63,700 bases of DNA, filler included, from Welwitschia mirabilis (GCA_051453625.1; 5 parts of one record of this genome joined end to end with filler, not necessarily neighbours in it), one strand, 5' to 3'. Shown: positions 1 to 63,700, counted from the first letter of the whole stretch. Program-made: numbers and translations. The notes: generated by a model from the sequence alone, not told the origin.

Positions 1-1034
1 ATCAAAAGGGTTTTGAATTTCACATTTTCTACTAGCAATTAAATCTCTAAGCGTAACATTCGCATTCGAAGAAGAAGCTCCTAGTGCAATTGAAATGTTA
101 AAAGAGTCTACTTGCTTTTGCTTTTGCAACGATTTTGATATATTTGACATTTTTGAAGAAACAACACAATCACTTTCTACACTACACGTTTCATTTGTGA
201 ATTCAGACTCTAAAACAGGAAATGCAGAAAATCTTATTCTTTAATTCTGGGAATTTGCATACCTGGGGTGTGCATACCTGGATTTAACTCAAAGTTGCTT
301 AATCCTTTCTTGATATTTTCTTTAATAAGGTTCTATTCTCTCTAATATTTCATCTTCTTATTGGTATTAATCATGTCCCTACATGTTCCAATAACTAACA
401 GAACATACAAATCAAAAACAACATAACGTCATCCATCTCATCATGTAGATAACAGGTAGGATGATGGTCACAAGAAAAAAATGAAATTTACAAAAACTCA
501 AAAACATAATGAACTATTATATAGATACATTGTTTAGATGATATAAAAGACGACTGCAGATTTACTGTAGGAAAAAAAATTCTAGAATGTAGGAAATCTA
601 TGTACCAAAAAAAAAAACAAACTGTCATCCTCAATATCATGTGGATGATAGATGAGATGACGAAGAAATAAAAAGGAATACAAAAACTAAAATTTGCAAG
701 AATAAAGCTCATGCAAGAAAAAATATACTATCGTCCACTCATATCGTAAGGACGACAAATGAGACAAAACTATTATAGAAATAAACTAACATAGGATGTA
801 GAAAAAAATAGACTGTCATCCTATCTGGTCATTAGGAAGATAGAAAAGATGACAATAAAATAAACAAAAAATGTAGAACTAAAATTGCATATAATAAAAC
901 CTACTTTAACCTAAACTAGGAAAAATACAGTACTAATTCAAAATAGATAACCTAAATAGAAAGTTTCAAGATACTTATCTTTGATTAGTAACACTCCTTT
1001 TAGCTCCTTGTGGTCTTCCCTAGAAATGGTACCA
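1..1034 (-). mobile_element. Athila-type Ty3/gypsy 5' internal region (PBS, leader, decayed ORF running off the window edge)
   Basis: Reverse complement of 1017-1034 is TGGTACCATTTCTAGGGA, a decayed form of the Athila tRNA-Asp PBS TGGCGCCGTTGCCGGGGA. The adjacent leader (965-1034) matches 1512-1581 and resembles about 59551-59610. Confidence 0.6.
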
Positions 1035-1563
1035 ATAGATATCTTACATAATACATCACACTAGTATGAGTGGGGGTAGACCTGAAATGTCATATTCACA
1101 TTGGAGACTATGAGATAAGACTTAGGTTGCTTTACAAAATGGAATAGGAACCAGAAATAAATAGGAAAATAAATAAATGCAATGCAAATGCAAAGTGCAA
1201 TTAATTTAGATAAACACAAAATGAACTAATATTACTTAATTTTAGCCTTAACAAAGGCTACCCTTGATAATCTATATCACCCAAGAAATTATCACCAAAT
1301 TAAAGACAACATAGATTATAAGGATCAACAAAAAATCTATGATGTAAATATGAAAATAAAACAAAGTTTATATTAAGAAAAAGTAACAAGCATCTTGATT
1401 ACAAAATAACCNNNNNNNNNNNNNNNNNNNNNNNNNNNNNNNNNNNNNNNNNNNNNNNNNNNNNNNNNNNNNNNNNNNNNNNNNNNNNNNNNNNNNNNNN
1501 NNNNNNNNNNNTTCAAGATACTTATCTTTGATTAGTAACACTCCTTTTAGCTCCTTATGGTCT

Positions 1564-1581
1564 TCCCTGGAAACGGTACCA
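1564..1581 (-). promoter_or_regulatory. Primer-binding site (tRNA-Asp type, Athila)
   Basis: Reverse complement is TGGTACCGTTTCCAGGGA, 6 nt from the LTR terminus at 1588. Confidence 0.7.
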
Positions 1582-1587
1582 AAAAGT

Positions 1588-3068
1588 TGCAATGCAAATT
1601 TTTGCGATCTGAAAGTCCTTTAGATAAACTTGTAGTTCACATAAATCATAGAAATGGCACTCTAGTATAGACAGGAGTTCACTCAAATATCGTAATTCAA
1701 CAAAGGCACTAGGCTTGAAGTTAGAGAAATGATTTTCACTACTGTATTTTACTTTTCTTTTGTCTTTATAAAAAAACTAAATAACACAATGTGAGTAATG
1801 AAATGCTATTAAATGGACATGCAAATGCAAAGGAAATGGCNNNNNNNNNNNNNNNNNNNNNNNNNNNNNNNNNNNNNNNNNNNNNNNNNNNNNNNNNNNN
1901 NNNNNNNNNNNNNNNNNNNNNNNNNNNNNNNNNNNNNNNNTTCACTACTGTATTTTACTTTTCTTTTGTCTTTATAGAAAAACTAAATAACACAATGTGA
2001 GTAATGAAATGCTATTAAATGGACATGCAAATGCAAAGGAAATGGCAATGAAAATATAGTGGAAGTGTATCTTACATAGACTTTAGCCTTCTTATCACAA
2101 GACTACTTCTCTATAACTTATATCAAGGAGAAAGAGCATTTACTAGTTTCTAATCAATATAAATTATGAGATCTAGTCAAATACGACTTGAATGCAATAT
2201 GAAGAAAGAAGAAATAATGCAAATCTATTCTTAAATGAGATTAACCTTAACAAAGGTTTCCCTTAACATCTAAGTAAATCTAAGTGTGCTACAACTAAGA
2301 TCAACTTAAAAAATAAGGGAGATGCACAATAATGAGAAGAAATGAAATTGTATTACTAAATCTTAACATCCACTTATAAGACTAAAACAATAGTGCCTGA
2401 ATGAGAGGGACATAGCTTGACACTAAGGAGACTCCTTTTTACAGTATGGGATGGACCTCTCACCTTTAAGCTTCTGTCACAAGTATGGAGAATAAAAGAT
2501 GGAGAAAGAAAATAAAGGGGGAGAAGGGTATTTGTAGATTTCCAAGTGAGGAAATAGGCGACCAAACCCTCAAGGTGAGAAAAGAAACCCTAACAACCCG
2601 CGTGGCCCATTAGCACTCATTACAAGGCAAACATAGTTACTGTCCTATATGTTGTCCACATAACATAGGAGATGACATCATCTTAGCTGCTTGGATTATG
2701 TGCCCTGCACCTTGGATTGTATGCCCTATACCTTTTCAATGTATGTATAGGTGCTGCAGTTGGTGCTATAGGCTTCTGTCCATGTCAGCAGTCTAGTCAT
2801 CATGCATGTCGTGGGGATAATATTGGAGATGATGATCTTCTTTTTCTCTTTTCCAAGGTGAATTAGTCTTTGCATTGTTCCATCCTTCTTCTAATCCTGT
2901 AATATTAGAATAAGCTCAAGAAACTGTCAAAAATATTGGATATCACATGTTTTGCTAATCATCCTATCAATCCTTCATAATCATCAGTATTACATCAAAA
3001 CCTATATAAATGCCCTACAAAAATACTCAAGATACACCATCAAATTCCAATAAATTAGCATCGCAACA
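1588..3068 (-). mobile_element. Athila-family 5' LTR (includes a 100-N gap with duplicated flanks)
   Basis: TG...CA termini: TGCAATGCAAATTTTTGCGATC at 1588 and ...ATTAGCATCGCAACA at 3068. It abuts the PBS. The 3068 end matches family termini at 4517, 58079 and 58314; the 1588 end matches 54968. Confidence 0.7.
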
Positions 3069-4516
3069 CTATAATATAAAATGAAAAGAGATTTAACATT
3101 TGTAAGTTCCTCTTTTATAAACTTAAAAAAGTAAAGGAAAATATCCAAAAAAAATTCTTCCTCTACTTGTAAGTAAGCTACTTCATTTTGTTAAAGATAG
3201 TAAACTTCTTCATGTTAAGGTATGAAATGAAAAAGCCATAGATCACATTATAGATAAATAAATCACAAGAATAAATATGCATCATTAAATAAATTAGATC
3301 CAATAAAATAATTGTGGTTACTTAGGAACTAATATTNNNNNNNNNNNNNNNNNNNNNNNNNNNNNNNNNNNNNNNNNNNNNNNNNNNNNNNNNNNNNNNN
3401 NNNNNNNNNNNNNNNNNNNNNNNNNNNNNNNNNNNNTGTATGAGCTAGTAACTAGGGAAAAAAGGAATTGTATGCACACACTTTAATAAGGATGATGATA
3501 AATCATAAGAAGATAAATTGATAGATTTAATGAGCTTCAAAGGAGCCTTATCTCTAGGGATCATATGAGGTCTTCTTTTATTAATACATTCTTTTATCTA
3601 TTCTTCCTTTATTCTATTTATAGCATTTATTCCACTTCATAAATTCTTTTTTTCAATATTAGCTAATAGAAATATGTATGGTCTTTTCTTTGTAAAAATG
3701 AATTTGTAGGTAATTTTTTAATTTTCTAACTTGACTCAATCATTGAGGATAGTGTTAGATGGGTTTGAAGGATGAAAATTAACATATTTTTTTCTAAAAT
3801 TTTCCTAAAAATTAATTGACTAGGAATTAAAAAATACATTTTATTTACTTAGAAATTTTTGAAATGGAAAAATTAGAAATGATCTAAGACTTTTCAAGAT
3901 AGAAATAATTTTCTTAGTTTTCACTTTCATGTTAAAATTTTATTGATATTTAAAATGTATATGTCTATTGATCAATGTTTCCAAGGATATTAGTCCATTT
4001 AATTTCAATTTAGAATATGGTACCTAAAAATTATTTGAATTGGTAAATTTTCCTTATAACTTTCTATCAATTAATATTTAATGTACTAATAAATGGCTAG
4101 TTTGAGGGCATATTTACAAATGAAATTTGACATATTTGATTTTAAAACTTAATAAATTAGTATATTGTTAAGACTATAAATACTATATTTGTGGTTGCAT
4201 TATTATTAAGCATGTTTTTCTATTTAATTTCTAAAAACATTATTAATGAGGACTAATTTTTAGTATTTCATTTACAAGTTATTTGAGCTATTTAAATTGT
4301 GTTGGAATTAATTAAGTAAAAGGGACTAACACAACTATTAGTTATTCAAAAGCTACTAACCTTTTTAAGAATAATGAGTCCTATGAAAAACAGAAAGCTA
4401 ATACAGCATACATTAATAGATTAATTTACAACCTAATGCTAAATTAATCTACAAAGATAAATGAATACGTATCTAGGTATTATATTATATTAGCAATAAT
4501 AATATACTAATCGAAG

Positions 4517-4593
4517 TGTTGCGCCGCTAACTTAAGTGTATTTGATAGTGTATTTTGAGTTGTTTTGCAGATAAACTAACAGATAAATGCTCA
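4517..4593 (+). mobile_element. 5' terminus of an Athila-family LTR, cut by a gap
   Basis: TGTTGCGCCGCTAACTTAAGTGTATTTGATAGTGTATTTTGAGTTGTTTTGCAG aligns with the reverse complement of 3015-3068 and 58027-58079. Confidence 0.7.
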
Positions 4594-7077
4594 NNNNNNN
4601 NNNNNNNNNNNNNNNNNNNNNNNNNNNNNNNNNNNNNNNNNNNNNNNNNNNNNNNNNNNNNNNNNNNNNNNNNNNNNNNNNNNNNNNNNNNNNCAGAAAG
4701 CTAATACAGCATACATTGATAGATTAATTTACAACCTAATGCTAAATTAATCTACAAAGATAAATGAATACATATCTAGGTATTATATTATATTAGCAAT
4801 AAGAACATACTAATCGAAGTCTACATCCCTAAGAAAGATCTATGTAACTAAGTCCTACCTCAAGTATAAGTCATCATTCATTTATATTTATATCCTACAT
4901 TGCATTTCATGCTTAAAGGATTATTTCCACATTTTATAGAATTTTCATTCATTTATAAAAACCTTATTCTTCTAAATCTAGATTTCATATAGCTATGATA
5001 AGTGCTTTCCTCATCATAAGCTTCCAAGCCTCTCTTCTCCCTCCCTAGGTATGAGGAAATGATCAAATTATAAGACACCTATATTATTAAGCCTTAGTAC
5101 TTGATACTATGCTGAATTAGATTTTTTTTTGCATCATTGATATAGGTACTGTATTATGTGATCAAATTTAATTTATTCTTCTGTCATTAATATAATTATA
5201 ATTATTGATTATGTAATAGTTTGTTTTAATTATTCTTTCGCATTTCTTTATTAAATATCTTCCTTCAACATATTATTAGGGTTAACATAATTGATATGTT
5301 AGTTTATGGTATCTTTGATACTATCATAGTATTTTTGCATTTCATTGTAAGACATAACATTTCTAATTTTTTATTATCATAATAGTAAATAATTTCTTTA
5401 TTATTTATGAATATTGGTTGTTCCTAGTATAATATCTTTTACTTTTCTTGGTTTTTCTTGATAGATAACCTTATAAATGGCTATTTTTTAATTATTAGGA
5501 GAAGAAATCTATCATATTAAATTCCTAATCTCTTTTTTAAGAATTCTTTTCAAAACTTTTTCAACTTAAATACTTATCTAAAAACTTTTATCTCAATCCT
5601 TATGAGCTCTAAAATACATCAGTAATCCCTAAAAGAAAATGATAATTAGGGTTTATCATACTATAATAGGGTGTCCTAGTTTACTTATTGTAAGCTACTA
5701 CCTAAACCTTGATAACTAGGACCTAATAAAATTTAAGTCATAGAATTATTCATTAATAAAAATGATGATTTTATTCTTAAGAATGTCATTTTTTATTTGT
5801 TAACTTTCTTTTTCTTTCATCCTAATGATTAAAATAATGAAAGCCTTTATTCACTACTTTAATAATGATTGGATCATAACATATAAGACAAAGCAACTTA
5901 GTTTTGCAATAAGATGCATAAATTCAAGTAATCCTCTTATTAACTAGAGAGAAATTTTTAATTTCATTAAAGATACTAATCATGGAAAATTTTAAAAATT
6001 TTTATAGTAATAATGCTTATATAATATAAAAATAGGAAACAAAATCTTGATATTTATCCTATTAATGAGTGATATAATGTTCATTTATTATACTTATTTT
6101 TACTATATGTTATAATAATTTTAAAAAATAATGAATGATTATTATAAATGTCTATTTGTGTTTGTTTGTTTGTTTCCACTTAAATATTTTACTTACATAG
6201 GAGATGAATGAGAATAATTTTTTTTCCACTTAAACATTTTACTTAGATAGGGGATGAATGAGAACATTATTGAAAAGAATCTTAATAATTTAAGATAATG
6301 ATAAGTGGCATAAAAGAGGAACTATAAAAAGAGAATGGGATTGATCCAAAAAGGAGCTCAATAGGCAGTTAAAAAGGATGATTACCCTTAACTCTATTTT
6401 TAATTATGAAAGGTGTCATTTCCAAATATTCATACAAGTGTATGCATGTATCTTGAACCCATTGATTCTAGAGATAGATCTCAAATGATCGTGGGAGTAG
6501 AGACTGTAGTTAATTAGGCCTGGGATATTTCTTTTTCTTTTTCTTTTTACTATCCTTTAAAAATGATTAAAGAATTTGTCTTGCTAAGTATTAACCGTTA
6601 CTACATTATTCTTAGTTAATTTGGTTGAAGAATATAATAGTATACTTCTTATCATTAGCTTTAGAAATAAAGATCTATTCTTACATTTTTAGTTTCTTTA
6701 GTTAACTTGAATTTATTAATAAATTTTATTCTTCTTACTATTTAGAAATAAATAGTAAGTAATATTTCAATAGATATTGGATATTAGAAAGCTTTAATTT
6801 CTATAGATAAAATCTATTAATATTATTGTTAGTTAAAATTCTTATGTTGGAAATAACACATTGAATGTTTAAGTTAATTTTTAATGCTTCTTTCTCACTA
6901 TATTATTAAAAGTATACATTTGTAACTATGCTTATCTTTGGATTAAAATAGAACCTGAATAAAGATTAATGATAGAGTTGTTTATAACTCATGACAAATT
7001 ATAGTTAACAAATATATTTATGAGTCTTTTAATAACATTTCCACAAAGAAAGATCACTACTACTCTAATTCTATCAT

Positions 7078-10000
7078 TTGTGTTATTACTAGGGAACATG
7101 CATCTTTTTGGAAAAAGAAATACCTTTAAGTGTGGTAATCAATAGCTAAGATAATGATAAATAGTACAAAATAAAGGAATACTCTTTATTAAATATTATA
7201 GTAATAGATGGAGAAGCAACTTAGGAAGATTTGCAAAGATCCTATAAAATATGAAGAGTTCACATTAATTGCTAATATTTGGAAATGTTAAATTTAAATA
7301 AAAATAGATAATCATACTATTAAAATGAGAATAGAGCATGAAGTTAAAACTAGACTTCAGTTCATTAAAAGAAATGATAAAATAACTTAGAAAGAGTAAA
7401 GACTAGATGAATATGGCATCAAGCTAATATGCATCTAGAGGAATAATACCATTTTGGAAAGATAATGAAAGTTCTATTCCATTATCCATGGGCTATTTTA
7501 GTAAACCCATAAGTCGTATTCCTTTAGATGAGATAGCTTTAGTTATTTTAAAAAAATATTATAAACATTAATGTAACTCTCTTATCAATCTTTGAACAAA
7601 AGAAAAATAAGGTAGATGTTATACATCTAAGTCTTTATAAATCTTTTTGTAATGATAAATACTTAAAAATAAACAATGAGAAATTCAGGTTCTTTTTTAA
7701 TGTCTTAAAGGAAGATGCTTTAATGTGGTATTACAAATTATTTATGAAAATTTTAATACCTAGAGAAAATTAAGAAGTTTTTAATTAAAATATTAGTCAT
7801 TAAGTATAATAAAAAATTTAAGAGAAAAAATTATGAGTAGTAAATAGAGACTTAATGAAAAATTTGATGAACTCTATGATAGGTATCAAATTTTATTAAG
7901 TAAATGTTCTAACTATGGAATAGAAGTTAGATAAAGAGCTAAAGATTTTTCGTAAAGGACTTAATAGATAATATATTGAAACACAAATTTTTCATATCAT
8001 TAGTAAAATTATTACATAACTTTATCCAAAAAGTGAAGGCTAAAATAATAAAGAAAATGAGGATTTTAAGGAGGGAAAAAGTTCCATGTAGTGGAAGACA
8101 ATGGAGATCTTGTCAATACAAAAATTGATAAATTAGTACATGATTTGAGGAGTTTAGTCTAAAAAGTAAGAAAAATATGAGAAACACATTTAATATGTAC
8201 ATATTATCATTAGGAAAATCTAATGAATTAATTATCCTTGTTAAGATAAATTTATAAAATGGTTAGATGTTGACAAGGCTGATTTAATAATGACTAAAGA
8301 AAAGAATCAAATGAAAATTATCCTTAGTGTTTATTAACAATAAAATTGGAATTAGAAAATATCTCAAAATGCTTTATAGGAATATGCCATCAAAAACTAA
8401 TAACAGTAAAATAAATTTTACAAAAATTTTAGGAGTGACCTAAGAATGGTAAAACTAATTAATTATAAGAGGATAAACAAGACTAGGAATCTAGAACTTT
8501 GACTACTTAAGCTTAACCAAATTCCAAGACAAAAAAAAATCATCATGTTATAGAGATAAGATTAGAAAAACCTCTTACTATTGATTGGAAACCAAAAAAG
8601 AGAAATACATCATCTAAAAATATTTTAAAAAAAAAAAGAAACAGAGATATTCAAGCAAACCCCACCTTAGAAGGATTTTAAAAATGACACTATAATTAAG
8701 TTTCCTAACATAATAAGATCTAATACTATATGTAATAATAATAGAGATGAAAATTTAACTTGATCTATAATAGAATGTGTTAAAGAACTTTAAGAGTTAC
8801 CTATAAGTATGCCATTAGTAGGCTTGCTTAAGGAAATCCTAGAGTATATGAAGGTTGTTAAAGAATTATGTAGTAAATCTAGGAAGAATCCTAGGAATAA
8901 AAACACTAAAAAAAAAAAAAGGAATGACCAAAAGATGATAAAGTATCTTGGATATCCACTTACATAAATAATGAATTAACTAAATACAAATATAAAGACT
9001 AGAAACCCTATTAATAAAAATAAAAATTAGAAAAAATGTTTTTTTAGTTTTGAACAATTTGAAAGAAAGCATAAATATTATTTGTTATCAGGTAAATGAA
9101 ACTCTAAATAAACCTAAATTAAAACGTCATGATAAGAATATAATATTAATAAATAAATCCATCATTAATACTAAATGAATTATGAAGTATATAATGATTA
9201 ATGTCTAAGTATTTACTTATGTAATTAATATTACTATTTTTAAAATAAAATATTAATCTATAAGACATCTAATTATTTTGGAAAGTCCTTGGATGGCTAC
9301 TATCGATGTAGCATTATTTATAGGTAAGGAATAATAGAAATATTTATTAGAGTTTTAAAAAAGCATTTAGTAGTTTCCAAATAGGTAAAATGTTTAACTT
9401 TCAAGAATAAAAAATGTTCCACCATAAAGTTGAAATTTAGGATTTCTTGGGAAATGAAGAAAGAGAAGGTTTAGAAGATGATAAATTAGAATGCTTAAAA
9501 GGTGAAAAAATTGTTAATAAAATACAAATATAAAAACTTCTATCACAATGAGGATTAGAATACATTGAGGTAGATAAAAATAAATCATTAATCATAAATA
9601 GTTAATTCATTCATGCACAAAATAGGAAACTTAAAAAATCTTAACAATCTATATAAAAGCCTTTACCAAAATGCAATTAGATATAAAAGATATTTCAACC
9701 AAAATATGTTAACATGGAATATATTTATATCCTTCCATTAAATCTAGAAGATAATGTAAAAGAAGAACCAACTATAAAATGCAAGATGTGATAAAAGTAG
9801 AAATTTAAAAATTACTATAATAAAAATTTATTTATCTTATTTAAATTCTAATTGAGTAAGCCCTCTGACAGAATTTCTACTCATAAATATTATATCTTTT
9901 TAGATGGATATAGTGGTTATAATCAGATGTTCATAGCACATGAAAACTAGGAAAAGATTACCTTTACATATCATTATAGAACATTTGCCTTTAAATTTTT

Positions 10001-10990
10001 ACCATTTGGATTGTGTAATGATCTTGTCACANNNNNNNNNNNNNNNNNNNNNNNNNNNNNNNNNNNNNNNNNNAATTTAATGAAAGTCTTTATGGATGAT
10101 TTTCTAGCCTAGGAGGATAATCTTTATGAAGATTTTGATAAATTGGAAAACTTATTAGAAATATTTGAAGTAAAAAAAAAAGTAAAGATTAAGTTAGTCT
10201 AAAGGTTTCATGATGGTAAGTGAAGGAATAATTCTTGGTTATAAAATTTCTAAAAATGGGATTGAAAAAGTAAAAATAAAATTAAAATCATAAAAAAAAT
10301 AAAAACACCATATGAGTTTTGGGAAATAAGATCTTTCTTAGGGCATGTTGAACATTATAGAAGATTCATAGCAAACTTTAGTAAGATAGTAAACTCCTTA
10401 AATGAATTATTACAAAGGGTGTATGATTTAACTTCATTAAAGAATGTCAGAAATTATTTAAATAACTTAAGCAAAAATTGACAAAATCCCTTATTTTCTA
10501 AGGATCTAATTAGATAAAATCCTTTGCCATCATGACATATGCTTTAAGCTGTGCCATGAGAAGAATGTTAAGATAAATAGATAATGAAGGAAAACATATG
10601 TAGGTAAAAGTTTTCATGTAGCATAGAATAATTATCTAGTTATAGAAAAGATATGCTAGATGTTCTATATTCCCTATAGAAATTTAAATAAAATGTGTTA
10701 GTTTACCCAAGCAAAATCCATACAAAGCAATCTGTAATAAGATATCTTATAAATACAAAGGATATAAATTCTAGGATCATAAAATGAATTATATTGATGA
10801 AAGATTTCATATGGAAATAGTGGATAGGAAAGGAATTAAAAATGTGATAACTAATCAATTATTTAGGTTTAACTTTAAGAAATTGAGAGAAGAATATAAA
10901 ATAAGATAAAACTTTCTATATGAGAGCTTATTAGAAATATCAAAGAGACCTTGATTTGCTAGCATTACAAATTACTTAGCAACTCTTGTG
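7078..10990 (+). pseudogene. Heavily decayed Athila-type gag-pol (PBS, gag, RT, RNase H)
   Basis: PBS-like TGTGTTATTACTAGGGA follows ...CTATCA at 7076. Gag remnants read EDALMWY (~7711) and YDRYQILLSKCSNYG (~7875). RT reads LDGYSGYNQMFIAHEN*EKITF...PFGLCN (~9900-10020) and MKVFMDDF (~10080). IRSFLGHVEHYRRFIANFSKI is at ~10326 and P*FASITNYLAT at ~10949. Many stops and frameshifts. Confidence 0.85.
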
Positions 10991-12161
10991 TGAAGTATCT
11001 GAAATCCTAGAGAGGGTGTGAATAGGATTTAAAAATTAAATAAATAAATTCATGAGCTATCTTCAAAAATATTGAAACTGAAAAATATTTATACACATGA
11101 AATACAAAAACTAAATTAAAAGAAAGATAACTAAAAGCATAAAATACTAATGAAGATAGACACACAATTTATAGTGATTTAGGAAACCCCCTACTCCACT
11201 CTTAGCAATTAGCTTCTATCTAAGCCTGATCTAGATCTTTGTTAATCACTTTCCAAGTATTCTAGGTTTACCTATAAACTTTTACAATCACACTTTTTAG
11301 AGGCTCAGTCTCAACCTTTAGAAAGAATATTATTTGGTGATAACAGTATGCCATAATGCATAGATTCCACTAGATTTGAAGTACAATAATGATGGTACTA
11401 CATTACTTGAAATGATATCACAATCCACATATGTACAATCCAAACTAATTAATCAAGTATTGAGGATCACAAAAAGATGTTTGTTCATCTTTAGTTAAAT
11501 AGAAGATATGCCAAAAAGTTATACAGTGGTTTCGATGGATAACAAATATATAGGAGAAACATTTTAGGGTTTTACAAGTAAAATAGATTCTCTAATAGAT
11601 AAAAACAAGAGCCCAAACAGCTAGAAAAATCTCATTTTCATCATGATTGTTGACCCTTCAAAATGTTTGTTTGACCCGATCAAGTATCGTCACTGAAGTC
11701 AGTCATCCTCATATTCTTTCAATCAATCCAAGTATATTATGGCTCCATGTCTAGTTAACTCCTCATGGATAAATGCATAACAACATTTTTATCTAGTTGA
11801 TCCCTTAATCAGATAAGATGAAAATATTTTACTCCATACCTAGTGGACTCTCTGGGATTTAATCGATCCCTTGATGATCAGATGTGAAAAATTTATTATT
11901 TAGGTCTAGTTGATTCCTTAGAAATTTAGTTGACCCCTTTGTAATCTATTTTTTACACTTTATGATACAGATTTTGTTATCCCCTTAATAATTTGATCAA
12001 TCCCTTTAAAGGTATGAAATTTATCAAGTTCAATAAGATTTATGATAAAAGATTTTAGCTTCTAATCTATAAGGATTAATATTTTCTATATTGAATACAA
12101 CATATTTTGATAAAATAGAAAATGCTAGCTTGACATCAACTTGGAAAATTATAACTTAACA
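10991..12161 (-). mobile_element. Sirevirus-like (Ty1/copia SIRE) 3' LTR inserted into the Athila pol
   Basis: Starts TGAAG...CTAGAGAGGGTGTGAATAGG and ends ...TTAACA. It is followed by a reverse PPT-like tract ATCTTTCCCTTTGACATTGATGGTAAAC (12162-12189). Repeated TAGTTGAYCCC-like motifs lie at ~11640-12010. Confidence 0.7.
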
Positions 12162-12697
12162 ATCTTTCCCTTTGACATTGATGGTAAACTATATTTAGTT
12201 AAAAATACTAATTGGAAAAACTCTACTTCAGATAATTCCCATTAAATTTTCAAAAGATTATTAAACATGTTTATNNNNNNNNNNNNNNNNNNNNNNNNNN
12301 NNNNNNNNNNNNNNNNNNNNNNNNNNNNNNNNNNNNNNNNNNNNNNNNNNNNNNNNNNNNNNNNNNNNNNNNNNNNNNNNNNNNNNNNNNNNNNNNNNNN
12401 NNNNNNNNNNNNNNNNNNNNNNNNNNNNNNNNNNNNNNNNNNNNNNNNNNNNNNNNNNNNNNNNNNNNNNNNNNNNNNNNNNNNNNNNNNNNNNNNNNNN
12501 NNNNNNNNNNNNNNNNNNNNNNNNNNNNNNNNNNNNNNNNNNNNNNNNNNNNNNNNNNNNNNNNNNNNNNNNNNNNNNNNNNNNNNNNNNNNNNNNNNNN
12601 NNNNNNNNNNNNNNNNNNNNNNNNNNNNNNNNNNNNNNNNNNNNNNNNNNNNNNNNNNNNNNNNNNNNNNNNNNNNNNNNNNNNNNNNNNNNNNNNN

Positions 12698-14600
12698 TCT
12701 TCTTCTTTTTCTTGAGATTCTTCTTTAGAATCTAGGTCTCATTCCTCTTTCTCTTCTTTGATTACCTTCTAAGCAAGCCTATCGACTTCCTCAGAATTGT
12801 CTGCTACCTTGTACCCAGCTATAATTAGAACCTCTTTTATGTGCTTGGTGGAAAAATCCAATCTCTTCAAGTATGAAAGAATCTCTTTAGGTGAGGCTTG
12901 TTTAGAAGAAGGAGACTTGGTAGATTTTTTAGATCCAACAAAAATATGCATGTGGGAGAAGATTGTATGCCCAATGGTAGACATTTGATTTAAAGATTCT
13001 AACTGTGGATGCAACTAGAATCTAAAGTAACAACAGATATTATAATCAAAACTAAGGAAGGAAGATCCCTAGTCTTATGATACTCTAACTGTGAAATCAT
13101 ATTTTTTAGCATAATGACAGGGGCATTGATAGAATGAATAGTTTTCACCAAATACAACAAATAAGTTCTATAGTTGGAGGTCTCATCACGATAACCCACC
13201 AAAGGTAAGAAATTACAANNNNNNNNNNNNNNNNNNNNNNNNNNNNNNNNNNNNNNNNNNNNNNNNNNNNNNNNNNNNNNNNNNNNNNNNNNNNNNNNNN
13301 NNNNNNNNNNNNNNNNNNNNNNNNNNNNNNNNNNNNNNNNNNNNNNNNNNNNNNNNNNNNNNNNNNNNNNNNNNNNNNNNNNNNNNNNNNNNNNNNNNNN
13401 NNNNNNNNNNNNNNNNNNNNNNNNNNNNNNNNNNNNNNNNNNNNNNNNNNNNNNNNNNNNNNNNNNNNNNNNNNNNNNNNNNNNNNNNNNNNNNNNNNNN
13501 NNNNNNNNNNNNNNNNNNNNNNNNNNNNNNNNNNNNNNNNNNNNNNNNNNNNNNNNNNNNNNNNNNNNNNNNNNNNNNNNNNNNNNNNNNNNNNNNNNNN
13601 NNNNNNNNNNNNNNNNNNNNNNNNNNNNNNNNNNNNNNNNNNNNNNNNNNNNNNNNNNNNNNNNNNNNNNNNNNNNNNNNNNNNNNNNNNNNNNNNNNNN
13701 NNNNNNNNNNNNNNNNNNNNNNNNNNNNNNNNNNNNNNNNNNNNNNNNNNNNNNNNNNNNNNNNNNNNNNNNNNNNNNNNNNNNNNNNNNNNNNNNNNNN
13801 NNNNNNNNNNNNNNNNNNNNNNNNNNNNNNNNNNNNNNNNNNNNNNNNNNNNNNNNNNNNNNNNNNNNNNNNNNNNNNNNNNNNNNNNNNNNNNNNNNNN
13901 NNNNNNNNNNNNNNNNNNNNNNNNNNNNNNNNNNNNNNNNNNNNNNNNNNNNNNNNNNNNNNNNNNNNNNNNNNNNNNNNNNNNNNNNNNNNNNNNNNNN
14001 NNNNNNNNNNNNNNNNNNNNNNNNNNNNNNNNNNNNNNNNNNNNNNNNNNNNNNNNNNNNNNNNNNNNNNNNNNNNNNNNNNNNNNNNNNNNNNNNNNNN
14101 NNNNNNNNNNNNNNNNNNNNNNNNNNNNNNNNNNNNNNNNNNNNNNNNNNNNNNNNNNNNNNNNNNNNNNNNNNNNNNNNNNNNNNNNNNNNNNNNNNNN
14201 NNNNNNNNGGGAGATTTTTGAGGGAGTAATGATATCTATAGTAACTCTAATCTTTCTTCCCAAAATAAGGGTTGTTAGGGTAAAAGAGTTAGCATTACAA
14301 TAAAACATGTAAGTGAGGAAAGGATAGGCTGACCCTGATACATTAAGAAATAAGATAAATCAAGCCCATTCAAGAGACTTGCCAATTTATAAGTTCCCTT
14401 AGCTCTCCAAAAGTAATAGGCCTTTCTTGGCAGATAAGTTTCTTCTCAAACTTCTTTGATAACCTGTCTAAGATCTCATCAAATATTCCATAGTAAAAAC
14501 ACCCTAGATCTTTGCTTGTTGACTTCTTTTGATGCCTTCTTGAGGGATCCTCTATTATTAAAATCGCATGACACTTCTTAAAGATAATAAAACTTGAGAG
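12698..14600 (-). pseudogene. Env-like/extra ORF remnant of the Sirevirus-like element
   Basis: Minus-strand FLNVSGSAYPFLTYMFYCNA (~14290-14350) resembles the YPxLVxEFYxN motif of plant retroelement extra ORFs. It lies upstream of the PPT. About 1 kb is N. Confidence 0.5.
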
Positions 14601-14899
14601 AGATAGCTAGATCTAAAGGAGATATGCAGACAGATGTGAATGAAAAAGGTTAGGGCTCCATATGATTTTATAAAGGGGATCGATCAAGTTGGATTTGAGA
14701 AAAAAATCGAGTCCACCACCTTAACTTCCACACTATAGCCTACGGGTCCACTGCATAAAATTAGATGAAAATATTAAACATTTATCATAAGAAATAAACT
14801 ACATAAAATAAAAAGAAAGAACATCACTAGAGCATAAATAAAATTATCAAAAGTAAGTGAAATAATATCATGATTATAGGATAAAGGAAAGAAAATTTA

Positions 14900-15080
14900 A
14901 AACTAAATAAGGCATAATAATTTTCAATCTAAATTTCAATAAGTTTAATCAAAAGTTTACTCAAAAATTTTTGGCCATTATAAAGTAATAAATGCATATA
15001 CCAAGGGAATAGTAGAAATAAATCTACTTAATTTAGAAGAGACATACATTATAAATGGATTTAGGTAAAAGATATATAAT
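14900..15080 (+). pseudogene. Athila integrase C-terminal remnant (probable continuation of 7078-10990)
   Basis: Reads GHYKVINAYTKGIVEI...TYIINGFR*KIY, similar to Athila GPFxVxxVxPYGAVEI...FKVNGQRLKxY. Confidence 0.6.
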
Positions 15081-16426
15081 AAGAAACTTCATTATTGACA
15101 AATATTAAAGATCCTCAAAGGGTCAAAAAGGTGATTATAATTCTTTAAAATAAATGATATTTGACCTTTTTATACTAAGGATTATAAGAAATTTAAATTA
15201 AAAGATAATGCTAACATAAGTTACAAGGATTAAGTATTTAATAAAGAAATAAATAATATTAATTAAATAACTAAGATTATTGCATAATTAAAAGGATTAA
15301 AGAAATTACAAAGGTTTTCCTTTTTTTAATGAAATCCTTGGATTATATAACACAAAAAAATTAATTATCTTTGAAAGATTTATTTTAAAACTTATCAAGG
15401 CTTTATGAATACTAAATATAAGTGTGTTTTTCTAAATAATTTGACCTTTTGTACCTTTTACATCCAATGATCAAAGAAATATTCTATTAAATGTTTTTAA
15501 TTCTTGTAAAGTTTAGATCTAACTTTATTATAACAATTCTAAAACTAAGCATGTTTAAATAACTTTAAATTAAAATGTTCTTGGTTTACGTGCTATATAT
15601 TACATTGATAAATAATTTATAACTAAACTACAAAATAGTTTTATGAAAATATTAAAAAAACCTAAATTTTAAATTAAGCAATAAAGTACAATGTCAATGA
15701 TAAAGAAAAGTGCAGTGGCAGACTTAATTTTAAGGGATTTCATTTAGATGTCAACACAGTGCTTTTAATTTAGTTCAAAAGCCATAATCTGATTTCTAAA
15801 AATGGATTTAGTTTCCTATTGCAGTAATGTAATTGTTCACTTCTTTAATTCTCGCTTGTTTAAGTGATAATATAAGAATGAATTTAAGCTAGGACTTAAA
15901 TCAAAATCAACTATAGTTGATATTTCAAGATTTAGAAGACATACAGCTCAAAAGCAATAATTCTAAAAAAATTTCCAAGAAAGAATCACCTTCTTGTGTT
16001 CTCTATTAAATAAACTTAAATATGCACCTTGTTTCAGATGTTTTGGTTCTTCCACAAGGTCCTTCATTCATCTCTGTATCTTTTTCCTTTTGTAGGTAGT
16101 CACAGTCTTCTTCTACCTTTACAAACTATCCTTGTAGCAAAGGAAAAACTTCATACACCTCCAATTCTCTGTCTCCTTTTGATCTTTACTTGTACTATGA
16201 TGTTGCCTCAAAATTTCTCCCTTTTCTTATTTCTGAATTAGAACTTTAAGCTCTTATGACTTGTATAAAATATCTCTTTTTTTAATCAACCACCATTTTC
16301 CTTGTACTTAGTATGAATTATCTTAAGTATAAGCCTTGAAACAGAATGCCTTTATTTCAAATTTGGTAGATGATTTGGTTGCCAAATGATCACATTCGAT
16401 TTCAAAGAAAAATAGAGAATTGTGAT

Positions 16427-16620
16427 TACCAGAATTTTGTGTTGAATATTATAATTAATTTCTAGAATATTTCTTTTCCTAATTCTAAGATTAGATTAAC
16501 TTAATTTTAAAATCTATAATATATTATTTTCTTTTATGTAAACTTCTCAAGCCTATAAGAAAGGGCTCATGTAATTGTTATCAAATCAATGGAAATACAG
16601 AATTCCCTTAGAAAATAACA
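16427..16620 (+). repeat. 5' LTR of the copia element
   Basis: Colinear with 21753-21946 and ends AAAATAACA directly before the PBS. Confidence 0.88.
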
Positions 16621-17566
16621 TCGTATCAAAGCCATTCTATCAATCTTATGATTCCATTCCTATATCATTGATTCTAGTTCCTATTCCACCCTAGACCTCT
16701 TTTGTTTCCTCCATCTAACACTACTTATTGCCATTGTAATGATACCATTCATCTACTCTCCCTTCTTCATGATCAATGCCTATCATATCCCACTCCTCAT
16801 ACTTTCTCTACTTTATTAAGATCTACTACTATCACTCACATTCTCTTCATAGCCCAAAGACACACACTTCATGCTTTTCGCTTTATTATAGATGCAAGTT
16901 AAGCCTACCATGCCATCAGAGTCATCAAACTTTGAGCCATCACAAGTGGATATCCAACCTGTAATTTCACTAACCAATGTAGCAATACCACTATAGGATC
17001 CCTCAGGATTAGGAATAGTATCACTATCAACAACGTTATTGGTGGAGATCCCATCGTTGCTAGTGATGCCACCTCCCACTGAAAGCCCATGCAGTAAGAA
17101 GTTACTTATGGTGATCCCTCCATTACAATCCTTACTGTTGCCACTATCACCCAAGGGAAAGAGCCCTTTGAAGGAAAAAAAGCCCATGAAAGAGATCTCT
17201 AAAGGTGAAAATGTCCACAAAAACTTCTACTATGTTTTTTGTATCAGTTCTTGCCTCACTTGCTTTCATCGTTACTTCTACCTTCCACTTATTTATCTTT
17301 ATTTGAATTTTAAATGATGGATCATTGCTTATTTTGAATTCATTCAATTAATCCATTATGTCCATTTTGCATATCGATTGTGTAACTACCCTTAGTCTAG
17401 TATGGTTTAGTCTATTTCTAAGTCTCAATGGCATTCACAATTATTGCTACTAACTTAATCCCTCTCTAGCTCTGCCAAACCATGTCAATCAAATTATTAT
17501 GTCTATTGTTGCATAGTAACTTTGTGACTATCCCTATTCTACTCTTTGAGTATGGATTCATTTTAA

Positions 17567-20500
17567 ATGAACAAATTTAAAATTATTAGGCATACTGCCA
17601 CAATTTTATATGGAACCAATTATAATTTATGGTCCTTAATACTAAAAATTTTCTTAATGGATGCAAAGTATGATGCAATTTTTACTAGTGCAGTTACTAC
17701 ACCAATTCAAGGAAAAGATGAATCTGCTACTAAATTTGCTGACATACTTGATGATTGGGATAGTAAAAATCATTAAATCATCACATGGTTTCACAATTTC
17801 TCTACACCATCCATTCACATTTAGTTTACTGATTATGACATCACTAAAGAAATCTGGCATTTTTTAGCAAATTAGTACTAGACTACCAGCTTGACACACC
17901 ACTATTAATTATGGACTCTCCTTTATAATATCAAATAGGTTCCTGATTAGTCTATGAATGAATTTCTTACTCAGGTTCATCCTATCTAGAATTAATTATC
18001 TTAGGCCAAAATTAGTGAATATTATCTGCATCTCATTCAAATCTTAATGGCACTTCAACCAGAATATGAGGCTATCAGATCTATTTTATTACATCATAAT
18101 CCATTTCCTATCTTGTATGCTGCTATTCAAGAAATCATTTTTGAGGAGATGCATTTTAATTAGGGTAAAACCTCTCAGTCTAAAGCAGCTCTTACTACCA
18201 CTTATTCTAGATCATCTAATCAGAGATCTAAAGCTTTTTCATGTAAGAATTATAATCAAAATGATTATAGTCTTGCTAATTATCCTATTGTAGAATTTAG
18301 ATATTATCATAGACTTGGGCATATCCTACAGCATTGTCCTACTCAATCTCCTTGACCACATGATGGATTTTCCAAATCTTATGCCATCTTAAAGCCTAAC
18401 ACTTTCCATGTTGTTGCTATTATTACTAAGGATTCTACTTTACTTCCACTACAACATGAGATATTGAGGCTCTTCTTAAATAATTCATTGCTTTCAATTC
18501 TTCATCTACCATGTCTGGTACCTTAAGTAACTCTTCTAGGCTCTTTGGCTTTGCATGTTATAATCACATAACTACTAACCCTGATATCTTATCTCAAAAA
18601 ATACCAGTTACATCCTGGTCACCTATACATATAGCTAATAATATGAAAATACTTATCACTCATACTAGTTATGCCTATACCCCCTCATCTTAGTCTTTCT
18701 GATATTTATTATGTTCTAAACTTAACTTTAAACCTTATTTCTATTGGAAAACTATATGAACAAGTACTAAATATTGTCTTTTCTCATTTTTATTATTAGG
18801 TTGAAGATCCATAGATAGGCTAGATTCTTAGGATGGATTACAAAGTGGGAAGATTATTTGAGCTCCATTCTTTATGTCTTCCTCAGAGACTTATCTCTGT
18901 AGCTATCACAACCTTGTCTATCTATCAGTGATACCTTCATCTTAGTTACGGCTATGTTAGTAAACTTTAATATTTACTTTCTCATGATTTATTAGGTTTT
19001 ACTAAATTTTAGTCTTTTCATTGTATTCATTGCCAACTTGGCAAACAATTAGTTATGTCTTTTATTACTAGTAATTCTATTTTAAATATTCCATGTGCAC
19101 TTATTCACTTTAATATTTGAAACCCTTTTCCTATTACTTCAATGAATGGTTATCATCACTTTGTAATATTCATTAATAATTTTTTTCATTTACTTGGATA
19201 TACTTTTTGAAATATTGGTCTAAGTTATCTTAAGTTTACATTAATCTTACCTTGATGATTAAAATTTAGTTTTTTCATAAAATTAAAATTATTTACACTA
19301 ACAATGTCATGGAATTTAAGAAATTCTCTTTGATTTGCTTTCTCAATCAATGGGGTATTATTGTCCAGTGGTCTTGTTCTGGTACCCCTCAATAAAATGA
19401 ATGGATGAATCATAAACATTGTTATATCCTAACTCTATTCACAATCTTCTTACTTCATTCCCTAAATAATTCTGAAAAGAAGAAACTCTCACTACTATCT
19501 TTACCATCAATCATAACCCTACCTTGGTTTTTAATAATCTCTCTTCTTATGAAAAACTATTCAATAGATCACATGTTTACTCACTGCTTAAACTTTTTGA
19601 ATGTACTTGTTTTTGTCCTTTTTCAACCTCATAAACATATCAAATTAGAAAATCATGTTCATTTATGTTGTCTTTTAGGTTATGGAATAGAGCATAAAGG
19701 GTATAGATGTTAGGATTCTGTCTTAAACTATCTTTGTATTTCTAGACATGTTGCTTTCTAAGAAAATACAATGTTTTCTTTCCTCTCCAAATTTTATCAA
19801 TCTGTTACCACTTCATATCTATTTTTTATAGATCTTTCTATTGAATTGTTTCCTAATTCAAATACAGATTCAACACCAAAGCTCAATAATAATTCTCCTT
19901 TCTCTCTATCATCTCTTATTGAAAATGCTCTATGTGTGGATCCTACACCTATATTCATCCTTCATCGAAGCACCTAGGTAAGAGAAACTTTCCATCATCT
20001 CTCTAATTATCATTGCTACTCAACTATTGTAACCTTACATAAGCGTCACACTTATTGTAAGGCTAGCACTAATCCTCTCTGAGAGTAAGCAATGCATGAA
20101 GAACTTCAAGCTTTAGAATAAACATGTACTTGGGAGTTAGTTGACCTTTCTTTAGGTAAGACTTTAATCATGTGAAAATGGATTTATAAAATTGAAACCC
20201 ATTTTGATGGCTCTGTTGATTATTATAAAGTGTGCTTAGTTGCAAAAGGCTAAACTTAATAATATGAAATAGACTATGAAAAAACCTTTGCTTTAGGAGC
20301 TTGGTTGACCTCTCTGCATAGTCTATTAGCCATTTTTATTGTTAGATAGTAGTAGCTTCTATAGATGGATGTCAAAAATGCCTTTCTTAATGGTGATTTA
20401 TAAAGATAAAGTATACATGATTCTTCCTCTTTGTTATGCTCATTCTTTAAACAAAGTCTATAAGCTTCAACAAGCCTTGTATGGTTTGAAGCAAGCACCT

Positions 20501-21740
20501 CAAGCATGGCTTGCAAACTTTAGTGCTACTATTATTAAATTTGACTTTGTCTTTTATCCTCATGATTCTACTTTATTCACCCATTGCACTAATCATGGTA
20601 TTATTATTTTTTTACTATATGTTGACAATATGATCATTACTAAAGATGATATATCTAGCATTTCTAAATTATAATAGTACCTGTATCAGCATTTTGAAAT
20701 GAAAGATCTTGAATATCTTAACTATTTCTTAGGTTTTGAAGTTTTTCAAAATTTTGATGAATATTATCTATCCCAAGCTAAATATTCTTCTAATCTACTT
20801 TCTTAGGATAGGTTCACAGATAGTAAAAATGTATCCACTTCTTTCAAACTTAACATTCAATTGATTCCATTGAATGGTATCCCCTTAGATGATTCTATAC
20901 TATATAGACAACTTATTAGGAGTCTTGTATACCTTACTATTACTTAACCTGATATTGCTTATGCCATTCACTTGGTCAGCCATTTCATGAGTGTACCTCA
21001 CTCATCTCACTTTACTGCTATACTTAGGATTCTTTGCTCTGTAAAGGAGACTCATTTTCATGATCTATACTTCTCTTCTCATACCTCTTTAGTCTTATCT
21101 AGTTACTCTGATATTAATTAGACTGGTGATTCCACTAATCATAGATCTACTACTTGGTATTTCTTCTTCTTAGATNNNNNNNNNNNNNNNNNNNNNNNNN
21201 NNNNNNNNNNNNNNNNNNNNNNNNNNNNNNNNNNNNNNNNNNNNNNNNNNNNNNNNNNNNNNNNNNNNNNNNNNNCTCTGATATTAATTTGACTGGTGAT
21301 TCCACTAATCATAGATCTACTACTTGGTATTTCTTCGTCTTAGATGATTCTCTAATCTCATGGCATAACAAGAAGAAAATAGTCACAACTCACTCTAGTA
21401 CTGAATTAAAATATCATGCCCTTGTTGATGCTACCTCTAAATTACTATGGCTTTATTGGTTATTAATAGATATAAGTGTTCCACAATCTTCTACACTACT
21501 CTCAACTATGACAATAGAAGTTCCATTTAAAATGCTCACAAAGATGTCTTTCACAAATGTACCAAATACATTGAGATTAATTATTATCTTATTCATAATA
21601 ATATAACTCAAGGCACTCTACATTTCATATCTATCTCCTCTACCAACTAAACTACTGATATGTTCACTAAGATACATCTACCCAATCACTTTCATGAATT
21701 ACTGAATAAACTCAAATTAGTATCTACAATTCCACCTTGA
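17567..21740 (+). pseudogene. Copia gag-pol pseudogene
   Basis: Gag ILYGTNYNLWSLILKIFL; integrase CCLLGYGIEHKGYRC; RT KLQQALYGLKQAPQAW and LLYVDNMII; RNase H DDSLISWHNKKK...SSTELKY; ends KLKLVSTIPP*. Many stops. Confidence 0.9.
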
Positions 21741-21752
21741 GTTTGAAGGGGG

Positions 21753-21946
21753 TGTTATAATTTTGTGTTAAGTATTCTAATTGATTTATAAAATATTTAT
21801 TTATCTAATTCTATGATTAGATTAACTTGATTTTAGAATCTAAAATATATTGTTTTCTTTTATATAAACTTTACAAGCCTATAATAAAGGGCTCTTGTAA
21901 TTGTTATCAAATTAATGGAAATATAGAATTCCCTCATAAAATAATT
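21753..21946 (+). repeat. 3' LTR of the copia element
   Basis: Starts TGTTATAA immediately after the PPT and matches 16427-16620. Confidence 0.88.
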
Positions 21947-21986
21947 ATGATTGATCTCTATTATCTTGCATGCTTAGATTGAAATA

Positions 21987-22071
21987 CATATATGTAAAGG
22001 TAAATTGTTGATGCTACATTTTGGGTATCCATACATGTAAAGGTAAATTGTTAATGCTACATTTCTGGGTA
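21987..22071. repeat. ~43-bp direct tandem duplication
   Basis: CATAYATGTAAAGGTAAATTGTTRATGCTACATTT...GGGTA occurs twice. Confidence 0.85.
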
Positions 22072-23614
22072 GTAATCTTCCTTTTATATTATTTAGTATT
22101 AATCTTGAGCTATGCCTAGAGTATAGCTCTTATAACTATCTTTGAACTTAGAATGTAACACAGAGAAAGAAGATATGGCATCTAATTTTGAGATACAATA
22201 TGCTAATAAACCAAGAAAATCATCAAGGCATTCATCTAAACCCTTTACCACATTATACTTAGATGGAGCAGATCGAGAGAGCACTTTTGGTGTAAAACAC
22301 AATTACAAGTGGTTTAAAACTTGATTTCATTTATTTTATCAACATTTTTACTAATGAAAAGGTTTTGGCATTTCATGATTTATTATCTATAGCATTCTAT
22401 TTTCAAGTTTTTCTTTAATATTCATATCCTTTAGTCCTTTCAATATTTATTATATGCTACATTCTATTTTGAGGCTTTTCTTCAATTTTTATAATAGTAA
22501 TTTTTTTTTTTCAAAATGCTAGAAATATAGAGTTCTTATCATTTTTAATTTCTAACATAAAAAATGTCCTTAATTTTTTGTTTTAGATTGTTTTAGTTAA
22601 TGCTTTTTCTTATATGATCATAAAACCAAAATTACTCTTTGCTTTACAAGTGCAAATTCCACTCTCAACTTGACATCTTCTTATTAAGGAACATTTTCAT
22701 AGTGATATGTACCTTCAAATTTGTTAAAATTACATAGTTTATTTTTTTAATTTATGTGATCTAAAGTGATCCAGAAATCTAAAATCCGCTAATTAAAAAA
22801 ATTCTTTATGATCCACTTCGATCCATATAACTATTTACCACATAGCATTTTTTGTAAATATCTTATGCAAATAGGGGAATCCTTTAAAAAAAATTCAATC
22901 TAAAACATGTGTGCCTATAGTTAGAGATTAAAAAAATAAATGCTAAGATGTGTTTTTACAAAGTTTCTAGATAGTGCTTTGCATCACCATTAAAAATTCA
23001 ATAGATCTAAATAATTTGTAGGTATTTTATTGTGCACAATATTCAGTCTCTGCATTGTTCTTATACTTATTTAATGTTTCATGTTCTATTTCCTTTTATA
23101 TTTTTCATTTCCAGCTTTTAAACTCAAAAATCCCATATAGAAAGCATTTAATATTATAGGCAAATGATCTGATGAAGCCACATATTGTACCAAAATTCTA
23201 CAAGACTCTACACGAATATACTTAATACCATCTTTAATATGAAGATAACATTTTTGAATCTAAGGAAGATTACTATTTGCACACTGCTTATTAGAGGCCA
23301 ATAAGTCAAACCAAGTAGGAGAGTTTCTTGATTTATAATTTATAGAAATAATTTTAAAAAATTAAAAACTGGCTTTTCATTTTTTTCGAGAGGGAGAAAT
23401 TTTGAGAACATGATGCTTGTGACTTCTTGATTCCCTTTGAACTAGATAAGTGATTAGCCTTTGTTAATTCTTTTCTTCTTATTAAATTTATTGATCTTGG
23501 TGTCCTTCTCTTACTAGTGATGGTCTCTTTATGGTCCTTTTTTTATCTAAAAATCTTGTTTTAACAGGAGNNNNNNNNNNNNNNNNNNNNNNNNNNNNNN
23601 NNNNNNNNNNNNNN

Positions 23615-23626
23615 TTAATTAATTAA
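23615..23626. other. Artificial contig linker TTAATTAATTAA (also 51429-51440, 55374-55385, 61339-61350)
   Basis: The identical 12-mer, which gives stops in all six frames, is centred in 44N+12+44N blocks four times. Confidence 0.95.
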
Positions 23627-23690
23627 NNNNNNNNNNNNNNNNNNNNNNNNNNNNNNNNNNNNNNNNNNNNATGACATCTCCAGAACCAGT

Positions 23691-24499
23691 CGATAAATAG
23701 TTTGTATGAAGATCATAAGCAGTAAACTAAAAGCTAAATAGATAATTCATTGTCAATCCTCGTCATCTCCTCCATCGTCAGGATGATCAAAAGGATGACA
23801 CTATTCTTTCATAGTTTTACAGAATGTATTCCTGATTTGTCACTTGTTATTTATGACTTTTCCTTGCATGTTAGCTAGAGTTTCTACTTTATCTTTTTGT
23901 CAGTTTCCTTTCCCTTTCTATCTATAAATAAAGGTCNNNNNNNNNNNNNNNNNNNNNNNNNNNNNNNNNNNNNNNNNNNNNNNNNNNNNNNNNNNNNNNN
24001 NNNNNNNNNNNNNNNNNNNNNNNNNNNNNNNNNNNNNNNNNNNNNNNNNNNNNNNNNNNNNNNNNNNNNNNNNNNNNNNNNNNNNNNNNNNNNNNNNNNN
24101 NNNTAATATGAATTACTCTTTTTGTTAATAATTGTAGGAACTTATCCCTCATAGTTTATGTTGTTCTAGATTCATGATAGATTTCTTTAATTATGTAGAT
24201 TATGAGGGCAGCCTTTGTTAAGGTTGAGCTTAATTAGATTAGGTGCATCATTGCTTACTTTTTTAGATTAGTTTTCATCAGCATCTTTTATTTTCATGCA
24301 TTGCAATTTAATTTAATAGATTAAGGTTACATATTTATTTCTTGAAATTAACTCTTTATTGTCCATACCATTGGCTTTCGATGAAATTATGACATTCAGA
24401 TCACTCCGTCTATACTAGTGTGTTGTATTTTGCATCTTATTTATAATTAACAGGACTGATATCGAAAAGTGAAACATAGCATAAATATGCACCCCAACA
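23691..24499 (+). mobile_element. 3' part of an Athila-family LTR abutting an integrase remnant
   Basis: Ends GCATAAATATGCACCCCAACA, the same terminus as 59528-59545. It is followed by integrase codons rather than a PBS. Confidence 0.6.
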
Positions 24500-25080
24500 T
24501 TGCAATACCTTATGACCTACAAATAAGTGATTAATTTTAGGTTATGAATAGAAAACTTAAGAAAATCCTTCAAAAAGTAGTAAACTCGACATGAAAGGAT
24601 TGGTCTTTCAAGCTTAATGATGTCTTATGGGCATACCACACTGCTTATAAAACACCCTTAGGGATGTTATCTTTTTTATTAGTCTATAGTAAAGCATGTT
24701 ATTTACCTATGAAACTTAAGCATAGGGCTTATGGGCAATCAAAAAGATGACCTTAAACTTAGAGGTTGCAAAACAAAATAGGACCATACAACTCAATGAA
24801 CTGAATGAAATTAGAAATAATGCCTATGATAACATGAGCATAACTAAGAATAGGATGAAGATGTTATATGATTAACATATTCTTAAAGAATCTTTTCAAG
24901 ATGAAGGACTAGTCTTACTATATAACTTACGCTTGCATCTTTTTTAAGGCAAACTAGTGGCTAAGTGGAAAGGACCCTTCTTAATAAAAAATGTTTTACC
25001 ACATGGAGTTATTCTCTTTGAAAATTCCAAAAATAATCAACTACTTAAAGTTAATGAATATTGTCTGAAACATTATTACT
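24500..25080 (+). pseudogene. Athila integrase (core end and C-terminus) remnant
   Basis: Reads [39 protein letters not shown], then KWKGPFLIKNVLPHG...LKVNEYCLKHY. Confidence 0.88.
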
Positions 25081-26436
25081 CATTTCACTACCCATTTGAA
25101 CCTTGTCATTCACTAAATCCCTTGTCAAATCACTCCACTAAATCCATAAACCGTCTACTCAAACCATCAACCCATGAGTTTTTAAGACTTAGTAACCAGG
25201 TTAAAAGCCCCTAAAACAAAAATCAATAATAAACAATCATGTTATAACCTAAGTAATGGCTAAGATCCAGATTATTTATGTGTTTTTAAGGGAAAGAATG
25301 CTTATTTCAAGTAGGTTAGTTAAGAATGCATTCACTTAGAATCTTCAATATCAATAAAACTTAGTTGAAAAGGTGGAATTTATGTTTATATGTAATCTTT
25401 AAGTAAAAAGTTTTTAATGGGGACAATATTTGTCTTAACTTGACTATTGAGCCAATGACCCCCTAAAAGTATGTAAAACAATGACTATGGAAAGATGAAA
25501 AAAGAAAATAACATATTCTTCTTCAAAAACACATAACATTAATCACTTTATTAGGTGTATTTAACTACATTAGGGCTATGAACACCTACTGGTAATGCAA
25601 CTCTAGTGATCTAATTATGGCATTTTCAACTGCATCAGGGCTATAAATGCTCACTGGTAATGTAGCACTAATTTCTACGTAATACAACATGCATAATTTA
25701 TTGGTAGAAAATGTCGTAATACTAGATGCCCAATGTGATTCAAAGGAATAATACTAAGGATATATGTAAAGGAAGAAATGGAAAATAAAGGAATGGAAAT
25801 GTGGAAAGTGGATAGCTTATGTGAACTATTTTCTCCTAACTTGCATACTTAGGATTTGCATTGATTTCTTAGATCTCTATAGGTTACTTAGTTACAAGTT
25901 AACTTGATTAATAACACAGTCCACTAAAAAAAATAAAAATATAATAAAGATCTAATAATTCAGGATATTTCACTCATTTATTCATTAGTTTTTGGTTTCA
26001 CTCCATTCATGCATTTTTCATCTCATCACTTCACTACATTCCACTTCATATCATTTTCATGAGAAATAACTCCTAAGGAATTAGCTATTTTTACAAATAG
26101 TTTTTTCACTTAGCACATATTTGGTTGTAAATAGCTTATCTTTTTCCTTAGCTTAATTTGCATTATTTCAATAAAAGAACTCTTCATGATCTCTATTCCT
26201 ATGTTCTTAAATAACATAATAACTTCACCCTAAACTTTGAGGACAAATTTGAGTTTTGATTGGGGGTATTACATCTCAATTTTCACTAATCCTTAATTAC
26301 ATAAACTGGTCATAAAATTTTTCAACTTATATCATTTGCATACTTGATGCACTTTTGACATAGATAAGTTTTCCATGTTTAACCATTTTTTAATTGATTT
26401 TTTGCTAAGGCACTAGAAAAAGACTATTAGAAAATG

Positions 26437-28211
26437 TGTTAATATGTAAAAATTAACATTTATATCAAGTGTTTCAGGCTAATTTATTATAAATGAAGAC
26501 AATAATTAAATTATTTTAATCATAAAATATGTCTTCTATTGTTTTTAAAATAAAATTAAATGTTATGTTTTTCTCCATATTAAATTGCAGATATTTAAGC
26601 CACTCTTAGAACACATGGCGGAAGATGGACTCAATTCCGCATAAAACAACAATCGCAAATGAAGACATGAGGTGGTGACACATAGCAAAAGCAATNNNNN
26701 NNNNNNNNNNNNNNNNNNNNNNNNNNNNNNNNNNNNNNNNNNNNNNNNNNNNNNNNNNNNNNNNNNNNNNNNNNNNNNNNNNNNNNNNNNNNNNNTGGTG
26801 CCACAGAGCAAAGGCATCTAAAGACATGTGGTAGAGGCATGTGGAGGTGCCATTAGACCTATGTGACAATTTCCACCAAATGCTACATGACAACCTCCAT
26901 TAAATGCTAAATGATGAAGATTCTACCTAATGCTAGAGGATAGAATCTAACCTACCTAATGCTAAATGACAAAGATTATACATAATACTACAAGCTAAAA
27001 ATGTAACCACCCGTCACCCCCATCTATTCTTATAAAAGAGCCTTGAATCCTTTATTCTCATCATCTTTGCCTTGGAGAAATTGAAGACTTTATAGCATCA
27101 ACTTATGATGGCTTTCTAGGCAACTCGTTAGGGGAGTGAGTTAGTCTTTGAGAATTACTGATGNNNNNNNNNNNNNNNNNNNNNNNNNNNNNNNNNNNNN
27201 NNNNNNNNNNNNNNNNNNNNNNNNNNNNNNNNNNNNNNNNNNNNNNNNNNNNNNNNNNNNNNNNNNNNNNNNNNNNNNNNNNNNNNNNNNNNNNNNNNNN
27301 NNNNNNNNNNNNNNNNNNNNNNNNNNNNNNNNNNNNNNNNNNNNNNNNNNNNNNNNNNNNNNNNNNNNNNNNNNNNNNNNNNNNNNNNNNNNNNNNNNNN
27401 NNNNNNNNNNNNNNNNNNNNNNNNNNNNNNNNNNNNNNNNNNNNNNNNNNNNNNNNNNNNNNNNNNNNNNNNNNNNNNNNNNNNNNNNNNNNNNNNNNNN
27501 NNNNNNNNNNNNNNNNNNNNNNNNNNNNNNNNNNNNNNNNNNNNNNNNNNNNNNNNNNNNNNNNNNNNNNNNNNNNNNNNNNNNNNNNNNNNNNNNNNNN
27601 NNNNNNNNNNNNNNNNNNNNNNNNNNNNNNNNNNNNNNNNNNNNNNTTATAAAGTTGTTCTTTCTATAATACAAAATTTGTTTTTCTTTGATCTTGATTC
27701 ATGAGTAATATCATAATTAGGATGCTTATTTAACTTTTTAAAATATTAATTTTAATTTCGTTTTGTAAATTCCTCTTTGTTACTTAGTCTTTTAATTTTA
27801 TAGATCTTGAATACTTTAGGAATCCTTTCTTTCTATTACTACTTAAGTATTAAGTATGTGTTAGATTCATCATTTATCATATGTTGGATGAGATTATGCC
27901 CCATGAATTAAAAGTAGTTGAATTAGACCATTTATCATATGATGGATGAAAGTACACCTGATGAATTGGAGTGAAGGATTGCCTTGAACAAATTGATGAT
28001 GCCTTGGAGCTAGTTTGCTTCCCTCTTAATTAAGGCAAAAATCAAACTCTAAGAATCATTTTATTTCTTCTTCTTTTTTCCGTTTTTATATCTTGCATTA
28101 AGATTAAAGTTATTGTAATTCTGGCCAACACCCAATGTTATCCTTGAGGGATAATGATAAGTAAGTTTTTAACTTATTTCTAAATTTGAACATTATACTA
28201 CAATTATCACA
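26437..28211 (+). mobile_element. Probable Athila 3' LTR following the integrase and long 3' non-coding region
   Basis: Starts TGTTAATATG after a purine-rich stretch and ends ...TATACTACAATTATCACA, exactly where homology to 35346 begins. Two gaps lie inside. Confidence 0.5.
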
Positions 28212-30174
28212 TCCCTTGAAATTCTCAATATCTTTTTCAATTTCTTCTTCTCATTATAAATAAAACTCTCTTTCCTTTGGTTTTATTATTTGAAATATCT
28301 CCTACACTTAGAGTTTAGTGACTTTATATCTTGAAGATCTTGAAATTTTAGAGTCTTTAAAATCTTAGAGTTTTTTGTGCTTGTGTGTAAAAATCTTAAA
28401 TGTTGGAAAACTTTAAGTCAAATCATGTGTATAATCTTAGGATATTCTCTTATTTCTTATATGGTATACTTTATTTCTTGAATCTTCTATGGCCTAAACC
28501 TTTTCCTTATAATTCTTTTGTGTCTTATGTGCTTTTATATATGGATTTGTTAAATTCTTGCTCTCTTATTCTATGATCCATTATTTCTTTTAAATAATCC
28601 CTATGTTTTTANNNNNNNNNNNNNNNNNNNNNNNNNNNNNNNNNNNNNNNNNNNNNNNNNNNNNNNNNNNNNNNNNNNNNNNNNNNNNNNNNNNNNNNNN
28701 NNNNNNNNNNNGTGCTTTTATATATGGATTTGTTAAATTCTTGCTCTTTTATTCTATGATTCATTATTTCTTTTAAATAATCCCTATGTTTTTTATTCAT
28801 TTTCATAGCCTATAATACTTATTAATGTACTTGTATGATCCTAAGTATTTTTTGAATCTCGTGTATAATCCTAAGTTCTTAGGTTCTTTTGATAGTTTAT
28901 AAAAATTCTTGTTACTTTATTAAGGCACATGTTTTCTTGGAATTCTTATAAATATTTAAAATGTCTTTCTTATTTCTACTGGTTTCAAATATTTATGTGA
29001 GTATCAGTTATATGTTCAAATATTATTCTTATATGAATCTTGTTTCTTATCAAAATTATTGATGCTTGAAATGTAAGTTCATGAAAGTCAATCTTATCCT
29101 TTCTTAAGATATCTATAGAACTTCAAATCTTGTTATTAAAATGAGAGTTTCAAAAATCATCGAATGAGATAGTGGAATATGAGAATCCATAGATTTTCAA
29201 ATAAGGAAATGGAGTTAATAAATCCATAGATCAGTAAATGAGTCATTGAAAGGATAAAAGGAAAACCACATATTGCCAAATAAGATAATGATAAAATAAA
29301 ATTAAAATCATAGATCACAAATGAGGCAGTGGGAATGATGATCCACAAACCTTCGAATGAGGTAGTGGATAAATAAAAATCATAGATCACCAAATGACAC
29401 AATGCTAAATTATATGATAAAACCAATCAATCTCATTTCCATTTACATGAAAATCTAATGTTTGATTATTTAGAGTCTTTCTTCTTATTTCTTCTTAATC
29501 TATCATGTATCTTATGGTTCTTCTAACTTTATCTTTGCATTGTCTAGGTCATACTGGTGATTATGATGATTTATAGTTCTCCCTCCATACTATTTTATGT
29601 TAAACAGGTAATGAACCATAGCATAGTAAAGGCTAATTTATCTTACCAATGGGGGCATATGAAAATAAAATATTTATTGTTCATATTATACTTGAAAAAT
29701 GTTAATTAGAGTGATTTGTTTCTTATTATAACTTGTAATCTTGTTATACCTTATGATTAACTTTTTATTTCCAAAAAATTTGCAGTCATTCATTTGTAAT
29801 ATACTTATAAACATTGCATCTTTAAAATATTAAGATACCAACTTGATCTATTTCTTAACCTTGTAGTTTTAGTTTTAACTAATTACAGTTTTGGTTTTAA
29901 TTTAAAAAAGCTTAGAGTTGTAACTTTACTTAAAGCTTGAGTTGAATAACTTTTAGCTAGCATGTATTATTTTTCTATTGTAGATATACCTTTCTTATAG
30001 GGCTCAACCTTTAAGTGTTCATCCTTTTATTTAAAGTTTTCAACTAAAGCATACCTTTTTTTAATCATTATAATTTATAAGTAATACATAGTCTTGATCG
30101 TAAATGTTAAGAATATTGCATTTTAGTATTAGAGTAACATTTGAAGTTTTTAGGTGAAAAGTATGGATCTTATA
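28212..30174 (+). repeat. Tekay-like LTR 1 (5'-truncated)
   Basis: Homologous to 35346-37111. Ends GGATCTTATA, followed after 3 nt by the PBS-like TGATATTAGAGT. Confidence 0.65.
29150..29410 (+). repeat. Seven degenerate ~36-42 bp tandem units within LTR 1
   Basis: Recurring core CATAGATCAC-AATGAGGCAGTGG with A-rich linkers. Confidence 0.75.
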
Positions 30175-30177
30175 ATT

Positions 30178-30189
30178 TGATATTAGAGT
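30178..30189 (+). promoter_or_regulatory. Decayed tRNA-Met PBS
   Basis: TGATATTAGAGT vs TGGTATCAGAGC (9/12), at the same position as 37115-37126. Confidence 0.6.
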
Positions 30190-31815
30190 CTAGGTTGTGA
30201 TTTTGCTAGCCATTATTTTTGTCAAGCTATTATAAACTTTAACATCAAAGCCTAGAGCTAAATATGTATGCTTACTGAGGTGCTATTATTTGTAAGAAGA
30301 TCTTTTTCTTCTATTTAGATAGAAATTTAACATACTCTTGTCTCCCTAAACAAATGGCCATTAATTTAAGATTTGGATTTCATATCCAAAGTAGAATTAG
30401 AAAGTAAGATTTATATGAGATTTTGTATTCATTTAAGGTACTAAAGAAATTGGAAGATAGTTTCCAAAATAGTGTTAAGTATATTTAGAAAATGTAAAGA
30501 AAAGATTTTTAAAAATAAAATAAAAATAATTATTAATAAGCTAAGATTATCCATTCTAATTTAAACCACTCATATAACATAAGTTACCTTTTTAAATAAA
30601 TGAATAAAGATATAACATACTAAGAAGAGATTAGGTCAAATACCTAAAGACTCCCTCCTAAGTTTAGAAACTTATACTTAGAATTATGTTATATGTAGTC
30701 CTTGTTTAAGCATAGAATGTTATAACTATATGAAATGAAAGGTTTAGCAAAGAAAATATTTTTTAAGAAAATGTTGATAAAATAGAATTTTCCAACCACT
30801 ATGTTGAAGAATTTTTTTGGCTTCAAAAGTATGCATAATAAAAACATAAGCCTTCTTTTAGGTTTTATCTTATTACTCTTTTCTTTATAAATGGAATTGA
30901 GACTTTAGCTAAGAAGCAACCTTCTTAGCCTATTATTCAAAATAATTGATAGATCATATAGAGGAGAGGCTATAACTTTTATAGAATATGATCAAAATTA
31001 TGAGAACTTAGGGCATTCATTTTCATTTAAGTGTCCTACACACTAATCATGTGTGACAACATCATACATAGGCATTTATTAGGTCATCTTTTGAAATCCA
31101 GATATTGATAATAATGCCTTTACTTCCATAGTAGCATAATTTCTCCTATTTTAGCAAGTAGTATCACTAGATAAATTCAATTTTAAATCCAACAAAAGTA
31201 CTACATGCAAGGGTAGTCATTAAAATCTCATAAATAGTTATAACTCATATGACTTTCAAATATCATATGCTTTGCTCACCTTTTCTTTATTGGCATTATG
31301 ACACAAAGGTGTGTATTATTCTTACAAGGAAAGGATGTTATCACTTAATAAATGTATTGATCTCATAAACAATTAGTTTAACAATAAAATTCCTAATAAA
31401 ATTAGATATTTAAAGGTCTTAGACATCTCAAAATAATATATCATGTTTTCCACACAAACATTAATATAAAAAACACAAAAGAATAAAATTAATATGAATG
31501 AAATAAGGTATTTTTTGCCACAGAAGAAAGCTAAAGTTGGAGAAAACATAGTAGAAGAGAAAAGAGGAAAAGAAAGTATCATTTAAGAAATTATGTAAGA
31601 TTATCAAAGACATTCTAGATGATAAGGTTAAAAAGGTCATTATCTCTTATTATACAGTGGAGTATCAATGTTTTCTTATGATAGATGAATATGAGTACAT
31701 CACAAAAATGAATTATATTATAAAGGCTTGCATATTACATAAGAGTAGTATGTCCTCCTACATAACTTCCAAGAATACAATGGAGATCAATTTAGAGAAT
31801 GTCATTATGAAAGAG

Positions 31816-32700
31816 TCAGGCAAAGAGGGCTAAGAAACACAAGAACAAAAAGTCTAGCATAAACACATCCATACTCAATTTATGATCTAATGATTCTTGA
31901 GTAAAGGAATAAGCCAAATGCAAAACATTTACAATGGCAACATTAGACAGACATTCAATTACATTATCATTTAAAGAAGATGAGGAATAAGAGATTATGG
32001 AAGATGATGTAATAGACAGCACACATACATCCTTTCCATCTTGCTTAAATAAAACTAGGTCAAGTGCATTAACAGCATGACCACATGAAATAAGCATATT
32101 AACCCAATCAAGTAGATTATCTACATCATTATCACACTCAAACAGTAACCTTATACTAGTTGTTAGCTCTAGTAGTACTACTCCAAAACAATATACATTC
32201 CCATTGGTTGTAGTCCTCAACATATGTGAGTACTTAAGAGGAACATACCCAAGTGTGCCTACCATTACAGTGATCACATGTGTTTCTTTGAGGTTCAGTA
32301 GCCTTTTTACCTGACAAAGCTTAGAGTCAAACAAATTAAAGTTCTTGTTTAAGAGTATATGTTTATTTCTTTCATGTCTCTATGTATGATCTAAAAGAAT
32401 AGTCATGATGGAGAAAGTTTAGTAACTTGATAGTATCTATTACTACTTTTAACCTTCTAGGCCAATTAATGTACCCAGCTCTATTATCTGTTTTTTGCAT
32501 TACTATTTAGTTTTATTTAATATAATATATTTGGTTCATTTAGATATCTCTTTCACAAAATCCTAGCAATTCTGATAGTTTCCATATGATCTTCATGATA
32601 AAAGTCATTAGAGCATGCTTCTAAATTTTGGTAAGTAACTATTTAAGATCTGATCTTATTGAAAATGCATTTGAATCAATATGTAATTAATTTTACATGA
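31816..32700 (-). pseudogene. Receptor-like kinase pseudogene, copy A (LRR-X type, EMS1/MSP1/BRI1-like kinase domain)
   Basis: Juxtamembrane VTYQNLEACSNDF; INWPRRLKVVIDTIKLLNFLHHD; IIHRDMKE; ETHVITVMVGTLGYVPLKYS...TTNGNVYCFGVVLLELTT; VLHLAYSFTQESLDHKLSM. Frameshifts and stops are present and no DFG is intact. Confidence 0.88.
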
Positions 32701-33759
32701 AATTTGTTCCCTATTCATTCATGAGAAGATCTATTTTTGTCCTATGTATGTACTTCATTGATGCTTTTGGTCCTATCTTGTTATGAATTTGGCTTATAAG
32801 GAAGTGGATGACTTGTAGCCAAATATATGTTTCAATAAACTAAAAGCACAAGAAGAAGCTACAAGGGGATGGATGGTGTCATCTGTAGAAAAAGGAATTA
32901 TTTGTTTTATATCCATCAAAGAAAACACTCATTGGTTTTAAGAGGTAATGAGCAGAAGCATCAAAGAAGCATTGAAAGAAATGTACAAGAAAGAAGTATA
33001 GAGTGGAATAAATTATAATTTATAGGATTACCCTAGGTTATTAGTGATTATTGATGTTGTTTAAAAAAAATAAATAGGAGTCATTAAATCTAGTGAGTAA
33101 GCATACCAATCATTATGAATTTGTAGATGCAAATTGGTTGTTCTTATAATTAAGTTTTTATAAAATATTTTAGAGTGTAAATAATTTATAAACACATATG
33201 TTTTATTTAATTAGCCATTACTTAAGTCTATTGCAAACCATAATTTCCTTTGTCACATAGATGTTTCATTGATTAACATTTGTATTCTTCTGGGATCTAC
33301 TTAGGAGTCTACAGGAGTAGCCCTCAACATTCTTAAAGTTTATTCTTTGAATATCAAAAGTGCTTATCATTATTAATAGATGGATGTTGGAACTTGAGAG
33401 TATTGAATATAATTTATAATAAGTTGAAAAAGAGATGTTACAAAGTTCCATTGTACTATTAATATAATACATCATTCACACTAACAGGTAAAATACTAGA
33501 AAAACTTTAAGATATTATATCTAAATTCATGCAAAACACCTTTATCTAACAAAACATTTTAGAATTTTTTAATTAAAATTTTATATACATTACTTGTTAA
33601 ATTTATAAATTTGTTTTTACTTCTATTTAATTTTTAATTTATATTATTCATTTAATAAATATTTACTAATGTATGAATTACTTTATTAAAAGTATAGATA
33701 AATATTTATAAACTCAGATTATTATTATGTTTGATTTTAATTAATGCTTTTGATACAAA

Positions 33760-34400
33760 TCTTGTGATGGTTCCTTTGACTCAAGAATTAGAAGGGAAGC
33801 TTAAGTTAATAGAGAAAATTTTGCATATGATAAAACATAATAAAGTCAAATATTCATTTAAGAAAGTAAGACCAATAGAATTTCAAGGAGATTATTTTTT
33901 TTCTTAGTTTATCTTTTTTTAATTTTTAAAGTTTCATCATTTAANNNNNNNNNNNNNNNNNNNNNNNNNNNNNNNNNNNNNNNNNNNNNNNNNNNNNNNN
34001 NNNNNNNNNNNNNNNNNNNNNNNNNNNNNNNNNNNNNNNNNNNNTTCATCATTTAAGGGCATATTTTGTTTTGATAAAAAATCAAAATTGGCATCCATAT
34101 TTCTAGGACCATATTAAATAATTAGAAGAATAGAACCTATCACTTATGAATTAGCATTACTATCATAATTTTCTTTACTACATAATGTCTTTCATGTTTC
34201 ATTATTGAGAAAATGTATTTCTAACATGACAAAGATTAGTACCATTTAAGAAGTGAACATTCAACTAGATTATACATTTGAAGCTTAACTAAATAGGAAG
34301 AGAAATCTAACTTTATGGAGTGTAATGATTAGGAGAGACAGAAGTAGAAGCTACTTAGGTACATAAAATAGAGATATTATAGTGGAAATCTAAGTTTTTT
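33760..34400 (+). pseudogene. Tekay integrase C-terminus/chromodomain remnant, copy A
   Basis: KLASIFLGPY*IIRRIEPITYELALLS*FSLLHNVFHVSLLRK resembles the chromovirus GPF...VHNVFHVSMLRK block. It is followed by the PPT TAAGGGTTGGAGAA. Confidence 0.85.
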
Positions 34401-34441
34401 ATTTAACTTTTTAAAAGGAAACTTTTTAAGGGTTGGAGAAA

Positions 34442-37111
34442 TGTCACATCCATATTTTTGAAGATCTAATTATTTATTACAAATAGTTAAATAAAAACTA
34501 AATGAAAATAATTTTACTCTTGTATAGCCCACTAAGATGATTAATTATTAGATTATTCATTTATTCTTTATTTATTAGGATATTATTATTTTTTGAGATA
34601 CAATTCTGTACTTCTTTATTTAATTAATAGTTTTGATGGCTAAATTTGTAGTTATATAAATATTTTTTTTACTTTATCTTGTAACTGTTGAATTTAATGT
34701 ACCATGATTAGTATATTCCCTTAATTTTTCATTTTTTTTATTTTAGTGCATAAAAAAGATCCTTGTGGTAGCTATAATTATTAAGATGTATTATGTTAGC
34801 TTATTTTATGTTTTTATTTTAGTAGTACATGCTAAAGTAACATCCATGATTATAATGTTCCATTTTATTTTGTTAGTGGTTAACATGTATTCATTATGGT
34901 AAATATTTCTATGTGGCAAAATCTTATCTTGATGTTTCTATTGAAATTACATGACAAATGTCTCATCTTGATTCTTTTCTTAATGATTGAAAGTAGTGGT
35001 ATATTTTCAAAATTTAGCATTTTCTTTTGAATGGCTTATTTGAGTAAATACCATTGATTCTTTATTTATTCTAAAAATATTAAGTTTTCATGTAACTAGG
35101 CTTTCACTTCTTTATACTTATTTTGCAAAATGACAAGAACTTTTGAATTATGTAACTTATGTATTGATGATGAAGGCATCTTCTTCATATCTATTATTTA
35201 TTTATTCTTGCCAAAATATTATGGCATCTTAATCATTTATTATTATGATGATGAAATATTAAACATACCCAACAACTAGATAATGTAATGAGTGGGGCTT
35301 AGGGAATCATAATCATTTCTTAAGAAGAGTAATGACTTCTATTTATTCCTTAAAATTCTCAATATATTTTGAATTCTTTATTCTCATCATAAATAGAACT
35401 CCCTTTCCTTTAGTCTTATTATTTGAAATATCTTATAGACTTGGATGTTGGTGACCTTATACCTTGTAGCTTTGAAAATTTTAAAGTCTTTAGAATTTTA
35501 GAGTCTTTGAATCTTAGGAATAGCAATCATGAAGCTTGGAAAAATGTACATCAAATCATATCTAAGATATTTTCTTATTTCTTATATGGTATAATGTATT
35601 TCTTGAATCCCCTATGACCTAAACCTTTTACTTGTAATTCTTGCATATTTTATATTCTTTTATATATGGATTTGTTAAATTCTTACTCTCTTATTCTATA
35701 ACCCATTATTTCTTTTAAATAATCTCTATGTTTTCTATTCATTTGCATAGCCTATAATGCTTATTAATTTACTTGTGTGATTCTAACTATATTTTAAATA
35801 CCTTGTATGATATTAAATTATTTGATTCTTTTTGTATCTAAAAAAACTCTTGTTTCTTTAATAAGTTATATGTTTTCTTGGAATTATTAAAATTTACTAA
35901 AATATATTTCTTATTTCTATTTCTTTAACATATTTCTATGAGTGTTTTCTATATATTTAAAGATTATTCTTATAATAATCTTATTTTTTTAAAAACTTCT
36001 TAATGCTTGAAAAGTAAATCTATAAAATTAAATATTATCCTTTCTTGAGATATCTTTAAAACTTCAAATATTCTTATGAAAATGAGAGTTTCATAGATTG
36101 TTGAAGGAGGCATTGGAATATGGAAACCATAGATTACTAAATGAGATAATGGAATTGATAAATCTATAGATCACTGAATGACACAGTGGAAAGATAAAAA
36201 GGAAACCATAATTACTAAATGAGATATTTGTAAAATAAAATTAGAACCACACATCACCTAATGAGGTCATGAAAATGATGATCTATAGATCACTGAATGA
36301 GGCAATGAAAAATTAAAAATTACAAATCATCGAATGAAGTAGTGGTAAATTCTATAATAAAACTAGTTAACCTTATTTTTATTTTTATGAAAAATATAAT
36401 GTTTGATTATTTGGAGTCTTTCTTCTTGTATCATCTTAATATGTTTTGTATCTTATGATTCATATTACATTTATCTTTTCATTGTCTGAGTTATATTAGG
36501 GACTCTTATAATTCATGATTCTTACTCCATATTGTCTTGTATTAAACAAGTGATAAACTTTAGTGTAGTAAAAGATAATTTATCTTACTGATGAGGGCAT
36601 ATGAAATGAATATTAACTGTCTAGATTTTGCTTAAAAATATTAATTGGATTAATTTGTTCTTTGTTATAACTTGTGATCTTGTTATGTCTTATGATTAAC
36701 CTTTTATTTATAAAACTTTTTAGTCCTTTATCTATAATAGACTCATAAACATTATATCTTTAAGATATTAAGATGTCAAATTGATCTATTTCTTAAATTC
36801 ATAGTTTTAGGTTTAATTACTTATAGTTTTAGTTTTAATTTAAAAAGGCTCGGTTGTAGTTTTACTTGAATCTTTAGTTGAATAAGTTTTAGCTAGTATG
36901 TGTTGTTTTTCTATTGTAAATATACATTTCTTATAGGACTCAATCTTTTGATTTTCACCCTTCTATTTAAAGTTTTTAGCTAGAGCATACCTTTCTTTTT
37001 ATCATAATAATCTATAATTGATGAATAGGCTTAATGGTAAATGTTGAGGACATCACATTTTAATATTAGAGTAACATTTGAAGTATTTAGGTGAAAAATG
37101 TAGCTCTTTCA
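34442..37111 (+). repeat. Tekay-like LTR 2 (complete, ~2.67 kb, shared between the two units)
   Basis: Starts TGTCACATCC directly after the PPT and ends GCTCTTTCA 3 nt before a PBS. Its 5' end matches 46560-46838 and its 3' portion matches 28212-30174. Confidence 0.75.
36091..36350 (+). repeat. Seven degenerate ~36-42 bp tandem units within LTR 2
   Basis: Recurring core ATAGATCACTGAATGAGGCA; counterpart of 29150-29410. Confidence 0.75.
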
Positions 37112-37114
37112 ATT

Positions 37115-37126
37115 TCATATCAGAGC
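37115..37126 (+). promoter_or_regulatory. tRNA-Met PBS
   Basis: TCATATCAGAGC vs TGGTATCAGAGC (10/12), immediately after the LTR-terminal CA plus ATT. Confidence 0.7.
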
Positions 37127-37885
37127 CTAGGTTGTGATTTTATTAGGCATGATTGTTGTTAAGCTATTATAAACTTTAACTTCAGAGCCTAAAGTTGACC
37201 ATGTGTGCTTGTTAAATTAGTAGTGCTTAAAATAAGATCTTTTTCTTCTATTTAGATGAAAATTTAATATACTCTTATCTTCTTGCACAAATAGATATTA
37301 ATTTAAGATTTTTATTTTATATCCAAAATGAAAGTAGGAAGTAATATTTATATGAGATTTTGTATTCATTTAAGGTAATGTAAAAACTAGAAAACAATTT
37401 CCAAAGTAGTGTCAACTATATTTAGGATCCTAAAGAAAAGGTTTCAAAATAATAATAATAATAATAATAATTATCAATAAGCTAATGTTATCCCTTATAA
37501 TCTGAGCCACTCATATAAAATAAGTTACCTTTTTAAAAAAAAAAAATAAAGATGTACCATACTAAGTAGAGTTTAGGCCAAATACCTATACCCCTTCTTC
37601 TAAGTTTGGAAAGTTGTACTTAGAATTATGTTGTATGTAGTCCTTGTTTAAGTCTAGAAAGTCATGACTATGTAAAATAAAAGGTTTAGTGAAGAAAATA
37701 TTTATTGAGAAAATGTTGATCAAATGGAATTTTCAATCACTACATTGAAGAATAATTTCTAAGGCTTTAAAAGTGCATATAATAAACCCATAAACCTTCT
37801 TTTAAGCTTTATTTCATTACTCTTCTCTACAAATGGCACTAAAACTTTGTTGAAGAAGTGGCATTCTTTGAGCATTATTCAAGAC

Positions 37886-40800
37886 TATAGGATATAATGG
37901 AACAAAAATAATGAAGATGAGATTGAGAATCACATACTTTATGATGAAGATGATCTTAAATTTATATAAGGAAATAAGCTTATCAACTCTAAATGAATTG
38001 TATAAAAATTAGGAAAATAATTTAACACCTTTAAACTAATTGTAGAAAAATTAGAAAACTAACTTAATAGCTCTAAAATGAGTGTAGAAAAATTATAAAA
38101 TTAACTCTAACTTTTTAATTCAAATGCAACAAAAAATTTAAACTTAAACTAACTGCTAATCATAATTTCAACTAACTTATTCAAATCCAAAACTAACTCC
38201 AGCAAAAGATGAAATCTTTAATACTAGTCCTTACTTATTTTTCTATAAATTCTCAAACTCTTTCTTAGTTCTTCAAATTTGACTTTAGATAAAGCTTTTG
38301 TAAGAATATTAGCTAATTAAACTTTACTTCTATAATGCATTAGAATAATCTTCTTGTTTTCTAAACTTTTTAAAGAAAATAATACTTAATGTTAAAATGC
38401 TTTGTCTTACCATAAAATACTAGATTATTAGAGATAGCTATAGAAGCTAGATTATCAACAAAATTTTTTGTGGATTTCTTTTAATCATGGTTTAAATCTA
38501 ACAAAAAATTTCTTAGCCATAAAGCTTGATTAGTAGTTACTACAGTAGCTATGTTTGTTACTTCAGTAGTTGATAGAGCTATTACATCCTACTTCTTTGA
38601 ACTCCAAAAGAAAAGACCTAAACCAAGGCTAAGCAAATAGTTAAAAGTGCTTTTCATATCATCGCTAGAACCTACCTAATCAATACCATATAAAACTATG
38701 CAAATNNNNNNNNNNNNNNNNNNNNNNNNNNNNNNNNNNNNNNNNNNNNNNNNNNNNNNNNNNNNNNNNNNNNNNNNNNNNNNNNNNNNNNNNNNNNNNN
38801 NNNNNNNNNNNNNNNNNNNNNNNNNNNNNNNNNNNNNNNNNNNNNNNNNNNNNNNNNNNNNNNNNNNNNNNNNNNNNNNNNNNNNNNNNNNNNNNNNNNN
38901 NNNNNNNNNNNNNNNNNNNNNNNNNNNNNNNNNNNNNNNNNNNNNNNNNNNNNNNNNNNNNNNNNNNNNNNNNNNNNNNNNNNNNNNNNNNNNNNNNNNN
39001 NNNNNNNNNNNNNNNNNNNNNNNNNNNNNNNNNNNNNNNNNNNNNNNNNNNNNNNNNNNNNNNNNNNNNNNNNNNNNNNNNNNNNNNNNNNNNNNNNNNN
39101 NNNNNNNNNNNNNNNNNNNNNNNNNNNNNNNNNNNNNNNNNNNNNNNNNNNNNNNNNNNNNNNNNNNNNNNNNNNNNNNNNNNNNNNNNNNNNNNNNNNN
39201 NNNNNNNNNNNNNNNNNNNNNNNNNNNNNNNNNNNNNNNNNNNNNNNNNNNNNNNNNNNNNNNNNNNNNNNNNNNNNNNNNNNNNNNNNNNNNNNNNNNN
39301 NNNNNNNNNNNNNNNNNNNNNNNNNNNNNNNNNNNNNNNNNNNNNNNNNNNNNNNNNNNNNNNNNNNNNNNNNNNNNNNNNNNNNNNNNNNNNNNNNNNN
39401 NNNNNNNNNNNNNNNNNNNNNNNNNNNNNNNNNNNNNNNNNNNNNNNNNNNNNNNNNNNNNNNNNNNNNNNNNNNNNNNNNNNNNNNNNNNNNNNNNNNN
39501 NNNNNNNNNNNNNNNNNNNNNNNNNNNNNNNNNNNNNNNNNNNNNNNNNNNNNNNNNNNNNNNNNNNNNNNNNNNNNNNNNNNNNNNNNNNNNNNNNNNN
39601 NNNNNNNNNNNNNNNNCTCTATTATATTTACTTAGCTTCTCATTTTACATTAGGGGAGTGATTATAGGCTTGTAGTATTCCATCTTAAACTTCTTAATAC
39701 TTCTTTTGCATATCTAAATTTCCCAATAACAATTCCTTTCTATAGCTACTAAATTTTCATACCAAAAAAATAAGAACATCTCTTCTAGATTAATCTTTTC
39801 ATATACTTGCATCATTTAATATTTAAGTTATTTCACCATTCTAACATTACTTCCTATTATAAGTAGGCCATCAACATACAAAGAAATAGCAATTAGGTTA
39901 CCATTAGTAATTTTCACATAAAGAGTTAATTCACTCAAACTTTTTTTGAAATTAATTTGGAGTAGATGGTTATTAATCCTACTATGCTAGGCTCTTGAAG
40001 CCTACTTTAGACCATACAAGGCATTCTTAAGTATATAAACCTTATATTCATTTCCTTTTATAATAAAACCCTCTAGCTGATCAACAAATATCCCATTTAG
40101 GAAGGTTGCCTTGATATCAAGCTAGTAAAATCTCTAATATTTTGAGCCACTAATGTCAATATCATTTTGATAATGTCAAGTCTTACTACTAATGCAAATG
40201 TCTCTGAGAAATCCAAATCAAATGCTAAAAATATCCTTTAACAACTAGTCTTATCTTGTGTTTGTTAATAGATCCATCAAGGTAAACTTAATTTTGTATA
40301 CCCACTTTATTCTAATAGATTTCTTATGGTTAGGTTTACCCATTAAGATTCATGTCTGACTTTTCTTTATCATTCTCAACTCCTCCTTCACTGCTTGAAT
40401 TCACTTTGAATCCATTGAAGCTTCTTCATAGCTGGCAGGCTCAAAAATAGCTAGGTTACATCTTGCATAGATATCAACAAGTGATCTTGTATCTCTTACA
40501 AGTTCATGATCATATGTTCCATCATCAATTGTATCATCCTCCTACTCCTTCTACATCAATACAGGCCTTGGAGTAAGTTTGTTAGGCTTCACTTCTATTT
40601 TTTTCTAACTCCAGGCTATAAGTTCATTGAACTTAATGCTTCTGCTAACTATCACCTCTATAACCTTTGATGATACTACTGTAGCCCACAAAATTCTAAC
40701 CTCTAACCTATAATCCATCTTATCTTTCTTTACATCTAAAATATGTTTGTAGCATATATTTACAAATACCTTCAGATTTTATACAGAAGGTTTGTAACCA

Positions 40801-43217
40801 TGCCAAGCTTCAAATGGTATCTTTTTCTTTAGTATTTTTTGAGTCTATTAAGTAAATATACTAAATTACTAACAGCCTCTGTGCAAAAATTCTTAACCAT
40901 TTTCTTTTTAAAAAGTAAATACCTAAACACCTCCATAATTATTCTATTTTTTCTGCCACTTACTCCATTTCGTTAAGGAGTTTAGGTTGTTGTAAATTAA
41001 TGCTTAATTTTACATTTTCATAAAACTGATTAAAATTATCAGAAGTATATTTAGTCCCATTATCTAACCTAACCACCTTGATTTTCAAACCACTCTGGTT
41101 CTCAATTTAGTTCTTAAATTTTCAAAACACATTGGCAATCTCAAACTTTAATTTCAAAAGTAAACCCAATACATTATACTAACATCATCAATAAATGCAA
41201 CATAATACCTACTACCACTGAAAGATAAGGTTTTCATTGGGTTACAAACATTAGTATGGATAATTTATAGCTTTTTAGTTGCTTTCTAAGCTTTATTAAC
41301 TAGAAATGATTATCTAAATTTCTTTTTCAATTAACAAATCTCACATACTTCATGCTTTGCTGTAATCATTGGCATATCTTACACAAGATTATTCCTTTAT
41401 GAGAAATGTAATGCAGAATAATGAAAATACTCTAATAATTTTTGTAAAAGTTCATATTGATCAACTAAACTAGGATATGCAGAAGCAGCATATTTTCAAT
41501 CCAAAGTGAAGCACTTATCTTTCAACTTCAGTTCATAACCAATAAAGTCCTATATTATGCATGTGTTATGTTTAAAAAACATAGCATAATTCTTCTCTAA
41601 TAGCTAACCCATACTTAGAATATTTTTATTATTTTTATATATATAACACATATTAAACAAGTTTAATATCTATTGGAGTTTCAACTACTACCACTCCTCT
41701 TTCTTTGAATTCAAGATAATATCTATTACCAATTTTGACCTTTGAAATGCATTTCCTATCTAGATCCCTGAACATACTCTCATCAAAAGTTATGTGGTGA
41801 CTATAGCATTATCAATTAGCAATTCATCACTACTTTTATTAGTTTCAAAATAAGTTTTAATAAACAATTGCTTTTTTGGCTTCTACTAGTTTTCTACAGC
41901 TTATGCTTGATGGCCTTACTACTTATTCTTGCAAATCTTCTCCATGTGTCTCATTTATTTATATGACTTGCACTAAATGTCAAGTTTAAACTAGTAATAC
42001 TTACAATGATTTGATGTCTTCTTGCAATGTAAGCATGGAGGAAATTTTCCTTTATTTCCTCCATCTTTACTACTTGAAGCTCCTTTCTTATGTCTCTAAT
42101 CTCTAGTTTATTTCCTTCCTATGTTGCCTGATTGTGCATTTTTTATTATCTCATATTGAAATGCACCTTCAATCACTTCTTCTTATCTAATTACCCTTCT
42201 TTGTTTTTTGCTTTTAAGTCATTAGTCAGCTCTATAAAATTAATCTATGAAAGATCTCTTAAGTTCTCAAGTGAAGATATTTTTAACTCAAATCTTTAGG
42301 TAAGCTAATAAGAACTTTCTCTACAATCTTTCTATTAGTAGGCTCTTCCCCAAGCAATCTAATCTTATTAACTATGGCCTTGAGTTTATTTACATAGAAT
42401 GCTCTCAAATTCCTTCATCATTTAAATCTTAAATTTACTTTTAAGATTCAACATTTAGATACTTTTGGTCTTGTCATTGCTTTTATATTCCTTCTCAAGT
42501 GAATCCCAAACTTTATTTGGAGTTTCATAAGTTATTATCTTTATGAAAACATCCTATGGGAGTGTATAATAGATGCTAGTTTTAGCTTTAATTTTTTTTG
42601 ACTTCTCCTCCATGTGAAGTTTAATCTAAGATAAGATTGGATTATCTAGTAGTGGTAGTGGATCCAAGTCATTTTCCACCATCTCCCACAAGTCAAACAC
42701 CTATAAAAAGGCCTTTATCTTAATAGTCAAGAACTATAGTTTTCTCTAAAAAATAGAGGAAGTAAGGATGGGAAGTTGTTTAAGGTAATTGGGTAATTTT
42801 TTGGGGTTGAAAATTAAGGTTTATAAAAAAGGTTTCTCACTTTCACAGTCCCCTTAAAAATGAGGTACTCTAATATCAATTGTAGGATATAATAAAAGAA
42901 AAATAATGAAGATGAGACAGAGAATCACACATTTTATTATGAAGATGATCTCAAATTTATATAATAAAATAAGCTTAACAACTCTAAACTGATTGTAGAA
43001 AAATCAGAAAACTAACTTAATAGATCTAAACTAATTGTAGAAAAATCAGAAAACTAACTTAATAGCAGTAAACTGATTACAAAAACATAGGAAACTAACC
43101 CTGACTTTTTAATTTAAATGAAATAAAAAATTTAAACTTAAACTAACTGCTAATCATAATTTTAGCTAACTTATTCAAGTACTAAACTAATTCTAGCAAA
43201 AGATGTAATCTTTAACA
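37886..43217 (-). mobile_element. Full-length decayed Ty1/copia element (Ivana/Oryco-like), ~5.3 kb, nested in unit B
   Basis: LTRs at 37886-38223 and 42881-43217. Perfect TSD AAGAC at 37881-37885 and 43218-43222. Reverse PBS ACTCTAATATCA at 42867-42878. The empty site is visible in unit A near 30940. Confidence 0.92.
38240..42790 (-). pseudogene. Copia gag-pol pseudogene
   Basis: Gag IKIKAFL*VFDLWEMVEND; RT KNALYGLK and AISLYVDGL; C-terminus TKALSKVKFEELRKSL. Many stops and a ~0.9-kb gap. Confidence 0.88.
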
Positions 43218-44067
43218 AAGACAAATGGTAGATCATATAGAGGATGTGTTATAGCTTTGCTAGAATATTATTAAAACTATTAAGACTAGGGGGGTCTATT
43301 TTCACAAAAGTAACCTGTGCCTCAATCCTATGTGGTGACATCATACACAAGCATCCATTAGGTTTTTTTTGAAATCTAGATGTTGATAAGGCCACCTTTA
43401 CTCATAAAATAGCAACACTTCTCCTATTTTAGCAAGTAGCATCATCGCTATTAAATCCATTCACTTTCAAATCCAATAAAAATACTATGTACAAGGACAC
43501 TCATCAAAATGGTAAAAATGGTTCATAGCTCATATGTTTCTTAAATATGACATGCTTTTCTCACCTTTTCTTTCCTAACATTATGGCATAAAAACTTGTA
43601 TTATACTTATAACAAAAGAATTTTGTCACTTATTAAATGTATTAATGTCTTAAACAATCAGTTTAATCTCAGAAAGTTAGATATCTAAAGAGTTTAGATG
43701 TCTCAAAATAATGTATCATGTTCTCTAGGAAAAATCATTACTATAGGAAACATGATAGAAGAGAATGAATATGAAAGAAAGAAGCTAGTTTCAATCATAA
43801 AAGAAGGCCTAAAGTTGAAGAAAATAGATGAAGATCAGAAAGATGAAAAAAGCTTCATTTGCAAAATTATTCAAGGTGATGAAAGATATTTTACATGATA
43901 AGATCGAGAATATCATTATCTCTAATTGTATAATGGAGTCTCCATGTTTTCTTATGATAAGAAAATACGGCTAAACCACAAAAATGAAGCATATTATGAA
44001 GCCTTGAGTATTGAGTGAGAGTAGTATGTCCTCTTATATGACTTCTAAAAAGACAATGAAGACTAAT

Positions 44068-44940
44068 CTAGAGAATGCCATTATGGAAGAGTTGCAAAAG
44101 ACAGTTCAGAAATACAAGAATAAGAAGTCCAACATGAACAATATTCATGCTCAATCTATGATCTAATAATTCTGGAGTGAAGGAATAACCCAAATGCAAA
44201 AAATTTATGATGAAAAATTGATCACTATAGTTATTAGAAGAAGAGAAGGAACAAGAGATTATGGAATATGATACAATAAACAATGCACATACATCCTTTG
44301 CATCTTGACAAAAGCATTAATAGCTTAGCCATAGGAGATATGCATATGAATCCATTCAACTAAGTTATCTACATCATTATTACTTTTAAATAGTGGAATT
44401 CTACTAGTCATTATCTCTAATAGTACTACTCCAAAATTGTATACATTCCCATTGGTTGTAGACCTCAAGGTATGTAAGTACTCATGAGGGACATACCCAA
44501 ATGTGCCTATTATTATAACTCGCATGTATTTCTTTGAGATTCAATGGCCTTGTCATCTCAAAATTAGAGTCAAATGGATTAAAATTATTATTTGAGAGTA
44601 TGTTACTTTCTTTTACATCCTATGTACAACTTCATAAAAATAGTCATGATGGAGAAATTTTATTGCCATGATAGTACCTATTCCTATTTTAGCCTTTTAG
44701 GATATTCAAGATGTGTATCTCTATTATTTATAATGAATCATTGTTTACTTTCATTTAAAATAGTATATTTGATCTATTCAGAGCTTCATTTCATCAAACT
44801 CTAGTGACTCTAATGGTGTTGATATGGTCTTCATGACAAGATTCATTGAAGCATGATTTTAAAGTTCGCTAAGCAATTATTGAAAGTTTGATCTTGTCAA
44901 AAATGCATCTAAAGCAACATGTAATTCATTTCTCATGAAA
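44068..44940 (-). pseudogene. Receptor-like kinase pseudogene, copy B
   Basis: IIGTFGYVPHEYLHTLRSTTNGNVYNFGVVLLEIMTSRIP...NLVEWIHMHI and FLHLGYSFTPELLDHRLSM. Colinear with 31816-32700. Confidence 0.88.
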
Positions 44941-45999
44941 TTATTCCCTATTCATTCATGAGAAAATCTATTTCTATCCTGTGTGCATAATGCATTGATG
45001 CATCTAGTCTTAGCATGTTATAAATTATATGGAAGTGGATGACTTATAGTCAAATATCTATTCACATAAAGTAAATGCAAAGAAAGAAGCTAAAAGGAGG
45101 TCATAGGCAGTATCATTCATAGAAAAACTACTTATTTATTTTATATCCATCAAATTTAACACTTATGGGTTTTGGATTATAATGTGCAAAAGTGCTAAAA
45201 AAGCATTAAAAGAAGCATAGAACAAAGAAGTGTGAAATGGAAGAGACTACAATTTCTAGGACTCCGCTAGGTAATTGGTGGTAAGTGATGTTATTTAGAA
45301 AAAATAAATAGGACTCATTTAATTTGATGAGTGAACATAGGAACCATTAGAATTTTTTAAACATGAACTAGCTCTTCGCATAACTAGGTTTTGAAAAAAT
45401 CTTTTAGAGTTCAAATGAATTTCCAAATGCATATTTTTAAATAATTATCTATTACTTAAGTCTATTGCAAATCTTGATTTCCTTTATCCCATATATCTTT
45501 CATTGATAGTAATCTTATTCTTATGGGATCGATTTAAATTTTTGTAGAAGTATCTCTTAACATTCTTAAGGTTTTTTATTTGAATATCAGAAATGCTTAT
45601 TATTATTATTAATAGATGGATTCTAAAACTTGGAAGTGTTATATATACTTTACAATAAGTTAGAAAAGAGATGTTACAAAGCTCCATTATATTATTAAGA
45701 TAATACTCCATCCCTACTAAATAGGTAAATACCAAAAAATTGAAAATTTTAAGTATTCTATATAAATTCATGAAAAATACCTTTACCTAATTAAACATTT
45801 TAGAATTTTTTATTGAAATTTTATATATGTTATTTGTTAAATTTACAAATTTTTTCCCTCTTATTGAATTTTTAATTTATATTATTCGTTTAAAAAATAT
45901 TTACTAATGTATGAATTACTTTTATTAAAAATATAGATAAATATTTATAAACTCAGGCTACTATTATGTTTGATTTTCATTTAATACTTTTGATACAAA

Positions 46000-46520
46000 T
46001 ATTGTAATGGCTTCTTTAAGTCAATAATTAGAAGAGAAAATTAAGTAAATAAGGTAAAGTTTTCATATGATAAAAGATAAGCGAAGGATAATAGAATTTC
46101 ATGGAGAACTTTGTTGTTTTTTTAAAAAAGTTTCACCATTTAAGGACATATTTCATTTTAGTAAGAAAGGCAATTTAGCATTCATATTTCTAGGGGCATA
46201 TCAAATAATAAAAATAATAGGACCTATGGCTATGAATTATCTTTACTATCATAATTATCTTCACTTCATAATGTCTTTTATGCTTTATTAGTGAGGACAT
46301 GTATTTGTAACATAACAAAAATTATTTCCATTCAAAAAATGAACATTAAACTAGATTATACATCTGAAAGATTTACCATATAAAATTTTGAATAAAAAGC
46401 AAGTTATACTCAAAGGAAGAGTAATTCAATTTTATGAAGTATAATAATTAGAAGAGACAAAAGCAAAAGCTACTTAGGTACATGAAATAGATATATTATA
46501 GTGGAAACCTAAGCTTTTTA
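46000..46520 (+). pseudogene. Tekay integrase C-terminus remnant, copy B
   Basis: KKVSPFKDIFHFSKKGNLAFIFLGAYQIIKIIGPMA resembles LKVSPxKGVxRFGKKGKLSPRFIGPF. PPT TAAGAGGTGGAAAA lies at ~46546-46559. Confidence 0.85.
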
Positions 46521-46559
46521 TTCAAGTTTCCAATAGAAAACATTTTAAGAGGTGGAAAA

Positions 46560-46838
46560 TTTCACATCTAGATTTCTAAAAATCTAAGAATTTAGTCCAA
46601 TAGTTAAATAAAAACTAAATGAAAATAATTTTACTCTTATGGAGCTCACTAAAATTATTTAATTTTTACATTCTTTGTTTATTCTTTATTCATTAGCATA
46701 TTATTATTTTTGAAGATATAATTCTTTACTTTTCTATTTAATTAATATTTTTACTAGCTAAATTTGTTGTTATATAAATATTATTTTATTTTATTTTGTA
46801 ACTATTACATTTAATATAACATCATTATTATATTTCCT
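46560..46838 (+). repeat. Tekay-like LTR 3 (5' ~280 bp, interrupted by the Sirevirus-like element)
   Basis: Colinear with 34442-34720, with homology stopping abruptly at TATTGG (46839). Confidence 0.75.
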
Positions 46839-49800
46839 TATTGGTAAAATCTAAGTTTGATGATTTTACTTATCAAATATGATGCATTTAATGTGTAGAT
46901 AGGATATTAGAGAACATCTAAGTTACAAATAGGGATCAAGATAGTCAAATCTCAAAGCTTAAAGTTCATAGAAGATTTAAATCAAAGTTCATGAAGGATA
47001 GACAAAAATGACTAGAGACATTTGTAGATTTGAAGATGTTTATGGTAAAGACACCTATTATCTTAAAGATGTTTACACTGAATCTGAAGCTGATAGTGGT
47101 GAAAGATGTTTATCTTGAAAAATATGTCTATATTAAATCAAGGAGGTAAAACAGATAAATACATTTAATAAAATTGTTAAGAACCCATGGTTATTAATTA
47201 ATTTAATGAGTTTTTGTAGCTAGTCCATTATGCAAAGTTCCCTAGCACCGGGCGACCAACTCTTAAGACCAGGTGACTGACTTATTAAAAAACTGTAATA
47301 CTACTTTAGAATTGGATGACTGCACACATAACATCTGGCAACTAAATGGATGTAGATTAATAAAATGGCTAGTTGAAGAATAGGCAACAGAGTGCGTCAT
47401 ACCAGGTGACCAATCTGACACATCAGGAAGAAGACCGATTCAATAATAGGTGACCGAAAAATCATATTTGGGTGATCCAATTTGAGCCTATGTGTAAGAA
47501 CTTGGGTAAAGATGGGCGACTGCTAAATGAACATGGACGGCTACATTACAATCTGTGAAATTTAGTCTGATGACAGAACGAATGACTATCTAATTCAGAT
47601 GAGTGACCACACAATAATCAGTAAAGCTTGAATCTAGCAAATGTAAGGGTGACCAAAGGACGTAATTATAGGCGATTGCATTCTGCCCAGAATCTACCCT
47701 CATAAGGTCAACCAAGTAATAAATGTTAGGACGACTGAGTAAAGGTCGATTGCATATAAACATAAGGATAGCCGAATATGCACTGTTCTGTACTGAGAAA
47801 TATGTGACAAACAAGGATAACCGAAGGTTAGAAATAAGGGCGACCGCAGGTTTCGGCTACTGAGTATTATATCAAGGTTGACTGTACAAAGAAAAAATGT
47901 AACTATTATGATTTTAACTATTCATCAAAAAGAATGCAACGGTTCATTAAAAGTGCAAGGGTACCTTATGCATCTTTAGTATTTAAGCTCTCTTCTAATT
48001 AAAAGAGACAAATGTTTTTTTCTTATAAGATCAGAGATTAAAAAAGAAGAACGATAATGCTTTTTCAGCATTATATTTGAGCTAGTTTCAAGTTCAGATT
48101 TCTAATTGAATCTACCATTGCACCTACTTATAGGAAGAGATTGCTATACCTATGAAAGAAAATCTGTGCATCCATGCATTCTTCTTTCTTCTATTCATCT
48201 GTGGTTGAGGATTAGCGATAAAATCCTTTGTGATTATGAAAGGTTATTTAGTAAGCCTGAAAACCATTATTNNNNNNNNNNNNNNNNNNNNNNNNNNNNN
48301 NNNNNNNNNNNNNNNNNNNNNNNNNNNNNNNNNNNNNNNNNNNNNNNNNNNNNNNNNNNNNNNNNNNNNNNNNNNNNNNNNNNNNNNNNNNNNNNNNNNN
48401 NNNNNNNNNNNNNNNNNNNNNNNNNNNNNNNNNNNNNNNNNNNNNNNNNNNNNNNNNNNNNNNNNNNNNNNNNNNNNNNNNNNNNNNNNNNNNNNNNNNN
48501 NNNNNNNNNNNNNNNNNNNNNNNNNNNNNNNNNNNNNNNNNNNNNNNNNNNNNNNNNNNNNNNNNNNNNNNNNNNNNNNNNNNNNNNNNNNNNNNNNNNN
48601 NNNNNNNNNNNNNNNNNNNNNNNNNNNNNNNNNNNNNNNNNNNNNNNNNNNNNNNNNNNNNNNNNNNNNCAAGGACAAATGGACGTTGGACAAAAAATTA
48701 GCTGCAACTTGAAACTTCAAAGGTATAAATGCCATCTTCTATGCTATATGTCCAGAAGATTTTAAAAAAGCTATGAATTGCACCATTGCCAAAGAAGCTT
48801 GGGACATATAGGAAATTGCTTATGAAGAAATCAATCTAATAAAGTAAACTAAGCTTTAGATGCTAATCACTCAGTTTGAAGATTTAAAGATGGAATANNN
48901 NNNNNNNNNNNNNNNNNNNNNNNNNNNNNNNNNNNNNNNNNNNNNNNNNNNNNNNNNNNNNNNNNNNNNNNNNNNNNNNNNNNNNNNNNNNNNNNNNNNN
49001 NNNNNNNNNNNNNNNNNNNNNNNNNNNNNNNNNNNNNNNNNNNNNNNNNNNNNNNNNNNNNNNNNNNNNNNNNNNNNNNNNNNNNNNNNNNNNNNNNNNN
49101 NNNNNNNNNNNNNNNNNNNNNNNNNNNNNNNNNNNNNNNNNATGGCACTACCTACCATACATGAAATTCCTAATACCAAAGATGAATCTGACCAAGAACC
49201 AAAAGTGATAATGAAGTGGCTCTTCTAGCTAGAAGATTTAGATGCTTCATGCAGAGATGACAAGGTGGAGGTCAATCTAAGAGACTGTCAAGAAGGAAAA
49301 AGAAAGGACGTCATAAAATTTAGTGCTATTCATGCAAAGGTTTTGGTCATACATTAAATGTCTACTCAAATAATAGAANNNNNNNNNNNNNNNNNNNNNN
49401 NNNNNNNNNNNNNNNNNNNNNNNNNNNNNNNNNNNNNNNNNNNNNNNNNNNNNNNNNNNNNNNNNNNNNNNNNNNNNNNNNNNNNNNNNNNNNNNNNNNN
49501 NNNNNNNNNNNNNNNNNNNNNNNNNNNNNNNNNNNNNNNNNNNNNNNNNNNNNNNNNNNNNNNNNNNNNNNNNNNNNNNNNNNNNNNNNNNNNNNNNNNN
49601 NNNNNNNNNNNNNNNNNNNNNNNNNNNNNNNNNNNNNNNNNNNNNNNNNNNNNNNNNNNNNNNNNNNNNNNNNNNNNNNNNNNNNNNNNNNNNNNNNNNN
49701 NNNNNNNNNNNNNNNNNNNNNNNNNNNNNNNNNNNNNNNNNNNNNNNNNNNNNNNNNNNNNNNNNNNNNNNNNNNNNNNNNNNNNNNNNNNNNNNNNNNN

Positions 49801-52800
49801 NNNNNNNNNNNNNNNNNNNNNNNNNNNNNNNNNNNNNNNNNNNNNNNNNNNNNNNNNNNNNNNNNNNNNNNNNNNNNNNNNNNNNNNNNNNNNNNNNNNN
49901 NNNNNNNNNNNNNNNNNNNNNNNNNNNNNNNNNNNNNNNNNNNNNNNNNNNNNNNNNNNNNNNNNNNNNNNNNNNNNNNNNNNNNNNNNNNNNNNNNNNN
50001 NNNNNNNNNNNNNNNNNNNNNNNNNNNNNNNNNNNNNNNNNNNNNNNNNNNNNNNNNNNNNNNNNNNNNNNNNNNNNNNNNNNNNNNNNNNNNNNNNNNN
50101 NNNNNNNNNNNNNNNNNNNNNNNNNNNNNNNNNNNNNNNNNNNNNNNNNNNNNNNNNNNNNNNNNNNNNNNNNNNNNNNNGATAAAGGTCATAAAGTGTC
50201 TTTAAATAAAAATAAATGTATTATGAAACACGGTAAAACAGATCAACTATTATTTATAGCAAATAGACATGAAAATGTGTATTGTATTAATCAATCAAAT
50301 AACTCTACATGTCTATCTTCTCATACTGAAGAAGACGTTATCAGGCATCAGTGTTTAGGTCACATCAATTTTGGTTCATTAAAAAAATTATGTTGTGATG
50401 AGTTAGTTGGGAATCTTTCTAAAATTTCTTTCTCTCACAAAGGGCTATGTGATGCATGTCAAAATAAAAAACAAAATAGAATGTCTCATAAAAAGGTTAG
50501 CAATACCACAACTAGTAAACCTTTAGATTTAATTCATATGGATTTAATTGGGCCTATTCAAACTACTAGTCTATTTGGANNNNNNNNNNNNNNNNNNNNN
50601 NNNNNNNNNNNNNNNNNNNNNNNNNNNNNNNNNNNNNNNNNNNNNNNNNNNNNNNNNNNNNNNNNNNNNNNNNNNNNNNTTCTAAAATTTCTTTCTCTCA
50701 CAAAGGGCTATGTGATGCATGTCAAAAGAAAAAAACAAAATAGAATTTCTCATAAAAAGATTAGCAATATCACAACTAGTAAATCTTTAGATTTAATTCA
50801 TATGGATTTAGTTAGGCCTATTCAAACTGCTAGTCTATTTGGAAAAAGATATTTTCTATTTATGGTTAAAGATTTTTCTAGATTTTTATGGGTAGCTTTT
50901 CTTCATGTAAAATCTGATGCTTATGAAAATTTCATTAAAATATGCAAGAATCTTCAAACTGAAAAGGGATATGTAATAAAGAAAATCCAAAGCGATCATG
51001 GTAGAGAGTTTGAGAATGAAANNNNNNNNNNNNNNNNNNNNNNNNNNNNNNNNNNNNNNNNNNNNNNNNNNNNNNNNNNNNNNNNNNNNNNNNNNNNNNN
51101 NNNNNNNNNNNNNNNNNNNNNNNNNNNNATGATAAGAGTAATGCTAAATAATAAGAATATTCCAAAATGGTTTTGATCTGAAGTAGTGAACACAGTTTGT
51201 CATATATTAAATAGAGTGTATTTAAGGCTTAGAACTGCTAAAACCCCTTATAAACTCTAAAAAGGAAAGAAGCCAAATATATCTTACTTTAAAACCTTTA
51301 AAAGTAAGTGCTTCATTTTGAGGGATAGAGAAGAATTAGTAAAATTTGATTCTAAATTAGATGAAGGATTCTTTTTAGGGTACTNNNNNNNNNNNNNNNN
51401 NNNNNNNNNNNNNNNNNNNNNNNNNNNNTTAATTAATTAANNNNNNNNNNNNNNNNNNNNNNNNNNNNNNNNNNNNNNNNNNNNTGTAGTTTCAATCAAG
51501 AACCCAAAGCTTAGTATGAGAGAATCTCAGGATATCTAATAGAAAATGAATTTAAACGAGGTACATCTGATGTCACTTTTCTTATTAGAATAGATAGTAA
51601 AGATTCTACTATTGTATAAATCTATGTAAATGATATCATTTTTTATGCTACTAATGAATCATTATGCAAGAAGTTTGCTAAGATTATGCAAGATGAATTG
51701 GAGATGAGTCTCATGGAAGAAATGAACAACTTTTTGGGGCTTCAATTTGTGAAATACAAATAAGGTACATTTGTTTTACAATCTAAATATATTAAGAATT
51801 TATTACCAAAAAATGGCTTATAGGATNNNNNNNNNNNNNNNNNNNNNNNNNNNNNNNNNNNNNNNNTGAACATGGACTCGTACCTTTATCTAGTTGGGTC
51901 TTGTAACTTAGACTATGCAAGTTACAAAGATGCTAGGAGTTACACTAGTAGAAATTGCTTCTTTTTTGCGTAATGATTTATGTCTTAGAGCGATAAAAAG
52001 CAAAATTAAACCACTCTTTCAACTGTCAAAGAAAATTGAATCCTTTCTAGAAGTAACTAGCATTAAATAATTTGGATGAAACAAACCTTAAAGGACTTTG
52101 GACTAACTATGGAGAACATTCCTATTTACTGCAACAACAAAAGTATCATCCACATCTTAAAGAATCTTATTTAGCATTCAAGAACTGAACATATGGAGAT
52201 CAAACATCACTTTCCTAGAGAGCATGTACAAAACAAATACATCATGTTGGAATATGTTAATACTAATGATCAACTCACTGATTTTTTCACCAAATCATCA
52301 AGTGGAGAAAGATTCATCAAACTTTGTTGGAACTTGGGGATTAATCCTTGTCCAATTAGGTAAGTTAATAGATAACCTCTCTCAAATCTCAACTCAACAT
52401 CTTAATTATTGATAATTTGTAAGTTGATATATTATCTAGATCTTATACAAGTATAATCATGTGCATGTTATTTTATCTTTTCTAAAGCTATGTTAGTCCT
52501 ATATTGACATTAGTTGTAGAAGAACTCGAATTTTCTATTTTATAGGAAATATGTCTTTAAAGTTTTAGATGGCTAACTTGGATGTTTTTAAGTCTACAGG
52601 CATTTTTTAAGAATATCTCTTTAGTTATGTAGATATCTTTGGATGTAAAGTATTTTTCTATCATTTCTATTCATTTTCAAAGTAGACATCTTTATTTTTG
52701 TATATGTCCTTAATGTGCTCAATTGACTATCAAAAATTTTATCAGAAGACGTCTTTGAGTTTTGTAAATGTATACTTGTGTCATTTTAAATGTCTTTCAT

Positions 52801-54830
52801 GTAAAATATGTCTTTGATGTAGCACATTAAAAATTAAAAAATGCACCAAAAATGAGGATTTCAACACTTTTTAAGCAATAAAGGGATCACCAACCCTTAT
52901 TTTTAGTTCTCCACTTAGTGGATGTTCCCATCAAAGTGATTTAAAGCCTTCCTTTTCTTAGATCTCTTACATAGATGTCTTTAAGTTGAAAGAAGTCTAC
53001 ATAACCAGCAAATCAAGTACTATTTCTTTAACAAGTGCTCTTCTTTTTTTGTTTTTGTTCTTTCAAATATTCTATTAGAGTTTAGTTTTCCTAGTCTTTT
53101 ACTCTGAAAATAATAAAGAAAAGCCCTATAGTGCTTCAAAATAAAAGAAACCTACTATTGAAACATAGAAACCTCAATATTAATCACAATTTTATCATGA
53201 ATTAGTAGCAAAGTAGTTTAAAACTTAAGATATGAACTCTATTATTGTAGAAAGGACCCTTTGTTTCAAAAAACATGAGAAAGATTAGCTCCTTTCTTAC
53301 TTCTCTTCTCTTTGTTGGGATATGACAGTTCAACTAAAATAGAGCATTTCAGATCTAGTTGTTCATGAGTTCTATGCTAAATCCATGAAATAAAAAACAC
53401 CACTATCATATTTCAGACATAAGTAAGAGATATCTCTCTCTTTATTATGCTCATTTTTGTTAATTCTCTACTTGGAATAGATGACTTCGAGCTTCCTTAG
53501 TTGTATATGCATTTTTTCAAGGATATCTTCACATGTCATTTAGTTAAGATTTTCCAATGTTTATTAAGCAATGTTATTTTTCAACAGTAAAGACGAATTT
53601 TCGTGAGAATGTGAAATGAAAATACATATATCTAAAGCATTAATTTTGTGTTTAATTACATTTATAATATTCTACTTTATAGAGGTAGATACAGTTATTG
53701 TAATCCCATGTAGATAGTTGTAGTATATTGACTTCTTATAGGAGTTAAAATTAATCTTAGCTTCATATTGTGCATATACATTATTACCCTCTTTTGTAAG
53801 AGTCAGAATTTGGATTATCCTTATTTGATTAGCCTAATAACTAGTAATGCCATTATATCAATTTCACATGTTAATCTTATTTGGCCTGAAACACTACTTT
53901 CAGAGTTCAATAAAAAGCCATGTGCTTTAATACAATGAGAGGAAGGCATAAGCAAAAGGTCTTCCAAGGAATAATTTCAAAGATCTCATTCCACAATTGT
54001 CCATAGTTCCTCATCAGTGAAGAAGGGTCTCAAGATGATTAAAAATGATGGGTAAGATTAGCAAAAAGCTTTTAAAATTAAATAAGCACAGATATATAAC
54101 CAATAAGAGGGAGGTACCTACAGGTAGTTGGGAATCTATGGGGACTTCCACATGATCTAATTTAGAGTAGCAGTATGAGGCAAAGACATTATCCACACCT
54201 CCTAGTATAAGTTATAATTTAGATGGAGTAAAGGATTTAGGTACTTCATAATCCATAAAGGAGGATTCAAACTTTCATAGGAAGCATTAAGCTCCATTAA
54301 AAGATCTAGCACAGGCCCAAGAAGAGTAGCAAGGAAATTTAGAAAGCTTAGATGACAAGTTGTCTATCTTTTATAAGCCTTATCACAAGCTACCAATTTG
54401 TTATCCCAAACAACAACCTTTACCACCTCGTATACCTTTACTAATTTGTGTACCTTTACCACCTTGTCTTCCATCATTCATCATCTCTAACATTTCCCAT
54501 ACACATACTACCTCTTAGCACTACTCCACCCTCAGTATCTAGTTTTGCTAAGATCGCCATTGTCAGTCTCTTTGGCACATCCATTACCCTTATACATCCT
54601 CTCATATGAGTAGTTAATCCTCTTAGGATTATGGTAAGACATTGCAATGGTCATCATAAAAAAGCATATGCTTCCAACTACATTATCTTCCTCCTACATC
54701 AACAAGACCTTTACCACTAGAGACAATGATGATGATCTCGACAATACTAGGAATGGAAATTAGTCTACTATTGATTTGGCCCTAGTGACTAGTTTTTTGG
54801 TGTGTTATTCAAAATGGGGAGAAGATGGGT
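46839..54830 (+). mobile_element. Sirevirus-like Ty1/copia element (5' LTR, gag, pol, env-like ORF, PPT-like tract); 3' LTR not seen
   Basis: Start TATTGG...GTTTGATGAT and GGYGAC repeats at ~47250-47880. Zinc knuckle CYSCKGFGH (~49324). Integrase HQCLGHINF, LDLIHMDL and IQSDHGREFEN. RT fragment 51490-51826 and RNase H SRTEHMEIKHHF (~52180). Env-like DLVVHEFYA (~53352). PPT-like CAAAATGGGGAGAAG (~54810). Confidence 0.8.
50196..51384 (+). pseudogene. Copia GAG-pre-integrase and integrase remnant
   Basis: ORF track 50196-51176 shows the HHCC zinc finger and DDE core, followed by KFDSKLDEGFFLGY. Confidence 0.88.
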
Positions 54831-54967
54831 AAATCATATTAGATCATATTGAACATTCTATATAAGTCTAAAGGATGTGGATCTGAGATGGTTGGTTGAA
54901 CTTGCTATTAGTGACATCATTGTTGATGTTGACTTTCATGTGTTGGCATACATATCATGATAAATAT

Positions 54968-55329
54968 TAAGGTGTAAATTTATGCAATCTTTAAGTCCTT
55001 AGGCAAAACCTATAAATTACAATACTTGCAGAAAACACATACTAGTATATACGAGAGTTAACCCAAATGTTGTAATCTGTTAAAGACATTAGGCTAGAAG
55101 TTAGAGAATTGATTCCACAAAGTATTTTTAATCTTTTCTATTTTAGTAAATGAAAGTAAATAAGAATGTAAATGTAATGCAAGATGAATGATGATGAAAA
55201 TGTAATGAATGGAATGCAAGTGAGATGGATTCTATTTTACACTCTAATCCTCCTATCACAAGAACTATTTCTTTATAACTTAGATCAACTAGGAAGAGTT
55301 CTGTGACTTGTTTCTAGTCAACATAAACT
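54968..55329 (-). mobile_element. Athila-family LTR terminus fragment
   Basis: TAAGGTGTAAATTTATGCAATCTTTAAGTCCTT aligns with the start of 1588; 55260-55328 matches ~2092-2165. Confidence 0.65.
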
Positions 55330-57367
55330 NNNNNNNNNNNNNNNNNNNNNNNNNNNNNNNNNNNNNNNNNNNNTTAATTAATTAANNNNNNNNNNNNNNN
55401 NNNNNNNNNNNNNNNNNNNNNNNNNNNNNGTGCAACTACTATCAAAGGAGTAATAACCCATATAGCATGGCCAACGAATCCCCTAGTGGAGTTTCCACAG
55501 CTATTATATCACACTGTTTAAGGCCCCTCTTGGGAATATTTGCCCCAGTGTACTTATAGTAGGACATCATGAGGGCTATGTTATAATATAGAACATGAAA
55601 AAGCATGACCTTTATTATATATATTTTTTTGTCTTTTCTTTTATTTGCTTGTCTTTGTTTTTTTTTTTTTTTGATACATAAATTGCACATGACCAAATAC
55701 TCATAAGGATAAAAGTGAAGTGAGGAGATAAATAATAAGGAAGAACATGCTAAAATAATTGATTACTCATACTATTAAAAAAAATAAAAGAATCAATACA
55801 TCTTCCTTCAAAATGAAGTTCATAAACATATGAATGTCTGAAAATTGGATGAAGTCAATCTTATCATTGAAAATTCCCAAGTAAAATATTTACTAATTAT
55901 GTTAACTTCATAAAGTAAAACATTAGTTAAGTTAAGATATTCAAGTGATAGCATAACATTTACTAAGGAAATCAGCTTAAAAAAAATTTAGATACTGGCA
56001 GGGAAAAAATTCCAACACAAGTGCTTCTATTATGTTCAAGGTTAATAAATAGATATTTCAATGATTCTTTAATCTTTTATCCATTAACTTCTGAATTTTC
56101 TAAGTGTTTAGATTGGAAGGTTCAACATAGCCATTTAAAATGTACTTTTTCTGAAAGATAAAATCGTAATCATTGAGAAGTTTAACTAGTTGTGTAAAAA
56201 GTACACTCAGATATGATATTTTTTAGAAAAATAAGGGCCAAACCAAATAGAAATCAATTGATAAAACATAAAAGGTATGCAATCATTTCAGAGTAAAATC
56301 AATTGGAGATAGATAAAGTAAAATGATAAACTGTTGTCCTGTCTATCATCTAGATGACAGAAGAGACGATGCACATAAAAAATAGAAAAATAGGAATAGA
56401 ACTAAAACTAAAATAGAAAGTAGAAAAATACAAAGAAGCATCTATCATCCACTTGGTCATCTTGATATCACAGGATATGAGAGAACCAATTATTATAGAG
56501 AAAATATGAAAACCGAAAAAAAACAACTAAAAACAAAAATAACACATNNNNNNNNNNNNNNNNNNNNNNNNNNNNNNNNNNNNNNNNNNNNNNNNNNNNN
56601 NNNNNNNNNNNNNNNNNNNNNNNNNNNNNNNNNNNNNNNNNNNNNNNNNNNNNNNNNNNNNNNNNNNNNNNNNNNNNNNNNNNNNNNNNNNNNNNNNNNN
56701 NNNNNNNNNNNNNNNNNNNNNNNNNNNNNNNNNNNNNNNNNNNNNNNNNNNNNNNNNNNNNNNNNNNNNNNNNNNNNNNNNNNNNNNNNNNNNNNNNNNN
56801 NNNNNNNNNNNNNNNNNNNNNNNNNNNNNNNNNNNNNNNNNNNNNNNNNNNNNNNNNNNNNNNNNNNNNNNNNNNNNNNNNNNNNNNNNNNNNNNNNNNN
56901 NNNNNNNNNNNNNNNNNNNNNNNNNNNNNNNNNNNNNNNNNNNNNNNNNNNNNNNNNNNNNNNNNNNNNNNNNNNNNNNNNNNNNNNNNNNNNNNNNNNN
57001 NNNNNNNNNNNNNNNNNNNNNNNNNNNNNNNNNNNNNNNNNNNNNNNNNNNNNNNNNNNNNNNNNNNNNNNNNNNNNNNNNNNNNNNNNNNNNNNNNNNN
57101 NNNNNNNNNNNNNNNNNNNNNNNNNNNNNNNNNNNNNNNNNNNNNNNNNNNNNNNNNNNNNNNNNNNNNNNNNNNNNNNNNNNNNNNNNNNNNNNNNNNN
57201 NNNNNNNNNNNNNNNNNNNNNNNNNNNNNNNNNNNNNNNNNNNNNNNNNNNNNNNNNNNNNNNNNNNNNNNNNNNNNNNNNNNNNNNNNNNNNNNNNNNN
57301 NNNNNNNNNNNNNNNNNNNNNNNNNNNNNNNNNNNNNNNNNNNNNNNNNNNNNNNNNNNNNNNNNNN

Positions 57368-57744
57368 ACTCAGAAATAGACAAAACGACTGAGAGAATCT
57401 ATCAATGATAGTTACATACCAGTGTCATCCGAGCTATTATCTAGTGGGGGGCTTATTTATAGTAAAATACATTAAAAAATAATAGATAGAAGGTGCAGTT
57501 ACATGCACTCATTAAGGACTCAGAAATAGACAAAACGACTGAGAGAATCTATCAATGATAGTTACATACCAGTGTCATCCGAGCTATTATCTAGTGGGGG
57601 GCTTATTTATAGTAAAATACATTAAAAAATAATAGATAGAAGGTGCAGTTACATGCACTCATTAAGGACTCAGAAATAGACAAAACGACTGAGAGAATCT
57701 ATCAATGATAGTTACATACCAGTGTCATCCGAGCTATTATCTAG
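57368..57744. repeat. Perfect 150-bp tandem repeat, ~2.5 copies
   Basis: ACTCAGAAATAGACAAAACG starts at 57368, 57518 and 57668, and the copies are identical by eye. Confidence 0.93.
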
Positions 57745-58079
57745 ATAACATGGAGAATGATAGACCATTATAAAATATCTCGAAAGTGATGACTCAGCAG
57801 TCCACGTAAGTAGTCATCATTCTACCTATAATATGGATGACAGAGAGGAGAACGATCTTTTTTAATGATTTTCTTGAGGAGAAACTTAGCTATTTTTCCA
57901 TAAAAATCTTTATTCATTATAAAATGCCTTTAATGCATCAAATTTGAATAATAACTATACTTTTTTAAGATTTCCTCTTATATATCCAAAAATCCACAGA
58001 ATTACACTTAAGCCTATATAAAAGTTCTACAAAACAACTCATAAAACCCATCAAATAATTGTAAATTGGTAGTGCAACA
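57745..58079 (-). mobile_element. Athila-family LTR 5' terminal portion
   Basis: Ends ...CTACAAAACAACTCATAAAACCCATCAAAT...GTGCAACA, matching 3015-3068. Confidence 0.65.
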
Positions 58080-58313
58080 GGCTTACTCTTGTAATATCTT
58101 TATGAGTCTAAGCAAACGCACTAGTTTTTTTAGATTTCTTTTTAATTTTTCTTTTTGGAAATGAGTTAAATTCCTAATTATAATTAAAGTTTTATTTTTC
58201 TAAATTTTAATGTATTTCAAACTTTCTTCAAGAGTAGGTTTCTCAAGATACTCTTCCTTTTTTGTCAGTTTAATGATTAAGGTGTAATACCTTCTTTTGA
58301 TCTCTTATTCCAT

Positions 58314-61294
58314 CATTGTGATGTTAAATTATATATTTTTAGTGAAGTATTTTGAGTAGTTTTATAGAACATTTAGATACATTTTAAGAACAAAACGATG
58401 ATTATTGAGATTCAAATAGAAAATCATAGAAATGTATAAATACTAGCAGTTTTGAAGGCATTTCAGATTATTTTTAATACTTCATATTTTGAGGAGGAAT
58501 TAATGATATTTAAGGCCAATTTAGTTTGATAAAGAATTTTAAGAAGGATATTGTCCCATCCATCATCTAGATGATATACAAGAATGACACCACTTACATG
58601 CTAACTAGAATGCTGAGTAGGCTAACATGAAGGATAAATATAGAATACTATTGATGTGGCATTATTCAGATGACTACTAGGATGACCATCTAATTTTAGT
58701 CAATGTACTAACTTCATCAAACTTCTACAATATGTCATGTGCCTTCTTGTATGTCATTAGGATTTCTCATGCATCTATTTAGATCTGATGTTATTAGAGT
58801 ATGTTGTTGTCAATAAATATCACTTTGGCCTTAACTCCAATCATCTTTATTTGTATTAGAAATTCTTGTGATAGGAGATCAAAGGATCAAAGTTCCATTT
58901 GATAGTTAATAAGAGGGATATTCNNNNNNNNNNTAATGTTAAGTTGTGTCTCCTTTATTAAGGTTCTACTGCTTTATAATAAAATGTTGATTTAACTTTT
59001 AATAAAAATCTTATTTTAGTTTTATTCATATTTATGTGCATCTCCATTACGATTTATGTTGCTTTTAATTCTATGACAACTTCATTTATAATATATATTA
59101 TGGAGGAAACCTTTGTTAAGGTTGAAATCATTAGTTAAAAATCTTACATTACATTTATATTTCATGGATTAAATCATTATATGTTTTCATATTCTATCTA
59201 ATGCACTTAATCACTTAGGTTAATTTTGGTTAGTGATAGTTTTTTTAATTTAACTAGGTTATGCAAGGCTAATCGTAGTGATAGAGATTTGGTGGTTGGA
59301 TAGATATTACATTTAGAATAGTTTACATTTGTACTTGATTATGTATTTACTTTTATTGCATTTTTTATTTTCATTTTTGAATCTTTACTTCACAAAATGT
59401 AAATCTATAGCTTTAAGCCTAGTGCATTTAATGAATTATAACATTTGGTTTACTTCCTTTTATATTAGTATTTTAGGTTTATACATAGATTTGTGATTAA
59501 TAAGATTTAATAAAGAATGTAATGTTTGCATAAATATGCACCACAAATCTTAGTATCATTATTAAGGAAGGCTACAAAGAGTGAGGATTCATTACTCAGA
59601 TAAGTGCATTGGATTTTGATTTAGGTATTTGTTTATATTGTAGTTTTTTTCATTTTTTTCACATTTTTTATTTTCTTTTTTTGATCCACATTTTTGGATC
59701 CTATTGTCCTATCTATCATTCAAACAACATAACTAGACGATGGCCTAAGATTAGGAGTTTTTATTATTTTTTTCTACAAGTTTGTTTTTGATTTTTCATT
59801 ATGTAAATCTACTTTGTTGTCTAAATAGCATAGGATGATGACTAATAGTAGCTTTCTGTTCTAGTTTTTAGTAAGAATAATGATAAAAGACTACTATGAG
59901 AAATATTGGTTGAAATAAGACTTGAAGAAAGAAGGAGAAAACATAGAAATTCTAAGAATAATGGACATAAACACTTAGAAAATTATTTCAAGAACAATTC
60001 TAAGGATCTTAAAATGATGTTAAGACTGAGACCACTACATCTTTTCAAACTTCTTATTTATTCCCTCCTTTTTTTCAAATTTTAAATAAAAATGACAATA
60101 ACGACTTGTAATATTTTAGGGATTCCACCTCATCTAATGAAAGATCCTATAATTATTTTAGTGAATCCCAACCATATTTTATGCATTATTATGAAGAACA
60201 ACCATCTTTTATAAGCTATTATCAAGAACAATCATCTTCCATGGATTATTATGAAGAATAATCATTTTTCATTCATTATCATGAAGAAGAAAATCCATCT
60301 ACCATAAGTTACTATGAAGAAAGTAATAACTCAGTAACAAAAATGCTTAAGGAAATGAAAATGAAAAAAGAAAATAATAATAAAAACTTAGAAAATTTGA
60401 TTAAAATATTTTAATAAAATTTATTACACATTCAACAATCGCAAGATTCTTTTACATAACAAACCTATCCTACTACATCCTACTTTGAGAAACATGAGAA
60501 GAACTTTAAAATAATAACTAATAACAATTCTTGCTTCAACAAAAACAATGAAAGTATGTACAAACCTACAACATCAAACTTATTAGGAGATGGATAACAA
60601 AAGAAAAGTAATAATTATTTAATTTCATTATTTGATAATAAGGATGATAATGATTATTTCTCAAATGACAAATTAGGTTTTAACCCCATTCAATTTCTAT
60701 TAGAAAATAAAGATGAAACAAAAGGATTAACTCTTGAAAAACCTAAAAATTATTTAATCCATGATAAATATAATGATTACATTTCTCCTTCTAAAAAATC
60801 TTATGAATTAAAAATTAATAACATGTAATAAGATGATGAGAATGATGAAGAAGAATATGCTAATGATATTGAAATATTAGATCATATTCCTATTTTTACT
60901 TACCTTGTAATGAAGATGAAACAGTTCAATCTTTAAAAGAAGTTTAACATATGAGATTAAATAAGAATTAAATAATAAAATAAAATCAATGGAGAATTTA
61001 CACTATGAGTGGAATCATCCACCCCTTTTGTTTAAGGCAATAGTCAATAATAGCAACTCAATAACTAAAAATAAGTATTATTGTTTAAAATTAATAAAAT
61101 TATTTAATAGATAGAAAGAAGCATCAACTCAAGAAATATTAGAAAATCTTCCATTTCATGATGAGAACTTTTTTCCTATAATATTTTTAATGATATTTTT
61201 AATAAATTTACTAACTTAGGAAATGAAAATAAACCTTAATAAAACAATAATAATATAAATAAAAAAGTATAATACTAAGTCAATATCAATAAAT
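58314..61294 (+). mobile_element. Athila-family element 5' part: LTR 58314-59545, decayed PBS 59551-59568, leader and decayed low-complexity ORF
   Basis: Start CATTGTGATGTTAAA matches the family terminus TGTTGCGATGCTAAT. The LTR ends GCATAAATATGCACCACA. PBS reads TAGTATCATTATTAAGGA, and the downstream leader resembles the reverse complement of 1512-1563. Confidence 0.62.
60184..60322 (+). repeat. ~30-33 bp tandem repeat, ~4.5 units (YYEEQPS-like peptide)
   Basis: TATTATGAAGAACAACCATC-like unit recurs at about 60187, 60217, 60247, 60277 and 60310. Confidence 0.75.
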
Positions 61295-61394
61295 NNNNNN
61301 NNNNNNNNNNNNNNNNNNNNNNNNNNNNNNNNNNNNNNTTAATTAATTAANNNNNNNNNNNNNNNNNNNNNNNNNNNNNNNNNNNNNNNNNNNN

Positions 61395-63700
61395 TCTAAA
61401 GGAGATAGGTGGCTAAAAAATAATGAAAAGGGTTTGGGATCCACTTACTTTTTAATAGAGGGTTGATTAGGTTAATTTTGATAAAGGAGTTGAGTCCACC
61501 AATAAATATTTCATACTATCATATTACAGGTTTAATTAACTAGTTTGAGTTCTAGTTAATTCATTAAGACACAGGTCTATAATACTATTAGGATTTGGGT
61601 GATTAGGATTTTAGGCTGATTGACCAACTACCTCTGGTTGACCAGCTTATAGATCTGATCAGTCATCCTATAATTAATTAGTGATGGTAATATAAACGCT
61701 AGTTAATTTCAAATATGAAGAAAATTATCAAAATTTAGATGTTTGATAAAGATATCTACAAGTCAATGATCTATACTAATAATTCATAGTAATATTTCCT
61801 TTTTCAGCTTGATCTCTTAAAAAATGATGTTTTAGCTCAATGTGTTTAGTCATTGAGTACTGAATAGAATTTTTAGAAATATTTATTACACTAGTATTAT
61901 TATAAAACATAGGAGTATATTCAAAACTTATACCAAAGTCCTTTAGCATTTCTTCACTTAAAGTGGATAAGCACAACAACTTCCTGCTATAATACACTTG
62001 GATTTCACAGTTGAATGGAAAATTGAATTTTGATTTTTACTTATTCATTCCACTAAGTATGATCCTAATTAAAAAATAATTACCACTTGTGCTCTTTCTA
62101 TCATCCTTACAACTAGTTCAATCTACATCACTGAATCCTATAAGTTCAAAAGATGTCTCATTTGAGTACCACAAACAATAATCACATGTTATATATATAT
62201 ATATATATANNNNNNNNNNNNNNNNNNNNNNNNNNNNNNNNNNNNNNNNNNNNNNNNNNNNNNNNNNNNNNNNNNNNNNNNNNNNNNNNNNNNNNNNNNN
62301 NNNNNNNNNNNNNNNNNNNNNNNNNNNNNNNNNNNNNNNNNNNNNNNNNNNNNNNNNNNNNNNNNNNNNNNNNNNNNNNNNNNNNNNNNNNNNNNNNNNN
62401 NNNNNNNNNNNNNNNNNNNNNNNNNNNNNNNNNNNNNNNNNNNNNNNNNNNNNNNNNNNNNNNNNNNNNNNNNNNNNNNNNNNNNNNNNNNNNNNNNNNN
62501 NNNNNNNNNNNNNNNNNNNNNNNNNNNNNNNNNNNNNNNNNNNNNNNNNNNNNNNNNNNNNNNNNNNNNNNNNNNNNNNNNNNNNNNNNNNNNNNNNNNN
62601 NNNNNNNNNNNNNNNNNNNNNNNNNNNNNNNNNNNNNNNNNNNNNNNNNNNNNNNNNNNNNNNNNNNNNNNNNNNNNNNNNNNNNNNNNNNNNNNNNNNN
62701 NNNNNNNNNNNNNNNNNNNNNNNNNNNNNNNNNNNNNNNNNNNNNNNNNNNNNNNNNNNNNNNNNNNNNNNNNNNNNNNNNNNNNNNNNNNNNNNNNNNN
62801 NNNNNNNNNNNNNNNNNNNNNNNNNNNNNNNNNNNNNNNNNNNNNNNNNNNNNNNNNNNNNNNNNNNNNNNNNNNNNNNNNNNNNNNNNNNNNNNNNNNN
62901 NNNNNNNNNNNNNNNNNNNNNNNNNNNNNNNNNNNNNNNNNNNNNNNNNNNNNNNNNNNNNNNNNNNNNNNNNNNNNNNNNNNNNNNNNNNNNNNNNNNN
63001 NNNNNNNNNNNNNNNNNNNNNNNNNNNNNNNNNNNNNNNNNNNNNNNNNNNNNNNNNNNNNNNNNNNNNNNNNNNNNNNNNNNNNNNNNNNNNNNNNNNN
63101 NNNNNNNNNNNNNNNNNNNNNNNNNNNNNNNNNNNNNNNNNNNNNNNNNNNNNNNNNNNNNNNNNNNNNNNNNNNNNNNNNNTTTACATTAGGAGATAAA
63201 AATTTCATTTTTTGTTTACTTAACCTATAATCTAAGAAACATTTTCACTTCATCAAGCATGATCATCTCAAAATGTATTATCATAATATTTGTAAATTAT
63301 TTAAATAAACTTTTGTTAGAAGCACCAAATATGATATCATTCACATAAATTTACATAATGATAAAATCTTTTTTAAAGTTCTTAATAACTAAAGTCTTAT
63401 CTACCATTCCACAAATATAACCATTATCATTTAGAAATGTGACTAACCTTTCATACCAAGATCTTAGAGCTTGCTTCAATCCATACAAAGCTTTCTTAAG
63501 TCTATAAACATGATTAGATTTATGAGGATCTACAAACCCTTTTGATTGTTCTACATACACTTTTTCATTTAGGGTTTTATTTAAAAATGCACGATTTACA
63601 TCCATTTGATATACTTTGATGTTTTTAAAGGATGTAAAAGATGAAAACATTCTAATACTATCAAGCCTTATGACTAGAGCAAAGGTGTTACCCACATCAA
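61395..63700 (-). mobile_element. Sirevirus-like copia pol 3' portion (RT, RNase H, post-pol region), running off the window
   Basis: RT VYQMDVNRAFLN...RLKKALYGLKQALRSWYERL (63351-63695); RNase H MTKHIELKHHFLRDQAEKG (61776-61997). GAGTCCACC at ~61492 recurs in a similar context at ~14709. Confidence 0.85.
62190..62209. repeat. (TA)n microsatellite at a gap edge
   Basis: About 10 TA units run into the N gap. Confidence 0.9.

Follow-up and report, generated by a model that had tools for sequence, protein, structure and literature searches.

Host-gene fragments in the internal regions of a decayed Ty3/gypsy-type LTR array of Welwitschia mirabilis

Architecture of the LTR array

The window analysed here is a stretch of 63,700 nucleotides, filler included, from the Welwitschia mirabilis genome (GCA_051453625.1), in which five parts of one record are joined end to end. 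Self-BLAST revealed a direct LTR-internal-LTR-internal-LTR arrangement, in which three LTRs enclose two internal domains, with the middle LTR common to both units, which are referred to as A and B and are ~75-84% identical. The segment 28211-34723 paired with 35345-37882 and 43223-46840 at 75-81% identity. Both units displayed the retrotransposon order described in the earlier note, namely LTR end, PBS-like site, internal region, integrase C-terminus, purine tract and LTR start. The features of the array are as follows.

28211..30174, + strand: LTR1, 5'-truncated, equivalent to LTR2 positions 904-2670, first 903 bp missing
30175..30931, + strand: 5' internal leader of unit A, non-coding, moderately repeated
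30178..30190, + strand: PBS-like site of unit A
30932..32929, no strand assigned: low-copy cargo core of unit A
31555..31824, + strand: cytosolic HSP90 fragment of unit A
31993..32578, - strand: PSKR-like LRR-RLK kinase C-lobe pseudogene fragment of unit A (profile HMM and tblastn)
33752..34279, + strand: Ty3/gypsy integrase C-terminus (linker and SH3) of unit A, with stops
34428..34441, + strand: purine-rich, PPT-like tract before LTR2, TGTCACATCC
34442..37111, + strand: LTR2, the shared middle LTR, 2670 bp, TG...CA (self-BLAST and sequence reading)
37112..37880, + strand: 5' internal leader of unit B, ending at the Copia insertion site (self-BLAST)
37115..37127, + strand: PBS-like site of unit B
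37886-43217 (37881..43222 with target duplications), - strand: nested Ty1/copia element of 5.3 kb
43767..44130, + strand: HSP90 fragment of unit B, with stops and a frameshift
44328..44713, - strand: kinase fragment of unit B, with stops
45992..46441, + strand: integrase C-terminus of unit B (tblastn)
46547..46559, + strand: purine-rich tract before LTR3, TTTCACATCT
46560..46840, + strand: LTR3, first ~282 bp only, with homology ending at ~46838

LTR2 is the sole complete LTR of the array. LTR1 shared 79-81% identity with 35345-37111 in self-BLAST (K2P 0.21-0.25), and LTR3 shared 83-84% with 34442-34723. The target-site duplications of the array are unreadable because both outer LTRs are truncated, LTR1 lacking its 5' end within the window and LTR3 its 3' part. 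Divergence between units A and B was similar across all segments (K2P 0.18-0.31), with LTR-to-LTR identity (79-84%) slightly above that of the internal core (75%). A 100-N gap lies inside LTR1 at 28612-28711. The 100-N gap at 33945-34044 is spurious, since the flanking contig ends overlap by 12 nt; because of this overlap, and because unit B runs from its core to LTR3 as a single gap-free stretch, the assembly joins of the array are sound.

The two purine tracts were read from the sequence. The PBS-like sites resemble TGGTATCAGAGCC, which we take to be the tRNA-iMet PBS motif, with three mismatches in unit A, presumably a decayed match, and two in unit B. They start 4 nt past the end of LTR1 and 3 nt past the end of LTR2, so the placement of the proposed tRNA-Met PBS held, whereas the motif by itself occurred no more often than by chance (five matches window-wide versus 6.9 expected), and only the position just past the LTR ends points to these putative sites. 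The leaders of units A (30175-30940) and B (37112-37882) were 80% identical, and that of unit A gave no matches by Pfam or tblastn.

An integrase tail as the pol remnant

In unit A, the integrase C-terminus was matched by P0066 (tblastn, E 2.8e-12) colinearly across the spurious gap, and 94 tblastn HSPs started in the 200-bp bin 34000-34199. In unit B, the direct Pfam match of the ORF at 46058-46288 was weak (E 0.02); SH3_Tf2-1 was found in 61 of its 62 relatives, together with rve in 14, RT_RNaseH in 12 and RVT_1 in 7. The pol remnant is of Ty3/gypsy type and consists of the integrase C-terminal SH3 domain just before the PPT-like tract. Between the PBS-like site and this tail, Pfam searches of 72 ORFs of at least 45 aa plus 41 shorter ORFs and tblastn with 62 Ty3/gypsy-derived proteins (E<=0.01) detected neither gag, protease, RT and RNase H nor an integrase core, which bears out the earlier reading that gag, protease, RT and RNase H are not legible there. 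By eye, the integrase tail resembles the chromovirus pattern; a chromovirus or Tekay identity of the element is putative. No Chromo match was obtained with Pfam at E<=0.5, either on five ORF pieces of the window (three in the tail past the SH3 domain and two over the SH3/linker) or on four long relatives, and just 2 of the 62 relatives of the ORF at 46058-46288 carried this domain.

HSP90 and kinase fragments in both units

The internal DNA includes ~3.6 kb without retroelement coding signal, of which HSP90 and kinase sequences make up ~1 kb; ~2.6 kb matched neither gene nor element proteins by Pfam and tblastn. The HSP90 fragment of unit A corresponds to aa 532-623 of a 701-aa HSP81-1-like protein (Pfam HSP90, E 9.3e-16, profile positions 353-439 of 518; tblastn with P0031, 52% identity, E 4.7e-22). 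Its counterpart in unit B corresponds to aa 508-633 of 701 (tblastn with P0031, E 1.6e-23) and gave Pfam HSP90 matches on three ORF pieces. Compared with cytosolic HSP90 of the HSP81 type, identity reached 46-52% over aa 508-633, but just ~125 codons are present in the element and the ATPase domain is absent. This sense-oriented fragment had been overlooked in the earlier note. The HSP90 C-terminal piece lies tail-to-tail with the antisense kinase C-lobe, and the two are both pseudogene fragments.

The presence of an antisense LRR-X-type kinase fragment was confirmed by Pfam, HMM and tblastn. An HMM built from 26 RLKs matched unit A at positions 891-1015 of 1040 (iE 1.8e-24) and at 816-876 (iE 0.0076), and tblastn aligned the same fragment with aa 898-1044 of P0001. 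Unit B was matched at positions 862-980 of 1040 (iE 2.5e-17), by tblastn and by Pfam Pkinase (E 5.6e-4). The best-scoring relatives are named phytosulfokine receptor 1 or 2 (PSKR1/PSKR2, LRR-RLK subfamily X), with 35-47% identity over the C-lobe. The fragment is PSKR-like rather than of the EMS1/BRI1 type mentioned in the earlier note. Unlike these receptors, the demonstrable piece in unit A spans ~0.6 kb (~195 codons), with a frameshift that splits the catalytic loop and leaves HRD off-frame from the rest, and with DFG lost or replaced; the HMM from 26 RLKs found no LRR match, hence no LRR ectodomain, and the N-lobe was without support. A functional PSKR-type LRR receptor kinase was ruled out on these grounds. 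For the 187-aa kinase ORF, no resembling protein of similar length was found in a collection of 5.8 billion proteins.

These data support the view that pieces of host genes, among them a PSKR-like kinase piece of the LRR-X type in antisense, occupy the gag-pol space of a Ty3/gypsy-type LTR derivative. To describe this space as replaced by a captured receptor-kinase gene was an overstatement, as the kinase part is a ~195-codon pseudogene fragment joined to an HSP90 fragment.

A nested Copia element in unit B

The internal region of unit B, given as ~4.3 kb in the earlier note, is split by the 5.3-kb Copia element. Its LTRs of ~337 bp (37886-38223 and 42881-43217) are 85% identical (K2P 0.165) and are flanked by a perfect 5-bp target duplication, AAGAC, at 37881-37885 and 43218-43222; the corresponding empty site in unit A lies at 30939-30943. 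The element contains an N gap at 38706-39616. Minus-strand Pfam matches were weak and sub-threshold (RVT_2, E 3e-07; rve; Pol_BBD; SH3_retrovirus), and tblastn with the RVT_2-bearing P0043 gave a match at 40472-39765 (E 1.3e-13). The nested Copia is younger than the divergence of units A and B (K2P 0.165 versus 0.18-0.31).

A low-copy core between high-copy ends

Contigs from the DNA runs of two related genomes were mapped at a likeness of at least 80% to give a depth profile covering unit A and the first part of LTR2. The summed contig depth, which is not a copy number, was 7.7-28.5 over the cargo core, whose boundaries are good to ~+/-110 bp given the 222-bp depth bins. Single contigs over the core had depths of 5.11 (X1, 31028-32832, 4 differences) and 6.68 (X2, 30540-33136, 26 differences), and the summed depth was 1.5-5.5 times that of a single contig. 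By comparison, LTR bins ranged from 555 to 6872 (555-1718 in LTR1; 830-6872 over 34484-35344 in LTR2), and the integrase tail reached 1060-3720. The core is thus near single copy within a high-copy LTR family. The segments flanking it were moderately repeated (37-170) and could belong to a non-autonomous subfamily; over the unit A leader, depth was 37-93 at 30266-30931 and ~750 in the bin 30044-30265, where the LTR ends.

One of the extra contigs over the core, of 3746 nt, matched just 31974-32305, with 65 differences. It is not another copy of the element and is consistent with a kinase gene that is the parent or a paralogue. Multiple dispersed copies with the same internal region were not found in the two DNA runs at a likeness of at least 80%, a floor below which older copies would be invisible, the unit B core itself being ~75% like that of unit A. 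The proposed spread of a kinase-carrying family gained no support from core depths of 8-28, against 5-7 for single contigs and 555-6872 for the LTRs. The longest terminal inverted-repeat pair of the core measured 35 nt at 71%, and no long ones were present around it.

RNA reads over the core

In two RNA runs, none of 211 reads (X13) and none of 1007 reads (X16) fitted the element at a likeness of at least 95%. Partial fits accounted for 203 of 211 and all 1007 reads, respectively. Beyond the matched part, these reads run on into the coding sequence of a genuine HSP90 gene, and at variant positions they agree with the paralogue contig. The source of the RNA reads over the core is therefore the parent genes, which are expressed, and not the element itself; reads of the HSP90 gene overlap the 73 bp that are best conserved in the element's HSP90 fragment.

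Origin of the chimeric array

The locus is probably a decayed non-autonomous Ty3/gypsy-type complex element into which host pieces were patched and which was doubled locally and is now inert. Of the non-autonomous, kinase-bearing LTR derivative originally proposed, the Ty3/gypsy-type derivative with host fragments stood, and the gene-sized capture and the spreading family did not. The retained ends comprise the PBS-like site and leader on one side and the last ~150-200 integrase codons and the PPT-like tract on the other. The element would already have integrated and undergone an internal deletion when the HSP90 and kinase pieces were patched in at the DNA level, through illegitimate recombination or through repair of a double-strand break with filler DNA; relocation of gene fragments by filler-DNA repair has a described precedent (PMC3445842). 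The chimeric unit would then have been doubled locally, either by unequal exchange between its LTRs or by insertion as one complex element, with the Copia landing in unit B as a later step. Complex elements sharing an LTR also have a precedent (PMC1950507). No duplication was seen apart from the local array sharing LTR2, which does not require the chimera to have retrotransposed. The element is now probably inert sequence rather than an amplified kinase-carrying family. The refuting alternative of the earlier note, a resident gene between unrelated fragments, is unlikely because the chimeric internal region of unit A recurs in unit B.

The relative identity of LTRs and core bears on the doubling step. 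Unequal exchange predicts an LTR identity equal to or below that of the core, the opposite of the 79-84% and 75% observed, which leans a little towards two sister elements, in which case the chimera retrotransposed at least once; alternatively, the core identity could be lower because coding DNA that was once richer in GC decayed faster. The same difference favours a LARD-like chimeric family retrotransposed in trans by autonomous relatives, with A and B as separate insertions whose adjacent LTRs recombined and with copies elsewhere. Both units keep all cis signals in order, moderate repetition (37-170) is seen in the leader and in the 3' internal segments, and copies below 80% identity escape depth mapping; gene capture by LTR elements is moreover common according to work on rice and sorghum (PMC3726574), with maize Bs1 as a further example (PMC13317346). 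We nevertheless regard such a family as rather unlikely. In two genomes the core has just 1.5-5.5 times the depth of a single contig, whereas the LTRs reach hundreds of times single-contig depth, one of the extra core pieces is a kinase gene, and the 187-aa kinase ORF has no relative of similar length among the 5.8 billion proteins; if the family were tiny, two chimeric insertions side by side in the same orientation would be improbable.

Acquisition at the DNA level also has to be weighed against capture at the RNA level, in which reverse transcriptase would have switched within one cycle from element RNA to HSP90 mRNA, to a kinase antisense transcript and back, possibly followed by insertion as a two-unit element. 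The HSP90 fragment is sense relative to the LTRs, as would also be expected from an RNA template switch, both termini required for replication are kept (PBS-like site and leader on the 5' side, integrase tail and PPT-like tract on the 3' side), and chimeric as well as complex elements have been described as products of abnormal template switching (PMC13317346; PMC1950507). Capture of co-packaged mRNA is less likely, however, because the pieces face each other, with the kinase antisense, end inside coding sequence and bear no trace of poly(A), no such run being present at the HSP90/kinase junction. Together with the ~2.6 kb that matches neither gene nor element proteins, this makes the RNA route improbable, and the host pieces were most likely acquired at the DNA level, as judged indirectly from their orientation and the lack of poly(A). 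Finally, it is very improbable that no capture took place and that two truncated elements in the same orientation, one having lost all 3' of the leader and the other all 5' of the integrase tail, enclosed host DNA with pseudogene scraps of HSP90 and a kinase before the LTR-bounded block was tandemly duplicated: the core resembles ordinary host DNA in its low copy number and the region contains several other element fragments, but two complementary truncations would jointly have to mimic one element, leader and tail flank the core identically in both units, and the kept parts are those expected of a single internally deleted element. The surrounding region as a whole is a transposon nest.

Comparison with known LTR elements

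Elements of this kind are well known in plants, and the present one reads as a locus-specific chimeric derivative, with no sign of spread at a likeness of at least 80%. LARDs are multi-copy non-autonomous LTR families with a conserved non-coding internal domain. The Welwitschia element resembles them in its large LTRs (2.67 kb), in retaining PBS-like and PPT-like sites and in an internal region without gag-pol coding capacity, but differs in that its core is near single copy and an integrase coding remnant is still there. Captured genes have been reported in LTR retrotransposons of rice (672) and sorghum (1,343) (PMC3726574). As described for these and for maize Bs1 (PMC13317346; PMC3726574), fragments of more than one host gene lie between LTRs without full gag-pol, and what was captured is incomplete and for the most part pseudogenic. 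In contrast to this class, the Welwitschia pieces are in opposite orientation, stop-riddled and not detectably transcribed, and no transposed copies were found in the two DNA runs at a likeness of at least 80%, whereas Bs1 forms an expressed chimeric ORF (PMC13317346). For complex LTR elements, two origins have been described, recombination of adjacent elements and abnormal template switching (PMC1950507). Although its outer LTRs are truncated, which removed the target duplications and LTR phylogeny that tell such origins apart, the Welwitschia array shares with these elements (Sabot & Schulman 2007) the LTR-internal-LTR-internal-LTR architecture.

Structure of the repeat array

The array, consisting of LTR1, unit A, a shared LTR2, unit B and LTR3, is a chimeric non-autonomous LTR unit that was doubled locally and has a low-copy core. 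Its two-unit repeat structure, claimed in an earlier note, proved to be real in a self-BLAST and repeat search of the window (75-81% identity).

Paired segments of units A and B (self-BLAST)
28211-30940 (A) and 35345-37882 (B)
30944-33840 (A) and 43223-46080 (B)
34045-34723 (A) and 46132-46840 (B)

Because of this pairing pattern, unit B can be described as unit A into which 5.3 kb was inserted at position 30940/30944 of A. This extra stretch is a nested Copia element. It carries its own direct repeats (85% identity, self-BLAST), has TG...CA termini and is flanked on each side by a perfect 5-bp duplication, AAGAC, and the intact insertion site is seen in unit A. On its minus strand, weak sub-threshold Pfam matches to RVT_2, rve, Pol_BBD and SH3_retrovirus were found, and the insert was also matched by an RVT_2-bearing protein (tblastn, E 1.3e-13). 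With a K2P of 0.165 vs 0.18-0.31 between the units, the nested Copia postdates the A/B split. LTR1 is without its first 903 bp and LTR3 stops at ~282 bp; the missing parts were absent from the rest of the window. The interior of LTR2 contains a 76-bp direct repeat (36125-36200 vs 36245-36319, 78% identity).

The cis signals follow the retrotransposon order that had been claimed, namely LTR end, PBS-like site, purine tract and LTR start. LTR2 (34442-37111) starts TGTCACATCC with a purine-rich tract just upstream, and its 3' end, ...TTTCA, is followed one base on by a decayed tRNA-iMet-type PBS. Junctions of the same type recur at ~30174/30178 and 46559/46560. A 13-nt motif, which we take to represent the tRNA-iMet-type PBS, had 5 matches window-wide at up to 3 mismatches against 6.9 expected, not below chance frequency. 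Two of the five sit 3-4 nt past LTR ends of the array, and it is therefore the location after LTR ends, not the match count, that backs the PBS reading. No tRNA genes for PBS comparison were found in the window.

The assembly joins across the array hold up. In unit B, everything from a point inside the Copia through the core, the integrase C-terminus and the PPT to LTR3 lies in a single N-free stretch. The paired LTRs, the 5-bp target duplication and an order colinear with unit A all back the join at the Copia gap. The 100-N gap at 33945-34044 is spurious because both contig ends share the same 12 nt (region 33933-34056), and the integrase alignment crosses it colinearly. The flanks of the gap 28612-28711 (region 28570-28760) both match overlapping 78 bp of unit B (35657-35734), pointing to an overlap or to a small duplication.

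Coding content and host-gene fragments

The absence of gag-pol apart from an integrase tail was borne out at the sensitivity of the Pfam and tblastn searches. Gag, protease, RT, RNase H and integrase core were not found by Pfam in either internal region, among 72 stop-to-stop ORFs of at least 45 aa (27-48 kb) or among 41 shorter ORFs. The ORF at 46058-46288 had 62 relatives (phmmer), 61 of which contain a Tf2-1-type integrase SH3 domain; other domains among them were rve (14), RT_RNaseH (12), RVT_1 (7) and RVP_2 (4). Matches of all 62 relatives to the internal regions were confined to 33752-34279 and 45992-46441, that is, the integrase C-terminus (tblastn). A Pfam chromodomain was present in just 2 of the 62 and was not found in the integrase tail of the window; the Chromovirus/Tekay label of the earlier note is therefore no more than putative.

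The claimed antisense kinase fragment is present, as a 187-aa ORF (31819-32379, minus strand) that, with its neighbours, matches LRR receptor kinases. Its named matches were mostly phytosulfokine receptor 1 or 2 (35-47% identity). A second host-gene piece, from HSP90, went unmentioned in the note; its sole database relative by word search was a cytosolic HSP90 (HSP81-1-like, 701 aa). The kinase fragments were delimited with a profile of 1040 positions built from 26 relatives.

Host-gene fragments in units A and B
31555-31830, plus strand: HSP90 fragment, unit A (Pfam, E 9e-16)
31555-31824, plus strand: HSP90 aa 532-623 of 701, unit A (tblastn)
Three pieces, plus strand: HSP90 fragment, unit B (Pfam)
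43767-44130, plus strand: HSP90 aa 508-633 of 701, unit B (tblastn)
32578-31993, minus strand: kinase fragment, unit A (profile positions 816-1015 of 1040)
44690-44340, minus strand: kinase fragment, unit B (profile positions 862-980)

The profile search found no LRR part in the kinase fragments. The kinase HRD motif is out of frame with the lobe that follows it and DFG is missing from its position, and no protein of similar length resembling the 187-aa ORF was found in a collection of 5.8 billion proteins. Two extensions drawn by eye were dropped. The kinase N-lobe and juxtamembrane region up to ~32920 gained no support from Smith-Waterman alignment against shuffles, the best frame being equalled by 5 of 300 and the alignment being other than expected. 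Similarly, an extension of HSP90 to its C-terminus (31825-32030) and upstream, which included an acidic run lying out of frame, was not significant (best frame equalled by 20 of 500 shuffles).

The HSP90 and kinase fragments lie tail-to-tail, at most ~170 bp apart, with no poly(A) run between them. Further gene fragments were sought in 30175-33760 and 43216-46000, where the 41 shorter ORFs (28-44 aa) were without a Pfam match at E<=0.05; the remaining ~2.6 kb of the internal region was without any match (Pfam, tblastn). No long terminal inverted repeats were found around the core; the search for TIRs of the kind that would mark a Pack-MULE, CACTA or hAT insertion yielded short AT-rich pairs of low identity.

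Copy number and expression

One full permutation of the unit with no internal repeat (28712-35344) was compared with four runs, comprising DNA contig sets from two related genomes (X1 and X2) and two raw-read RNA runs. Copies below 80% identity, unit B included, fall below detection at the likeness floor of 80.

Summed contig word depth along the unit, which does not equal copy number
28712-30265: LTR1, 555-1718
30266-30931: leader, the internal stretch just 3' of the LTR and PBS, 37-93
30932-32929: cargo core, 7.7-28.5
32930-34039: 3' of the core, 18-171
34040-34705: integrase tail and LTR2 start, 1060-6872

A single long contig covered the core in X1 (depth 5.11; 31028-32832, 4 differences in 1802 nt) and in X2 (depth 6.68; 30540-33136, 26 differences). 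The locus is common to both related genomes and, because the depth is close to that of the single contigs, the core is near single copy in both at floor 80. The idea in the earlier note of a kinase-carrying family that could have spread thus finds no support at that floor. Overall, the observation in that note is partly confirmed and its interpretation partly supported: a non-autonomous unit with a kinase fragment stands, and its spread is unsupported.

A further X2 contig (3746 nt) matched 31974-32305 alone, with 65 differences and ~80% identity to the kinase fragment; it is probably the expressed parent or a paralogue of the captured piece. No RNA reads attained 95% likeness to 28712-35344 in the two runs (0 of 211 and 0 of 1007). 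Reads piled up at 31744-31816 and 32165-32198 as partial matches, their loose ends running on as the coding sequence of real HSP90 or kinase genes, and reads of one run (X13) carried the same variant letters as the X2 paralogue contig. The partial matches and parental variants therefore indicate that the transcripts come from the parent genes and not from the element.

Origin and significance of the array

K2P divergence within the array
LTR1/LTR2, 0.21-0.25
LTR2/LTR3, 0.18
A/B leader, 0.24
A/B core, 0.31
A/B 3' part, 0.22-0.25

Taking 1.3e-8 per site and year as a plant substitution rate, a K of ~0.25 would correspond to some 10 million years. The near-even values fit a doubling soon after insertion, which could have proceeded by unequal exchange or through a complex element built in one cycle, an origin described previously (PMC1950507). 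The slightly greater divergence of the core leans weakly towards two sister elements, and may equally be explained by faster decay of formerly coding DNA. A change-point of a recombinant LTR was also considered for LTR1/LTR2, where segment identities (0.79-0.82) were too even to discriminate.

The host pieces were probably patched in at the DNA level, since they face in opposite directions, break off inside coding sequence, bear no poly(A) and are embedded in filler without recognisable matches; filler-DNA repair tied to transposon activity has been described (PMC3445842). Capture by RNA template switching, also described (PMC13317346), is possible, and the sense HSP90 piece is especially compatible with it. 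Very improbably, a putative working chimera was trans-copied at least once, A and B being separate insertions that later recombined, and LTR-driven antisense RNA of the PSKR-like kinase and sense HSP90 RNA would have yielded small RNAs dampening the parents. If true, a retrotransposon would here have carried a regulator of both peptide-hormone signalling and the expression of a chaperone.

Host-gene fragments within plant LTR elements are already well documented. Like the array, maize Bs1 carries host fragments in an LTR element, with three transduced genes (PMC13317346); captured genes number 672 in rice and 1,343 in sorghum (PMC3726574), and LTR-sharing complex elements are "not uncommon" (PMC1950507). 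In the portions of the literature returned by our search, nothing pertinent combined gene capture by an LTR element with a receptor-like kinase and Hsp90. The array is old, dead and not amplified, and adds one case to a known phenomenon, being a further example both of host fragments carried between LTRs and of a complex element whose units share an LTR. Spread of the element, or small RNAs made against the parents, would have given it moderate significance; the data point the opposite way, and the locus has little importance beyond annotation. For annotation, "kinase" or "HSP90" scraps in draft plant assemblies may lie in dead retrotransposons, to be masked and not called as genes.

Transposon remains outside the array

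With A+T at ~72% of called bases and 31 N runs, the window reads as draft plant assembly. Outside the array it holds a nest of transposon remains.

Transposon features outside the array
9891-10166, plus strand: isolated Ty3/gypsy RT piece (tblastn, P0062 aa 438-529, E 2e-4)
10323-10418, plus strand: second tblastn match beside it (P0040 aa 473-504)
16433-21944, plus strand: Ty1/copia element
16433-16618 and 21759-21944: its 186-bp LTRs, 87.6% identity
16621-16633: its PBS-like site, one of the five motif matches, 3 nt past the LTR at 16433-16618
19396-19710, plus strand: its SH3_retrovirus match
20330-20671, plus strand: its RVT_2 match
51488-51805, plus strand: Copia RT fragment (tblastn, RVT_2-bearing P0043)
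63192-63698, minus strand: Copia RT fragment (tblastn, P0043; Pfam RVT_2, E 3.7e-25 at 63354-63698)

The gypsy fragment (9891-10418) has no connection to the array, and the Copia RT fragment at 63192-63698 continues past the window end. At 57368-57744, immediately 3' of an N run, a 227-bp stretch recurs at a 150-bp offset with 100% identity, and at 50417-50843 a 164-bp pair (94.5% identity) lies on both sides of an N run; these are short tandem repeats or else arose as artefacts of gap closing.
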